This document shows, one piece after another, positions 1 through 64,000 of a stretch of DNA of 64,000 nucleotides. The stretch's first letter is position 1. The number at the start of each line of letters is the position of its first letter. Under the pieces are notes generated by a model that was not told the origin of the DNA, searched no databases, and saw nothing but the letters and a program-made list of their open reading frames with translations. The stretch comes from Bacteroidia bacterium (GTDB taxonomy: Bacteria; Bacteroidota; Bacteroidia; UKL13-3): the NCBI GenBank assembly GCA_046296495.1, contig JBKBLB010000001.1, positions 69,740 to 133,739 of the forward strand. Direction: 5' to 3'. Both the position numbers and the translations under genes were made by a program.

Positions 1-2
1 AT

Positions 3-944
3 AAAGTATCTACATCAAGATTGTTTTTTGATATGGGCTCTGGTGAATCATTCGTTAGAATTTCAAATTATCAGGTAGATGGTAATGGCAATTACACCAA
101 AGTTACAGGAGTTGATTCTGTAAATGGAATGGCTATTGGTTTTGTAGATTCTTTAATTTACAATTCTAGCAATAAATTAATTGAAAGAATTTTCTCAAGA
201 ATTTTTATGGGAATGTCTGCTCCTGAAAGCAGATATGTTTACACTTATAATTCAGGAGGAAAGCCTATTCAGGTAATACATTACAGTTATTCATCAGGAT
301 GGGAAGAAGAAGACAGAACTACATTAACGTATAACAGTGGAGGAAACGTAGAGAGTATAAAAGAAGAAAGCTATGATAATAGTAGCAACACATGGGAAAA
401 CTCTGAACTTGACTCTTTTTACTACAGTGGAAATAACATGATAACATATGTAGAATATGAATATGATGGAACTAACTGGGAAGCAGTTAATAGAAATTCA
501 TACAGTTATAATTCAAGCAATCAACTAGTAGAAATGATAAATTATGATTTTGATGGAACTAATTGGTTAAATGATAAAAAAGGTGAAATTATTTACGAGA
601 ACAACAAGCCAAAAGAACTTAGAATGTACAATTGGCTAGGTAGCAGTTGGGAAACAACACACAGAGAGAGAATTATGTTCTCAAGCCCTGTTATGGGTAT
701 TAAAAGATTGGCACAATCAAATGAGGTTTCTGTATATCCAAACCCTGCAAAAAGTAATATATATGTAAATATTCCTGAAAGCAAAAATGCACAATTCGAA
801 ATTTTTGATATTAATGGGGCTTCAGTTTTAAATGGAAAAATGAATAGCAACGAAATAAATATTAACGGATTGAATGCCGGAATTTATTTTGTAGTTGTTA
901 ACAGCAACAATGCTGTTTATAAAACCAGATTTGTGAAAGAGTAA
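3..944 (+). CDS. T9SS type A sorting domain protein with YD-like/DUF3836-like beta-hairpin repeats (5' partial)
   Basis: Frame is open from position 3 with no upstream stop. Repeated YxYNSxG...W units; C-terminal CTD SVYPNPA...IFDING...GIYFV...KTRFVKE. Confidence 0.8.
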   Translation, partial: KVSTSRLFFDMGSGESFVRISNYQVDGNGNYTKVTGVDSVNGMAIGFVDSLIYNSSNKLIERIFSRIFMGMSAPESRYVYTYNSGGKPIQVIHYSYSSGWEEEDRTTLTYNSGGNVESIKEESYDNSSNTWENSELDSFYYSGNNMITYVEYEYDGTNWEAVNRNSYSYNSSNQLVEMINYDFDGTNWLNDKKGEIIYENNKPKELRMYNWLGSSWETTHRERIMFSSPVMGIKRLAQSNEVSVYPNPAKSNIYVNIPESKNAQFEIFDINGASVLNGKMNSNEININGLNAGIYFVVVNSNNAVYKTRFVKE

Positions 945-969
945 GTTTGTGTTTTCATAATTTAAGTTT

Positions 970-1000
970 TAACCCGGATAAACCAAGTTTATTCGGGTTA
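970..1000. terminator. Hairpin between convergent genes, probable bidirectional terminator
   Basis: TAACCCGGATAAAC-caa-GTTTATTCGGGTTA, a 14-bp stem with one G-U pair, overlapping the ppk1 stop codon. Confidence 0.7.
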
Positions 1001-3097
1001 TTCTTTATTTAAGGCACTATGATAAAGTTGTTTTAAGTATTGATAAGTATTTAGCTGGGTTCTAACTTTTACTTTGCCGGCAGTTTTGTTTATTATATTA
1101 TCATGGTAGCCGTCAATTAATCTTGCGCTTGCATTATCGGCCAACTGAATATTTATGATATTAATAATTTTCTTTTTTATTGTTTCGTCAATAATCGGAA
1201 AAGCAATTTCAATGCGGTTTTCAAGGTTTCTGGTCATCCAATCAGCACTTGCCAAATAAACTTTTTCGTTATTGTTGTTGCAAAAAATATAGCAACGGGT
1301 ATGCTCCAAAAACCTGTCAATTATGCTTATTATTTTTATATTACTGCTTAGGTTTGCAATACCAGGTACCAAACAACAAATACCCCTAACTATTAAATTT
1401 ATTTTTACTCCTGCATTGCTGGCTGCATATAATGCTTTTATTACATCAACATCTACCAAAGAATTCATTTTTGCAATAATGTAAGCAGGTTTACCTTCGC
1501 GTGCATTTATGGCCTCGTTGTTTATTAAAGACAAAAATTGTTTCTTCATAAACTCAGGTGCAACCAGCAACTCTTTAAATCCGGTTCTTCTAAGGTTATT
1601 AAATAAAATATCGCTAACCAACATTAAATCGCGTGTTATATGTATGTTTTTTGTAAACAAGCATATATCGCTATATATTCTAGCAGTAACTCCATTGTAG
1701 TTACCTGTAGATAAGTGAGCATAATAACTTTTTACTTCGTTTACGTTGCGTTCAATTAAGCAAAATTTACAATGTACTTTTTGCCCCGGTTTTCCAAAAA
1801 ATACCATTGCTCCGGCTTCCTGTAATTGTGTAGTCCAGTATATATTACTTTCCTCATCAAAACGAGCTTGAAGCTCCATTAATACAATTACTTTTTTGCC
1901 GTTTTTAACAGCATTAATTAATGCATTTACCACATTACTGTGTTTGGCTACGCGGTATAATGTAATTCTAATGGTTGTTACCGATGGGTCAATAGCTGCT
2001 TCGCGCAACATTCTAATTAAGTAATCAAAACTTTGATAAGGATGATGAATCATGATATCTCCTTTATCAATGGCATCAAAAACGGTTCTTTCTTTTTCTA
2101 TCCGGTAAACCGGAATTTGTGGAAGCGATTCGTAATAATCATCAGATTTTCCAATCTTCGGAAAATCCATAAAATCTTTAAAATTGTGGTATCTGCCACC
2201 GGGAATTAAATTTACATTTTTCAGTTCAAGTTTTTTTACAAGCAAATCGAGCATATCTTTAGGCATTGCTTCATCATATACAAAGCGTGTTGGTGTACCT
2301 CTCGATCGTTGTTTTATGCTTTTTTGAATTTTACTTAACAATGTTGCCTGATATCCGGTATCATCATCTTTGCTTATATCAAACTCAGCATCGCGTGTAA
2401 TTTTTATTATATAGGCTTCAAACTTATCATAATCAAAAATGCTGAATATGCTGCTTAAATTTAACCTTATTATGTCTTCAAGCATTAAAATATTTGTTGT
2501 ACCATCATCTTCTTTTAGCAAATAAAAGCGGCTAATTACGGCTGTGGGTACTTCTATTAGTGCATGTTGCGGCTGAACCAAATTTTTACTGTGGCTCATT
2601 TTAATAGCCAAATAAATGCTGCGATCTTTTAAATGCGGCACATGTAACAACCTGTCTATTATAACCGGAAACAAGTGGGGGAGAACCTGTTGTTTAAAAT
2701 ATATTTTAATATCTTCTTCTTGTCTGTTGTTAACCTGTTTTTCGTTTATAAAAAAAATTTTTCTATTTTCTAAGGCAGGTATTATTTGTTTATTATAAAC
2801 ATCGGTAAACCTGTTTTGCAGGTTAACAACAATACGTTGAATTTCTGCTAATATCTCATCTGGAGAATACTGGTAAGGGCTAATAGCTTTTTTACCGTTT
2901 ATTTTCTGTAATCTTCTAAGCTGTGCTACCCTTACCCTAAAAAACTCATCAAGATTTGAAGAGAAAATTGCCAAGAATTTTATTCGCTCCATTAATGGGG
3001 TTTCAGCATTTTCTGCCTCTTGCAGCACACGTTCGTTAAATCTAAGCCAGCTAACCTCCCTGTCTAAGAACAAAAAACCTTTATTGTCTTTTATCAT
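998..3097 (-). CDS. ppk1: Polyphosphate kinase 1
   Basis: Motifs REVSWLRFNERVL, SSNLDEFFRVRVA, HHPYQSF, ELQARFDEESN, DRFLEHTR and ASADWMTRNL. Confidence 0.97.
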   Translation of the reverse strand: MIKDNKGFLFLDREVSWLRFNERVLQEAENAETPLMERIKFLAIFSSNLDEFFRVRVAQLRRLQKINGKKAISPYQYSPDEILAEIQRIVVNLQNRFTDVYNKQIIPALENRKIFFINEKQVNNRQEEDIKIYFKQQVLPHLFPVIIDRLLHVPHLKDRSIYLAIKMSHSKNLVQPQHALIEVPTAVISRFYLLKEDDGTTNILMLEDIIRLNLSSIFSIFDYDKFEAYIIKITRDAEFDISKDDDTGYQATLLSKIQKSIKQRSRGTPTRFVYDEAMPKDMLDLLVKKLELKNVNLIPGGRYHNFKDFMDFPKIGKSDDYYESLPQIPVYRIEKERTVFDAIDKGDIMIHHPYQSFDYLIRMLREAAIDPSVTTIRITLYRVAKHSNVVNALINAVKNGKKVIVLMELQARFDEESNIYWTTQLQEAGAMVFFGKPGQKVHCKFCLIERNVNEVKSYYAHLSTGNYNGVTARIYSDICLFTKNIHITRDLMLVSDILFNNLRRTGFKELLVAPEFMKKQFLSLINNEAINAREGKPAYIIAKMNSLVDVDVIKALYAASNAGVKINLIVRGICCLVPGIANLSSNIKIISIIDRFLEHTRCYIFCNNNNEKVYLASADWMTRNLENRIEIAFPIIDETIKKKIINIINIQLADNASARLIDGYHDNIINKTAGKVKVRTQLNTYQYLKQLYHSALNKE

Positions 3098-3237
3098 CCT
3101 TATTTTTTCGTGGCAAAATAATTATTGTTTCTTACTAAATTGTAAAGCCATACCCATTGGTTTTGTGAATAAAAACAATATATAGACAATAAAGACGAAT
3201 TAAAATAAGATTAAATAGTTTTCATTTTTAGTTAAAG

Positions 3238-3735
3238 CTATTCCAATTCAATTAGCACTGCATTTTTTTCAACAGGTTGTTTTACATTTACATTTACTTT
3301 TTTAACTATTGCATCTGCATCAGCTTTTATAATATTTTCCATTTTCATGGCTTCTAGTACAAGCAATGCATCTCCTTTTTTAACCAAATCACCTTCACTT
3401 ACCAAAACCCTTAATACCAAACCCGGCATTGGCGATTTTATGGTGTTGCTTTTCTTTCCCATCATTTTATCCATACCTAGTTGTTTAAGCAATTCATCGT
3501 ATTTATCTTTAATGCCAACAATTTGCTTTTTTCCATTTACCATTATTTTTAAATTTTTACCGGTATCATCTTTTTCAAGCAATTCAATGGTGTACGATGC
3601 ATTGTTTAAAATCACGTGATATTTATCTTTATCAATCTTTGCAACATCAGCATTTACAACATTTCCGTCAATGGTAATGGTGCCTTGTTTTGGTTCAAAC
3701 AAAAGTGTTTTGTTATTAATATGTATTTGCAGCAT
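3238..3735 (-). CDS. Biotin carboxyl carrier protein (acyl-CoA carboxylase biotinylated subunit)
   Basis: Biotinylation motif SPMPG...LEAMKMEN. Confidence 0.9.
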   Translation of the reverse strand: MLQIHINNKTLLFEPKQGTITIDGNVVNADVAKIDKDKYHVILNNASYTIELLEKDDTGKNLKIMVNGKKQIVGIKDKYDELLKQLGMDKMMGKKSNTIKSPMPGLVLRVLVSEGDLVKKGDALLVLEAMKMENIIKADADAIVKKVNVNVKQPVEKNAVLIELE

Positions 3736-3765
3736 TGTTTTTAATTTTTGTTTATTGCAGCCCTC

Positions 3766-6297
3766 ATGAAAATTACCAATAATTTAATAAAGGCAGTTGC
3801 AATTATTATGTTTTTTTCGGCCTGCAATGTAAATAAAAAGCCTCAAAGCCAAAAAGTTCAAAATACGGTAAACCTTAATGAAATTGTGGTAGAAGCCAAA
3901 CAAAACAATGCGCCTTACCAACCTGCTTCAACACAAACAACCGATTTATTTCATACAAAACTTAATTTATCTTTTAATTGGAAAGAGCAACTTGTTTATG
4001 GCAAAGCCACCTTAACCATAAAACCATATATGTTTAAAAAACTTAATCAGGTTTTTTTTGATGCCAATACTTTCATCATTCACAGAGTTGGGTTAATATC
4101 CGGTAAAGACACCATAAACCTAAATTATAGCTACAATTCACCGGTTTTGCAAATTTTTTTCAACCAAACTTATACTGATAAAGATACTTTAAATATTTAC
4201 ATACATTATACGGCTCAGCCAGAAAAAATTGCCAATAAAGGTGGAAGAGCAATAAGCGACAGCAAAGGTTTATATTTTATTAATCATTTAGGTACTGACC
4301 AAAATAAACCCATGCAAATATGGACGCAGGGTGAAACACAATTTAACAGTGGTTGGTTTCCAACCATTGACAGGCCAAATGAAAAGCATACGCAAGAAAT
4401 AGCCATTACTGTTGAAGATAAATTTATAACCCTAAGCAATGGAGAACTAATATTTAGTAATTACAACAAAGACGGCACCCGCACCGATTACTGGAAACAA
4501 ACCAAACCACATGCACCTTACCTTACCATGATAGCAGTTGGCGAATTTGCTGTAATAAAAGATAAATGGCGTAATACCATGGAAGTAAATTATTATGTTG
4601 AACCGAAATATAAACCTTATGCAAAATTAATATTTGGCAATACCCCCGAAATGATTGAGTTTTTTAGTAATAGAACCGGAGTAGATTATCCTTGGGATAA
4701 ATACAGCCAGGTTGTAGTAAGAGATTTTGTTAGTGGTGCTATGGAAAATACAAGTGCGGTTGTACATTACGAAGGAGTTGCACATACCGATAGAGAACAT
4801 GAAGATTATGATTCGGATGATATTATAGCACATGAATTGTTTCATCATTGGTTTGGCGATTTGGTTACCTGCAAAAGTTGGAGTAACCTGCCTTTAAACG
4901 AAAGTTTTGCTACCTATGGCGAATATTTGTGGCACGAATACAAATACGGTAAAAACCATGCCGATTTTGAGTTTACCAATAATTTAGAAGCATACTTAAG
5001 AACAAAAAATAAATACAACGTTACTCCCATTAGGCACCATTACCACAACGAAGTTGAATTGTTTGATGTGGTAAGCTACCAAAAAGGCAGCCGGATTTTA
5101 CATTTGCTTAGAAACCAAATTGGCGATGATGCTTTTTTTAAAGGAATGCAAATTTACTTAACTAAAAATAAATTCGGCACTGCCGATATTCATCACTTGC
5201 GCCATGCTATGGAAGAAGCAAGCGGAACAGATTTGCTATTATTTTTTAATCAATGGTTTTTGCAGGTCGGCCACCCGGTTATTAATGTAAACTACACTTA
5301 TGCTAATAATAAATTGCAAATAATAGTTAAGCAAAAGCCAACTGATTCAATAGCAACACCATATCAAATAAAAACATTGGTTGAATATGGCTATAATAAA
5401 AATGATATCATACAAACAATTACAAAAGAAGTAAACCTTAAAAATTTCATTGATACATTTATTTTCGATATTCAACCCGACCCACTTTGGTTTGTTTTTG
5501 ATGCACAGGCCGTAATGCCTGCACAAATATTTGAAAATAAACCTGAAAATTTTTGGCTCAACCAACTAATTTATGCTACAAACCATGCAATTAAAAAACG
5601 AGTAAAAAAACAGTTTTTAAATTTTAAAGATTCATTAAATATTTCAAATGCCATTAATTATTGTCTTACTCATAACCAACATTACATAAACGAAATGGGT
5701 TATGAAATGCTTTTCCAACATCAAAACTTAATACCCATATTTTTAAATATCATCGAACAACATGCCATATCTCATAAAAAATCGAGTTGTAGGGCCTATG
5801 CATTAAATGCAATTGCTTATTTAAACGATATAAAGTTTAAAAATTTGTTTGAAAAATCAATTAATGATAAATCTTACAATGTTGTTTCTACGGCTCTTTT
5901 TAATTTACTAATGTTTGATACCATTGCAACATTAAATTATGCAATAACATTTGAAAATGATGAAAATGCTGCAATTAGTTTAACACTTGCTGAATTGTAC
6001 ACCGATTTAGCTGTTGAAAACAAAAACAGTTATTTTATAACAAATTTAGGAAAACATGGCTTGTACAGAAATATGTTTATAGATAAATACATAGGTTATT
6101 TGCTAACTCAAGATTTAAAGACCATTGAAACCGGTATTGATGCTTTATTAAATTACAAACAAACATGCAGCGATAAAAATATAAGTTTCTATGCCGATAA
6201 ATGGGCTAATAAGTTAAAACAGGGAATTGAAAAAGATTTAAAAGAAAACGACAGTATTTCAGAAAAACTTTTGCAGTTAATGAATAAGGCTGATTAG
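3766..6297 (+). CDS. M1 family aminopeptidase, lipoprotein, with C-terminal HEAT-like region
   Basis: GAMEN exopeptidase motif, HELFH-x18-E zinc motif and YQKG. ATG at 3766 gives a lipoprotein signal ending FSAC. Confidence 0.92.
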   Translation: MKITNNLIKAVAIIMFFSACNVNKKPQSQKVQNTVNLNEIVVEAKQNNAPYQPASTQTTDLFHTKLNLSFNWKEQLVYGKATLTIKPYMFKKLNQVFFDANTFIIHRVGLISGKDTINLNYSYNSPVLQIFFNQTYTDKDTLNIYIHYTAQPEKIANKGGRAISDSKGLYFINHLGTDQNKPMQIWTQGETQFNSGWFPTIDRPNEKHTQEIAITVEDKFITLSNGELIFSNYNKDGTRTDYWKQTKPHAPYLTMIAVGEFAVIKDKWRNTMEVNYYVEPKYKPYAKLIFGNTPEMIEFFSNRTGVDYPWDKYSQVVVRDFVSGAMENTSAVVHYEGVAHTDREHEDYDSDDIIAHELFHHWFGDLVTCKSWSNLPLNESFATYGEYLWHEYKYGKNHADFEFTNNLEAYLRTKNKYNVTPIRHHYHNEVELFDVVSYQKGSRILHLLRNQIGDDAFFKGMQIYLTKNKFGTADIHHLRHAMEEASGTDLLLFFNQWFLQVGHPVINVNYTYANNKLQIIVKQKPTDSIATPYQIKTLVEYGYNKNDIIQTITKEVNLKNFIDTFIFDIQPDPLWFVFDAQAVMPAQIFENKPENFWLNQLIYATNHAIKKRVKKQFLNFKDSLNISNAINYCLTHNQHYINEMGYEMLFQHQNLIPIFLNIIEQHAISHKKSSCRAYALNAIAYLNDIKFKNLFEKSINDKSYNVVSTALFNLLMFDTIATLNYAITFENDENAAISLTLAELYTDLAVENKNSYFITNLGKHGLYRNMFIDKYIGYLLTQDLKTIETGIDALLNYKQTCSDKNISFYADKWANKLKQGIEKDLKENDSISEKLLQLMNKAD

Positions 6298-6314
6298 ATC
6301 TTCCACTGTAAAAT

Positions 6315-6347
6315 AAAAAAACCGCCATACTAAGATGGCGGCCTTTT
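6315..6347. terminator. Bidirectional intrinsic terminator
   Basis: A-run, CCGCCAT-actaag-ATGGCGG stem and T-run between convergent genes. Confidence 0.75.
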
Positions 6348-6381
6348 ACAAACTATAAACTATGAGAAAACTACTTTTTAT

Positions 6382-6801
6382 TTATTGAACGCTAACTTGT
6401 TTTTTAGCCGGAGTTTCTTTTTGTTTTTTGTTAATGGTTAAATGTAAAACGCCATTATCGTATTTGGCTCCAATATTATCGGCATCGGCATTTTCGGGCA
6501 GTGTAAACGAATTTGAGAATGAACGTGAACTAAACTCTTTACGGGTATAATTTTTATTTTTTTCTTCGTTTTCTTTTTCGGTTTTTCCGCTAATAGTTAA
6601 AATCCCGTTTTCAACATGCACTTCAAAATTTTCTTTTTTTAATCCCGGAGCTGCAACTTCAATTTCGTAATTGTTTTCATTATCAATTACGTTAATGGCT
6701 GGCGACCAATTTTCATTCGAAAATTTTGTTGTGAACCAATCATCGCCAAAAAAATCACTAAGGTTAGGAAATGATGGAAATGTACGTTTAATGAGTGCCA
6801 T
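6382..6801 (-). CDS. Hsp20/alpha-crystallin small heat shock protein
   Basis: Motifs PAINV, APGLKKENF, FSRSFSNSFTLP-like and AKYDNGVLHL. Confidence 0.95.
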   Translation of the reverse strand: MALIKRTFPSFPNLSDFFGDDWFTTKFSNENWSPAINVIDNENNYEIEVAAPGLKKENFEVHVENGILTISGKTEKENEEKNKNYTRKEFSSRSFSNSFTLPENADADNIGAKYDNGVLHLTINKKQKETPAKKQVSVQ

Positions 6802-6840
6802 AAATTTTAGTATTTTGGGTTAAACATTAATTTTACGATG

Positions 6841-6848
6841 CAAAAATA
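6841..6848 (-). promoter_or_regulatory. Bacteroidota -7 promoter element for hsp20
   Basis: TATTTTTG on the minus strand matches TAnnTTTG, 40 bp upstream of the ATG. Confidence 0.5.
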
Positions 6849-7119
6849 TTGGCATAAATTTTAATAAAAATGATAAAAGTCAGTATTCAATATGATTGTT
6901 ATCAGTTTTTTGAGTATTGATTAACGGTTAGTTTTTTAAAAATTTAGTATGTGATATAAATTGTTTATATTAATTTTAACCTTTAATATCTAACTATAAA
7001 TTCATCACAAACTATTTATTATTGCCATTACCAATGATTTTAATTAAAAAATTATATAAATTTAATTTGCTATTTTGTTTTACATGTTTTATTTTCGATT
7101 TGTCTAAAATTTTAAAAAT

Positions 7120-7817
7120 ATGAAAAATTTAAGTAACACGCAGCAGCAACACGCAGCAGCAACACGCGCAAATTTTTAAAAACCATTTTTAGCATTTGGT
7201 TGCTAATTGCAGCCAATATTGCTTTTTCACAAGGAGATGGACCAAATATTCCAGGTGATCCAAATCGGCCGGAAGGATGTTATTATTTAGGAACGGAAGC
7301 AGGTAGAGCAGGTTATGTTGACAAATGTGTTGGTTGTACCCAAACCGAAATTATGCAACAAATGCAACCTCCAACTTTATGTGAAGATGTATTACAAGCA
7401 AAAAGTCAATATGGTTGTTGTCCGATTTGTTGGATTGTAATTGATCCGGTTAACTTTAAAATTATGATTAATTATTTAAGAGATTTATATTGGGGAAGAG
7501 GTTGGCAGCCAGCAGGAGACAATACCGGTTTAGCAATGCTTTTAGCCGCAGTAGATACCACTGAAGGTGCTGAACAATGGGGTATATATATTCCAAAAAC
7601 CAATCAATTTATAATTAGCAATACAGCACCTCAAAAAGTGCCAACATACGATACAGGAACTGGTATTTTTTCCGGTTATACTTTGTATTCAGATCCAAAT
7701 AGTCAAAGAGTTGATTTTAATGATTTGGAATTAACAAATTTGATTAGAAACTGGTTACAAATTCCAATTAATCCTTGTAGTTTGTTATATAACATACCAT
7801 ATATTGGTGGCAATTAA
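7120..7817 (+). CDS. Cys-rich secreted orphan protein, currently frameshifted by a 13-bp repeat in its signal peptide (candidate phase-variable gene)
   Basis: ATG at 7120 ends at TAA after 19 codons. The long ORF frame has a TAA at 7134 and no ATG before the signal-peptide core. Removing 2 repeat units or adding 1 fuses the two into MKNLSNT...RKFLKTIFSIWLLIAANIAFS-Q. Confidence 0.7.
7135..7167 (+). repeat. 13-bp tandem repeat (AACACGCAGCAGC) x2 plus partial AACACGC
   Basis: Exact copies at 7135-7147 and 7148-7160, partial copy at 7161-7167. Confidence 0.97.
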
Positions 7818-7832
7818 ATAAAGTTAAATTTT

Positions 7833-8783
7833 ATGAAGTTACTAACTTATAAAGCAGTTTTTATTATATTAATAATATTTAAAATAGGGTTGTTGCAAGC
7901 ACAACCATACTTTAGATTTAGTATGGATACATTAACTTACAAAGAAATTGATCCTAGCTTTGGCGTTTTTAAAGATGAATTTTGGAACACACAAACTGGC
8001 CAATCCAGAATGTTGCCATTGCCATTTACATTTAATTTTTTTGGAGTTAATTATACTTCTACCTGGATAAGTAAGGCCGGAGGAATTACATTCTTTCACC
8101 CACAAAGTTTTTTGGCAAATAGAATATATTTTTTTAATACCTATTACACCGAAAAAAGCAAAAAAGCGCCTTTTGTATCGAGCATAACTGTTAATACAAT
8201 TGCCAGTGGTGCCGATAGCATTTTTAAAATACAATACAAAAATGTTGGTTTTGAAAGAAGTAAAGACACCTCAGGTTATGCTAATTTTCAGTTGTGGTTA
8301 TACAAAAATAGCAATGTATTCGAAATTCATTTTGGTGATATAAAGGCAGACAGCACTGCTTGGTTAAATCCATATGGCGCTTATGTAGGCATAGGTAAAG
8401 ACGAGCAGAGTATATTGGTATTGTTGGGTGGGCCTTCGCAAAATCCAAAATGGATGTTGCACAGGGATACGATGCTGCTAAATATTCCAGCTCCAAATAC
8501 GATTTATCGTTTTACCCCAATTTCAACTTCAATTGAAGTGCAAAATAAGATAATGCCAAATATTATTATATATCCGAATCCTGCAATTAATGAGTTTTTA
8601 GTTCAAACAGATTTAAAGTTGAATTTATTAGAAATATATAATTTAAACGGACAGATGGTAAAAAAAATTAATGTATTGATAGATGATAACAAGTTTGATA
8701 TTTCAGAGCTTAAAAAAGGTATATATCTTATTAAAATTTATACAATAAATGGTAACTATTATAAGAAGCTGGTTGTTGACTAA
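7833..8783 (+). CDS. T9SS type A sorting domain protein with NIDO-like N-terminal domain
   Basis: Signal peptide ending AQ; LPFTFNFFG..Y..WIS..G and NFQLWLY..SNVFEIHFG; CTD IYPNPA...IYNLNGQ...GIYLIKI...KKLVVD. Confidence 0.8.
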   Translation: MKLLTYKAVFIILIIFKIGLLQAQPYFRFSMDTLTYKEIDPSFGVFKDEFWNTQTGQSRMLPLPFTFNFFGVNYTSTWISKAGGITFFHPQSFLANRIYFFNTYYTEKSKKAPFVSSITVNTIASGADSIFKIQYKNVGFERSKDTSGYANFQLWLYKNSNVFEIHFGDIKADSTAWLNPYGAYVGIGKDEQSILVLLGGPSQNPKWMLHRDTMLLNIPAPNTIYRFTPISTSIEVQNKIMPNIIIYPNPAINEFLVQTDLKLNLLEIYNLNGQMVKKINVLIDDNKFDISELKKGIYLIKIYTINGNYYKKLVVD

Positions 8784-9048
8784 ATATGTTAATATAGCGA
8801 ATTTTAAATAAAGAAACTCTAATGAAATCAATGGAGTTAGATGAAAATGTAAAATACTTTTTAAAATATCCCTAATAAATAAATTTGTATAAAAGTATCA
8901 ACGATGCTAGCATAAATTAATAAGTGCATGGATATTGTAATTTCATTTAAATGCCTAACAAACCAACAGGTAAAAACTTTTAAATAAATGTGAATTAGTT
9001 GAAAACATTGATTTGAAATTTTGTGATTGATTATTACTTTCGCAAACC

Positions 9049-9561
9049 ATGAATTTAAAAACTACAACAATTTTTGCATTAATATTAGCAGGAGCATTAT
9101 TAAGACTTATTCCTCATGCGCCTAATTTTTCTCCTATTGCTGCCATTGCATTATTTGGTGGGGCTTATATTTCAAATAAATGGCTTAAAATGGTTTTGCC
9201 TGTTGCAGCACTTTTAATAAGCGATTTATTTTTAGGTTTCTATGGTTGGGGAATGATTAGTGTTTATGGAAGTTTTATGTTAATCATTGCATTGGGTTCA
9301 ACCATGAGCAATAAAGTAACTCCTGTAAAAGTTGGCTTAAATTCAATTGCAGGAAGTGTAATTTTTTATTTAATTACAAATTTTGCCTTTTTGTACCCTG
9401 CTACTTTGTATCCTCATAACTTTACGGGTATTATGCAGTCTTATACTGCTGCATGGCCGTTTTTTCAAAATGCTTTGTTTGGAGATTTGTTTTACAATAC
9501 CGTTTTGTTTGGTGGTTTTTACATTTTAACATCAAACGTTAAAGTTTTACAGAAAGCTTAA
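9049..9561 (+). CDS. DUF6580 family membrane protein (putative ECF S-component-like transporter)
   Basis: RLIPHAPNFSPIAAIALFGGA, FYLITNF and Y..A.PFFQN.L.GDL.Y motifs; several TM helices. Confidence 0.8.
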   Translation: MNLKTTTIFALILAGALLRLIPHAPNFSPIAAIALFGGAYISNKWLKMVLPVAALLISDLFLGFYGWGMISVYGSFMLIIALGSTMSNKVTPVKVGLNSIAGSVIFYLITNFAFLYPATLYPHNFTGIMQSYTAAWPFFQNALFGDLFYNTVLFGGFYILTSNVKVLQKA

Positions 9562-9584
9562 TTCCTGCACACTAAAATTTAAAA

Positions 9585-9893
9585 CTAGTTTTCAAATCTC
9601 TCTTTTCTTAGTACTTCAACGGTGCTTACAAAAGCAACAATGCTGTATTTTTCAAAATACTTTTCGGCAAGTGTTTCCATAATTTTCTCGGCAACTTCAT
9701 TTTTTACAAGCGTGTCAATTCTAATATTTCGCCCTTCCCAATCAGTAAAATGTTTTCCGTTTAGTCCTTCGCCTTCTACTTCTGTTATGGTATAGCCTTT
9801 ACTTCCACAAGCTTTAATATCTTTAATAATTTTTTGCTCCAGTGCATCAAGGGCAATGATGGTTACAAGTTTTACAGGTACTAATTTTATCAT
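9585..9893 (-). CDS. sbtB: SbtB-like P-II family regulator
   Basis: KLVTII, GYTITEVEGEG, NIRIDTLV and VEVLR.ERF; lies directly downstream of sbtA. Confidence 0.8.
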   Translation of the reverse strand: MIKLVPVKLVTIIALDALEQKIIKDIKACGSKGYTITEVEGEGLNGKHFTDWEGRNIRIDTLVKNEVAEKIMETLAEKYFEKYSIVAFVSTVEVLRKERFEN

Positions 9894-9904
9894 TTTTTAA
9901 AATA

Positions 9905-10870
9905 TTATAAAGAATAAATCCAGTGAGCCATATTTAAGTAAAGCGGAATGCCAATAGTAACATTAAACGGAAATACAACGGCAAGTGCAGATGTTAGGTA
10001 ATAACTTGGGTTTGCTTCGGGCAAAGCTATTCTTACAGCTGCAGGTGCTGCAATATAACTTGCACTGGCACACAATACTGCAAAAATGGCACTGCCACCA
10101 ATACTCAACCCCGCCCATTTAGCTAGCCAAAGCCCAATAAAAGCATTTAAAATTGGTAAAGCCAAACTTACCAAAATAAGTTGCATGCCAACTTTCTTTA
10201 AATCGAAGAGTCTTCGGCCTGTAACCAATCCAACTTCAAGTAAAAACAAACATAAAATGCCTTTAAATGGAGCTTCAAATAGCGGAGAAACTTGTTCAAA
10301 ACCTTTTTTGCCGGTTAGCATACCAACAAGTAGCCCTCCAATTAAAAGCACTATACCTTTACCGGTTAGCAGTTCGTGCAATACCTCACTATTGTCGCTT
10401 TGTTTTTGTTGGCTACCTTTTTTAGCAATAAACAAAGCAATTAATACTGCCGGAACTTCCATTATTGCTAAAAGTGCAGGCATAAAACCTTCGTAAGTTG
10501 TTTGGTGTGTATCCATGTAAACCATACTTTGGCTAAATGTAACAGCACTTACACTGCCAAAATGTGCTGCTAAAGCGGCTGCGTTTATCGTATCAAAACG
10601 GGCAATTTTTTTAAAAGCATAGTAAGCCCAAAATGGTATGGCACAACTCATTATTATACCGCTTAAACCTGCTTTATAAAAATCGGCAAGTGATGTTTGG
10701 CTTAGTTTTACACCACCTTTTAAGCCAATGGCAAAAAGTAAATAAATGGTAAGGCCCTGGTACATGCCTTCCGGAAATTTTAAATCACTTTTTATTATTG
10801 TGGCCAAAATGCCTGTAACAAAGGCAAGTACCATTGGCGATGTAAGGCTTTCAAGCAAAGTTTCAGTCAT
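9905..10870 (-). CDS. sbtA: Sodium-dependent bicarbonate transporter family permease (SbtA-like)
   Basis: KSDL.FP, YLLFAIGLKGG, AAHFGSVSAVTF, MEVPA, ASASYIAAPAA and FPFNV.IGIPLY. Confidence 0.92.
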   Translation of the reverse strand: MTETLLESLTSPMVLAFVTGILATIIKSDLKFPEGMYQGLTIYLLFAIGLKGGVKLSQTSLADFYKAGLSGIIMSCAIPFWAYYAFKKIARFDTINAAALAAHFGSVSAVTFSQSMVYMDTHQTTYEGFMPALLAIMEVPAVLIALFIAKKGSQQKQSDNSEVLHELLTGKGIVLLIGGLLVGMLTGKKGFEQVSPLFEAPFKGILCLFLLEVGLVTGRRLFDLKKVGMQLILVSLALPILNAFIGLWLAKWAGLSIGGSAIFAVLCASASYIAAPAAVRIALPEANPSYYLTSALAVVFPFNVTIGIPLYLNMAHWIYSL

Positions 10871-10934
10871 TTTACAATTGCTTAATATCGAACTATATTT
10901 TTTTATCTATGTTCGAATAATTTTTGGCAATGTA

Positions 10935-11312
10935 ATGGCTCAAAATCTTAAAAACAACAAAGAAAAAGGAAACCTTGGAGAAGATATTGCAACAAAATAC
11001 CTGCAAGACAAAGGCTATCTTATACTTGAACGCAATTTTACTTCAGGAAAAGCCGAAATTGATATAATAGCACAACACCAAAACGATATTGTTTTTGTTG
11101 AAGTAAAAACTCGTTTTAATGCCTTACTCGAACCTGAAAAAGCTGTTACAAAAGCCAAACAAAAACACCTTGCATTTGCTGCAACTGCATTCATTGAAGA
11201 TAAGCAACCCGGCAAACAGGCAAGGTTCGATATTATAAGCATCAATTTCATTAACAATAAGCCCCAAATTGAGCATTTTGAAGATGCATTTTATCCTTAC
11301 ATTGCTTTATAA
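10935..11312 (+). CDS. YraN family PD-(D/E)XK nuclease-like protein
   Basis: GEDIA..YL..KGY.IL.RN, EIDII, FVEVKTR and RFDII. ATG at 10935 is preferred because the track start at 10746 overlaps sbtA. Confidence 0.92.
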   Translation: MAQNLKNNKEKGNLGEDIATKYLQDKGYLILERNFTSGKAEIDIIAQHQNDIVFVEVKTRFNALLEPEKAVTKAKQKHLAFAATAFIEDKQPGKQARFDIISINFINNKPQIEHFEDAFYPYIAL

Positions 11313-11326
11313 TTCATTATCATAAT

Positions 11327-12307
11327 ATGAAAAAGTTATCACTTACTTTATTAATTTTACTCATCGTAAATCCACTACTTTTTAGTTGGGGGTTTTACGG
11401 ACATAGAATTATAAACCGTATGGCTGTATTTGCCTTACCACCCGAAATGTTTGGCTTTTATAAGTTTCACATAGATTACCTTACCGAACATGCCGTTGAC
11501 CCTGATAAACGCAGATACAGTGATAAAGAAGAAGCACCAAGACATTACATAGATTTAGATCATTTTGAGAAAGCCATACCAATAGATACCATGCCCTTTG
11601 ATTTTGAAGATGCACAAAAAAAGTTTACCCTCGATACTTTGTTAGCTTATGGTATTGTACCCTGGCATATTGTAAAGGTTTACAACCAGCTTAAATATGC
11701 TTTTAAAGAAAAAAATTCACAACGTATTTTAAAACTCAGTGCAGATATTGGACATTACATTGCCGATGCGCATGTGCCTTTACATACTTCCGAAAACTAT
11801 AATGGCCAGCTAACAAACCAGCATGGCATACATGGTTTTTTAGAAAGCCGTTTGGTTGAATTATTTGCTAAAGACTATGACTTTTTTGTAGGTAAAGCCA
11901 ATTATGTAAACAATATGCAGGCATTTGGCTGGAAAGCAGTTGAAGGCAGTTTTGCCGCATTAGACTCGGTTTTTTTGTTTGAACGCAAAGCAGCAGAATC
12001 AATACCGGAAAGAGAACGTTTCAGCTACGAGCAAAAAGGCCAAAATCAGATAAAAGTATATAGTGTAAAGTATGCAAATGCATATCATAATATGCTAAAC
12101 GGAATGGTAGAAAGGCGAATGCAAGCTGCCATACTTGCAGTTGCATGTATTTGGTACAGTGCCTGGGTTGATGCAGGGCAGCCAAATCTTAACGATTTAC
12201 TTGACAAAAAACCGGAAAAAGCGCCAAAACAAAAAGAGCTTGAAGAAATGATAGGGCTTGAAACCAAAGAAATTGAAAATTTAAAAATGATTGGCAGGCA
12301 GGAATAA
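11327..12307 (+). CDS. S1/P1 nuclease / zinc-dependent phospholipase C family, secreted
   Basis: Signal peptide followed by WGFYGH, RHYIDLD, GHYIADAHVPLHT and HGFLES. Confidence 0.88.
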   Translation: MKKLSLTLLILLIVNPLLFSWGFYGHRIINRMAVFALPPEMFGFYKFHIDYLTEHAVDPDKRRYSDKEEAPRHYIDLDHFEKAIPIDTMPFDFEDAQKKFTLDTLLAYGIVPWHIVKVYNQLKYAFKEKNSQRILKLSADIGHYIADAHVPLHTSENYNGQLTNQHGIHGFLESRLVELFAKDYDFFVGKANYVNNMQAFGWKAVEGSFAALDSVFLFERKAAESIPERERFSYEQKGQNQIKVYSVKYANAYHNMLNGMVERRMQAAILAVACIWYSAWVDAGQPNLNDLLDKKPEKAPKQKELEEMIGLETKEIENLKMIGRQE

Positions 12308-12480
12308 TAAGCTCATTACAGCTTTAAAAAAGTAATTAATTGTTAATAACTTTTGTTTGAACCAATAAACCTGCCATATATTTTTGTTGCATATATAAAG
12401 TTTAGTGCAGTTTTTGGTATTTAATAAATCAAAACTACATTCGCTGATAATTGCATTAAAACTTAAACAAAAAAGCATAC

Positions 12481-13605
12481 ATGAAATTTATAATAAACAG
12501 CAGCGTATTGTTAAAGCACCTCAGTTATGTTGATGGTGTTGTGGTATCAAAACCTATCATACCAATACTTAATAACTTTTTGTTTGATGTAAAAGATGGT
12601 AATCTTACTATTTCATCAACCGATTTGGAAACAACCATGACAACTTCCATTAAAGTTGATGCCCAAGAGGATATTAATATTGCCATTCCAAGTAAAAACA
12701 CCATAGAATTATTACGTAAATTACCCGATCAACCTCTTGCATTTTCAATAAACCCCGAAAAAGGTTCGGTAGAAATAAAATACGAATCAGGAAAATTTAA
12801 AACCTCTGCCATAAGTGGAGAAGAGTTTCCCAAAACTCCAGAAGTTGAAGGTTCATCATCGTTTACCATTCCTGCCAAAATATTGCAAAAAGCTATCTCA
12901 AAAACAGTTTTTGCAACCAGTAACGATGAGTTAAGACTTAATTTAACCGGTGTTTATGTTCAATTATTTAACGACAGTATTACTTTAGTTGCTACTGATG
13001 CAAACCGATTGGTTCGTTTTAAGCGAAGTGATGTAAAACCGGGAATTGAGGAATCATTTATTTTGCCAAAAAAAGCATTAAACCTTTTAAAATCTACATT
13101 ACCTGCCGATGATACCCCCGTAAAAGTTCAATACAACAGGCAGAATGCTTTTTTTACATTTGGCGATATAAGTTTGATTTGCCGTTTAATTGATGAAAAA
13201 TATCCTGATTACAATGCGGTAATACCCAACGATAATCCCAATAAACTTACAGTTGATAAAAACGAGTTTAGCATGGCTGTTCAGCGTGTTGCAATTACCA
13301 GCAACCGCAGCACCTATCAAATTAGGGTAAAAATAGCAGGCAGTGAACTTACCGTTAGTGCTGAAGACATAGATTACGAAAACGAAGCAATAGAAAAATT
13401 GCAATGTGAGTTTGAAGGAGAAGACATGGAAATTGGTTTCAACAGTAAATATTTATTGGAATTACTTAATAATGTTGATAGTGATAAAGTGCGAATAGAA
13501 ATGAGTTTGCCAAGCCGAGCAGTAGTAATTTTACCAACAACACCAATTGAAAACGAAGATATTCTGATGTTGGTAATGCCTATGATGGTAAGCAGCAGTT
13601 ATTAA
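12481..13605 (+). CDS. dnaN: DNA polymerase III beta clamp
   Basis: PILNNFLF, STDLE, VATD, RLIDEKYPDY, IGFNSKYL and LVMPM. Confidence 0.97.
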   Translation: MKFIINSSVLLKHLSYVDGVVVSKPIIPILNNFLFDVKDGNLTISSTDLETTMTTSIKVDAQEDINIAIPSKNTIELLRKLPDQPLAFSINPEKGSVEIKYESGKFKTSAISGEEFPKTPEVEGSSSFTIPAKILQKAISKTVFATSNDELRLNLTGVYVQLFNDSITLVATDANRLVRFKRSDVKPGIEESFILPKKALNLLKSTLPADDTPVKVQYNRQNAFFTFGDISLICRLIDEKYPDYNAVIPNDNPNKLTVDKNEFSMAVQRVAITSNRSTYQIRVKIAGSELTVSAEDIDYENEAIEKLQCEFEGEDMEIGFNSKYLLELLNNVDSDKVRIEMSLPSRAVVILPTTPIENEDILMLVMPMMVSSSY

Positions 13606-13650
13606 TAATTAACATTTATCTTACATTCATTTACTTATTTTGCGCCCCAA

Positions 13651-14391
13651 ATGCGCATCCTTTTTTTTGTTATAACGCTTAACTTTTTTTCAGCAGGAGT
13701 TTTTGCCGTAAGGCCTTTTATTACTGATGATGCACGGGTTGTTGGCTATCGCCTTGCACAGTATGAAGGATGGACACGATTTGACAGATTTGGCGGAGAA
13801 TTTTGGAGTATGGTTGCTTATGGCCCAAATCGTTTTTTAGAACTTAGTTTGGGTGGTGTAACAGGTTATGAGTTACATCAAAACAAAAGACCTGATTTTA
13901 CAGCAGCCGCACCTTTGGTTCAAGCAAAATTTTTATTTAATGAATACAGTGATGGAAAACCTCCGGGTTTTGGCCTTGTGGCAGGTACATTTTTACCTTA
14001 CGGATTTGGTGAACTTAGGCCTTCAGGTTATGGTTCGTTTGCTTTTGCTACCATTTCGCAGTGTATTGGCAAAAACGAAAATGTATTAATTCACGCAAAT
14101 GTGGGAGCAAATTTTGTTGACTTTAAAGACAATAATTCGTTGGTATATACATGGGGTTATGGCACACAAATTAAAGCTTATAAAGGTTTTCATTTAGTAG
14201 CTGAACACTTTAGCGGAGATCCTTATGTGCCGGGTACCGGCATGGCTATTCAGGTTGGTTTCAGGCATTTTTTTAGTGATAATTTTCAAATTGACGGAAC
14301 TTATGGAAAAGGTATTTCGGGAGAATTTGTATTACCTCATTGGTTTAGTTTTGGTGTAAGAATTGTTACAGAAAAATTTTATAAAAAATAG
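13651..14391 (+). CDS. Hypothetical secreted protein, probable outer-membrane beta-barrel
   Basis: Signal peptide, RPFITDDARVV N-terminus, alternating aromatic beta-strands and terminal WFSFGVRI. Confidence 0.6.
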   Translation: MRILFFVITLNFFSAGVFAVRPFITDDARVVGYRLAQYEGWTRFDRFGGEFWSMVAYGPNRFLELSLGGVTGYELHQNKRPDFTAAAPLVQAKFLFNEYSDGKPPGFGLVAGTFLPYGFGELRPSGYGSFAFATISQCIGKNENVLIHANVGANFVDFKDNNSLVYTWGYGTQIKAYKGFHLVAEHFSGDPYVPGTGMAIQVGFRHFFSDNFQIDGTYGKGISGEFVLPHWFSFGVRIVTEKFYKK

Positions 14392-14394
14392 AAA

Positions 14395-14973
14395 TTATTC
14401 TTCCCATTTTATACTTGCAATTATTTGTAAAACATCTTGCTTTAAAAATTCAACCACAGGTGCAATACTATCAGCTTCGGTTCTTACATTAAAGTACAAT
14501 GAGCCTCGCAAAAAGTGCCTTACGCTGTCAGTAATGTAAAACTGGTTATGTGTAGCTGTTGAACCATCCAACTCATAATAAATTCCGTACTTTCCGGGCA
14601 GTTTTATATAGTTTTCTCTAATTTCGTCTGCTTTCATTACATGTTTAAAAACCATGGTATTGGCATCATCAAGCATTTTAAACAAATCATTTCTATTTTT
14701 TAAAGGCTTATAGCTTAAATGTAATGTAGCTTTAAAAGGTAAAAAGTTTACATTATACCAACATTCATCCGGGTTTGGATAGGGGTCGGGTTTTAGATTG
14801 GCGTAAACAGGAAGGTTTAAGCCGTAATGACATTCTTTTACAACCGTGTAATTGCTTTTGCGTTCAGGAAAAACCAAACGGGGGTAAGCTTTAGGCTTTG
14901 GTGTTTGTTGTTTGTTTGAACACGAAATTGTTATTGATATAAAAATTAATATAAAACTTCTTAAACTAATCAT
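14395..14973 (-). CDS. gldD: Gliding motility lipoprotein GldD
   Basis: Lipobox ISC, PKPKAYPR and QFYITDS..HFLRGSLYF; follows gldE. Confidence 0.92.
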   Translation of the reverse strand: MISLRSFILIFISITISCSNKQQTPKPKAYPRLVFPERKSNYTVVKECHYGLNLPVYANLKPDPYPNPDECWYNVNFLPFKATLHLSYKPLKNRNDLFKMLDDANTMVFKHVMKADEIRENYIKLPGKYGIYYELDGSTATHNQFYITDSVRHFLRGSLYFNVRTEADSIAPVVEFLKQDVLQIIASIKWEE

Positions 14974-16307
14974 TATTTCAGAATGCTGACTTTTACACGC
15001 TTTATCTTTCTTTTATCAACCGATTCTATTTTAAACTCAAATTGTTTGAAATTTAGTATTTTTCCTTCTTCGGGTAAATCGCCATTTAGTTCAAGTAACA
15101 TACCTCCAAGTGTATCAGCATCGTTTCGTATATTGTCAAAAATATTTGGTTCAAGCTCCATATATCTACATACATCATTTATGGGTAATTTGGCTTCAAA
15201 CACATAAGTATAATCATTTATTTTAGAATAAATGTTTTCGTCTTCATCAAATTCATCATTTATTTCTCCGAATATTTCTTCTAAAATATCTTCCATTGTT
15301 ACTAGGCCGCTTGTGCCTCCAAACTCATCAACTACAATGGCAAGGTGAATGCGGTTAGTTTGAAAATCTCTAAGCAAATCATCAATCTTTTTGCTTTCGG
15401 GAACAAAATATGGTTTGCGAATAAGTTCTAACCAGTTAAAGGTTTCATCATTATTTATATGCGGTAAAATATCTTTTGTAAATAAAATTCCGGTAATATT
15501 ATCAAGGTGTTCGTTATAAACAGGCAAACGAGAGTACCCTGATTCGTTAATAATTCCGAGCAGTTGTTTAAAATTTATGGTAGAATCAATGGCAACAATA
15601 TCCGGACGTTGACGCATTATTTGGTTTACGGTAATATTACCAAAATTTACTATACTTTTAAGCAGCGATTTTTCTTGTTTTGGCGCATCTTTTTCGCTTG
15701 TAATTTCTATGGCATGTGTAAGTTCATCAACAGTAAGTATATGTCCCTTGCTGGTAATTCTCTTATCAATTACCGATGTAGTATTTTCGAGCAACCATAC
15801 AAAAGGCTGTAAAATTTTATATATGCTGAACATGGGTATGGCTACATATTTAACCACACGCATATTGTTTTGAACCGAATATATTTTTGGAATAACCTCG
15901 CCAAACAAAACTATAACAAATGTAACAATTATGACTTCGAGTATAAAACCTAAAACAGGGTTTTGCTGAAAATTGAAAATGATAGAAAAAACCAAGGTGG
16001 TAACCATTACAATAGCTACATTTACAAGAGTATTTGCTATAAGAATGGTAGCAAGCAGTTTTTTGGGATTACGCAAAAGGTAATTAATGGCAAAACTCTT
16101 GTTTGGGTTTTGCTCCAATAGCTCTTCAAGTTGGCTGCGGTTTAACGAAAAAAAAGCGTTTTCGCTACCCGACATAATTGCAGATAATACAATCAATACA
16201 AAAACAGCTAACAATCCGGCAACAATGGTTGAAATATCTCCCGAATGTAAATTGGAGTTAAAAATACCTGCTATCTGTAAAAATACATGAGGGGGTTGGT
16301 CGTCCAT
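14973..16307 (-). CDS. gldE: Gliding motility-associated protein GldE (CNNM/CBS/CorC domains)
   Basis: SGSENAFFSL, FGEVIPK, YSRLPV and VVDEFGGTSGLVTMEDILEEI.GEI.DEFD; synteny with ssb and gldD. Confidence 0.92.
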   Translation of the reverse strand: MDDQPPHVFLQIAGIFNSNLHSGDISTIVAGLLAVFVLIVLSAIMSGSENAFFSLNRSQLEELLEQNPNKSFAINYLLRNPKKLLATILIANTLVNVAIVMVTTLVFSIIFNFQQNPVLGFILEVIIVTFVIVLFGEVIPKIYSVQNNMRVVKYVAIPMFSIYKILQPFVWLLENTTSVIDKRITSKGHILTVDELTHAIEITSEKDAPKQEKSLLKSIVNFGNITVNQIMRQRPDIVAIDSTINFKQLLGIINESGYSRLPVYNEHLDNITGILFTKDILPHINNDETFNWLELIRKPYFVPESKKIDDLLRDFQTNRIHLAIVVDEFGGTSGLVTMEDILEEIFGEINDEFDEDENIYSKINDYTYVFEAKLPINDVCRYMELEPNIFDNIRNDADTLGGMLLELNGDLPEEGKILNFKQFEFKIESVDKRKIKRVKVSILK

Positions 16308-16316
16308 GAAAAAAAA

Positions 16317-16775
16317 TTAAAATGGCAAATCATCTTCCTGCGCAGGCATAGAAGATGTATAATTTTCTGCATAGTTAACCGTATTGCTTTCGGCAATAGG
16401 TTGGTTTGTTGGTTTGCCTGTATTTGTGCTTTCTATACTATCGGCTTGTCTTGATCCTAGCAATGTCATGTTTGTAACACGTATTCTTTTATCACTTCTT
16501 TCTATACCTTCTTTATCTTTCCAATTTTCGGTTTTTATTTTTCCTTCAACAAAAACCTGATTGCCTTTTTTAAGATATTTTTCAGCAATTTTAGCCAAGT
16601 TATCCCACATTTCAACTCGGTGCCATTCGGTTTCGGTACGTTTTTCTCCGTTTTTATCGGTATATGTTTCGTTGGTAGCTATGGTAAAAGATGCAACTAC
16701 TTTATTATTATCCAAATATCTAACTTCAGGGTCTCGGCCTAAGTTTCCTATAAGCATTACTTTATTTAACGACAT
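16317..16775 (-). CDS. ssb: Single-stranded DNA-binding protein
   Basis: NKVMLIGNLGRDPE, TEWHRV and acidic C-terminus DDLPF. Confidence 0.97.
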   Translation of the reverse strand: MSLNKVMLIGNLGRDPEVRYLDNNKVVASFTIATNETYTDKNGEKRTETEWHRVEMWDNLAKIAEKYLKKGNQVFVEGKIKTENWKDKEGIERSDKRIRVTNMTLLGSRQADSIESTNTGKPTNQPIAESNTVNYAENYTSSMPAQEDDLPF

Positions 16776-16787
16776 ATATTTTAAAAT

Positions 16788-17840
16788 TTAAAACGGCAAA
16801 TTAACATTTTGCAAGTACTTTTCAAAAAGTCTGTGGGTGGGATATTTTTCAACATCTTTAATGTAAACACATGTTAAATTATCTTCAATTTTCAATTTAC
16901 TTTTAACAGCCAACGTAACAAATTGAGCATGTATGGTTTGGTGTGTAAGTTGGTGTTTGTATTGATGCGAATTTAAAACCATAAGTTTTTCAGGTTTTAT
17001 ATTAAACTTTTTGCAAAAGGCTTCTGTTATATTTGGTAATTCGGTAAAGTTATCGGTTTCAATCAATATCGGTTCAAACAAGCCCTGCCAAATATCTTTT
17101 AAAGTTCTTTGTTTAAGGTAAGTTTTATTGTTTTGAACCAAAACCAAATAATTAAAATATCGGTTAATGGGTTTTTTTTTGGTAAGTTTTAAAGGTAAAG
17201 TTGATTGTATTTTTTTTGTATTTGCCAAACAACCATTTTGAATAGGACATTCGGTGCATTTAGGGTTTGCAGGTGTACAAACTATTGCTCCTAACTCCAT
17301 TATTGCCTGATTGTGTATAGCAGGTTCTTTTTTATTTAAAAACTCATTTGCCAACTGTGTAAATATTTTTTTTCCAATGGTTGAGTTTATAGGTTTGTCT
17401 ATACAAAAATACCTTGCAAGCACCCTAAAAACGTTTCCATCTAAAACTGCGTAAGGCTGGTTATAAGCAAAACTTGCAATGGCTGCTGCAGTATATGGCC
17501 CAATACCTTTTAATTTTATTAGTTTTTCATATTTATCAGGAAAAACACCTCCAAATTGCTCAACAATATTTTTAGCCGTTTTATGCATATTTCGGGCACG
17601 GCTGTAGTAACCCAATCCCTGCCAAAGTTTTAAAACGGTTTCACTAGGTGCTTCGGCAAGTGTAAAAATTGTTTTAAATGTGTTGGTAAAGTTAAGGTAG
17701 TAGGGCAAACCTTGCTCAACGCGGGTTTGTTGCAAAATAATTTCGCTAAGCCAAATATAATAGGGGTTTTGTGTATTTCGCCAGGGTAGTTGCCGTTTGT
17801 TTTTTTTGTACCAAATCAGCAGTTTTTCGTTGTCGTTCAT
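16788..17840 (-). CDS. mutY: A/G-specific adenine glycosylase
   Basis: WLSEIILQQTRV, GLGYYSRARN, HhH motif LKGIGPYTA, DGNVFRV and 4Fe-4S motif C-x6-C-x2-C-x5-C. Confidence 0.97.
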   Translation of the reverse strand: MNDNEKLLIWYKKNKRQLPWRNTQNPYYIWLSEIILQQTRVEQGLPYYLNFTNTFKTIFTLAEAPSETVLKLWQGLGYYSRARNMHKTAKNIVEQFGGVFPDKYEKLIKLKGIGPYTAAAIASFAYNQPYAVLDGNVFRVLARYFCIDKPINSTIGKKIFTQLANEFLNKKEPAIHNQAIMELGAIVCTPANPKCTECPIQNGCLANTKKIQSTLPLKLTKKKPINRYFNYLVLVQNNKTYLKQRTLKDIWQGLFEPILIETDNFTELPNITEAFCKKFNIKPEKLMVLNSHQYKHQLTHQTIHAQFVTLAVKSKLKIEDNLTCVYIKDVEKYPTHRLFEKYLQNVNLPF

Positions 17841-17903
17841 TAGGTGTTGACAATAAAATGAAATAAAAATTCAAAAAAATCAACATTTTATTCAGTTAAT
17901 TTA

Positions 17904-17911
17904 TACATTTG
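17904..17911 (+). promoter_or_regulatory. -7 promoter element for the HU operon
   Basis: TACATTTG matches TAnnTTTG. Confidence 0.6.
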
Positions 17912-17966
17912 CAACCCCTTACATAAAAAATACATTTCATAACAAACAGTTAATAAGTTAAATAAG

Positions 17967-18308
17967 ATGACAAAAGCAGAAATTATCACAGAAATCTCTT
18001 TAAAAACCGGTATCGAAAAAAATCAGGTTCAAGAGGTTGTAGAATCATTTTTTAAAGTTGTGCGCAACAACATGACAGACGGAAGAAACATTTATTTCCG
18101 TGGTTTTGGCAGTTTTATAATTAAAAAACGTGCTAAAAAAATTGCTCGAAACATTTCAAAAAATACGGCAATGGTTATTGATGAACACTACATTCCATCT
18201 TTTAAACCTGCTAAAACATTTGTTGATAAAGTTAAGAAAAGCGATGCTGTGAAAGCTAATGCTGCAAAGCGTGAGGCAGAAGCTAAACAAGCCCTTAAAG
18301 ACGCTTAA
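17967..18308 (+). CDS. HU/IHF family DNA-binding protein
   Basis: MTKAEII, FRGFGSF, ARNISKN and PSFKP. Confidence 0.93.
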   Translation: MTKAEIITEISLKTGIEKNQVQEVVESFFKVVRNNMTDGRNIYFRGFGSFIIKKRAKKIARNISKNTAMVIDEHYIPSFKPAKTFVDKVKKSDAVKANAAKREAEAKQALKDA

Positions 18309-19153
18309 TGCAGCTAAATAAGGTTCAAATAATAGTAATTTCGATTTTGGTAGTATTGGTTGGTATTTTGGTATATGCCAATTTAAAAACCCCACAGTAC
18401 AAACCTGAACAATTGAGTGATGTCGGAAAAGAAAAAGCTCAGGTAAAGGATTTTGATTTACAGTTGTATCTTATATCGTTGCATGATTCCGTTAATACCG
18501 AAACATCAAACGAATTGAGAAACCTTACAAATATTGTAGAAACTGATACAACTAAATTATATCCAAAATTAAAACTTGCTATGATGTACGATTCGTTGGG
18601 CTATTCGCTTGCCTCTGGTTATTACTACAGCCTTGCCGCAAGAATTTTAAACGATGAAACATCTTGGTACAAAGCCGGTTTCAGGTTTTACGAATGTGCC
18701 GCTACTACCATTGATACACCCATGCAATATTTTGCTACAAATAAAGCTATTGAAGCTTTTGAAAAAGTAGTAGCGATTAATTCAAACAATATTGAAGCTA
18801 AAAACGCACTTGCTATTTGTTATATTAAAAACGATCTTGATATAATGAAGGGCGTTCAACTTTTAAAAGATGTTTTAAGAATAGACAGCACCAATATTGA
18901 TGCAAATTACACACTCGGTATTTTAAGCATGAGAAGCGGCCAAATGGATAAAGCAGCACAAAGGTTCAAAACACTTACAGCCATTCAACCGTTTAATCCT
19001 GAATTTTACTATTATTTAGGCGAATGTTATGTTGAATTAAACAACAAAACAGAAGCCATAAAAGCATTTGAAACATTTAGGCAACTTGTTCCTGATGAAG
19101 GTACAAAACAAGCCATTCAATCTACCATTAATAACCTAAAAAACAATAATTAA
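18308..19153 (+). CDS. Tetratricopeptide repeat protein with N-terminal membrane anchor
   Basis: C-terminal TPR-like helices; TAATG stop-start overlap with the HU gene. Confidence 0.8.
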   Translation: MQLNKVQIIVISILVVLVGILVYANLKTPQYKPEQLSDVGKEKAQVKDFDLQLYLISLHDSVNTETSNELRNLTNIVETDTTKLYPKLKLAMMYDSLGYSLASGYYYSLAARILNDETSWYKAGFRFYECAATTIDTPMQYFATNKAIEAFEKVVAINSNNIEAKNALAICYIKNDLDIMKGVQLLKDVLRIDSTNIDANYTLGILSMRSGQMDKAAQRFKTLTAIQPFNPEFYYYLGECYVELNNKTEAIKAFETFRQLVPDEGTKQAIQSTINNLKNNN

Positions 19154-19155
19154 AC

Positions 19156-19245
19156 ATGCCAAGCGGTAAAAAAAGAAAGCGTCATAAAATTGCAACGCAC
19201 AAACGTAAAAAACGCCTGCGTAAAAACAGGCACAAAAAGAAGTAG
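19156..19245 (+). CDS. 29-aa basic ribosomal protein bS22 (AURKAIP1/COX24-like), below the ORF-track cutoff
   Basis: Translates as MPSGKKRKRHKIATHKRKKRLRKNRHKKK*, upstream of the RNase G/E gene. Confidence 0.88.
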   Translation: MPSGKKRKRHKIATHKRKKRLRKNRHKKK

Positions 19246-19252
19246 TTTGAGC

Positions 19253-19286
19253 TAAGATTGCCTTTTAAGTTAATAAGGCAATCTTA
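19253..19286 (+). terminator. Perfect 12-bp hairpin after bS22 (terminator or stabiliser)
   Basis: TAAGATTGCCTT-n10-AAGGCAATCTTA; no strong U-tract follows. Confidence 0.55.
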
Positions 19287-19386
19287 CAAACGCTTCTCCC
19301 TCAAAAAAATTATCTTAAAACATTACCCTCGCCCCATTTTATTTTTAACCTAATGGCAGCCTTTGCTGCATTAATTTTTTATTATT

Positions 19387-20943
19387 TTGAGTTACGATTT
19401 ATATATACACAACAACGCTCAGGGCTGGGTTACAATTGCATTGCTTAAAAACGGCAAGCTTATTGAATTACATACAGGAAAAACCGATAATCAATATCAG
19501 GTTGGCGATGTATATCTGGGCACAGTAGGCAAAATTATGCCTGGACTTAATGCTGCTTTTGTAGATGTTGGCTACGAAAAAGATGCCTTTTTGCATTATT
19601 TTGATTTAGGGCCTCAGGTTCGATCACTTCAAAAATTTACCAGAATTATAAAAAGTAACCGACCTGCAAAGCCTTTTATTGGAGAAGGTGTTATTGAACC
19701 CGATATTGAAAAAAGCGGAAAAATTACCGAAGTACTAAAGCGTACCCAACAAATTTTGGTTCAGGTAACAAAAGAACCAATTGGTAACAAAGGCCCAAGG
19801 CTTACTTGCCAATTATCGTTTCCCGGGCGTTATGTTGTGTTAATTCCTTTTTCAGATGGAATTAATATTTCTAAAAAAATTGCACGGCAAGACGAACGTA
19901 AACGCTTAAAAGAAATAGTAAAACAATTTATTCCCGAGCATTTTGGTATTATAGTAAGAACCGTAGCCGAAAACCAAACCCAGGAAGAATTACAAAACGA
20001 CCTAAACGAACTGCTTGATAAATGGTATGGCATGTTGGAAAACCTTAAAGTTGCCGAGCCTCCTTTAAAACTTTTTGGTGAAAACGACCGCGCACTTAGC
20101 CTTATTAGGGATATAGTAAACGATAATTTTGACAGTATTGTTGTTGATGATAGTTTTATTCATTCGCAGGTTTCATCTTATTTAAAGGCAAAAAGCGTTG
20201 GATTGGAAAAAATTGTAAAACTGCATCAGGGTAAGTTACCCATGTTTGAACACTATGGCATTGAAAAGCAAATAAAAAGCAGCTTTGGTAGAGAGGTAAA
20301 TTTTTCGGGTGGAAGTTACTTAATAATTGAACATACCGAAGCTTTACATGTAATTGATGTAAACAGCGGTAATATAGCTCATACATCGGGCAACCAGGAA
20401 GAAAATGCGCTAAAAGTAAACTTAGAAGCAGCTGAAGAAATTGCACGCCAGCTTAGGCTTAGAGATATGGGAGGTATTATTGTGGTTGATTTTATTGATC
20501 TGAAAACAGCAGGCAATAAAAAACTTGTTTACGAAGCATTAAAAGAGCAAATGAAACAAGACCGCGCCAAACACAAAATTTTACCCATGAGCCAGTTTGG
20601 GCTTATACAAATTACTCGTCAACGTGTAAGGCCCGAAATTGCTGTGATTACTAACGAAAAATGCCCTTCGTGTGGTGGAAGCGGAGAAATACAAAGCAGC
20701 GTTTCTATTGTTCACGAAATTGAAACCAGATTGGATTATTTAATAAGCAATTTAAATCTTAAAGGCATAACCATACAAGTTCATCCTTATATAGCCGCTT
20801 ATTTAAAACAAGGCTTTTTGCGATCAATTAGAATGAAATGGCTTTTTAAATACAAGCAATTTATAAAAATAGTTCCGCGAACTTCGTTTCATTTGGTTGA
20901 TTACCGATTTATAAATAAACTCGGAGAAGAAGTGGTGTTGTAA
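19387..20943 (+). CDS. Rne/Rng family ribonuclease (RNase G/E)
   Basis: AAFVDVG..KDAFLH, VQVTKEP..KGPRLT, EHTEALHVIDVNSG, RLRDMGGIIVVDFID and CPSCGG.G; TTG start. Confidence 0.95.
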   Translation: MSYDLYIHNNAQGWVTIALLKNGKLIELHTGKTDNQYQVGDVYLGTVGKIMPGLNAAFVDVGYEKDAFLHYFDLGPQVRSLQKFTRIIKSNRPAKPFIGEGVIEPDIEKSGKITEVLKRTQQILVQVTKEPIGNKGPRLTCQLSFPGRYVVLIPFSDGINISKKIARQDERKRLKEIVKQFIPEHFGIIVRTVAENQTQEELQNDLNELLDKWYGMLENLKVAEPPLKLFGENDRALSLIRDIVNDNFDSIVVDDSFIHSQVSSYLKAKSVGLEKIVKLHQGKLPMFEHYGIEKQIKSSFGREVNFSGGSYLIIEHTEALHVIDVNSGNIAHTSGNQEENALKVNLEAAEEIARQLRLRDMGGIIVVDFIDLKTAGNKKLVYEALKEQMKQDRAKHKILPMSQFGLIQITRQRVRPEIAVITNEKCPSCGGSGEIQSSVSIVHEIETRLDYLISNLNLKGITIQVHPYIAAYLKQGFLRSIRMKWLFKYKQFIKIVPRTSFHLVDYRFINKLGEEVVL

Positions 20944-20972
20944 CCTTCAACTTTCAAAAAAAATAAATAAAC

Positions 20973-21012
20973 AAAAAAGGCTGCCCAAATAATATGAAGG
21001 GCAGCCTTTTTT
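20973..21012. terminator. Bidirectional intrinsic terminator
   Basis: AAAAAAGGCTGCCC-n12-GGGCAGCCTTTTTT between convergent genes. Confidence 0.9.
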
Positions 21013-21033
21013 ATAATGGTAATATTAAAATAC

Positions 21034-24000
21034 TTAATTCACCTGAACTTTGTGTGTATAAACTTTGTCGCTGGTGGTTACTTTTAACATATAAACACCT
21101 TTGCTTATTCCTTCAAGGCTTACAGATTGCTGAGCAGTTGTTTTAATATCAAGTATTCTTGAGAAAATTTCTTTGCCCTGCATATCAATTAGCGAAGCTG
21201 TAATATTTTCTGACATTGAGTTTACCAATCTAAAGTTTAACACATCGTGAGCAGGATTAGGATATACACTCATGATGGTACTGATATTAATTACTTCATT
21301 TACGTTGTTTGCCTGCAATACATTTATTACCCTAATTACCTCCTCTGATTCATTGCCAGAAAGGTCGGTTACACGGTACTTAACAGCAAATAAACCCGGA
21401 TAATCGCCAAATGGATTGCCTTGTGCATTTAAAGGCAATGTATTTACTGTAATTAATCTTGGTCTTAAGTCAGCTTCGGTATCATAATTATCAATCAGGC
21501 TAACTCCCGGATCAACAAACTCGCGCCAACGTGGTAAGTTAAATGGTGTACTGCCAATTATTTGAATGGTTGGAGCTTGTCTGTCAACCACTGTTACAAT
21601 TCTACTAATGCTGTCTTTATTACCCGATGGGTCGGTAGCAACATACCACAATGTGTAAGTTCCAAGTTTTGATGTGTTTACATTTCCACGAACCTGAACC
21701 AAAATGGTATTAACAGGCCAGTAGTTATCTGTTACGTTTACACCCGGGTCGGTAAATGGCTCAAACACATCCCAGGTCATATCAGCCAAGCCTCTAAGTG
21801 TAATAGCAGGTGCAACTCGGTCAATAACCACTACATTTACAAATACTTCGTTGGCAATATTGCCTCGTGGGTCGCGGGCGCGGTATCTTAAAATATAAGT
21901 ACCTTGATTATTTACGTCAACAGTTCCTGCAACTTCAATATCTAAATTTTGTAAAGGCCAGTAATTATCTGTAATGCTAACAGCATCCAATATATCGAAA
22001 ACCCTGCCTATTTGATGTTCGTAGTAGTTTTGACCCTGAGCATAACGAGGGCTTATTACAGGGCGAGTAGTATCGCCAACATTTACAAGCCTGTTAACGG
22101 TTTGGCTCAAGCCAAAAGCATCTATAACCCTATAACGTAAAGTATAACTTCCTAACGAAGCAGTATCTACAAATCCGCTAACAATTACCTGATTGCTTAT
22201 ATCATTGTTTGCATTATCTCTGGCAACCCAACCCGGTTCAACAAATTTGTTGTAAACTTCAACATATTGTATGCTTGAACCATTTAAAGTTATGGTAGGG
22301 CCTGTTTGGTTCAATACAACAAAAACGGTACGGTAAACAGTATCACTAACATTTCCGTATAAGTCTCTTACAATATATTTTAATTGATTTGGCCCAACAG
22401 TGTTTACATTAACACTGCCAAAAACCTCCATTTTATGGCTAATATTACCTTCAATGTTATCAATAGCTGTAATGCCGGGCTCTATATAAGGTTTGTTTAT
22501 TTCGGTATTCATTACGGCTGCACCGTTTAATGCAATGATAGGTCTTACCGTATCTTGTGGGAAAGAAATATTATAATCTCTAAATACACCTAAAAAGGCA
22601 AGTGCCGGATTTAATGCAGTTCCTGCAAGTGTAACTCCCACACGCATTCTGGTAGTTCCCAATCTTTGGGTTGGAGAAACAACAACTGTATCGGTTCTAC
22701 TAATGGCTGTGCTGCCGGTTTCGTTCATTATTAGTTCATTATTATCAAAATTACCATCCATGTTAAAGTCAATCCACACTTTCCTGTCCATTGGAGCAGT
22801 ATTGCCCGGCCTTACAACGGTAACTGCATGTTTGCTGCCTCTATACATTTGGCCCAATTGAGTGCCTTGCACAAATTGATAATCAGGAGTAAATGCATTT
22901 GTTGCGGTATCAATACCTGTTTGAACAATTACACGGCTGATACCAATACTACCATCGGCCTGATTGATAGGTGTGATGCTGATTGGAATATCGTAAGCAC
23001 CAATATTAATGTAGTTTACTTCGGTAATACTATCAGCACCAATTGCGTTGCGTACAACTAATTTTACAGTATAGCGTGTACGTTGAGTAAACCTCACATC
23101 AGGGAATTGCGAGTTAGGACCAGTACCGTTTAAGTATTGAATACTTCCCGGAGTAAAACTCCATGTCCATTGTGCCGGACCGTTTAAACTAATATCTTTG
23201 AAGTAAAAAGTATCAATATTAAAACCAATTGTTTTGTCAACCGAAAAGCGTGCAACCGGTTTTTGTGTGGTTGGTAAAAATACAACAGCCTTGCAAACTG
23301 TATCGCTGCCAACGCAATTGTAAGCTACATAACAAATATTTCGAACCTGTGGAGTTGTTATAAAAAATGAGCGAATAAATTGACCTCTTGTAGAGTCAAA
23401 AATTCCGTTACCATCGCTATCCCAGCTATGTTCTATTAATGAGCCGATAGCCCTGCTTCTGAATGTTACAGGCATATTGCTGTATATGGTATCAGGAATA
23501 TCGAATCGTGCAATTGGTTTAGGATATGTTGGCGGCAATATATCCCAACGAATATTAAATCCTGCACTGTCATAAGGATTTGGTACAGTACCTGTTCCAG
23601 GTACAATTCTTACATGTGCAACCCTGCCAACCCTAATTCCGTTGCGAAACTGAACCGGAATGTTTTGTAATCCGTTTCCGCCAATGCGAGCAACCAATGG
23701 AGCTGCCGGATTGTTGCCGTTTCTTATCTCCAGGCTATCGGTAGGAAGCATTTTAATACGTTCTACATAAAATGTAATACTATCGGCACATGGAGCAATT
23801 ACAATACCTGTACAGCCGGTTAATTGAGAGCGTGTATAACTTAAACCAGGGCCTGCCGGGCCAAATAAATAACCTTCGTTATCGGTTGTAAATGTTGCAC
23901 CACTACCACTACAAATGCTGTAACTGTTGAGTACCTCCATGTAATTTGGTTTACACACACTATCCCAACCTCGGGCATTCCATGTTTGTAAGCAAACTGT

Positions 24001-25224
24001 GTATTTTCCGGGGTCTCCACCAAAAAACAGTGGGTTCTGATCGGTTGGGCCGGCAAAAAAGTTATTGAAAAATGGGTTAACCTGACACTTGTTGCAAGGT
24101 GGGTCAAAACTCCACAACCACTGGTTTGGCCCATAAGAAGATAAGTCGAGCATATTGGCAAAATCTCCAAAACCAACTTTACGTTTAAAACTTATAAAAT
24201 CTGTTTTAGGTACACGGCTTGGCGTATCTACAAATACAAATCGTACAACGCTGTCGCGTAAACTATCAATTTTTAAATAATTAACTGCCAATAACCTAAC
24301 CGGATGAAAGCCTCTTTGATTAAAAGTGTAGGTAAATGTACGGTTATATTTAAGTGTATCAATGTATTGTTGGGTGGTAAAAGGTAAACTTTGTCTAAAA
24401 TACCCAAATGGCAGGTTTGTAACGTTTGGTAAATCCCAGTATGTGCGAGAAGCATTTTGGCTTGTACTTACCAATGTGTAAGGGCTATTTAGCCAAATTG
24501 TATCAATTGGGGTTGACAAAGTATTAGGTTGACTTGGAAAAAAGTTTGCTATTGGTGGTAGAGTTGGGCCGCCAGTTGATGTGTAAGTAAAACGCATTAT
24601 TGGCCTTCTATTACTTACTAAGGGTGTTAAGGTAGTATTACAATAACTTCCCGAACCATCTGCCCACCTATAACCTGCTTGATTTAAATTTGTGGTCATA
24701 GTAGCAACATCTGGACTCCAAGAATAACAAGCGGAACTAAATGTAGAGTTGTCATGACACATATCAACTAATAAATTTGATGAGCCATCCCATGCAAATT
24801 GTGTAGAAAAGTTATGCTGTGTCCATCCAGTAGTATTTACAACAAAAGTTATTGGACCAAAAACAGTTGTAAAGCCAGAATTATCAAATGGATTTGTACC
24901 AGAAATTTCAGACACATTTGTATTTTTTAAACGAATTGTAAAATTTAAGTGTTCGCCAGAAGATGGACAAGTACCACCAGTTGTAAGTGCTAAAATATTA
25001 AAACCAATTGACGTTATGTTTATTTGGCCGCCAAAACCTAATGCAGCTTGAAGTTCACTAGCTGTTATCAAGAATTGAACTCTATTAGTAGTATACCAAG
25101 CTCCATAAGGATTAAATGTCCCATTGGCTCCTGTTGAATTTTGTTGCGTTCCAATAGTTATTGTTTGAGAATAAGAAATTTTAGCAAACAAAATAATAAA
25201 TGTAATGTAAAAAACTTTTTTCAT
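21034..25224 (-). CDS. Large T9SS surface protein: N-terminal domain, PKD-like domains, CUB-like domain, GEVED-like domain, five DUF5011-type Ig repeats, CTD
   Basis: PKD-like D.S..GP.QW.WSF.P; VWIDFNMDGNF...TRMRV; repeated D...P.I.L.G...DPG....DN units; CTD VYPNPA...KGVYMLKV. Confidence 0.8.
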   Translation of the reverse strand: MKKVFYITFIILFAKISYSQTITIGTQQNSTGANGTFNPYGAWYTTNRVQFLITASELQAALGFGGQINITSIGFNILALTTGGTCPSSGEHLNFTIRLKNTNVSEISGTNPFDNSGFTTVFGPITFVVNTTGWTQHNFSTQFAWDGSSNLLVDMCHDNSTFSSACYSWSPDVATMTTNLNQAGYRWADGSGSYCNTTLTPLVSNRRPIMRFTYTSTGGPTLPPIANFFPSQPNTLSTPIDTIWLNSPYTLVSTSQNASRTYWDLPNVTNLPFGYFRQSLPFTTQQYIDTLKYNRTFTYTFNQRGFHPVRLLAVNYLKIDSLRDSVVRFVFVDTPSRVPKTDFISFKRKVGFGDFANMLDLSSYGPNQWLWSFDPPCNKCQVNPFFNNFFAGPTDQNPLFFGGDPGKYTVCLQTWNARGWDSVCKPNYMEVLNSYSICSGSGATFTTDNEGYLFGPAGPGLSYTRSQLTGCTGIVIAPCADSITFYVERIKMLPTDSLEIRNGNNPAAPLVARIGGNGLQNIPVQFRNGIRVGRVAHVRIVPGTGTVPNPYDSAGFNIRWDILPPTYPKPIARFDIPDTIYSNMPVTFRSRAIGSLIEHSWDSDGNGIFDSTRGQFIRSFFITTPQVRNICYVAYNCVGSDTVCKAVVFLPTTQKPVARFSVDKTIGFNIDTFYFKDISLNGPAQWTWSFTPGSIQYLNGTGPNSQFPDVRFTQRTRYTVKLVVRNAIGADSITEVNYINIGAYDIPISITPINQADGSIGISRVIVQTGIDTATNAFTPDYQFVQGTQLGQMYRGSKHAVTVVRPGNTAPMDRKVWIDFNMDGNFDNNELIMNETGSTAISRTDTVVVSPTQRLGTTRMRVGVTLAGTALNPALAFLGVFRDYNISFPQDTVRPIIALNGAAVMNTEINKPYIEPGITAIDNIEGNISHKMEVFGSVNVNTVGPNQLKYIVRDLYGNVSDTVYRTVFVVLNQTGPTITLNGSSIQYVEVYNKFVEPGWVARDNANNDISNQVIVSGFVDTASLGSYTLRYRVIDAFGLSQTVNRLVNVGDTTRPVISPRYAQGQNYYEHQIGRVFDILDAVSITDNYWPLQNLDIEVAGTVDVNNQGTYILRYRARDPRGNIANEVFVNVVVIDRVAPAITLRGLADMTWDVFEPFTDPGVNVTDNYWPVNTILVQVRGNVNTSKLGTYTLWYVATDPSGNKDSISRIVTVVDRQAPTIQIIGSTPFNLPRWREFVDPGVSLIDNYDTEADLRPRLITVNTLPLNAQGNPFGDYPGLFAVKYRVTDLSGNESEEVIRVINVLQANNVNEVINISTIMSVYPNPAHDVLNFRLVNSMSENITASLIDMQGKEIFSRILDIKTTAQQSVSLEGISKGVYMLKVTTSDKVYTHKVQVN

Positions 25225-25243
25225 AATTATGTTATTTTAATAT

Positions 25244-26953
25244 TTAAATAAATTCTCCTTTATCGTTTGAAATTATGTAAAAACCAGATTCTAAAGAACT
25301 AATGATGTAATCAATTTCATTAAATTTAATATTTATATAAATTAATCTTCCTAATAAATTATTTATCGAGTATAAATTGTTTTTATCATAAAAATTATTT
25401 AAATTCTTATTTATTTTAATTTCTTCTAAATTATTAAATTGATTTTTATGAAATGAATTTACTCTGTCACATAATACACTATAATCAGTAATATGAGTAA
25501 TAATATCAATATTCTTGTATTCATCATAAGTAACTATATTTGGAATAATATTGTTGGTTAGAATTGATGTCGATTGTAAATCAATCAAAACAGAATCAAT
25601 TAAATAATCATTAAAGTCACAGTGTTGTAGAAATCTAAAATTTAAATATAAACCTTGTCCTGAATTATTAATATCATTTGTACCACCTAATATTGTAATA
25701 TTTGGAAAATTCTTTAATGAAATTGCTTTTGGATATTTATCATAAAAACTTGATTTATAAAATTTATTTATAAAATTAAAATTTTGATCTGTTTGAATAA
25801 CTCTTAAATCAATTTGTTTTGAATTATATGGATGATTGCCATCATAAATTGCAGTAGCAATATAAAAATCGTTAGTAGAAGTTAAATTCATCCTAAAATC
25901 TATTCCTTCTTCAATATATGGTGAAATTAAACTTGGATCATAATAAACATTCCAATCTAAAACACTCCCATTATTATCTAATTCAGCAATATAGGGGCAT
26001 GCAACACCAATTAGATATTCTACACTACCTGTAATGTAATAACCTCCAATCTTTTTTCTAACTTTAGTTGTTGAAGTTCCTTCGTGAATAGTTGGTAAAC
26101 CAAAAAAAGGTACAGGTCTTGTAAAAATTTTTAAATCAGTTATTGCTAAATTTGATAAGTTTAATTTAGCAAAAAAACCATATCTGTGATCAAAATTAGA
26201 GCTTATAAAATTAATTCTATCAATATTTCCAACTATTATTAATTCATTATCTGTTTCATTGTATATAAAGTCTTTAGGTAGCAAGAATTCTAATGAAGGA
26301 TTTGATACTAAATTGTTGTTGAAAATGTAAAAATTAAAACTTAGCAGATTTAAATTATTATCAAATAATGCTACAAAAATTTTTCTATCTAATTGTAAAT
26401 TTGTTTCATTTAAATAACCAATTAATACAATTGTGTCATTATTAATCTTTTTTATTTTGGTTAATTGGTATTTCAGTATATTTGTTGTGTTACAAATTAA
26501 TAAATTAGTTTTAGAGAAACTTCCAACTGTTGAGTTAAATTCAGTTAAATAAATTGATAAGTCATTTTGATTCTTTATTGTTCCTGCAATTATATAGTTA
26601 ATAGTATTATATATTTCGCATACTACTTCTGCTTTTTGTGTGTTACTTATTGATTGACCTGTTAAATTATCAATAAGTTCAAAGAAGAAATTATTGTCTT
26701 GAATTGAATTAAATGTTATTTCCCCATTATTATTTAAGTTTTTAAAATAACTGTATATTACACTATTATTTTTTAAAGCACCAACTGAAGTGTATGGTTT
26801 ATTATTGTTATTTGGATTAAAATTTGAATAGTTTATTTCAGAATTAACATAAGTGAAATTATATAATATCTCAGTGTTTATATTTTGAGATAAAGTCAAA
26901 TCAATGCAAAATAAATTTATAACAATCAATAATATAATATATATTTTTTTCAT
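25244..26953 (-). CDS. Very AT-rich secreted hypothetical protein (beta-propeller-like) with degenerate T9SS CTD
   Basis: Signal peptide; Asn/Ile/Phe-rich; repeated Y.I.G-type blades; tail YSINNLLGRLI...LESGFYII. Confidence 0.65.
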   Translation of the reverse strand: MKKIYIILLIVINLFCIDLTLSQNINTEILYNFTYVNSEINYSNFNPNNNNKPYTSVGALKNNSVIYSYFKNLNNNGEITFNSIQDNNFFFELIDNLTGQSISNTQKAEVVCEIYNTINYIIAGTIKNQNDLSIYLTEFNSTVGSFSKTNLLICNTTNILKYQLTKIKKINNDTIVLIGYLNETNLQLDRKIFVALFDNNLNLLSFNFYIFNNNLVSNPSLEFLLPKDFIYNETDNELIIVGNIDRINFISSNFDHRYGFFAKLNLSNLAITDLKIFTRPVPFFGLPTIHEGTSTTKVRKKIGGYYITGSVEYLIGVACPYIAELDNNGSVLDWNVYYDPSLISPYIEEGIDFRMNLTSTNDFYIATAIYDGNHPYNSKQIDLRVIQTDQNFNFINKFYKSSFYDKYPKAISLKNFPNITILGGTNDINNSGQGLYLNFRFLQHCDFNDYLIDSVLIDLQSTSILTNNIIPNIVTYDEYKNIDIITHITDYSVLCDRVNSFHKNQFNNLEEIKINKNLNNFYDKNNLYSINNLLGRLIYINIKFNEIDYIISSLESGFYIISNDKGEFI

Positions 26954-27006
26954 AAATGTTTATATCATTATTTCAAACATAAATTAAAAAAATTTAATTT
27001 CAATAA

Positions 27007-28119
27007 TTATGGGTGTAAAAATTCCGCGTTTTTAATAAAACTGCTATCAGTCAAGGTTTTAAGGAATGCAATCAAATCGCGTTTTTCTATAGGGTTTAGG
27101 TTTACGCCACCTTCTCTAATATGTTTTGCAATATTTGGGTCAATTGTTGGCGAATTTTGTATGCCTTCACTGTAAAAATCAACAACTTCTTCTAAGGTAT
27201 TAAAGCGACCATCGTGCATGTAGGGGGCTGTAAATACCAAATTTCTCAGGCTTGGTGTTTTAAATTTTCCCAAATCGGCCGGGTTGCCTGTAATTCTAAA
27301 TAGCCCACTGTCGTTAAACACGCGTTGTAGGCCGTTGTTTTTAAAGTTAAAATCGGTAAAATAAGGGCTTTTATCATTACCGTGGCAATGAAAACAATCG
27401 CCTTTGCTTTCTTGCATAAAAATAAACATACCGCTAAATTCTTCGGGGGTAAGCTGTGCTTCGCCTCTGGTATATTTATCGTATTTAGAATTTGTTGAAA
27501 CCAATGTACGTTCAAAAGCAGCAATGGCTTTAGCAAGGTTTGATGTGGTTATGCTGTCGCTGCCAAAAGCTCTTTTAAACAATTTTGGATAGAGGTTGTG
27601 TTTTTGCAAAGTATTTATGGCATTTTGCAAAGTATTGGCCATTTCTAACGGGTTTACAATTGGTGCAAGCGCTTGTCTTTCCAAATCGTTGGCCCCGCCA
27701 TCCCAAAAGTATCTGTGCGGGGTCTCGGCAAATGCATCAGCCCATGCCAGGTTAAATAATGGCATTGCATTGCGTGTAACAACTTTGCCATTTACGCCTA
27801 CACTAAATCTGCGCCCATCTGTAAATGCTTTTTGAGGATCATGGCAACTGGCGCAACTTATTGTGTTATCAACCGATAAAATAGGGTCAAAAAAAAGTTT
27901 TTTACCCAGTTCAACTTTAGCTTTGGTTAAAGGATTATCGTTGGGTACAGGAAACATACTCCAGCCGCCACGTGAGGGTAAGTTTACAAAGTAGGGTGTA
28001 GGGTCATAATCGTATAAGCCATTATCATTATTATTGTTTTGGTTATTTACTTCAACATCTTTTTTACAGGCAAAAAACCAAACAAAAAGTGTAAATAGTA
28101 TTATAACAAATTTTTTCAT
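27007..28119 (-). CDS. Di-heme cytochrome c peroxidase family lipoprotein (MbnH/MauG-like)
   Basis: Two CxxCH motifs (CASCH, CFHCH), LGKKLFFD, FWDG and FKTPSLRN...APYMHDG; lipobox FAC. Confidence 0.92.
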   Translation of the reverse strand: MKKFVIILFTLFVWFFACKKDVEVNNQNNNNDNGLYDYDPTPYFVNLPSRGGWSMFPVPNDNPLTKAKVELGKKLFFDPILSVDNTISCASCHDPQKAFTDGRRFSVGVNGKVVTRNAMPLFNLAWADAFAETPHRYFWDGGANDLERQALAPIVNPLEMANTLQNAINTLQKHNLYPKLFKRAFGSDSITTSNLAKAIAAFERTLVSTNSKYDKYTRGEAQLTPEEFSGMFIFMQESKGDCFHCHGNDKSPYFTDFNFKNNGLQRVFNDSGLFRITGNPADLGKFKTPSLRNLVFTAPYMHDGRFNTLEEVVDFYSEGIQNSPTIDPNIAKHIREGGVNLNPIEKRDLIAFLKTLTDSSFIKNAEFLHP

Positions 28120-28123
28120 AAGT

Positions 28124-28912
28124 TTATGGGGTTATATCGGCAATCATTAAAACATCTGCAAGGTTATCTCTCATTATGGGTGCTGCCGGGCTTGTAGGCA
28201 TGTGCATTTGCATAGGGCGTATTTTAAAATCGTATGTTATGGGGTTTTTAAATACCTCGGAATAGTTAAGATTTAATGTTATGATGGGGTTTGTTGATTT
28301 TAACTTGTAATTGGCAATATTATGTTCAATTTTTATTTGGTTGCCATTGCCGCCTAAGTGTAATGAATAAACATCTCCTTTAGCAGTTCGGCCTTCTATC
28401 TGATAAAATATATATCCTGTATTCCAATCCCAAAACATACCAAGTGCCGGGTCTATTTCGCCTGAGCCTACTCTGGTTGAGTTTGTTAAACTATCAATAC
28501 CTATTAAGTATTTTATTTTATTATATATGCCGGGTTTTACATTGTTAATTTTAAAAGTTAAATTTCTGTTTACTTTAGGATTAATTAAATGATAACTTTT
28601 TAAGTTTTGCTCATTGCCGTTAGGTTCAACCAAGGTAATATTGCTTATATAATAGCGTAAGCGTTCAACATTAATGGTATCGCCACTTGCCATGGTGTAA
28701 TATACCGAATCAAATAAAAGTGGCTTACCATCATATTGGTGGTTTATTGAAATACTAATGCTTCCTTCTTTGTTTATTAATATTCCTGAAAAGTTTGTAA
28801 CTGTATCAAGCGGATTTGGTTTGCTTTTATCGGGTTGTTTTTGTTCGTTTGGTTTGCATGAAACCCAAGATAGCAAAATAAGAAATGTTGAAATAGCGTA
28901 GAAATTTTTCAT
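28124..28912 (-). CDS. MbnP family copper-binding lipoprotein
   Basis: Lipobox VSC, LRYYISNI.L, GIDS..N and GMFWDWNTGYIF (WxW motif); directly upstream of the di-heme enzyme. Confidence 0.85.
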   Translation of the reverse strand: MKNFYAISTFLILLSWVSCKPNEQKQPDKSKPNPLDTVTNFSGILINKEGSISISINHQYDGKPLLFDSVYYTMASGDTINVERLRYYISNITLVEPNGNEQNLKSYHLINPKVNRNLTFKINNVKPGIYNKIKYLIGIDSLTNSTRVGSGEIDPALGMFWDWNTGYIFYQIEGRTAKGDVYSLHLGGNGNQIKIEHNIANYKLKSTNPIITLNLNYSEVFKNPITYDFKIRPMQMHMPTSPAAPIMRDNLADVLMIADITP

Positions 28913-28982
28913 TTTTGCATTTAAATGATGTTAGCAAAATTAATAAATTATTAACTTAAAAATTTCTTAAAAATATTACAAT

Positions 28983-29474
28983 ATGCCAAGTTTTGACACC
29001 GTAAGTAAAATTGATTTGCAAAAAATTGACAATGCCGTTAATACGGCTATAAAAGAACTTGTAAACCGATATGATTTAAAAGATGCTGCTTGTAATATAG
29101 ATCTTGATAAAAAAAGTAAAATAATAAAACTTGAAGCCAATCAGGAAATGGCCATTAATACATTGGTTGATATAGTTTTAAGCAAATTTAGCAAGCAGCA
29201 AATTGATGTACGTACGCTTGATTTAAGTGATGAACCAAGACCTAGCGGTAAATTAGTGCTTAAAGACTTAAAAATTAAAGAAGGCCTTGATAAAGAAACA
29301 GCCAAAAAAATTGTAAACTTTATAAAAGGTTTAAACATAAAAGTGCAGGCCGCTATTCACGATGACCAGGTAAGGGTAACCGGTAAAAAAATTGACGATT
29401 TGCAGGAAGTAATATCGCATTTAAGGCAACAAGATTTTGAAGTACCGTTGCAGTTTGAGAATTTTAGAAGTTAA
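28983..29474 (+). CDS. yajQ: YajQ family nucleotide (c-di-GMP) binding protein
   Basis: MPSFD.VS, RYD.K and KVQAAI..DQVRVTGKKIDDLQ...PLQFENFR. Confidence 0.95.
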   Translation: MPSFDTVSKIDLQKIDNAVNTAIKELVNRYDLKDAACNIDLDKKSKIIKLEANQEMAINTLVDIVLSKFSKQQIDVRTLDLSDEPRPSGKLVLKDLKIKEGLDKETAKKIVNFIKGLNIKVQAAIHDDQVRVTGKKIDDLQEVISHLRQQDFEVPLQFENFRS

Positions 29475-29480
29475 TTGTTA

Positions 29481-29557
29481 GTTCGATGTATTTTGTTTGA
29501 GGTTCGAAGTAATTGGTTCGAAGTTCGAAGTATTTAGTTTGAAGTTCGAAGTTAGAA
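29481..29557. repeat. Degenerate heptamer array (GTTCGAA consensus) with 21-bp higher-order period
   Basis: gttcgat gtatttt gtttgag / gttcgaa gtaattg gttcgaa / gttcgaa gtattta gtttgaa / gttcgaa gttagaa. Confidence 0.85.
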
Positions 29558-29586
29558 TTATTTAAATTCACAACTCAAACTCATCA

Positions 29587-31593
29587 TCAATACTTACTTA
29601 CAAGAATTTTTGTTTGAAAGGTATATCCGTTTGGTAAGCTGCATTTTACAGCATAAATACCGTTTTTAATATCGCTAATATCAATACTTTGGCCTTTGTA
29701 GCTGTTTATAATAATTACTTGTTTTCCTTGAGCGTCAAATATCTCAATGCTTGAGTTTAACGGAAGGTTTTCTATTGCAAATTTATTGCTTGCCGGGTTT
29801 GGATAAATTATAAAACTTACTTTATCTTCAATATTTTTAACCGATTGAGTTAAAAGAAAAAGTATTGCGGTATCAGAAATTTCTTCGCAAGTTGAATTAG
29901 ACACAATACATCTAAATTGTTGCTGGTTGTTAGATATAGCAATGTTTGAAACGGTAAGTTTTGAAGTATTTACACCGCTATATTGCCCGGCATTTTGTAA
30001 ATCCTGAAAACCAAAACCTATATTGCTTTGCCATTTAAAATTTACACCGGTTGTGGTTTTTGGTATTATATTAAATTCTGCAGTTAAACCTTGGATTGTA
30101 GAAACATTTTGAGGTTGAGCCGCAATTAAATTACAAGGAGAAGTTACAACATACTGACCCATCATTCCATCGTCTTCGTGTGTAAGCATGTGGCAGTGAT
30201 ACATGTAAGGCAAAGTGTCGTTGTAAAAATCTTCGAACTTTGTAATAAATCTTACAACACCATTGCCACCGGGTACCAAAACCACATCTTTTCTGCCTCT
30301 TTGATGAATTGCCGGAACTTGCCCATTTACGCTAAGTACATAAAAAGGTACATTGTGTATGTGAAAAGGATGAGCTATAGGTGTTTGGTTTCTTAATTCC
30401 CAAATTTCTACATTATTAAACGGTACGCGATAATTTATTACATTTAAATCAAAGTGTGCATTGTTTATAACAAAAGGGCCATTTATTGCACCCTGACCCA
30501 TGGTCATTGATGTAAAAGTAAGATTGCGGGTAATATTTGCTGAATTTTCAGCCCAAGGGTTGTGAGAAATTAAACTGCCCGGAATACTTGTAACAGCATT
30601 GGCAGTGGGTGTAACTATATTTAGTTGCAAAATATTAAAATCTCTTCCGTTAAGCAGGTTTGATGTATAACCCGGTATTTGTTGTCCGGCACCCATACCC
30701 GGCTGTGCAGCGCCATAAATTGCATTGCTTATGCCGGTGCCATAGTTTCTTAAATGTATGGTTTGACCCTGCATTTCCGAAAAGTTTACAAGTATTTCAT
30801 AACGTTCTCCGGGTGCTATAAGCAAGCGTGTTAGATTAACAGGCGCGGTAAGTAAACCGCCATCGCTTCCTATTACGGCAAAGCTTGCATTATTGCTTAG
30901 TCCTATATTGTAAACTCTTTCTGATGAGCCATTTAATAATCGAAACCTAACAACCTGTGCCGGAACATTTAAAAAAGGATTTCTGGTTGCATTAACCATT
31001 AATGAAGTATCTGAAGATACATGATCGGTTACAATTTGATTGTTTGATGTAAATGATTTTGTTTGTATGGCAAGCGGAAAATCATCAACCCCGTATGTGC
31101 GAGGAAGATTTATTTTAGCTTCTTCATTATCTCTTACAATTACAAAACCTGCAATACCTTTTTGAACATGATAATGGGTTTTTTCATGTAAATGTGGATG
31201 ATACCAATGCGTTGATGCATGGTCTAACACCTCAAAAGATGGAGACCAAGTAGTGCTTGGTGGTATTACAATATGCGGTCCGCCATCATTTTCCGGAGCT
31301 ACGTGCATTCCGTGCCAGTGAATGGTGGTAGTTTCATTTAAATTGTTTGTTACATTAATGGTTACTTGTTGATTTTTATTAAGCATTAAAGTTGGCCCGA
31401 GTATATTTCCGTTTACTCCCATGGTTTGGGTAATTGTACCCGGATAAAATTGTTTTGTGCCATTTTGTAATGTAAGGTTAATAATTCTACCACTTATTGT
31501 ATCAGGAATAGCTAACGGATTTTGGCTTAAGGCAAAATTGCTTGCAATAAGCGAGAGAGTAATAAATGAGAGAGTTAAGTTTTTTATAATCAT
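29587..31593 (-). CDS. Multicopper oxidase (CueO/bilirubin oxidase-like) with Ig-like domain and T9SS CTD
   Basis: All four Cu motifs present (HWHG, WYHPH, HPFHIH, HCHMLTHEDDGM); CTD IYPNPA...IFDAQGK...GIYAV. Confidence 0.93.
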   Translation of the reverse strand: MIIKNLTLSFITLSLIASNFALSQNPLAIPDTISGRIINLTLQNGTKQFYPGTITQTMGVNGNILGPTLMLNKNQQVTINVTNNLNETTTIHWHGMHVAPENDGGPHIVIPPSTTWSPSFEVLDHASTHWYHPHLHEKTHYHVQKGIAGFVIVRDNEEAKINLPRTYGVDDFPLAIQTKSFTSNNQIVTDHVSSDTSLMVNATRNPFLNVPAQVVRFRLLNGSSERVYNIGLSNNASFAVIGSDGGLLTAPVNLTRLLIAPGERYEILVNFSEMQGQTIHLRNYGTGISNAIYGAAQPGMGAGQQIPGYTSNLLNGRDFNILQLNIVTPTANAVTSIPGSLISHNPWAENSANITRNLTFTSMTMGQGAINGPFVINNAHFDLNVINYRVPFNNVEIWELRNQTPIAHPFHIHNVPFYVLSVNGQVPAIHQRGRKDVVLVPGGNGVVRFITKFEDFYNDTLPYMYHCHMLTHEDDGMMGQYVVTSPCNLIAAQPQNVSTIQGLTAEFNIIPKTTTGVNFKWQSNIGFGFQDLQNAGQYSGVNTSKLTVSNIAISNNQQQFRCIVSNSTCEEISDTAILFLLTQSVKNIEDKVSFIIYPNPASNKFAIENLPLNSSIEIFDAQGKQVIIINSYKGQSIDISDIKNGIYAVKCSLPNGYTFQTKILVSKY

Positions 31594-31621
31594 ATTAAGT
31601 TATTGAATTTTTATTGATTTA

Positions 31622-31629
31622 CAAATTTA
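31622..31629 (-). promoter_or_regulatory. -7 promoter element for the multicopper oxidase gene
   Basis: TAAATTTG on the minus strand, about 30 bp upstream of the ATG. Confidence 0.55.
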
Positions 31630-31731
31630 AGCATTACATTATAAACACATATTTTTAAATTTATACAAGTCTGAAACATTTTTATGTATTTGAAGCGTTT
31701 AATATCTTTTAATTGAACCAAATATTTCAGC

Positions 31732-31783
31732 ACATTACAAATGTATTGTAATGTAAAAACATGTTCTTGTAACAAAAGTTACA
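31732..31783. promoter_or_regulatory. Two palindromes, candidate operators
   Basis: ACATTACAA-atgta-TTGTAATGT (contains TACAaaTGTA) and TGTAAC-aaaa-GTTACA. Confidence 0.45.
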
Positions 31784-31900
31784 TTGTTGAAAGTTTTATT
31801 AAAAATTAAATACTATTCATCTTTAGGCTTTTACCATCAATTAAAATTTGTTGATTGCATTTAATGTCGGTAGCTTATTTTTGAACTTTTACAAGAAATA

Positions 31901-34567
31901 ATGACCGATTTGAACGATAATACTGAAAATAATCAACCTTCCGAAAATAATAACCACGAATACCATGTAACTTTGGTAAGTGGACTATATGAGAATTGGT
32001 TTTTAGATTATGCATCTTATGTGATATTGGAACGTGCCGTTCCGGCCATTGAAGACGGCCTAAAACCTGTACAACGCAGAATTTTACATGCCATGCGCGA
32101 AATGGATGACGGGCGTTTTAACAAAGTGGCCAATATTATTGGTCAAACCATGCAATACCATCCACATGGCGATGCTGCAATCGGTGATGCAATGGTTAAT
32201 TTGGGTCAAAAAGATTTATTAATAGAAACACAAGGAAACTGGGGCGACCCTCGAACCGGTGATGCTGCAGCAGCTCCAAGATACATTGAAGCTCGATTAA
32301 GCAAATTTGCTCTCGAAGTAGCTTTTAATCCCCAAACAACAAAGTGGCAAAACAGCTACGATGGCCGAAAAAAAGAACCCATAACGCTACCAATGAAGTT
32401 TCCGCTATTGCTTGCACAGGGTGTAGAGGGCATTGCCGTAGGCCTTGCCACCAAAGTGCTGCCTCATAATTTTTGCGAACTATTACAGGCAAGTATTGAT
32501 TATTTAAAAGGCAAAGATTTTGAACTTTACCCTGATTTTAATACAGGCGGCTTAATTGATGTTTCAGCTTATAATGAAGGTAAAAAAGGATCGCGGGTTA
32601 GAGTGAGGGCAAAAATTGAAGAGCTTGATAAAAAAACTTTATTAATTAAAGATGTACCGTTTGGAATTACTACAAATCAATTAATTGACTCTATTATTAA
32701 AGCCAATGACAATGGTAAAATTAAAATTAAAAAAGTAATTGATAATACCGCTAAAGATGTAGAGATTGAAGTACAACTTGCACCTGGTGTTAGCCCAGAT
32801 ATAACCATTGATGCACTTTACGCTTTTACAAACTGTGAGGTTAGTATTTCGCCCAATGCCTGTGTAATTGTTGATGAAAAACCTGTGTTTTTGGGGGTAA
32901 ACGATTTACTTAAAATAAGTACAGATAATACAAAAAGCTTATTAAAACAAGAACTTGAAATAAAACTTGCCGAACTTGAAGAAGAATGGCACTATTGCAG
33001 CCTTGAAAAGATTTTTATTGAAAAACGTATTTACCGTGATATTGAAGAATGCGAAACTTTTGAAGATGTAATTGATACCATTTGGCGTGGTATGAATAAG
33101 TATAAAAAACTCTTTAAACGCGAATTGAATGAAAACGATATTTTAAAACTTACTGAAATTAAAATTAAGCGTATAAGCAAGTACGATAGTTTTAAAGCAG
33201 ATGAACTAATAAAAAGCATTGAAGCCAAACTAGAAGAAACTAAGCAAAATCTCGAAAATTTAAGGGCTTATGCTATTAAATATTTTGAAAACTTACTTAA
33301 AAAATACGGTAAAGGACGAGAGCGACAAACCGAAATAAGAACTTTTGATACCATAGACAGCAAAATGGTTGCCATAGCAAACCAAAAGCTTTATGTAAAC
33401 AGGGCCGAGGGTTTTGTGGGCATTGGTTTAAAGAAAGATGAATTTGTTTGCGAATGCAGTGATATTGATGATATTATAGTTTTTAGAAAAGATGGAAAAA
33501 TGATGGTAAGTCGAGTGCAGGAAAAAGCATTTATGGGAAAAGATATCATACATGTTGATGTATTCAGAAAAAACGATGAGCGAAGAATTTACAATATGAT
33601 ATACCTTGACGGAAAAACCAAGGTAAGTTATGCCAAACGCTTTGCCGTAACGGGCATTACCCGCGATAAAGAGTACGACCTTACACAGGGAAAACCCGGC
33701 AGCAGGGTTTTATATTTTACGGCAAACCCTGGCGGTGAGGCCGAGATTGTTTGCATAACACTTAGTCCGCTTAGCCATGCCCGAAAACTAAGTTTCGATT
33801 TTGATTTCTCTCAGCTTGCAATTAAAGGCCGCATGTCTCAAGGTAATATTGTAAGCAAATACCTTGTAAAAAGCATTAAACTAAAACAAAAAGGCATAAG
33901 TACTCTTGGCGGAATTGATATTTGGTACGATGAAACCATTGGCCGCATTAATACAAACGAGCACGGTCAATACCTTGGCAATTTTAAAGACGATGACCAA
34001 ATATTGGCCATTTACAAAGAAGGATCTTATGAACTTACCAATTACGATACATCCAACCATTATGAGTACGACCAACTGCTTCATATAGTAAAGTTTAAAC
34101 CAAATGCTCCTGTTACTCTTATTTATTTTGATGCCAAAAACAAACAATATAATATCAAAAGGTTTTTGGTTGAAACCAACACATTAAACAAAAAATTTTA
34201 TTGCATACCCGAAGAAAAAGGAAATTACATTTTGTTGGCCACTACACAAAAAACACCGGTTGTAGTTGTTACTATTGGTAAAGGAAAAAATGCAAAAACC
34301 GAGCAAATAAATCTTGCCGAGTTTATTGATGTGAAAGGTTGGAAAGCCATTGGAAATAAATTTGCCGAAAATGATTTACAACAGATAGAATTACTTCCTG
34401 CCGAGGTTGATGAAGAAACCGATGAAGAAGATATTTTGACCAAAGATTTGTTGGAAGAAGAGCAACAAAAAATAAAAAAGCTGCTCGAAGATGATGAAGA
34501 TTTGGAAAATTTAAAACCTAAAGGCAATGGAAAACCTGTAAAACCAGAGCAGCCAAAATTATTTTAA
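31901..34567 (+). CDS. parC: DNA topoisomerase IV subunit A (Bacteroidota type)
   Basis: [12 protein letters not shown]...[20 protein letters not shown] and catalytic [10 protein letters not shown]. Confidence 0.9.
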
Positions 34568-34573
34568 TCGGGC

Positions 34574-34604
34574 TGACACTCTGTCATATATTTTTGTATC
34601 TTTG
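34574..34604 (+). promoter_or_regulatory. miaB promoter: TGACA-N3-TGTCA palindrome plus -7 element
   Basis: TGACActcTGTCA at 34574-34586 and TATCTTTG at 34597-34604. Confidence 0.6.
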
Positions 34605-34619
34605 CGCCTCAAATTTACT

Positions 34620-36005
34620 ATGAGAGGAATTACAGCCGAAATTACACCCGAAACCGCTACCCGAAATCTGTATATAGAAACATACGGATGTGCCATGAAC
34701 TTGGCCGATAGTGAAGTGGTAGCATCAATAATGATGGATAAGGGTTTTAAAACCATTGGCGACCCCTTGCAAGCCGATGTTGTATTTATAAATACTTGTG
34801 CAATTAGAGATAATGCCGAACAAAGGGTTTGGGGTCGTTTGCATGATTTAAAACAACAAAAAAAGAAAAATCCAGGAATGATAGTGGGAGTTTTGGGGTG
34901 TATGGCCGAGCGCTTAAAATCTAAATTACTCGAACAGGAAAAACTTGTTGATATTGTTGTTGGGCCTGATGCTTACAGAGATATTCCAAACTTAATTGCT
35001 CAGGTAGAAGAAGGCCAAAAAGCAGTTAATGTTTTATTGAGCCGCGAAGAAACCTATGCCGAAATTACCCCTGTAAGACTTAGCAGCAACGGAGTTACGG
35101 CTTTTATTAGTATAATGCGCGGTTGCGATAATATGTGCAGCTTTTGCGTTGTACCTTTTACACGAGGCCGCGAGCGAAGCCGTCCTTCCGATTCAATTGT
35201 TAAAGAGGCACAAGATTTATACAATCAAGGATATAAAGAGGTAACACTTTTGGGTCAAAATGTTGATAGTTATAAAGAAGAAGATGAAAACGGAAATACT
35301 CTTTGCACATTTGCTCAATTACTAGAAAAAGTTGCGCTTGTTGCCCCCGATTTAAGAGTAAGATTTAGCAGTTCGCACCCAAAAGATATAACCGATGAAG
35401 TGTTGTACATCATGAAAAAGTACAACAATATTTGCAATTACATTCACTTTCCGTTACAAAGCGGCAACAGCCGTGTATTAAAACTAATGAACCGAACTTA
35501 CGACCGAGAATGGTTTAAAACCAGACTAGATAAAATTAGAGAAGTTTTGCCCGATTGTGGAATTAGTACTGATGTAATAGCCGGTTTTTGTACCGAAACC
35601 GAAGAAGAGCATCAGGATACAATTAGCATGTTTAAATACGCCCGATTTAATTTTGCATACATGTATGCATATAGCGAACGCCCCGGTACTCTTGCTGCCC
35701 GCAGGTATGCTGATGATATACCTGCCGAAGTTAAAAACAGGCGCTTGCAGGAAATAATTTCGGTTCAAAACCAAATAAGCAAAGAATTAAATGTTGCCGA
35801 AGTTGGTAAAATACATACGGTTTTGGTTGAAGCCGATTCGAAAAAATCTGCTGATGATTGGATGGGCCGAAACGACCAAAATGTTACTTGCATTTTCCCT
35901 AAAGGCCAAGGATATGATAAAGGAAGTTATGTAAAAGTGCTGGTTGAACGTGCTACTCAAACAAGCCTTATTGGTAAAGTTACAGAAGTGGTAAAACAAC
36001 CCTAA
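34620..36005 (+). CDS. miaB: tRNA i6A37 methylthiotransferase
   Basis: ETYGC.MN..DSE, NTCAIR.NAE, radical SAM motif [15 protein letters not shown] and TRAM domain. ATG at 34620 is preferred because the track TTG lies inside the promoter box. Confidence 0.96.
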
Positions 36006-36016
36006 ATTTTTAATTA

Positions 36017-37264
36017 ATGAACGTACAAGACATTAAACAACGATTTGAAATTATAGGTAACTCGCCATTGTTAAACTATGCATTGGAAACCGCCATAAAA
36101 GTAGCTCCAACAGATATTTCGGTGCTTATAAATGGTGAAAGCGGTGTTGGTAAAGAGGCATTTAGTAAAATTATACATGCATTAAGTGCTCGTAAACACG
36201 GGCCCTTTATTGCCGTAAATTGTGGAGCTATACCCGAAGGAACCATAGATTCGGAGTTGTTTGGACACGAAAAAGGCTCATTTACCGGTGCACACGATAC
36301 ACGCAAAGGATATTTTGAAACCGTTAACGGTGGAACTATTTTTTTGGATGAAGTAGGGGAGTTGCCGCTCGAAACTCAGGCTCGCTTGTTACGAGTATTA
36401 GAAAGCGGTGAGTTTATAAAAGTAGGTTCAAGCAAGGTGCAAAAAACCGATGTAAGGGTAATTGCGGCAACCAATAAAGATTTGCTTGAACAATCGCTAA
36501 ACGGCAAATTTAGAGAAGACTTATATTACAGGCTAAGTACAGTTCCAATAAAAGTTCCGGCATTGCGCGAGAGGAAAGAAGATATTCATTTATTATTTAG
36601 AAAATTTAGCAGCGATTTTGCCGAAAAATACCGTTCAAAACCGGTTATGCTTGAACAGGATGCGCTAAACATAATGCTAAATTACCGTTGGCCGGGAAAC
36701 ATCAGGCAATTAAAAAATGTTGCCGAACAACTTTCGGTACTTGATGAAGACAAAATTGTAAATGCAAACGAACTGCTAAGGGTTTTACCTCAAGAAAAAA
36801 ATTTACCTGTTATAGCCGGATATACACAGGGAGAGGCTGGAGGAATGACCGAGAGAGATATTTTTTATAAGGTTTTAATTGAGCTTAGAAAAGATTTAAG
36901 CGACCTTAAAAATGTGGTGTTTAACATGATTCAAAATAATGGTGTACCAACAAACGATATGCTTAAAACTTACGAAAATTTAAGCAACGGTATAAGCATG
37001 TTTGAACATGAAAATGCTCAGGTTAATGCTATGCAGATGTCGCCTCAATCGTTAAATACATTGACAAAGCCTGTAGAAAATAATATTATAGAAATTACTG
37101 AAGTGCAACCTGAAGCAGAAAGTTTAAGCCTGGAAGAAAAAGAAATAGAGTTGATTAAAAAGGCCTTGCAAAAACATAAAGGCAAACGCAAACGTGCAGC
37201 TAACGAGTTAGGCATATCTGAACGTACTTTGTATCGTAAAATTAAACAATACGATTTAGAGTAA
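36017..37264 (+). CDS. Sigma-54-interacting AAA+ transcriptional regulator with Fis HTH, no sensory domain
   Basis: GESGVGKE, SELFGHEKGSFTGA, FLDEVGE, WPGNIRQL and LGISERTLYRK. Confidence 0.93.
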   Translation: MNVQDIKQRFEIIGNSPLLNYALETAIKVAPTDISVLINGESGVGKEAFSKIIHALSARKHGPFIAVNCGAIPEGTIDSELFGHEKGSFTGAHDTRKGYFETVNGGTIFLDEVGELPLETQARLLRVLESGEFIKVGSSKVQKTDVRVIAATNKDLLEQSLNGKFREDLYYRLSTVPIKVPALRERKEDIHLLFRKFSSDFAEKYRSKPVMLEQDALNIMLNYRWPGNIRQLKNVAEQLSVLDEDKIVNANELLRVLPQEKNLPVIAGYTQGEAGGMTERDIFYKVLIELRKDLSDLKNVVFNMIQNNGVPTNDMLKTYENLSNGISMFEHENAQVNAMQMSPQSLNTLTKPVENNIIEITEVQPEAESLSLEEKEIELIKKALQKHKGKRKRAANELGISERTLYRKIKQYDLE

Positions 37265-37285
37265 AAACAAACGGGGCTATTTGTT

Positions 37286-38536
37286 TTGAACACCAATAAG
37301 CAGAAAAATTTTAACGATCCGGTTTATGGTTTTGTAACCATACCATACCCTTTGTTGTTCGATATTATTGAACATCCGCGGTTTCAACGTTTGCGCAGAA
37401 TAAAGCAGTTAGGCCTTACAAATATGGTTTATCCGGGTGCACATCACACAAGGTTTCAGCATGTAATTGGTGCCATGAGTCTAACACAACAAGCCCTTGA
37501 AACACTTGAGCAAAAAGGAATTGAAATTACCCGCAAAGAAAAAGAAGCAGTTTTAGCAGCAATATTACTTCACGATATTGGTCACGGACCGTATTCTCAT
37601 ACACTCGAGGGATATATCATCTCAGATGTCCCTCACGAGCAAATTTCGTTACATTTTATGAATTTGCTGAATGCTGAGTTTGGAGGAAAACTTGATAAGT
37701 GTATTGAAATTTTTACCAATAAATACAGTAAAAAATTTTTGCACCAATTGGTAAGCAGTCAGCTTGATATGGATAGACTTGATTATTTACGAAGAGACAG
37801 TTTTTATAGCGGTGTGCAAGAAGGCGTAGTTGGTCAGGATAGAATTATAAACATGCTGAATGTAGTTAATGATGAACTTGTGGTTGATGAAAAAGGCATA
37901 TACAGCATAGAAAAATTTTTAATTGCCCGTAGGCTCATGTACTGGCAGGTTTATTTACATAAAACTGTAGTTTGTGCCGAGCAGGTATTGATAAAAATAA
38001 TGCAGAGGGCAAAACTACTTTCGCTGGCAGACGAAAAATTGTTTGCAACTCCGGCATTAGCTTTCTTTCTTGAAAATAATATTACCGATAAAACTTTTTT
38101 TAATAACACAGAGGCCATAAATTATTATGCCATGCTTGATGATTTTGATGTTTTTACATCGGTAAAAGTATGGTGTAATCACCATGATAAAATATTAAGC
38201 AACTTATGTAAAAGCCTTATCAATCGTCAGTTACCCAAAATTATATTTTTTAACAATAGGGTTGAACCTAAAATTATTGAAGAACTTAACAGAGAGTTGA
38301 TTGAAAAGAATGAAGTTGATGCCGAAAACTTACATTATTTTATATTTACTGATTCGGTAAAAAACAAAGCATACAGCCTGGAAAAATTTAATATTAAAAT
38401 ACATTACAAAAACGGCAAAACAGAAGACATTGCAAAAGCCAGCGATCAATATAATATTGAGGCATTGGCCAAGCCGGTAACCAAATATTTTTTATGCTTT
38501 CCTAAAAATCTTAATTTGCCTGCTTTAAACAAATAA
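37286..38536 (+). CDS. HD domain phosphohydrolase (SAMHD1/YdhJ-like)
   Basis: DPVYG, FQRLRRIKQLG, HTRFQH, LLHDIGHGPYSH and DMDRLDYLRRD; TTG start. Confidence 0.92.
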   Translation: MNTNKQKNFNDPVYGFVTIPYPLLFDIIEHPRFQRLRRIKQLGLTNMVYPGAHHTRFQHVIGAMSLTQQALETLEQKGIEITRKEKEAVLAAILLHDIGHGPYSHTLEGYIISDVPHEQISLHFMNLLNAEFGGKLDKCIEIFTNKYSKKFLHQLVSSQLDMDRLDYLRRDSFYSGVQEGVVGQDRIINMLNVVNDELVVDEKGIYSIEKFLIARRLMYWQVYLHKTVVCAEQVLIKIMQRAKLLSLADEKLFATPALAFFLENNITDKTFFNNTEAINYYAMLDDFDVFTSVKVWCNHHDKILSNLCKSLINRQLPKIIFFNNRVEPKIIEELNRELIEKNEVDAENLHYFIFTDSVKNKAYSLEKFNIKIHYKNGKTEDIAKASDQYNIEALAKPVTKYFLCFPKNLNLPALNK

Positions 38537-38538
38537 TT

Positions 38539-39585
38539 ATGCAAATTACCTTAGGCGAACTTGCCAAATTGCTTAATGCCGAACTTGTTGGTAACGAAAA
38601 TGCAACTGTACATACTGTTGCAAAAATTGAAGAAGGTTTTGAGGGTGCGTTATCGTTTTTAGCAAATCCAAAATACGAACAATTTATTTATACAACCAAA
38701 AGCACAGTTGTTTTGGTAAATAAAAGTTTTGTTGCCGAAAAAAATGTTTTAACAAATTTACTTAAAGTTGATGATGCATACGCGGCTTTTACTTTTTTGC
38801 TCGAAAAATTTAGTAATAAAACCAATCAGCTTGCCGGTATTGAAAACGGTAGCTTTGTAAGCGATAATGCAAAGGTTGGCAATAATACATTCATTGGTTT
38901 TGGTTCGTATATTGGAGATGATGCCGAGATTGGCGAAAGCACAAAAATATTACAACAGGTTTTTATTGGGTCAAACGTAAAAATTGGCAGCAACTGCCTC
39001 ATATTTCCCGGGGTGAAGATTTACCACGATTGCATAATTGGGGATAATGTAATTATACACAGCGGTACTGTTATAGGTAGCGATGGTTTTGGCTTTGCTC
39101 CTTTACCAAACAGGAGTTACAAAAAAATTCCACAAACAGGTAATGTAATTATAAAAAACAATGTAGAAATTGGAGCAAATTGTGCTATTGACAGGGCTAC
39201 AATGGGTTCAACCATTATACATGAAGGTGTAAAAATTGACAACCTTGTGCATTTGGCTCATAACGTAGAAATTGATGAACACACTGTAATTGCAGGCCAA
39301 ACCGGAGTAGCAGGCAGCACCAAGATTGGTAAATACTGTATTGCTGGTGGACAGGTTGGCTTTGCCGGCCATATAACCATTGCCGATGGAAGCCAGTTTG
39401 GTGCACAAAGCGGAATAAATTCGAGTATTAAAGAGCCTGAAAAAAAATGGAATGGTTCGCCTGTAATGCCGTTACAGGAATCATTAAAAATGATAACTAT
39501 TTACAGAAAATTACCTGAACTTTTAAAACGTATTGAGTCTCTTGAAAAACAGTTGGCTCAAGCAAAAAATAATATTGGCAATTAA
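38539..39585 (+). CDS. lpxD: UDP-3-O-acylglucosamine N-acyltransferase
   Basis: LSFLANPKY, GSDGFGF, IDRATMGST and KIDNLVHLAHNV; hexapeptide repeats. Confidence 0.97.
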   Translation: MQITLGELAKLLNAELVGNENATVHTVAKIEEGFEGALSFLANPKYEQFIYTTKSTVVLVNKSFVAEKNVLTNLLKVDDAYAAFTFLLEKFSNKTNQLAGIENGSFVSDNAKVGNNTFIGFGSYIGDDAEIGESTKILQQVFIGSNVKIGSNCLIFPGVKIYHDCIIGDNVIIHSGTVIGSDGFGFAPLPNRSYKKIPQTGNVIIKNNVEIGANCAIDRATMGSTIIHEGVKIDNLVHLAHNVEIDEHTVIAGQTGVAGSTKIGKYCIAGGQVGFAGHITIADGSQFGAQSGINSSIKEPEKKWNGSPVMPLQESLKMITIYRKLPELLKRIESLEKQLAQAKNNIGN

Positions 39586-39682
39586 TTGGTATTGCTGATT
39601 TTTATTTCTTTTTTTATTTTTTTGCAGCGCTTTTTGTAAAATTATACTTTTTTTAAATTCAAATTTATTTATCGAAAATTAA

Positions 39683-41071
39683 ATGAAACAAACCACCATA
39701 AAAAAAACTGTAACCGTTGATGGTGTAGGGCTACATACCGGCAAAATTGTAACTATGACTTTTAATCCTGCTCCCGAAAATCACGGTATTAAATTTCAAA
39801 GGGTTGATTTGCCCGACCAACCTATAATTGATGCTGATGTGGATAATGTTGTAGATATAAGCAGGGGAACAACTTTAGAGCAAAATGGTGCAAGGGTGGC
39901 TACAGTTGAGCATGTAATGGCGGCACTGGCCGGTCTTGAAATTGATAATTGTCTGGTTCAGATTAATGAAGGTGAAACACCCATTATGGATGGTTCATCA
40001 ACCTATTTTATAAAAACACTTAAAGAAGCCGGTATTGCCGAACAAAAAGCCGATAGAGAATACTTTGTTGTGCCTCACAATATTTATTATACCGAGAAAG
40101 ACCGAAATGTGGAAATGATTGCCATGCCTCTTGATGATTACAGGCTTACGGTAATGATTGATTTTAACTCTCCTGTACTTGGCAGTCAACATGCCTCAAT
40201 TACCAGTTTAAAAGAGTTTGAAGACGAAATTAGCAGTTGTCGAACATTTTGCTTTTTACACGAACTTGAATATTTGTACAACAACGGATTGATTAGAGGC
40301 GGAGATTTAAATAATGCTATTGTAATTGTTGACAGAGTGGTTGAAGACCATGAAATTGATCATTTGGCAAAAATGTTTAATAAACCCAAAGTTGAAGTAA
40401 AAAAAGAAGGTATTTTAAACAATGTAGAGTTGCGGTTTCATAACGAACCTGCACGCCACAAATTACTTGATTTAGTTGGCGATTTAGCTTTAATAGGCAC
40501 ACCCATAAAAGCGCAAATAATGGCAGCACGCCCCGGCCATGCAGCAAATGTTGAGTTTGGTAAAAAAATAAAAGCACTTATTAAAAAAACAAGGGCTAAA
40601 GCCAATGTGCCAAAATACGACCCTAACAAAGCGCCATTTTATGATATAAATGCCATAAGTAAAATTTTGCCTCATAAATACCCTTTTTTATTGGTTGACA
40701 AAATTTTAGAAATGGGAAAAAACCATGTAGTCGGGTTAAAAAATGTTACATTAAACGAACCTTTTTTTACAGGTCATTTCCCTAATAACCCCATAATGCC
40801 CGGTGTACTAATTATTGAAGCCATGGCGCAAGCAGGTGGCGTTTTGGCGCTTTCGCAGGTAGAAGACCCTGCAAATTATAATACCTATTTTATGAAAATT
40901 GATAATTGTAAGTTTAAAGAAAAAGTAATTCCGGGAGACACATTAATTTTTAGGCTTGAATTGCTGGCGCCTATAAGACGTGGAGTATGTTACATGAAAG
41001 CTACTTCATTTGTAGGCGATAAGGTGGTTTGTGAAGCAGAATTAATGGCACAAATAAGCAAAAAACAATAA
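39683..41071 (+). CDS. lpxC: Bifunctional LpxC-FabZ
   Basis: GVGLHTG, TVEH and RHKLLDLVGD (LpxC), followed by LPHKYPFLLVD and GHFP..PIMPGVLIIEAMAQ (FabZ). Confidence 0.96.
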   Translation: MKQTTIKKTVTVDGVGLHTGKIVTMTFNPAPENHGIKFQRVDLPDQPIIDADVDNVVDISRGTTLEQNGARVATVEHVMAALAGLEIDNCLVQINEGETPIMDGSSTYFIKTLKEAGIAEQKADREYFVVPHNIYYTEKDRNVEMIAMPLDDYRLTVMIDFNSPVLGSQHASITSLKEFEDEISSCRTFCFLHELEYLYNNGLIRGGDLNNAIVIVDRVVEDHEIDHLAKMFNKPKVEVKKEGILNNVELRFHNEPARHKLLDLVGDLALIGTPIKAQIMAARPGHAANVEFGKKIKALIKKTRAKANVPKYDPNKAPFYDINAISKILPHKYPFLLVDKILEMGKNHVVGLKNVTLNEPFFTGHFPNNPIMPGVLIIEAMAQAGGVLALSQVEDPANYNTYFMKIDNCKFKEKVIPGDTLIFRLELLAPIRRGVCYMKATSFVGDKVVCEAELMAQISKKQ

Positions 41072-41078
41072 TTTTAAA

Positions 41079-41861
41079 ATGATTCAGACATTATCATATA
41101 TAGATCCGCAAGCTAAATTGGCGCCAAATGTAGTGGTTGAACCTTTTTCGGTAATACATAAAGATGTTGAAATTGGCGAAGGAACCTGGATTGGATCTAA
41201 TGTTACCATTTTTCCGGGTGCAAGAATCGGAAAAAATTGCAGAATTTTTCCGGGTGCTGTAATATCTGCAATTCCTCAAGACTTAAAATTTGATGGTGAA
41301 GAAACGCATGTTTTTATTGGCGATAATACTACCATAAGAGAATTTGTAACCATAAACCGAGGTACAAAAGACCGATTTAAGACTCAAGTTGGCAACAATT
41401 GTTTATTAATGGCTTATGTACATTTAGCTCACGATTGTATTATTGGCAATAATGTTATTATTGCCAATTCTGTTCAGGCAGCAGGCCATGTAACCATTGA
41501 AGACAATGCGCGTATTGGTGGATTATGTGCCATACACCAGTTTGTAAAAATTGGCAGGCATGTAATGATTGAAGGCGGTAGCATGATTACCAAAGATGTT
41601 CCTCCATATATAAAAGCAGGCCGTTACCCACTAACTTACGAAGGTATAAATTCTATTGGTTTGCGAAGATTTGGCTACAGTAACGAAAAAATAAATGAGA
41701 TACAGGATGTATATCGCATTTTGTTTGTACATAACCGTAACCTAAGCACTGCGCTTGATAAAGTTGAAGCTGAGTTGCCTCCATCGCCTGAGAGAGATGA
41801 AATATTAATGTTTATTCGCGATAGCAGCCGTGGGGTTTTAAAGGGCTATAACGGCAAATAG
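41079..41861 (+). CDS. lpxA: UDP-GlcNAc O-acyltransferase
   Basis: PQDLKF, IREFVTINRGT, HLAHDC and HQFVKIG. Confidence 0.97.
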   Translation: MIQTLSYIDPQAKLAPNVVVEPFSVIHKDVEIGEGTWIGSNVTIFPGARIGKNCRIFPGAVISAIPQDLKFDGEETHVFIGDNTTIREFVTINRGTKDRFKTQVGNNCLLMAYVHLAHDCIIGNNVIIANSVQAAGHVTIEDNARIGGLCAIHQFVKIGRHVMIEGGSMITKDVPPYIKAGRYPLTYEGINSIGLRRFGYSNEKINEIQDVYRILFVHNRNLSTALDKVEAELPPSPERDEILMFIRDSSRGVLKGYNGK

Positions 41862-41873
41862 CAAATTTAAATT

Positions 41874-42488
41874 TTGAGGGTTGAATTGGTTAACATAGGA
41901 AAGCGGTATAATAAAAATTATGTTTTTAAAAATCTTTCATACGTTTTTGAACCTAATAAAACCTATGCTATTACCGGAAAAAACGGAAGCGGTAAAAGTA
42001 CTTTGCTGCAAATTATATACGGATATTTAACCCATAGCGAAGGCGAAATTTTATATACGTTTAACGGTATAAAAATTAATGAAGGTGAATTATATAAACA
42101 TGTTTCATTTACATCGCCATACCTTGAATTGCCTGAAGATTTTACCTTAGCTGAAATATTAGATTTTCATTTTTCGCTGGTTCAACCAGTAAGCAGTTTT
42201 AATGTTGCCGAAGTGCTAAAGCAATCGAAATTGGCAGGTAGCGAAAACAAATTTATTAAAGCATTTTCATCGGGTATGAAACAAAGGTTAAAGTTAATTT
42301 TAGCCATATATACACAAAGCCCATTGCTATTGCTTGATGAGCCTACATCGAATCTTGATGATGAAGGCATGTTTTGGTATAAACAAACCATTCTTTCAAA
42401 CCACAGCAAACGAACAATTATAATTGCAAGTAATCAGCATTTTGAATATGACTTTTGTGATGATGTAATAAAAATAAGCGATTACTAA
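41874..42488 (+). CDS. ABC transporter ATP-binding protein
   Basis: Walker A GKNGSGKST, signature FSSGMKQR and Walker B LLLDEPT. Confidence 0.92.
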   Translation: MRVELVNIGKRYNKNYVFKNLSYVFEPNKTYAITGKNGSGKSTLLQIIYGYLTHSEGEILYTFNGIKINEGELYKHVSFTSPYLELPEDFTLAEILDFHFSLVQPVSSFNVAEVLKQSKLAGSENKFIKAFSSGMKQRLKLILAIYTQSPLLLLDEPTSNLDDEGMFWYKQTILSNHSKRTIIIASNQHFEYDFCDDVIKISDY

Positions 42489-42489
42489 A

Positions 42490-45400
42490 TTATCTAAGTA
42501 GAGTAATGTTTCCTTTTTTGGTGTAAACAGAATTATCAAAACCGGTATAGTTTATTATGTAAAAATATACATCGCTTGTTGCTTGTTTTTGCTTAAACCA
42601 TCCTTTAAAGTCTTCGTATTTATTATTGGTTTCAAAAATACGCTCACCCCAACGATTATAAATTTGAAGGTTAAAATCTTTAACAAATGCATGAGATGTT
42701 TTATATGTTTCGTTTAATCCATCGCTATTTGGCGTAAAAGCATTTGGCGCATATACAACAGGTGGCTGAACCAACTCAATCGTATTGCTTTGGCTAAAAC
42801 CATTTTTACCACCTGCATTTTCGTACGCAATTACCGTATATTCATAAAGGCCGTTATCGTAGTTTAAGTTATTATCAATTGCACTTAAAACTTTTTCGTT
42901 GTATTGATTAAAAATATTGTTTTTATAATAACCCGGTTCGGTTTTTAATATCTCATATTTTTTTACTCCTGCTTCCCAAAAATCGTAGCTAAGCCAATCT
43001 ATATAGTTTACAAATGGATCTATACTACCTTTTAAAACAATAGAGCAAGTTTTTTTTCCTTGCAAATTTGGCACACCGCAAACATTATAATTTACAATTT
43101 TATAGCAGTATGATGTAGTATTTACTTTAACATTTTCATCGGTAAAACTTGTATCAAATATGTTGGTTATTTCAGTTAATTTGGTAAAACTTTCGTTTCT
43201 ACCTATACTTTTGTAAATTTCGTATTTCCAAAAGCTATCAGCAGGGGCGCTAAACCAATTTATTTGCACAGCTTTATTATCAACAACAGTAGCATTAAAA
43301 AATTGAACATTAAAATTGTTTGGCGCGTTATCGTTTAAACAAACTTTTTTACTGGTATCGCCATAGCGGTCACAAATATCAGTAGTTACCAAGTAGTAGC
43401 AATAGTTGTTGTTTTTTAAATCTCTTGCATCATTATCAGTAATAGTTTTTATATCAAAATCTTTTGTTGTACCTATTAGCCTGTTCTGATTATTGTTGGT
43501 TCTAAAAAGCAACAATCTGTTAGAGTAAGGATTGGATTTTACGCTATCCCAAAAAAGTTGAATGGTATTATCGTCAATAATTCTTGGGCAATACAATTTC
43601 GGAGCCGGGGTTATAGGGAGAGGTTCAACCCAAATTTTTACTTTTTTTGTTTTATACCTTCCAACAGGGCACTGGTTGTTGTTTACGGTAAAATATATAT
43701 AAATAGTATCTTTTTCTACATCGTTGCAGTTCGGTTCAAAATTAAAACTGCATGCAGCAAAATCGTTTCCTAAGAGTTTGTTATAAATAATTCGTTGAGG
43801 ATGTGATGTTGTAACGTTTAAAAATACCGAGTCTTTGTTGTCTTGGTTTTTAAACATGTAAAGTGCATTGAGCCTGTCGAAAGGTTTTACAATGTAAAGT
43901 GTATCATTTATATTGGTAAAGCCCGGGTTATTTATGGTGTCAAATTGTACTACCGAGCAAATGGTACGGCTGCTATCGGAAGGTTTTTTGCAAATATTTA
44001 ATGAAACAATGCGGTAACAATGGTTAACATAATGATGGTTAAAGGCATATATATCGTAATACTTTTTGGTGTTTTTATTGTTTATACTGTCAATCAATTC
44101 AAAGTTGGTGTTGTTTACCTGACGAAAAATAAGGTAGCCGCCAAAGTTATTTGTGGTGTTCTCTTTCCATTGTATTTCAACTTCATTGGTGCCAACAGTT
44201 TTCAGACAATCAGGGTAGGGGGCCGGTTCGGGCAAAGCTATAACTACAATTTTAATGGTAGCTTTGCTGATATTATTGGTTGGGCAACTTTGGTCTTCTA
44301 CTTCAACATCAATAACAATGGTATCTTTGTCAACATCGTTACAATTTGTTTGCCATTCGAGGGTAGCAAGGCTTTCTCCGCTTACTTTTACAGTATCTTT
44401 TACCTTAAAATTTGGATTTTGAGCAAATACAGGACTAAAGAAATAGAAGTTTAAAATATCGTTGTCTTTATCAGTAGTTCTAAAACGATAATTTAGTTTA
44501 TCACCGGCAATTAAAGTTATAATGGTATCTGAAACTTCGGGTGGGTTTAAGTATGCTCTTAAATCAAACTTAAACATGGCCAGGTTGCAGCCACCTTGTA
44601 AAGGATTATTTGGCCTTTTGCCCGGATTGGTTCTGCTATGAGCACCTTGTGTTGTTGGAAAATCGGAATAACCGCCACAACCCGCACAAACGGTTTGGTA
44701 AACAATTCCACGTTTATCAAAATGACTGGTTCCCCCGTCAACATGTTCGTGGCTTGTAGCGCCACCGTAATAAGTGCCGTATAAAACACCTTTAAAATCG
44801 GGCATTAAAACAAGCAAATAAAAATCGCTGCCATCAGTAGTTCTTTGAAATGCATTTGCAGTGGTAGGTAAATTATAAATATTGTTGAGCAAGCCATTGT
44901 AACTCATGTTTACTGCACCACCCCAGCCACTAATGTAAATTCTTCCGCATTCATCAACCAAAAATGCCGAAGGAACCAATTCGGGTTGTGAGCCACCTTG
45001 TCCAAAAACGGTTTGAGCCAAAACGCCATTCAGATTGTTATCGTATTTTATTAAAAATTGTTTGCCATTTGTTTGAGAGAATGTTCCGGGAGTTGGCAAG
45101 TAGTTTCCTGTTGTTTGACCCAAAATAAAAATATTTCCTTGAAAATCGGTTTGTACAAAAAAGTTTTGATCGTAGCCCGAAGTGCCTGTATATATCAATT
45201 TTTGAAAGCTGCCGCTATTACTGTATTTTGCAACAAATCCATCTATACCACCTTTGTAGCCGAAGCCTGTTGCTGCCAGAAGGTTGTTACTGTTGGTACC
45301 TCCGCAAACAATCAGGTTGTTTGCATTATCAATAACAATACTGTAAATGGCATCGTGTAACGAGCCGCCCAGGTATGTGCTAAACTGTAAATTGCTTAAT

Positions 45401-46797
45401 TGAGAATTAAACCTTAAAAGTAATCCATCTTGAAAGCCTCCACCAAATGTTGGCTGAGCTGAATTTACCAATGTTAAGTTTTCTTGTGGCCTGCTTTGTG
45501 TACAGGTTGCAATATATACATTGTTAAATCTATCGGTTAAAATCTCGCCTCTGTAATAATCGGCATAATTGTATGCCAGTGGAAATGCATCGCTATTGTA
45601 TAAACTTGTTGATGCTCCGTTTATTCCATCAATATTACTGCCTCCAAAATAGGTTCCTGCAAGCAGCGTATTTCCTGCATCGTTAAATTTTGAAATAAAA
45701 ATATCTGTTTGTCCACGATTGGTTTTTTGAAAACCATTATCAGAAACAGGAAAATTGGTTGAGTTGGTTGTACCAAAAACCAGCACTTCGTTTAAGTTGT
45801 TTACAATAACACTATGAGGCTGCTCATTGTGGCTGCCACCTAAAAAAGTACACCAAAGCAACTGTTTTCCATCAGGGCTAAACTTTGCCAAAAAAGCATC
45901 GCGGGCAAAATCGCTGCTGCTGTTTCCACCATTGTATGTTACATCAAAAGCCCCCGCAGTAGCAACAAAGTTGCTTGCATAAACTGTACCTGCTCCATAA
46001 GCATTGCCAAGCGAATCAAAAGCACCGGCAAAACCAAAATTATCGGCAGCCGAGCCAATATAGGTGCCAAATACAATGTTAGGGTCAATAATTAACCAAT
46101 GTTTAGGATTGTAATTTTCAACCGAATAGGTAATGATATTTTGGTTCAATACAAACTTGGTTGGCAAAACATACTGAATATTGTTTATAGTTTGAAAACT
46201 TTCGGGTGTTTTTTCTATAATATTTGTAATAGTATTTACAATTTCAAGTTCACCATTGTTGTTTAATATAAGTTTACTGGCACCTTCATATCCTAATTTT
46301 ATTTGGCTAATATCAGCATTAGGTTCAACCCAAAAATTCATTTTTAAACCGCTTTCGTGTGCTATTAATTCAAGGCTAATATTTTTATAGATATGTCTTA
46401 ATTCTATACGGCTGTAAGCTTTTACATTGGTTGCCCATTTTGTTTTGTTGTTGCCAATAAAATAGTTATAATACTCTTTTGCCTGAATATCTTTTATTAC
46501 CTGACGGGGTTTTTGGCTGTTTAAAAAATTAACTTTTATGGCATGTTTTGATATTTTATTTATGCTGTGCCCGTGTTGAAGTAAATGAATGGCTTCTTTA
46601 TCGTGAAACACATAAGTTAATGCCTGATTCTCTATAAATAATGCCCCTGAAGGCAATTCGGCTCTAAATAAAATATTGCTTTCCCATTGGCCTTTGTTTT
46701 CTATAAATTTTATGCCATTAAATGGTTTGCCTGAGCCAAAAACCAATAGTTTCCAACTTGCAAAGCACAAAAGCAAAATATGTTTATATTTTCGCAA
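42490..46797 (-). CDS. T9SS type B (gliding motility-associated C-terminal domain) protein with SBBP-like propeller and FN3-like repeats
   Basis: FIENKGQW N-terminal domain, repeated TY.GGS..D units, C-terminal PNAFTPNSDGLN...IYNRWG...KGNITLLR. Confidence 0.88.
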   Translation of the reverse strand: MRKYKHILLLCFASWKLLVFGSGKPFNGIKFIENKGQWESNILFRAELPSGALFIENQALTYVFHDKEAIHLLQHGHSINKISKHAIKVNFLNSQKPRQVIKDIQAKEYYNYFIGNNKTKWATNVKAYSRIELRHIYKNISLELIAHESGLKMNFWVEPNADISQIKLGYEGASKLILNNNGELEIVNTITNIIEKTPESFQTINNIQYVLPTKFVLNQNIITYSVENYNPKHWLIIDPNIVFGTYIGSAADNFGFAGAFDSLGNAYGAGTVYASNFVATAGAFDVTYNGGNSSSDFARDAFLAKFSPDGKQLLWCTFLGGSHNEQPHSVIVNNLNEVLVFGTTNSTNFPVSDNGFQKTNRGQTDIFISKFNDAGNTLLAGTYFGGSNIDGINGASTSLYNSDAFPLAYNYADYYRGEILTDRFNNVYIATCTQSRPQENLTLVNSAQPTFGGGFQDGLLLRFNSQLSNLQFSTYLGGSLHDAIYSIVIDNANNLIVCGGTNSNNLLAATGFGYKGGIDGFVAKYSNSGSFQKLIYTGTSGYDQNFFVQTDFQGNIFILGQTTGNYLPTPGTFSQTNGKQFLIKYDNNLNGVLAQTVFGQGGSQPELVPSAFLVDECGRIYISGWGGAVNMSYNGLLNNIYNLPTTANAFQRTTDGSDFYLLVLMPDFKGVLYGTYYGGATSHEHVDGGTSHFDKRGIVYQTVCAGCGGYSDFPTTQGAHSRTNPGKRPNNPLQGGCNLAMFKFDLRAYLNPPEVSDTIITLIAGDKLNYRFRTTDKDNDILNFYFFSPVFAQNPNFKVKDTVKVSGESLATLEWQTNCNDVDKDTIVIDVEVEDQSCPTNNISKATIKIVVIALPEPAPYPDCLKTVGTNEVEIQWKENTTNNFGGYLIFRQVNNTNFELIDSINNKNTKKYYDIYAFNHHYVNHCYRIVSLNICKKPSDSSRTICSVVQFDTINNPGFTNINDTLYIVKPFDRLNALYMFKNQDNKDSVFLNVTTSHPQRIIYNKLLGNDFAACSFNFEPNCNDVEKDTIYIYFTVNNNQCPVGRYKTKKVKIWVEPLPITPAPKLYCPRIIDDNTIQLFWDSVKSNPYSNRLLLFRTNNNQNRLIGTTKDFDIKTITDNDARDLKNNNYCYYLVTTDICDRYGDTSKKVCLNDNAPNNFNVQFFNATVVDNKAVQINWFSAPADSFWKYEIYKSIGRNESFTKLTEITNIFDTSFTDENVKVNTTSYCYKIVNYNVCGVPNLQGKKTCSIVLKGSIDPFVNYIDWLSYDFWEAGVKKYEILKTEPGYYKNNIFNQYNEKVLSAIDNNLNYDNGLYEYTVIAYENAGGKNGFSQSNTIELVQPPVVYAPNAFTPNSDGLNETYKTSHAFVKDFNLQIYNRWGERIFETNNKYEDFKGWFKQKQATSDVYFYIINYTGFDNSVYTKKGNITLLR

Positions 46798-46836
46798 GGG
46801 TAAACAATTAAATTGTTGCTAATATAGTTTAATAAA

Positions 46837-47544
46837 ATGAATAACAAAACAAAGCAAAAATTGGTTGTGCTGAGCGGTGCAGGTATAAGCGCTGAAAGTG
46901 GATTGAAAACCTTTAGAGACAGCGATGGATTGTGGGAAGGATACAATGTTTATGAAGTTGCTACTCCCGAGGCCTGGAAAAAAAATCCTGTTTTGGTTCA
47001 GGAATTTTACAATGAGAGGAGAAAAGCCGTATTAAATGCAAAACCTAATGAAGCTCATATTTTATTGGCAAAACTTGAAGATTTTTTTGATGTACACATC
47101 ATTACCCAAAATATTGATGATTTGCACGAAAGAGGCGGAAGTACCAATGTTTTACACCTGCACGGCATTATTACCAAAGCACAAAGCAGTATAAATGCCG
47201 ATTTGTTGTACGATATTGATGGATGGGAACTAAAAATGGGGCAAACCTGCGAATTGGGCAGCCAGCTTAGGCCGCATGTGGTTTGGTTTGGCGAAAGTGT
47301 ACCCAATATTCCGGTAGCTGCTCAAATTGTTAGCAAAGCCGATTTGTTTTTGGTTGTTGGAACCAGTTTACAGGTATATCCGGCAGCAGGCCTGGTAAAT
47401 TATTTCTCAGCCGATAAACCTATGTTTGCCATTGACCCAAAGCCTTTGCCAATACAATATTCCGAACAGTTAACTTTTATACAAAATACTGCCGTTGAAG
47501 GAATGAAAATTTTATTTGATAAATTAATCAATGAATTTATATGA
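46837..47544 (+). CDS. cobB: NAD-dependent protein deacylase (sirtuin, CobB-like)
   Basis: GAGISAESG..TFR, TQNIDDLHER, HLHG, RPHVVWFGE and GTSLQVYPAA. Confidence 0.93.
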   Translation: MNNKTKQKLVVLSGAGISAESGLKTFRDSDGLWEGYNVYEVATPEAWKKNPVLVQEFYNERRKAVLNAKPNEAHILLAKLEDFFDVHIITQNIDDLHERGGSTNVLHLHGIITKAQSSINADLLYDIDGWELKMGQTCELGSQLRPHVVWFGESVPNIPVAAQIVSKADLFLVVGTSLQVYPAAGLVNYFSADKPMFAIDPKPLPIQYSEQLTFIQNTAVEGMKILFDKLINEFI

Positions 47545-48821
47545 TTAAACACCATAAAATTATAGCTGCAATTTTTATTTTTTGTTTTACTTGCATAGGC
47601 TTTAGGGCTGTAAATGTAAGCATATACGATAATTCGCGGGCACGAAACGGAATTTTAGGAGATGGCTTTAGCGATGTTAATGTTATATCAAGTGCCAAGT
47701 ATTTTTTAGACAACGGTTTTTCTAAAACTTACTGGTTGCCTGTACACGATTATTATCCAAAATCTGATGTAAAGCCTGCTGTTTACACCCATTATCCAGC
47801 TTTGCCTAATATATTGGCCGGATTGTATGCAAGATTGTTTAATTCTGTAAACGAACCAACACTTCGAATAGTACCGGTTTTGTTGGCTATGTTATTTTTC
47901 TTTATAATTTATATTGTGTTGAACACCATTTTAAAGGATCAGCAACAAGCACTAATTGGCAGTGCTGTGCTGTGGCTTGGAAATTATTTTATAAACTATG
48001 CCGATAATTTGCACCAGCACTTGTATGGTGAAATGCTGAAATGGGTGTTTTTTTATGTATTGTACCAATATCACACAAAAGGCAGCAAAAGCAATGTATT
48101 GTTGTTAGTTTTGGTTTTTATTATGATACTTGAAGTAAATATTAGTTTTGAACAACCAGTATTTCTTGGAATTTTAACCGTTGGGTTCAGCATAATTTAT
48201 CAAAAAAACATATTTACCAAAACCTCCATTTTGTGTGTCCTGGCAGTTGCATTTGGTTTTTTATTGCACCTTTTTCAAAACGCATTGTACTTTGGTAATT
48301 GGGTTGATGCCATTGATGATTTTGTAAAAGCATACACTTTTAGGGCAACCGGATCCGAAGTAGAAGGATATGTAAAAGAAACAGATTTTACGTTTGCCGA
48401 TTTATGGAAAATACCATTTGAATGGTTTAACCGCATGGAGCGTTTTTATCTGTTGCCTGGCTGGGGTTTACTGGCTATTTTATTACTATCAATATATAGC
48501 TTGAACCGAAAACCCGAACTAAAAAAAATATTGATTGCTGTATTTGTTGCTTCTATATCGTGGAGTTTATTAATGGCGCAACATGCCTATGTTCATGGTT
48601 TTACCAATAAACACTTTAGTATTTTTGTGGGGTTAGCTGCGGGTTTCTCAATACCGGAGTGGATAAAAAAAATTAAAAAAGATTTTAGCAATGGCAAACC
48701 TGTTATGAAGTTATTTCATATAATATTATTGCTTTATATTTCAGTTATGTTTCTTTCTCAACAAGTTTATGAAGTATGGCTAAAATTTTCTATTTTGTAT
48801 CCTCATTTAGGTTATCAGTAA
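47541..48821 (+). CDS. Polytopic membrane protein, probable GT-C fold glycosyltransferase (ArnT/PMT-like)
   Basis: One N-terminal TM helix, a loop with DGFSD and YTHYPALP, then about 10 TM helices; ATGA overlap with cobB. Confidence 0.55.
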   Translation: MIKHHKIIAAIFIFCFTCIGFRAVNVSIYDNSRARNGILGDGFSDVNVISSAKYFLDNGFSKTYWLPVHDYYPKSDVKPAVYTHYPALPNILAGLYARLFNSVNEPTLRIVPVLLAMLFFFIIYIVLNTILKDQQQALIGSAVLWLGNYFINYADNLHQHLYGEMLKWVFFYVLYQYHTKGSKSNVLLLVLVFIMILEVNISFEQPVFLGILTVGFSIIYQKNIFTKTSILCVLAVAFGFLLHLFQNALYFGNWVDAIDDFVKAYTFRATGSEVEGYVKETDFTFADLWKIPFEWFNRMERFYLLPGWGLLAILLLSIYSLNRKPELKKILIAVFVASISWSLLMAQHAYVHGFTNKHFSIFVGLAAGFSIPEWIKKIKKDFSNGKPVMKLFHIILLLYISVMFLSQQVYEVWLKFSILYPHLGYQ

Positions 48822-48913
48822 AATGTAAGGAATTTTAAATTTCTTTTAATTTAAATTTAATTTTAATTGATTGCAAACTTATAAATTTAAATCATCATTA
48901 AAATAATTAAACC

Positions 48914-50584
48914 ATGAGAATTTATTTTATAGTTAGTGTATTGATATTTTCTTTTTTATTAAAATTAAAAGCACAAGAAATTATACCAGAGAATGGCAAT
49001 ACCCTAAATTACACGCAGGTATTATTTGAGTTTCCAAAAGTTGAAGGAGCAACAAATTATGTAGTAGATTTTTTTGAATGTAACAATGTTTTAGAGTGCA
49101 AAAAGTTATATACGCATCAATCAAAAATAAGAAGTTTTATTATTTCAGATAAGTTTGATTTTGGAAAAAATTATAAGTGGAATTACAAAGCCTATAATGG
49201 TAAAAAACTTATAAGTAAATCGCAAGATTATTATTTTACTATTGCAACAAACGAAATTTTAGATACAAACTTATACAAAATTAAGTTTACCAAACCTATC
49301 AAAAACAGGAAAAAAGGCATCATTATTTTAGATGCCATGAAAGTTGGTATAAATATGAAAGGCAAGCCGGTTTATTTTTTAAATTATAACTACAGTTATG
49401 CCGTTAGAGACATAAACCTCACCAATCAAAATTCTATAACAGTTGTTGATAACAGACTCGGAGAAATTAAAGAGCACGATTTAAACGGAAAGATAATTTG
49501 GATTGGACCTTCGAACAGAAACGAAGACGATGAAAAATTAGATCGTTTTCATCATGAACTCGATAAACTGAAAAGCGGGAATTACATTGCAGCGGGCAAG
49601 CGTTCAATACTAAGTTTTGAACCACAAGAAATGGATATTAGCAATATACCGAGTGATGTGAAAAGTGAAACAATTGTAGAATTTGATAAAGATAATAATG
49701 AAGTATGGCGTTTTAACCTTTTGCCTGAACTTAAAAAACAATTCAACATATCTCCCGGAAATACAGTTTTTAATCCATCAAGGCTTGGACATTTAAACGG
49801 TATTGCTGTAGATGAAAAGAAAAATATTGTTTATGCAAGTTTTAAAACTTTTAGTACAGTAATGAAGATTGATAAATCAAACAATACGGTTTTATATAAA
49901 TACGGTAATAAAAATATTAGCTTTAAAGATTCAATGGTTTACAATGCGCCTTTTGAGCAACAACATGCACCTGCATTTTTACCTGACGGTAATTTGGTAA
50001 TTTTTAACAATGGCAACGATTCAACCGGTTCAGGTATTGTTGTTTTAAATACTGCTGACGATGTAAAACCCGAAAACGAAGTTATTGCCAGATATTTGTT
50101 TAAAAATTTTTTAAAGCAAGATTATTATGGCTCACAAATGGGTTCGGTTCAATACTTAAATAATAATTCGTTTCTTGTTTGTATGGGTTCTTCAAACCAT
50201 GTATTTGAGTGCAAACCAAAATCGAAAAAACTTTTGTGGCAACTTTACACTTACCAAAACCGAAATTATAAAATTAGTGCTGAACCAAACTGGAAACCAA
50301 TTACAAATTATCGTGCATATTATTATTCATCATTATTTCAATATCATTTTATTGTTGATATGGTATCTGAAAACGATAAGTTTATTGAAATAATTGTAAA
50401 CAATATCGGTTCGGAAGATGATGTTTACTCAATTAAGCTTAATGAAGACCAAATTATAGATGTAATAAAAATAAAATCAGAAAAAAGCAGTAAAGTGAAA
50501 ATTGATAAAAGCATTATAAAAGCCAATTTAATAAGTGTTAAATCTGTTAATTCAGGATTTGTTAAAGAACTTCAATTTAAATAA
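48914..50584 (+). CDS. Arylsulfotransferase (ASST) family beta-propeller protein, secreted
   Basis: Signal peptide; FHHELDKLKSGNY, GHLNGI, QQHAP..LPDGNLVIFNNG, GSVQ.L and YRAY. Confidence 0.75.
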   Translation: MRIYFIVSVLIFSFLLKLKAQEIIPENGNTLNYTQVLFEFPKVEGATNYVVDFFECNNVLECKKLYTHQSKIRSFIISDKFDFGKNYKWNYKAYNGKKLISKSQDYYFTIATNEILDTNLYKIKFTKPIKNRKKGIIILDAMKVGINMKGKPVYFLNYNYSYAVRDINLTNQNSITVVDNRLGEIKEHDLNGKIIWIGPSNRNEDDEKLDRFHHELDKLKSGNYIAAGKRSILSFEPQEMDISNIPSDVKSETIVEFDKDNNEVWRFNLLPELKKQFNISPGNTVFNPSRLGHLNGIAVDEKKNIVYASFKTFSTVMKIDKSNNTVLYKYGNKNISFKDSMVYNAPFEQQHAPAFLPDGNLVIFNNGNDSTGSGIVVLNTADDVKPENEVIARYLFKNFLKQDYYGSQMGSVQYLNNNSFLVCMGSSNHVFECKPKSKKLLWQLYTYQNRNYKISAEPNWKPITNYRAYYYSSLFQYHFIVDMVSENDKFIEIIVNNIGSEDDVYSIKLNEDQIIDVIKIKSEKSSKVKIDKSIIKANLISVKSVNSGFVKELQFK

Positions 50585-50746
50585 TTGTAAGAATAGTGTA
50601 AATTCTTTAATATAATTAGATGTTATAAAATATCTTAAAATCAAGCATTTGTGAAAAAGCAATTGCAGATAATTTTTTAATTGTTTTAAATATTGCAACT
50701 AATATATTAAAATCACAATCTCAAAATTTAATAAAAATTAAACTAT

Positions 50747-53700
50747 ATGAAAAACAGCTACATTAAAATTCTAACATTTTTAACAATTGTATTCAGTAAT
50801 GTTCAATTGTTAAAAGCAGTTCAATTATCAGGAACTTATACCATAAACCCTGGAGCTGCAGCTACAACAACAAATTTTCAAAATTTTACAAGTGCCGTTA
50901 CGTATATGACGAGCACAAATTCCCGAACTGACGGTGGTCCGGCAAACACTGGTACAGTTGGTGTAAATGGCCCTGTTACTTTTTTAGTATCTGCCGCTAC
51001 TTATACCGAACAAGTAACTATACCTGCAATTACAGGCTCATCAGTTACTAATACGATAACTTTTATTGGAGCAAACAAAACAACTACTGTACTTCAATTT
51101 AATTCAACCAATACTAGTGTCAGGCATACATTGTTGTTAAATCTTGCCACCAATGTAACCTTTAGAGATATGACCATTAGAAGCACCAGCAGTACTGTAG
51201 GTTGGGTGGTTCATATTATGGGATTAAATTCAAACAACAACCGATTTATTAATTGTAATATTGATTTTACCAATCCAACAGCAATTAGTTCTACGTCAAC
51301 CAATTTTATTGGAGTTGTAATTAATAATAGTGCAACCTCATTTTCAACCGGAACAAGAATTGATGGAACAGTGATTGACAGTTGTTTTATTTTTGCCGGT
51401 GCATACAATATCGTTGCATTTGGTTCATCTGGAAATTTACATGTAGGCTTAAGAATAACAAATAATATTTTAAGGCATGGTAATTCAATGGGTATTTATT
51501 GCAGCTTTATTAATGGAATTACACTGTCAAATAATTACATCAGGCCAAGAACATCAAATCTATACAATTACGGAGTATATCTTATTAATTCTACTTGTAC
51601 CAGTCCAAACAGACATATAATAACCAATAATAGAATATTTGATATTGGATATTATGGTATTTACATGAGTGGTAGTAACAATTTATCTGGTAACAAAGGA
51701 TTTATTTTTAACAATATAATAGGTGGCGGTTTTAAATATGAATACAGCAATTCGATATATATGTCAAGCTCAAGTCAATGGGCTATAAGTCATAATACCT
51801 TTTATCACGATTTTGTTGGTCAATCTAATACCAATGGCGCTGTTTTTATTTCAGGTGGTAGTGGTATAAGTTTCAGAAATAATATTTGCGCAGAAAAATT
51901 AGCTTCTCCGGCATTGCCACTTTATGCATCAGCTTCTTCAGTTTTTGATACCATAAATCATAATTTATTTTTTAGGCCTGATACCAGTAACAACGTTTTG
52001 GTTTTTATAGGAAGCAACTTAAATTCTGGAAATTTCAGAGGTTTTGCAGGACAAAATGCTAATTCGATATATGGTAATCCAGATATTAAAAACGATACCA
52101 TTGCCAATATGTCAAATCCTTGTTTCCAAGGAACGTTTATTCCTTATATAACAACCGATTATTATGGTTCAACAAGGAGTACTTCAACACCAAGTATTGG
52201 CGCTTATGAAGTACCCTCTTTAACAAATAACCTGGCAGTGCTTAGGGTGTTACAACCTACACCGCCTATTTCTTCAGGCCCAACTGATTTAAGAGTTCTT
52301 GTTAGAAACAACGGAAGCAATACGGTAACATCATTCAATTTATCTTACAGATTAAATAGCGGTACTCCTGTTACAGCAAACTGGTTTGGTACGCTGGGTG
52401 CATGCGATACAGTTTCCGTAACTTTTACTGGCTCACAACAACCAAACTTAGGGGCATCAAATAATTTTGTAATTTATTCAAGCAGTCCAAATTTTACAAC
52501 AGATTCTGATCCTTCAAATGATACCATCAGAATAAGTTATTTCTTACCATTATCAGGTACATTCCAAATAGGCGGTTCAAGCCCCGATTTTGCAAAACCC
52601 AGCGATGCGTTTAATGCAATAAAATCTGGAGGCCTTGCCGGTCCTGTTACTTTAATTGTAAACCCCGGAACATATATTGATCAGGTTACTTTTGATGAGC
52701 CGGTTACAGGCTTATCTGCAACTAACTCTATTACTTTACAAGGCACCAATAAAAATACTTGCATTGTTCAAAACAATAGTTTAAGTGGTTCGTCAAGGTA
52801 TATTTTCAGAATAGGTCAAAGTTATGTTACCATAAGAGACTTAACCATTCGCTCAGGCAGCCCTGATTATGGTTGGGGGGTACATATAAATAAAAATAAC
52901 GTAAAGAGTGTTGCAATAAAAAATTGTATTATAGAAAATACCCACCCCAATGCAATAAATAGTACAACAGAAGCTTATATTGGTGTTGTAATGAGTGGTT
53001 CAAACAACAGTTTATATTATTATGATACCTATGTATTAGATAGTATAGAAATAGATTCTAATATGATAAGAAATGTTTATACAGGTATATGGCAATATTC
53101 GTATTTCTACAGTTATTATTATACTTACGGTGCGCCATCAGAGGTATTTAAAATTAGAAATAACGAAATGAATAATTGTTATTATTCAGGTGTTTTTATG
53201 CAGGGATTTAGGGGAATTGAGGTAAATTATAATGTAATTAGAATGAGGCCATCTACAGCTTCAGTATATAATTATGCATTATATTTATACAGTGGAGACG
53301 CAAATTCTGCAACAAAACCCATGAATATAATAGGAAACAGGATTTTAAATTCAAATTATATGGGTATTTATTTAGGCAATGTTAAAGCTCATACTTCAAA
53401 CAGAGGTTTGTTAATGAACAATGTTGCCAATATTAACGGAGATTTGGCAAACCCTAATGTTCTTTATTTAAGCAGTTGCAATAATTTTGATATTTATAAC
53501 AATACTTTTATTTGTTCAACTCCTTCAACATCTACAACTGTTGGCGTTGGTACTTTTTACAGCAATACCAATTTGCGTATGAGGAATAACCATTTTGTTA
53601 ATAATAACCCTAATGGACGCATTTCTCCCGTTTATATGTCAGGAAATTCATTTACTGCACCTGCCATGTTTAATTATAACAATTATTACAGAGCAGATAC

Positions 53701-56590
53701 AACAGGGCAGTTTGTTTTTATAAATACCTGGTATCAGGGAACACAATTTAGAGGTGTTTCTGGAAGCAACAATAACTCAATAATTGTTAACCCTCCATTT
53801 ATTAGCGATACTTTGCCAAATTTAACTGATGGTTGTATTAATGGAGATACAATTTCAGTTTTAACAACCGATATTACAGGTAATCCAAGAGCAACAAGAC
53901 CCGATATTGGCGCTTATGAAGTTGCATTTGTTGGTAACGACATTGGAGCTACACAACTTTTAGCGCCTGCTCCCCCAGTAATGTCGGGTTTGCAGGATGT
54001 AACAATTAGGTTTAGAAATTTTGGTAGCAACCCTATTACTTCTGCCATGATTGGTTACAGATTAAATAACAACGCTGCTGTTTCTGCTGCTTGGATTGGC
54101 AACCTTCAAACCTGCGATACCTCCTCTTTAACATTAACCGGTTCAAATCAGGTTAATATTCCTCAAGGTTCAATAAATACATTGAGGGCATTTACAGCTT
54201 CGCCAAATTTTGGTACAGACAGCAATACTGTTAATGATACATTAATTAGAATTATTGCAACACCAATGCGAGGAGTTTATGTTATTGGTTCAGCACCATC
54301 TGATTTTACAACAATAAATGCTGCAGTAAACGCATTAAGTATTAGAGGAGTTGATAGTGCTGTTGTTTTTAGAATTAAAACCGGAAATTATAATGAACAA
54401 GTAACATTTAATAATATTTTTGGTGCAAGCGCTCAAAATACCATTACTTTTACATCAATGGCAAACCATGTTGATTCTGTAATTATTAGCAGAAACAACA
54501 CTAGTGCATCTGAAAATTTTATTATCATGCTATCAAATGCATCTTTTATCAATTTTACAAGGGTTACACTTCAATCGCTTAATTCTTCATTTGGTTATGT
54601 AGTGCAATTGGTTGGTGCAGCTTCCAATAATAGATTTTATGAGTGTAAACTTACTGCGGTAAATACTACAAGTACTTCAACAAACTTAAGTATAGTTTAT
54701 GCCAGTCCTTTAACCGGTGGTTCAAATAATTTTACTAAAAATATTATTACCGGTGGGTCTATGGCTTTTTACTTGTTTGGAACAAGCGAAACCATTTTAA
54801 CCGATAATAACGTAATAGATAGTAACATCATTACAAACCAATATACTTATGGTGCTTATTTCTATTATACTTCTAATACAAAATTCAGGTTTAACGATGT
54901 AAATACGAATGTTACTTATACAGCATACCGTGGAATTTATGGTTTTTACAACGATAGTGCATTCGAAATAACCAACAACAGAATATTTACTACTACTGCA
55001 ACGGGATATGGTATTCAGGTTTATTATTCTGATGGTTTTGGTAATAAAACAGGAAAAATTGTAAATAATGTTATAAGAATTGGTACGGGTGCATCAAATA
55101 CCAACTACGGTATAGCCGATTATTATTCAAGTAATATGCTTATTGCACACAATACGGTATTTGTAAGTTCTACCAGTACGGCATCGTTTGGCGGTTATTT
55201 TTATTATACAAGTACCATATCTAATACCACTGTTATCAGAAATAATATATTCGTTAATTTAAGTACAGGAAGAAGTATATATTATTACAATACCAGTATT
55301 TCATCAAGCGATTATAACTTATATTTTACAAGTGGAACGGTTTTAGGGCAAAGAGGTACGCCTGCTGCAACATACAATACCTTAGCCGATATAAAAGCTG
55401 CTTTGCCGGCAACTTACGACAGAAATTCCATTCAATACAGAACAGGCACCGTGAGTACAACCAACTTAATGCCTAATTTAGCCGATACTGCAACTTGGGC
55501 AATTAACGGTAGAGCAATACACATTCAAGGTGCTGAATTTGATTATAGCGGTAATCCAAGACCAACTACACCATTTGCCGGAACTCCTGATATTGGTGCT
55601 TATGAAATTACACCAACTTCGTTGCCGCCTTTATGTACACCTGTACCTTTGGTTCCTGCTGCAGGTATTACACAATCGTTTTTATTTGGTGGCGATACCG
55701 TTGTTAAAGTAGTTTACGATCAGTTTTTTACTCCGCCAACATCGCTTGCCGTAAGGCAGTATAGTGGTGTAAGGCCTCCTGCTGTTGATACAACTGCAGG
55801 CTATCTTAATATGTATCTTAATATGATTGCACCTCCCGGTTTTTATAACTATACCATAAATTTAGCTTACAAACCAATTTGGCTGGGTACCGTTTCCGGA
55901 CAAGCAAATTTGCGTTTGGCCATGAGACAAGGTAGCTTCTGGACTCCTTATATAGGTTCTGGCAGTACAGTTGATACTTTACAAAGGTATATTAATGCTC
56001 CTTTTTTAAATTCTTTCGAAATAGTTACAGGAACTGATAACTTAAATCCTTTACCTGTAACACTTATTAATTTTTCAGGTTTAAAATCAGGAGAAAAGGG
56101 TGCCATTTTAAACTGGGCAACTTCGTCAGAAATTAATAGCAGTGTTTTTGAAGTTGAACGCTCATTTGACAATCGTAACTTCACTTCTGTTGGAAGTGTT
56201 AAAGCAGCCGGCAACAGTCGTACAATTAAAAATTATGTGTTTGAAGACCGAAATGCTTTTGAAAGAAACAATATAGTTTATTATCGTTTACGCATGGTTG
56301 ACCGCGATGCAAGTTTTACTTACAGTAAAGTAATAAGCATAAACAGCGACTTGGATAGGCTTGATATAACATTGGCACCAAATCCTTTTAAAGATAACTT
56401 TGTACTTAACAATGTAAGAGAAAACGATGCAATTGAAATTATGGATATGAATGGTAAAGTATTACATACTGAAAATGCAAAATTAACAGGAACTGTAGAA
56501 ATAAAATTACCATCTAATTTAAAATCAGGTATGTATTTAATTAAAATTAGCGGAACGCAAACATCCATAATAAAAGCTATTAAAGAATAA
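50747..56590 (+). CDS. Giant T9SS protein (1947 aa) with three beta-helix modules, CARDB-like domains and CTD
   Basis: Three modules (LSG.Y.I...F..A...G..GPV.F....GTY.EQV), each ending P(S/D)IGAYE; LPV.L..F...W.T.SE.N domain; CTD APNPF...SGMYLIKI. Confidence 0.85.
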   Translation: MKNSYIKILTFLTIVFSNVQLLKAVQLSGTYTINPGAAATTTNFQNFTSAVTYMTSTNSRTDGGPANTGTVGVNGPVTFLVSAATYTEQVTIPAITGSSVTNTITFIGANKTTTVLQFNSTNTSVRHTLLLNLATNVTFRDMTIRSTSSTVGWVVHIMGLNSNNNRFINCNIDFTNPTAISSTSTNFIGVVINNSATSFSTGTRIDGTVIDSCFIFAGAYNIVAFGSSGNLHVGLRITNNILRHGNSMGIYCSFINGITLSNNYIRPRTSNLYNYGVYLINSTCTSPNRHIITNNRIFDIGYYGIYMSGSNNLSGNKGFIFNNIIGGGFKYEYSNSIYMSSSSQWAISHNTFYHDFVGQSNTNGAVFISGGSGISFRNNICAEKLASPALPLYASASSVFDTINHNLFFRPDTSNNVLVFIGSNLNSGNFRGFAGQNANSIYGNPDIKNDTIANMSNPCFQGTFIPYITTDYYGSTRSTSTPSIGAYEVPSLTNNLAVLRVLQPTPPISSGPTDLRVLVRNNGSNTVTSFNLSYRLNSGTPVTANWFGTLGACDTVSVTFTGSQQPNLGASNNFVIYSSSPNFTTDSDPSNDTIRISYFLPLSGTFQIGGSSPDFAKPSDAFNAIKSGGLAGPVTLIVNPGTYIDQVTFDEPVTGLSATNSITLQGTNKNTCIVQNNSLSGSSRYIFRIGQSYVTIRDLTIRSGSPDYGWGVHINKNNVKSVAIKNCIIENTHPNAINSTTEAYIGVVMSGSNNSLYYYDTYVLDSIEIDSNMIRNVYTGIWQYSYFYSYYYTYGAPSEVFKIRNNEMNNCYYSGVFMQGFRGIEVNYNVIRMRPSTASVYNYALYLYSGDANSATKPMNIIGNRILNSNYMGIYLGNVKAHTSNRGLLMNNVANINGDLANPNVLYLSSCNNFDIYNNTFICSTPSTSTTVGVGTFYSNTNLRMRNNHFVNNNPNGRISPVYMSGNSFTAPAMFNYNNYYRADTTGQFVFINTWYQGTQFRGVSGSNNNSIIVNPPFISDTLPNLTDGCINGDTISVLTTDITGNPRATRPDIGAYEVAFVGNDIGATQLLAPAPPVMSGLQDVTIRFRNFGSNPITSAMIGYRLNNNAAVSAAWIGNLQTCDTSSLTLTGSNQVNIPQGSINTLRAFTASPNFGTDSNTVNDTLIRIIATPMRGVYVIGSAPSDFTTINAAVNALSIRGVDSAVVFRIKTGNYNEQVTFNNIFGASAQNTITFTSMANHVDSVIISRNNTSASENFIIMLSNASFINFTRVTLQSLNSSFGYVVQLVGAASNNRFYECKLTAVNTTSTSTNLSIVYASPLTGGSNNFTKNIITGGSMAFYLFGTSETILTDNNVIDSNIITNQYTYGAYFYYTSNTKFRFNDVNTNVTYTAYRGIYGFYNDSAFEITNNRIFTTTATGYGIQVYYSDGFGNKTGKIVNNVIRIGTGASNTNYGIADYYSSNMLIAHNTVFVSSTSTASFGGYFYYTSTISNTTVIRNNIFVNLSTGRSIYYYNTSISSSDYNLYFTSGTVLGQRGTPAATYNTLADIKAALPATYDRNSIQYRTGTVSTTNLMPNLADTATWAINGRAIHIQGAEFDYSGNPRPTTPFAGTPDIGAYEITPTSLPPLCTPVPLVPAAGITQSFLFGGDTVVKVVYDQFFTPPTSLAVRQYSGVRPPAVDTTAGYLNMYLNMIAPPGFYNYTINLAYKPIWLGTVSGQANLRLAMRQGSFWTPYIGSGSTVDTLQRYINAPFLNSFEIVTGTDNLNPLPVTLINFSGLKSGEKGAILNWATSSEINSSVFEVERSFDNRNFTSVGSVKAAGNSRTIKNYVFEDRNAFERNNIVYYRLRMVDRDASFTYSKVISINSDLDRLDITLAPNPFKDNFVLNNVRENDAIEIMDMNGKVLHTENAKLTGTVEIKLPSNLKSGMYLIKISGTQTSIIKAIKE

Positions 56591-56617
56591 TAGATTTTAA
56601 ACTTTATAAGTATAAAT

Positions 56618-56655
56618 AAGGCTGCCTGAAAATTTCAGGCAGCCTTGTTTTTTTT
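56618..56655 (+). terminator. Intrinsic terminator
   Basis: AAGGCTGCCTGAA-aat-TTCAGGCAGCCTT followed by a T-run. Confidence 0.9.
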
Positions 56656-56812
56656 ATGAAGGCTTATTAAAAACCAAACATTACAAGATGCTCAATTTAG
56701 AAAGATAAAAGCAATAAATGTTATACACGAAGGTTGTAAGTTTTAAAATTGATTTGAAAATTTTGGGAAATAAGAAAGATAAAAAAGTTTTTGAGAATGT
56801 AATTTAGAATAA

Positions 56813-56900
56813 TGGTACCCGAGGCGGGACTTGAACCCGCACGACTGTTGAGGTCACAGGATTTTAAGTCCTGCGTGTCTACCAATTCCACCACCCGGGC
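56813..56900 (-). tRNA. tRNA-Leu (anticodon TAA), CCA encoded
   Basis: Minus strand reads GCCCGGGTGGTGGAATTGGTAGACACGCAGGACTTAAAATCCTG...GGTTCAAGTCCCGCCTCGGGTACCA, with a long variable arm. Confidence 0.97.
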
Positions 56901-56932
56901 TTTTTTGGTTCAATTTAAATATTGAAAGAACC

Positions 56933-56966
56933 TAAAAAAAAATAGTCACTTGATTGATGACTATTT
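56933..56966 (-). terminator. Hairpin plus U-tract between tRNA-Gly and tRNA-Leu
   Basis: Minus strand AAATAGTCA-n9-TGACTATTT followed by poly-T. Confidence 0.6.
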
Positions 56967-56970
56967 ATTG

Positions 56971-57043
56971 AGCGAAAGACGAGGTTCGAACTCGCGACCT
57001 CAACCTTGGCAAGGTTGCGCTCTACCAACTGAGCTACTTTCGC
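56971..57043 (-). tRNA. tRNA-Gly (anticodon GCC), CCA not encoded
   Basis: Minus strand GCGAAAGTAGCTCAGTTGGTAGAGCGCAACCTTGCCAAGGTTGAGGTCGCGAGTTCGAACCTCGTCTTTCGCT, followed by CAA. Confidence 0.97.
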
Positions 57044-57134
57044 TTTAAAATGGGACTGCAATAATAGGTACTTTTATTATTTCATGCAATAGTTTTTTAA
57101 CAATTTATTGATGTTGTTTTTTTGTAGCTCATTT

Positions 57135-59744
57135 TCAGGAATTCAACATTTGTTTTATTTCATTTAATTTAAGCAAAGCTTCTATGGGCGAAAGTGTATT
57201 TAAGTCTAACTGTGTAATAAGTTCTTTTACATTTTGCATGGCGGGGTCGTTTAGCTGAAACATGCTTAGTTGAATGGGTGTAGCTTTAATTTTTGAAGTT
57301 TGAATATGCATTTTTCCGCTACTGCGTTGACTTTCCAGCTCTTTTAAAATTTCGGTTGACCGGTTTAAAACTGTTTTAGGTATTCCGGCCATTCTTGCTA
57401 CATGTATTCCAAAACTGTGCTCGCTACCGCCTTCTTTTAGTTTTCTTATAAAAATTACCTTATTGTCGTATTCTTTTACATCTACATGAAAGTTTTTTAT
57501 ACCTGATTCAGGTTGTTCAAGTTCATTAAGTTCGTGGTAGTGTGTGGCAAATAATGTTTTGGGTTTGTATGGATGTTTACTTAAAAATTCGGTTATAGCC
57601 CAAGCCAAACTAATACCATCGTATGTAGAAGTGCCACGGCCAATTTCATCAAGTAAAATTAAGCTTCGAGCCGAGAGGTTGTTTAAGATGCTTGCTGTTT
57701 CGGTCATTTCAACCATAAATGTACTTTCGCCAGCACTTAAGTTATCGCTGGCTCCAACTCTTGTAAAAATTTTATCAATCAGGCCAATTTTGGCTACAGT
57801 TGCAGGTACAAAGCAACCCATTTGAGCCATTAGCACACATAACGCTGTTTGCCTAAGTATAGCGCTTTTACCTGACATATTTGGGCCGGTAAGGATAATG
57901 ATTTGCTGGTTGCTTCGGTTCAAAAAAATATCATTGGCAATGTAGGGTTCGCCAATAGGTAATTGTTTTTCAATTACCGGATGTCGTGCATCTTTTAGCA
58001 ATAAATCATATTCTTCATTTATTTGTGGCTTGCAGTAATTATTTCGTTTGGCTAAACCTGCAAAGCAAAAAAGGCAATCAATGCGCCCCAAAACCTGAGC
58101 ATTGCTTTGTATGGGCATTACATAATCGAGCAATGCTGTTACCAACTGGTTGTAAAGGTTTTCTTCTATGGTAAGAATTTTTTCTTCGGCACCAAGAATT
58201 TTTTCTTCGTAGTGTTTAAGTTCATCGGTAATATAGCGCTCTGCGTTTGCAAGGGTTTGTTTACGAATCCAGTTAGCCGGTACTTTGTCTTTGTGTGTGT
58301 TTGTAACTTCAATATAATAGCCAAACACATTGTTGTATGATACTTTAAGGCTGCCTATTCCTGTGTTTTGTTGTTCGCGTTGTTGTATTTGCAATAGGTA
58401 ATCCTTTCCGCCAAATGCAATTTCGCGTAATTCATCTAAATCTTTGTTTACGCCATTTTTAATAATATTGCCTTTGTTAGGGGCAATTGGAGGTTCGGTA
58501 GCAAGTTCGTTATCAATTTTATTTACAACCCACTGGCATGTGTTTAGTTGATCGGCAAGTTTGGCAAGCAAGGGATGATTTTGGCTCAGCAATAATTGTT
58601 TTATGGGTTCAACCATTTTAAGGCCTTTGTTTAGTTGCTGCAATTCGCGTGGATTTATACGCTTCATGGCCAGCTTTGATACAAGCCTTTCCAAATCGCC
58701 AATTTGTTTAAGAAAATCAATTACCGAAGTGTAAAGTTGTTCGTTTTGTTTGGCTATGCTTACAATTTCAAGCCTTTCGTTTATAAGGTTTATGTCTTTT
58801 AATGGCAACACAAGCCAGCGTTTTAGTAAGCGTGCACCCATAGGGGTAACGGTCTCGTCAAGTATGTTTAAAAGCGCTTTGCCGTTTTCGTTTGTGGGTT
58901 GTAATAATTCAAGGTTTCTTATGGTAAATCTATCAAGCCAAACATATTTTTCTTCGTCAATACGCGAAATTTGTTGAATGTGCCTAATTTGGTTGTGGTG
59001 TGTTTCGCCAAGGTAATGCAGGCATACACCGGCAGCAATTATGGCTAGCGGATAATCTTCAAGCCCAAAGCCTTTTAGGTTTTTGGTATTAAAATGGTTG
59101 AGTAGTTTTTCGTAACAAAATTTGGGCTGAAATATCCATTCATCAAGGGCGTAATTGTATAGTTTATCAGAAAAAATTGAAGTAAAATTTTTTTGAAACT
59201 TTTTACTTACCAAAACTTCTCCGGGTTTAAGGCTTTGCAACAGTTTATCGGTATAATCCTGATTGCCTTGTGTAGCCATAAATTCTCCGGTGCTTATATC
59301 TAAAAATGCAATGCCGTAAACATCGTTTTCGGCATAAACGGCACACAGGTAGTTGTTGGTTTTGTTATCGAGTATTTTATCGTTGTAGTTTACTCCGGGG
59401 GTTATAAGCTCGGTAACGCCACGTTTTACTATTTTTTTAGCAAGCTTTGGGTCTTCCAGTTGATCGCAAATGGCTACTCTTTGACCTGCTCTTACTAATT
59501 TGGGTAAATAGGTATCGAGGGCGTGGTGCGGAAATCCTGCAAGTTCTACATGGCTTGCGCTTCCGTTGGCACGTTTTGTTAATACAATTCCAAGAATTTG
59601 AGAAGTTGTAATGGCATCTTGTCCAAAAGTTTCGTAAAAATCGCCTACTCTAAAAAGCAAAATTGCACCCGGATACTTTGCTTTAATATCAAAGTATTGT
59701 TTCATTAAAGGGGTTTCATTGTTTGCATCTGCTTTTTTTGCCAT
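57135..59744 (-). CDS. mutS: DNA mismatch repair protein MutS
   Basis: TPLMKQY, FRVGDFYETF, TGPNMSGKS, GESTFMVEM, LDEIGRGTSTYDG and FATHYHEL. Confidence 0.98.
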   Translation of the reverse strand: MAKKADANNETPLMKQYFDIKAKYPGAILLFRVGDFYETFGQDAITTSQILGIVLTKRANGSASHVELAGFPHHALDTYLPKLVRAGQRVAICDQLEDPKLAKKIVKRGVTELITPGVNYNDKILDNKTNNYLCAVYAENDVYGIAFLDISTGEFMATQGNQDYTDKLLQSLKPGEVLVSKKFQKNFTSIFSDKLYNYALDEWIFQPKFCYEKLLNHFNTKNLKGFGLEDYPLAIIAAGVCLHYLGETHHNQIRHIQQISRIDEEKYVWLDRFTIRNLELLQPTNENGKALLNILDETVTPMGARLLKRWLVLPLKDINLINERLEIVSIAKQNEQLYTSVIDFLKQIGDLERLVSKLAMKRINPRELQQLNKGLKMVEPIKQLLLSQNHPLLAKLADQLNTCQWVVNKIDNELATEPPIAPNKGNIIKNGVNKDLDELREIAFGGKDYLLQIQQREQQNTGIGSLKVSYNNVFGYYIEVTNTHKDKVPANWIRKQTLANAERYITDELKHYEEKILGAEEKILTIEENLYNQLVTALLDYVMPIQSNAQVLGRIDCLFCFAGLAKRNNYCKPQINEEYDLLLKDARHPVIEKQLPIGEPYIANDIFLNRSNQQIIILTGPNMSGKSAILRQTALCVLMAQMGCFVPATVAKIGLIDKIFTRVGASDNLSAGESTFMVEMTETASILNNLSARSLILLDEIGRGTSTYDGISLAWAITEFLSKHPYKPKTLFATHYHELNELEQPESGIKNFHVDVKEYDNKVIFIRKLKEGGSEHSFGIHVARMAGIPKTVLNRSTEILKELESQRSSGKMHIQTSKIKATPIQLSMFQLNDPAMQNVKELITQLDLNTLSPIEALLKLNEIKQMLNS

Positions 59745-59798
59745 TTATGCAAAGTAAAGCATTGCAAAGGTTAAGGCCACCTGCTGTGAATAAAAGGT

Positions 59799-62483
59799 TT
59801 AAAACACTTTTCTTAGCCTTTTTTTGGCTTCTTCTTCAGCTTGTTTTTTAAGGCGTTCTTTTTCGGCATTGGCTTTTTCTTCAGCTTCACGTTTCAGTCT
59901 GTCGGCTTCGGCACGCGCTTTGGCTTCAGCTTCGGCTTTTGCTTGGCGGGCTTTTTCTTCAGCTTCGTTTTTAAGTCTGTCGGCTTCGGCACGCGCTTTA
60001 GCTTCTAGTTCGGCTTTTCGTTTAGCTGCTTCATCGGCAAGTTGGTTGCCAATTTTTTTGGCTTCATCTTTTACAATATTGCCAATATTGGTGCCAATTT
60101 TCGGGTTGGTAAAAGTACCCGTTATGGTTAATCCAATGGGTATATCCTGGCTCATGTTTATGTTTGAGCCTAATTTTTCATTTAGCTGTGCAAGGGCACT
60201 GTTTATGGCTGTGTTTGCGGCTCCCAGTTCACTTCGTTTAAGATTGGTTTTACCTATATAATCAATGGTTTGATCTAAGCCGCTGCTGCCACTTAAGTTT
60301 ACTTTTTTGCCTGCCAGCAAAATATCAAAAGGTTGTGTGGTAATGCGCCCATCTTCAACTTTAAAATTAATTAGCGCATTGCTTATGGTACCTTGTTTAA
60401 ATTCAGGTTTATTTAGTGCATCGGCAATACGGCTAAATGTTGTAAGGTTATTTATTTCGGCTTTTGGAATATTAAGCAAACCGGTTGCAAACATGGTTGT
60501 AAGATTTGGTTGCATATTTTGTGTAAGTAAGGTTTGCATATTAAAATTCATATTAAAAATACCGGCAATTTTTTCGGCTGCCGGAGCAATTTTTTGAATG
60601 GTATTAAAGGTTTTAAAAGCCTGCTGAATATCAAGGTTTGCTATATTAAAGTTAAAATTCACTTTAGGTTCAGCCACATTTTCGGTATTGTAAAAACCAT
60701 TCATTTTAATGCTTGAACCAAGCGTTTGCAGTGATACATTATTAAAGCTTATTTGCTTATTGCGAAGTGTAACAGTACCTGTAAAATCATTTATAAGCAT
60801 GTTGGTATATACAAGTTTATTGATGCGGCTGTTAAAGATAATATTCAAATTTTCGGGTACTTCAAAAACTGTCAGAGTGCTTGTATCTTCAACAGCTTCA
60901 GCCGGTGCAGAGCCATTGTCGGTTAAAAATTCGTTGGCATTAATTTGGTTGCTTACCAGGTTTAGCGTGGCTTCAAGTTCGCCTTTGTTAAACAAATAGG
61001 GGAGGAAATTGGACACTTTGCCGTTTAAATCAAAATCGCTTTGGCCAATATTTACCTGTAATAGATGTAAGTTAAAAACATCAGGATTTATATCCATGCT
61101 TGCAACAGGCATACTAAAAGGCTTAGGTAGATCTTTGCTGTTATAAAACAGCTTTTGAATATTAATTCTACCGCTTGCATTAAATTTATTGAACTGTTTT
61201 TTTTCTAAGTCGCTAATGTAGCCTTTAGCAGTTATATCGGTATTTATTATCCCGGCAAGTTCAGTTCCATTTTCAAGCGGTATAAGGCTTTTTATGTGGT
61301 TAAAATCTATTTTGCCTTTAGCAGCAAAATCAATAAAAGGGTTGCTTATGGGTGTTGATACTTGCAGCAACATACTAAATGGATTTTTTTGCAGGTTAAA
61401 ATCGCAACGGCTAAGATTTATATGGGTACGATCAATATCACCATCGGGTTTATTAATATTTAATGCAATATTTACAGCTTCAAGTGGTGCGGGCATATCT
61501 GTATATTTAAACCATCCATCAGCTATATGTAGGTTCAACCCAAAAGCAGGCATATTTTTTTGGTTGTAAATACCTTTTACATAACCTTCAAAACCTAAAT
61601 TGCCTTTTGCTTGCAGTGCATTTAAATCTGATTTGTAAACAGCAGGTACCAGCGACAGAAAGTCTTTAAATGAATTTTCTTTTACTGCAAATGTTAAGTC
61701 GAGGTCAATATCTTCTTTTGGCATGGCTATTCTGCCATTAAAAGCCAATTTTAATGTATTAAGGATAAAAGTATTTTCTTTAAATACAAATTTCATGTTT
61801 GGCATATCTGCATCAATATCGGCATTTAGGCTCATGTCTGCATCGGTAAGGTAATTTATACCACCCATGCTTACGGTAATACCTGCAATATTTAAAAGGT
61901 TTTGCATGGTAAAATTATCTTGCGTAAAATCTCCTGTTAGGTTATAAGTTAGTTTGTTTATTTGAGTAAATACACCTGCCTGCAAATCGTTGTAAGTTAT
62001 GGCTGCATCTTTAATATTTAATTTTTTTAGTTTTACTTTAAATGCAGTTTTCGCTGTATCGGGTTGTGTAGTTGTTGTGTCGGTTGTTTTTGCAATATCC
62101 CAATTGGCTTTACCGTCTTTTAAAACTATGGCCAATAGTTTTGGTTCAACAAGGCTTATATTTATTATACTTATTTGGTCGCCATTGATAACACTCATTA
62201 AATCGAGTGTGGCATTAAACTCTTTTAAAGCTATCAATGTATCGTTTTTAAAATCGTTTATACCCGTTACTGAAAGGTTATGTATGGTGAGTGACAAATT
62301 TGGAAAAGAACGTATAATGTTTAAACCAATGTTATTATCAAAGTTAACTACGGCATTTAAGTTTTGATTGGCTTGCTGCTTAATTAAATCAACAATTTTA
62401 TCTTTAAATAAAAACGGAATGGCAACGATGGTTGCAGCAACAAAAAACAGTACTGTAAAAAGAATGGTTACAAATTTTTTCAT
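59799..62483 (-). CDS. AsmA family protein with charged coiled-coil C-terminal tail
   Basis: N-terminal TM anchor, RSFPNLSL, long beta-rich body, ITGTFTNPKI and an EAKARAEADRLK repeat tail. Confidence 0.82.
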   Translation of the reverse strand: MKKFVTILFTVLFFVAATIVAIPFLFKDKIVDLIKQQANQNLNAVVNFDNNIGLNIIRSFPNLSLTIHNLSVTGINDFKNDTLIALKEFNATLDLMSVINGDQISIINISLVEPKLLAIVLKDGKANWDIAKTTDTTTTQPDTAKTAFKVKLKKLNIKDAAITYNDLQAGVFTQINKLTYNLTGDFTQDNFTMQNLLNIAGITVSMGGINYLTDADMSLNADIDADMPNMKFVFKENTFILNTLKLAFNGRIAMPKEDIDLDLTFAVKENSFKDFLSLVPAVYKSDLNALQAKGNLGFEGYVKGIYNQKNMPAFGLNLHIADGWFKYTDMPAPLEAVNIALNINKPDGDIDRTHINLSRCDFNLQKNPFSMLLQVSTPISNPFIDFAAKGKIDFNHIKSLIPLENGTELAGIINTDITAKGYISDLEKKQFNKFNASGRINIQKLFYNSKDLPKPFSMPVASMDINPDVFNLHLLQVNIGQSDFDLNGKVSNFLPYLFNKGELEATLNLVSNQINANEFLTDNGSAPAEAVEDTSTLTVFEVPENLNIIFNSRINKLVYTNMLINDFTGTVTLRNKQISFNNVSLQTLGSSIKMNGFYNTENVAEPKVNFNFNIANLDIQQAFKTFNTIQKIAPAAEKIAGIFNMNFNMQTLLTQNMQPNLTTMFATGLLNIPKAEINNLTTFSRIADALNKPEFKQGTISNALINFKVEDGRITTQPFDILLAGKKVNLSGSSGLDQTIDYIGKTNLKRSELGAANTAINSALAQLNEKLGSNINMSQDIPIGLTITGTFTNPKIGTNIGNIVKDEAKKIGNQLADEAAKRKAELEAKARAEADRLKNEAEEKARQAKAEAEAKARAEADRLKREAEEKANAEKERLKKQAEEEAKKRLRKVF
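59896..59999. repeat. 26-bp exact direct repeat, 78 bp apart, within the AsmA tail
   Basis: AGTCTGTCGGCTTCGGCACGCGCTTT at 59896-59921 and 59974-59999. Confidence 0.9.
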
Positions 62484-62518
62484 AATAAGATTTTAAAAAG
62501 AGTGCAAAAGTAATTAAA

Positions 62519-63613
62519 TTACTTTAACGGAATTTCAACAGTAACTGTTGTGCCAATATTTACTTTTGATTGGATTGAAATTTTACCGTTAAGTTTTTCA
62601 ACGGCATTTTTGGTATTATATAATCCAATACCCGAGCCGGTTGCTACAGATGATGCTCTAAAAAACATATCATAAACACGATCTAAATATTCTTCTTCAA
62701 TACCGGTTCCATTGTCGCTTACTTTTAATTCGAGGGAGTTATTTTTTATAGATGCATCAACGGTAATTTGTTTATTGGTTTCTTCCTGCCTTTGGTATTT
62801 TATGGCATTTGAGATGAGGTTTTGCAAAATAATTGAAACAACAACAGCATCAGAATGAAAAGTTTTTGCATCGTTGTTTATATTCTTATTAAAATCTATC
62901 TGGTGTGTAATTAAATGACCTTTGTACATATTAAATAATTCTTCAACAATATCATCAAGGTTTACTTTGCTAATGGTAAGCGAGCCTCGTTTTACCCTGT
63001 AATATTCCAGCAGGTTTTTTACAAAATCTTCAAGTGTTCTGATGTTTATTTTAATGTATTCATTAAATTTAAGAATTTCTTTAATTTCATTCGAGTTTGA
63101 AATAAGTTCTGTTAACGAATATATACCGGTAAGCGGTGAACGCAAATCATGCGAAACACTGTACACAAAACGGTCTAAATCGCGGTAGGCTTCTATTAAT
63201 TCTTCATGTTGCTGTTTAAGTTGATTTTGTGTTATGTAAAATTGGTAGCCTTCTTCAAAAGCCAGCTTCATTTCATCTTCATCCCATGGTTTTTTTATGT
63301 ATCTGAATATATTTCCTTTGTTTACCGCTTCAATTACACTTTCAATATCGGTAAAAGCAGTAAGCAACATTCTAACACATTTTGGATAGTCTTTTCTTAC
63401 TTTTTCTAATAATTTAACACCATTCATCAATGGCATTCGGTAATCTGAAATTACAATATGTATGTTGTTTTGAGCCAGAATTTCGAATGCCAAATCAGGT
63501 GTTAAGGCAGTGTAAACATCAATATGAAACCTAAATGCGGCTTTAAATGAAAAAAGATTATGCTCCTCGTCATCTATATATAAAACACATATTTTTTCTT
63601 GTTCTAAACTCAT
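62519..63613 (-). CDS. Hybrid response regulator-histidine kinase
   Basis: REC domain (YIDDE, ISDYRMP, KPW); H-box SHDLRSPL; NLISNAIKY, DNGTGI and GSGIGL. Confidence 0.93.
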   Translation of the reverse strand: MSLEQEKICVLYIDDEEHNLFSFKAAFRFHIDVYTALTPDLAFEILAQNNIHIVISDYRMPLMNGVKLLEKVRKDYPKCVRMLLTAFTDIESVIEAVNKGNIFRYIKKPWDEDEMKLAFEEGYQFYITQNQLKQQHEELIEAYRDLDRFVYSVSHDLRSPLTGIYSLTELISNSNEIKEILKFNEYIKINIRTLEDFVKNLLEYYRVKRGSLTISKVNLDDIVEELFNMYKGHLITHQIDFNKNINNDAKTFHSDAVVVSIILQNLISNAIKYQRQEETNKQITVDASIKNNSLELKVSDNGTGIEEEYLDRVYDMFFRASSVATGSGIGLYNTKNAVEKLNGKISIQSKVNIGTTVTVEIPLK

Positions 63614-63619
63614 TAAATA

Positions 63620-64000
63620 TTATAAAAGTATTATAGGCAGTTTAATATTAAATTCTGTGCCTTCACCTAATTTACTTTTTAATGTAATGCCGCCTTTGTG
63701 TTGTTCTATGGTTTTAAATACAATGCTCATACCCAAACCAGTTCCTTCGCCAACCGGTTTTGTTGTAAAAAACGGTTCAAAAATTCTTTTTTGCGTTTCA
63801 TCATTCATGCCACAGCCATTGTCTTTAAAGTTAAGATAAACAAAGTTATCATCAGAGCTTGATGAAATGGTTAATACACCGCCTTCTTCGTTTTTAAATT
63901 TTTGTTTAACGGCATAAATCGCATTCGATAATAAATTTAAAAACACCTGATTTAATTTACCAGGATAACATTCAATAATTCTGGTACCTGTAAAGTTCTT
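63620..64000 (-). CDS. Sensor histidine kinase, C-terminal HATPase part (5' partial)
   Basis: Frame is open to the window end: CYPGKLNQVFLNLLSNA, DNGCGM, FEPFFTTKPVGEGTGLG. Confidence 0.92.
   Translation of the reverse strand, partial: KNFTGTRIIECYPGKLNQVFLNLLSNAIYAVKQKFKNEEGGVLTISSSSDDNFVYLNFKDNGCGMNDETQKRIFEPFFTTKPVGEGTGLGMSIVFKTIEQHKGGITLKSKLGEGTEFNIKLPIILL

Follow-up and report, generated by a model that had tools for sequence, protein, structure and literature searches.

Repeat-driven phase variation is textbook material for pathogens adapted to a host, among them Neisseria, Haemophilus, Campylobacter and Helicobacter, and the heptanucleotide repeat of neuO in Escherichia coli K1 lies in or near the 5′ end of the coding region. 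In the opa genes of Neisseria, as described in PMC3745409, a (CTCTT)n tract within the codons of the leader peptide restores or disrupts the reading frame at a rate of ~1e-3 per cell per generation. Judged by mechanism, Neisseria opa is the closest analogue of the locus described here, in which a short tandem repeat lies behind a start codon in the window (the whole 64,000-nt stretch of DNA that was analysed, from a Bacteroidia bacterium; assembly GCA_046296495.1, contig JBKBLB010000001.1). As in the published description of opa, the repeat unit has a length that is not divisible by three and falls in signal-peptide codons, the number of units would decide the frame, several such genes occur in one genome, and the products are predicted to be exported or to reach the surface (PMC3745409). 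In contrast, the two systems have no sequence relationship, and the tract in the window consists of 2.5 copies of 13 nt where the published opa tracts consist of many copies of 5 nt. The hosts differ as well, because the bacterium here is an uncultured, apparently free-living member of the Bacteroidia from a hot spring and not a host-restricted pathogen, and the gene in the window is paired with a gene for a cargo protein of the type IX secretion system (T9SS). Membership of the Opa outer-membrane family was considered and rejected: there is no Pfam or NCBIfam match, and the resemblance is mechanistic only.

Units of 7 nt that turn genes ON and OFF through the reading frame are described for neuO of E. 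coli K1 and for the SSR loci of Haemophilus influenzae (PMC13001214, PMC2651432). The same unit length, as given in those sources, recurs at sister loci elsewhere in the genome that holds the window (G000; unit ACAGCAC) and at orthologs of the window gene in genus g4 (units of AAAACAC type), whereas the proteins and phyla are different and the window's own unit is 13 nt long. The earlier note on this DNA had stated that switch units are usually 1-8 bp, which agrees with the range of 1 to 9 nt covered by the PhasomeIt survey; that survey applies a cut-off of three copies to units of 6-9 nt, and according to it, high mutation rates are reached with fewer repeats when the units are longer (PMC5953494). 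Because the 2.5 copies in the window lie below this cut-off, the slippage rate of the tract may be low, and the tract is at the weak end.

Within the same phylum, phase variation in Bacteroides is described as inversion of DNA by recombinases, with invertible promoters (PMC11868660, a 2025 review). The locus in the window would share with the systems in that review the stochastic ON/OFF control of surface structures and the presence of many loci per genome (PMC11868660). It differs in having no inverted repeats or recombinase; what changes is how long a coding repeat is. A literature search whose scope left subscription journals and supplements outside found no report of repeat-driven switching in Bacteroidota or in connection with T9SS. 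The mechanism proposed here is of a known kind; it is new in its organism, in the lengths of its units and in the pairing with T9SS.

The 13-nt tract and the start codon at 7120

The tandem repeat occupies positions 7135..7167 on the forward strand and consists of two full copies of the 13-nt unit AACACGCAGCAGC followed by a further 7 nt. Read from 7120, the order of letters is ATG AAA AAT TTA AGT, then AACACGCAGCAGC twice, then AACACGC, which places the beginning of the tract 15 nt past the ATG, within the 5′ coding region, with a unit length that is not divisible by three. Tandem Repeats Finder (TRF) reports the interval 7135-7167 with period 13, 2.5 copies, 100% matches and a score of 66. 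The unit is G+C-rich (8 of 13 bases) in very A+T-rich surroundings, as the earlier note had pointed out, with 33.7% G+C in the genome and 17-25% in 200-nt windows just upstream. In the genome as a whole (2.7 Mb in 55 contigs, 99.7% complete), exact matches to AACACGCAGCAGC are confined to these two copies, and three one-mismatch matches occur as single copies elsewhere. The 13-nt tandem repeat exceeds chance, because the exact unit is unique to this site and only 15 TRF rows genome-wide lie above the thresholds applied (period of at least 4, at least 2.4 copies, at least 95% match and a score of at least 50). The tract has no potential to form a DNA hairpin (z +0.7), and a scan for sigma-70 promoters, a model that is unsuited to Bacteroidota, returned 8 sites against 13.3 in shuffles.

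From the ATG at 7120..7122 (forward strand, followed by AAA) the frame runs through 19 codons to the TAA at 7177..7179, so that TRF and translation together reproduce the early stop that had been read for the two-unit allele. The long open frame differs from that of the ATG; it runs without interruption from 7137 up to its stop codon at 7815-7817 (226 codons), and the body of the gene accounts for 215 codons of open sequence outside the ATG 7120 frame. Whole units were cut from or put into the window sequence by script, and the resulting sequences were translated. In silico, 0, 3 and 6 full copies bring the ATG into frame with the body, with products of 223, 236 and 249 aa, whereas 1, 2, 4 and 5 copies give ATG products of 19 or 32 aa. 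This slicing of units gave the outcome that the earlier note had predicted for 0 and 3 copies on the one hand and 1 and 2 copies on the other, and the description given there proved correct in all checkable details.

Downstream of the tract, the body frame at 7167..7229 (forward strand) encodes what appears to be the rest of a signal peptide, with the residues RKFLK, a hydrophobic core TIFSIWLLIAANIAF and a serine before a glutamine, giving a predicted cleavage site at AFS↓Q. Translated, this interval can be aligned to the signal peptides of the homologous proteins. Five homologous loci are in frame (L007, L008, L009, L013 and L017), all five begin with ATG-AAA at the position equivalent to 7120, and each encodes 11-16 polar residues with 1-4 Lys or Arg, followed by a hydrophobic core, a small-x-small site and then Gln. 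A full signal peptide is therefore present in the in-frame homologs at the place where the zero-copy allele had been read as a Sec signal peptide joined to the open reading frame ending at 7817, which supports that reading.

We consider it probable, on the strength of these features and of the comparisons below, that the 13-nt tract serves as a slippage-driven on/off switch of a secreted-protein gene and that the switch is currently OFF. In this mechanism, the tract would be a hotspot of slipped-strand mutation situated where a Sec signal peptide has its polar N-terminal segment, and the reading frame would depend on how many 13-nt units are present. With two full units, a ribosome that begins at ATG 7120 would end after 19 codons, and the ~200-aa Cys-rich secreted protein would not be made (OFF). 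If one unit were gained or two were lost, the ATG would be joined to the body and a normal signal peptide would return (ON). Slippage during replication, for which 20 nt of misaligned pairing are available, would change the number of 13-mers at a useful rate, and the switching would be selected for. ON cells would export the protein by way of Sec, with cleavage at the predicted site, and in OFF cells the early termination may lower expression of the T9SS neighbour.

A different account of the same sequence is that protein is made now from TTG 7200, or from an in-frame ATT (7185 or 7194), and that the ATG with its repeat is a short upstream open reading frame or a relic. Initiation at the TTG would account for the purifying selection on the body described below, and it is the start given in public annotation, where the window protein (P0007, 205 aa) begins at TTG 7200 and P0002 (204 aa), which is 90% identical to it and encoded on an NCBI contig of 887 nt, begins at the equivalent Leu codon. 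The annotated start of P0002 could mean that the OFF state is old and shared, or that the TTG is truly used as a start. These annotations are not independent evidence, because gene callers take the first permitted start past a stop. The TTG product would carry 10 residues and no Lys or Arg ahead of the predicted cleavage site, which upholds the earlier description of a truncated signal peptide and stands against the longer, charged polar segments of the in-frame homologs. Between the tract and the TTG, moreover, the body frame has kept the codons for RKFLK and for the initial half of the hydrophobic core, and the TTG itself lies within the stem of an 8-bp hairpin (7196..7216, forward strand), in a segment (7177-7270) with a fold z-score of -2.1. 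Taken together, the ATG-AAA starts of the in-frame homologs, the RKFLK and core codons upstream of the TTG, and the lack of Lys or Arg in the TTG product argue that ATG 7120 is the ancestral start, and we give little credence to present-day synthesis from the TTG or ATT codons. The earlier note had held that homologs starting at the 7200 position would count against the switch; on this point the evidence divides, with the five in-frame loci speaking for the ATG and the annotation of P0002 from its TTG equivalent speaking against it. Annotation pipelines place the start of such genes at a TTG further downstream and so drop the signal peptide, as in P0007, and OFF alleles are then recorded as intact cytoplasmic proteins.

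Programmed -1 ribosomal frameshifting at A_AAT_TTT (7170-7176), just ahead of the TAA, would allow the two-copy allele to be expressed without any change in the tract. This heptamer has the X_XXY_YYZ form, a -1 slip on it would lead into the body frame, and the hairpin lies downstream. The usual spacing between a frameshift heptamer and its stimulatory structure is 5-9 nt; the hairpin, however, begins 19 nt past the heptamer, and its fold z-score is only modest. The combination of heptamer, structure 5-9 nt downstream and conservation that marks a programmed -1 site was not found here. The heptamer can be read simply as the ancestral K-F-L codons in an A/T-rich gene, and the OFF allele of the orthologous locus L015 would need a +1 shift, leaving no recoding signal common to the two. 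We regard frameshifting as extremely improbable.

The number of copies in the assembly could itself be mistaken, the true tract having three (or zero) full copies that were collapsed or expanded. De Bruijn assemblers can collapse tandem repeats, and by our reasoning a 46-nt tract would become a 13-node loop at k=31. Among public runs, X1 alone, a metagenome from a hot spring and probably the source sample, contained the stretch; runs X2 and X3 yielded no contigs across it. The Logan contig of X1 is 32.5 kb long with a mean word depth of 119, shows 0 differences over 6800-7600 and is unbroken at the tract; it carries the two-copy allele with no variants, in a type of contig from which minority variants are dropped. 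As the GenBank record and this contig are identical over that interval, two assemblies, probably of the same reads, agree on two full copies. This agreement argues against an artefact, as do the length of the tract, which at either 33 or 46 nt is shorter than ordinary reads, and the existence of similar out-of-frame alleles in independent records (L015 and L016). An error of assembly or sequencing is thus, in our view, very improbable.

Orthologous tracts and the protein family

The mature part of the protein, together with the stop codon, spans 7230..7817 on the forward strand and was characterized by homolog alignment and by selection. It is a Cys-rich, putatively secreted protein of ~195 aa from an orphan family, with conserved Cys residues and the motif YGCCP[IV]CW; the alignment of homologs has 44 invariant columns, six of which are Cys. 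Searches of Pfam and NCBIfam gave no family match for the protein at E <= 0.01, and it has neither a Por_Secre_tail nor a TIGR04183 domain, so it is not itself T9SS cargo. The gene occurs in 6 of the 119 genomes of the same taxonomic family and is absent from all 24 sampled genomes of other families of the class. Its sporadic presence within the family indicates a gene that is lost often. A profile search against 1.84 billion cluster representatives gave three matches, all within the family, and a word-based search of 5.8 billion proteins matched five clusters. Two relatives were among the 74 pattern matches of a metagenome scan, and a contig scan of genomes returned five relatives, which are the same five genomes found in the family survey. 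The AlphaFold2 model, built from 7 sequences, is poor (mean pLDDT 51), and Foldseek found no match in the PDB at E <= 0.001 (best E 0.29). A lectin- or CdtA-like identity suggested by names in the ESM Atlas was rejected, with scores of at most 0.83, a level that is common for shuffled proteins.

Comparison with close relatives bears on whether the body is still maintained. The window protein and P0002 differ at 19 of 204 columns; four distant homologs leave 64 columns invariant, and a single one of the 19 differences (R>K) lies in these (p 0.006, one-sided Fisher test). Against P0003, a close relative encoded on a 4.8-kb Logan contig, 2 of 38 differences lie within 47 such invariant columns (p 1.5e-5). 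The distribution of these substitutions shows purifying selection acting on the gene body. The gene has been maintained in working form in the lineage, from which it follows that the frameshift is recent, or reversible, or bypassed.

DNA copies of eight loci could be compared: the window, L007, L008, L009, L013, L015, L016 and L017. A tandem repeat is present in all eight, beginning 3-15 nt past the ATG, right after ATG-AAA, and the units are specific to lineages, with lengths of 5/15, 7, 7 and 13 nt. In the window the 13-mer (2.5 copies) leaves the gene out of frame. L007 carries 3.7 copies of AAACTTC and is in frame; among 5 genomes searched, this 7-mer was found at its own locus only. Orthologs from genus g4 carry a 7-mer of AAAACAC/AAAATAC type, with five units in L009 and in L017, both in frame, three units in L015 and six units in L016, both out of frame. 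In genus g2, a 15-nt block made of ACACA is present twice in L008 and once, as three ACACA units, in L013; both loci are in frame, and they differ by this one 15-nt block. Two-copy AAAACAC also gave three matches in G024, G019 and G121, which lie inside unrelated open reading frames or in intergenic DNA, look like chance, and were set aside.

The changes between close relatives come in whole units. L009, L016 and L017 are ~98% identical across 3.2-4.6 kb, and L009 and L015 are 91% identical. In pairwise alignments of L009, L015, L016 and L017, the indels longer than 1 nt are of 7 nt and 14 nt only, and both lie inside the tract. Three of the eight loci are out of frame (the window, L015 and L016), and in each the number of units is the cause. 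An invariant copy number across strains had been named in the earlier note as an observation that would speak against a switch; the orthologous tracts instead vary by whole units at 91-98% identity, these differences being seen in other genera while the window's own 13-mer is known from one run (X1). The pattern across the eight loci is, by comparison of sequences, the signature of a slippage hotspot. Together with eight more tracts elsewhere in G000, the presence of repeats in all eight orthologs and their unit-wise changes support the view of the locus as a candidate contingency locus.

Two of these orthologs carry further changes. In L016 (2001-2663), from a lake metagenome and a relative of L009, a stop codon takes the place of the conserved Trp in the CPICW motif, in addition to the 6-unit OFF tract. 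L017 (1998-2663), likewise a lake-metagenome relative of L009, is in frame and has G>R and C>Y substitutions at otherwise invariant positions. Such lesions are signs of decay in some populations.

The main rival to a switch is an ordinary knockout, in which one 26-nt or two 13-nt tandem duplications produced a young pseudogene, or a gene locked off with no useful reversion. A tract of no more than 2.5 copies with a unit that is unique in the genome would fit such an event, as would the single allele in the sole assembly data (X1), the sporadic occurrence of the gene in the family, the extra lesions in L016 and L017, and the fact that seven of the nine repeat loci in G000 are out of frame. That same proportion of OFF loci also fits slow decay of the whole class of genes. 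A knockout does not lead one to expect a body that is intact across 215 codons in a genome of low G+C and that bears the mark of purifying selection against two close relatives, nor a repeat at the same place in eight of eight loci with unit-wise changes at 98% identity, nor the retention by G000 of up to 13 copies at the same position in other genes. On this balance we judge a one-off knockout unlikely.

Other repeat-bearing starts and the T9SS neighbours

Reversible switching by slippage gains from the occurrence of comparable tracts in the same genome. The earlier note had suggested a search for other AACACGCAGCAGC arrays just downstream of start codons; none turned up in the genome, and arrays of other units do exist at such positions. 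Of the arrays in the 15 TRF rows of G000, nine have units shorter than 20 nt and not divisible by three, and seven of these are placed 8-33 nt past an ATGAAA start. Two weaker tracts raise the total to nine repeat-bearing starts, the window's included, the eight others having units of 7 or 10 nt; the window gene is thus one of at least nine in G000. Apart from the window locus (C1:76874; 13-mer, 2.5 copies, OFF), tracts of a 7-mer lie at C13:5054 (5.1 copies, OFF), C13:8350 (2.4 copies, ON), C13:11429 (4.1 copies, OFF), C13:14716-14808 (13.3 copies, OFF), C23:3915 (4.3 copies, OFF) and C23:2458 (4.6 copies, OFF), and tracts of a 10-mer at C9:81519 (7.9 copies, OFF) and C9:78634 (2.8 copies, ON). 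The sister heptamer loci carry ACAGCAC in 4 to 13 copies, and a tenth tract near C13:430 resembles a remnant.

In the long frame behind each of the nine tracts, residues rich in Lys and Arg are followed by a hydrophobic core and then by a lipobox (LNAC↓K) or an A-x-S↓Q site (AIS↓Q). Of the nine, seven are out of frame; the two that are in frame come near the one third expected for random phase. Because all units are C/A-rich and have no T on the coding strand, there is no stop in any frame of any tract. The nine loci belong to three unrelated gene families (the window gene, the C13/C23 lipoproteins and the C9 proline-rich proteins) and therefore count as three independent cases. The array (ACAGCAC)x3 occurs in 1 of the 119 family genomes, which is G000 itself; with the 13-mer confined to one site, this restricted distribution suggests that the repeat units are young. 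A multi-locus repeat system is established for G000 alone, the sole genome scanned by TRF.

The start at 7120 is embedded in a 21-nt motif made up of an A/T-rich leader and the start itself, AAATTTTAAAAATATGAAAAA (7107..7127, forward strand). The leader-start motif AAATTTTAAAAAYATGAAAAA, with Y at position 13, occurs seven times in G000, and six of the seven are at repeat-bearing starts, the window's among them; the seventh copy, at C20:19085, belongs to an ordinary signal-peptide gene. The motif may represent a common 5′ module, or merely a favoured context for initiation.

Directly downstream of the repeat-bearing gene, 15 nt past its stop codon, lies a gene for a 316-aa protein (7833..8783, forward strand) with a T9SS C-terminal sorting domain (Por_Secre_tail PF18962, E 4e-13; TIGR04183, 7e-14), and the two genes are probably on one transcript. 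A homolog of this neighbour is the next gene in all eight family loci, overlapping or within ~15 nt, the sorting domain having been scanned in the window copy only. Since the repeat-bearing gene is the first in a conserved two-gene unit, an OFF state may have a polar effect on the neighbour. At the repeat-bearing starts of G000, a Por_Secre_tail gene follows directly in six of nine cases, and no such domain was found downstream of C13:8350, C23:3915 and C23:2458. With 117 Por_Secre_tail matches in the genome, roughly one gene in twenty by our estimate, the T9SS adjacency in all three gene families is notable, not overwhelming.

If the switch is real, an uncultured bacterium from a hot spring controls its exported proteins through a stochastic switchboard of multiple loci, and the 10- and 13-nt units escape scoring by standard phasome tools, which cover 1-9 nt. 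We put forward more tentatively, as a possibility rather than a favoured conclusion, that a dedicated "repeat slot" is maintained in the polar N-terminus of signal peptides by the free-living Bacteroidia of this family, as a heritable switch for two-gene modules (a small lipoprotein or secreted protein, then a surface protein exported by T9SS), amounting in G000 to a phasome of the T9SS surface coat with at least nine loci, mostly off. Mutability itself would then be under selection, because the sequence of the repeat turns over (5/15, 7, 10 and 13 nt) while its position is conserved. With such a slot, contingency loci would occur not only in host-restricted pathogens but also in environmental Bacteroidota, and with units longer than the 1-9 nt that present detection tools cover; its likely purpose, which is speculation, would be escape from phages or grazers.

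Several features of the window and of the rest of the genome can be added. In the window, the locus has as neighbours an M1 aminopeptidase (3748-6297), an HSP20 small heat-shock protein (6382-6801, reverse strand) and a DUF6580 membrane protein (9049-9561); these are ordinary housekeeping genes, with no mobile element around the locus. Outside the window, on C13, the region 4500-18500 (L023, L047) holds a cassette of a repeat-bearing lipoprotein gene (~420 aa), a T9SS cargo gene (~500 aa) and a gene for a 147-aa HTH_3 protein. The cassette is present in at least three copies, and Por_Secre_tail matches at C13:20126 and C13:22058 suggest more. The region C9:75500-82000 (L025, L048) encodes two paralogous proline-rich secreted proteins of 212-214 aa, one ON and one OFF, in which the 10-nt repeat (7.9 and 2.8 copies) lies directly behind ATGAAAAA, and each of the two is upstream of a T9SS cargo gene of ~700 aa.

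Longer repeats also occur in the genome. At C14:27561-28439, a 151-nt unit is repeated 5.8 times (95% matches), with three short G+C-rich palindromes per unit; a CRISPR array was considered for this region and rejected, as there are no variable spacers. The window itself contains two further arrays whose units are divisible by three, one of a 78-nt unit in 1.9 copies at 59871-60018 (score 245) and one of a 21-nt unit in 3.5 copies at 29480-29552 (score 104).
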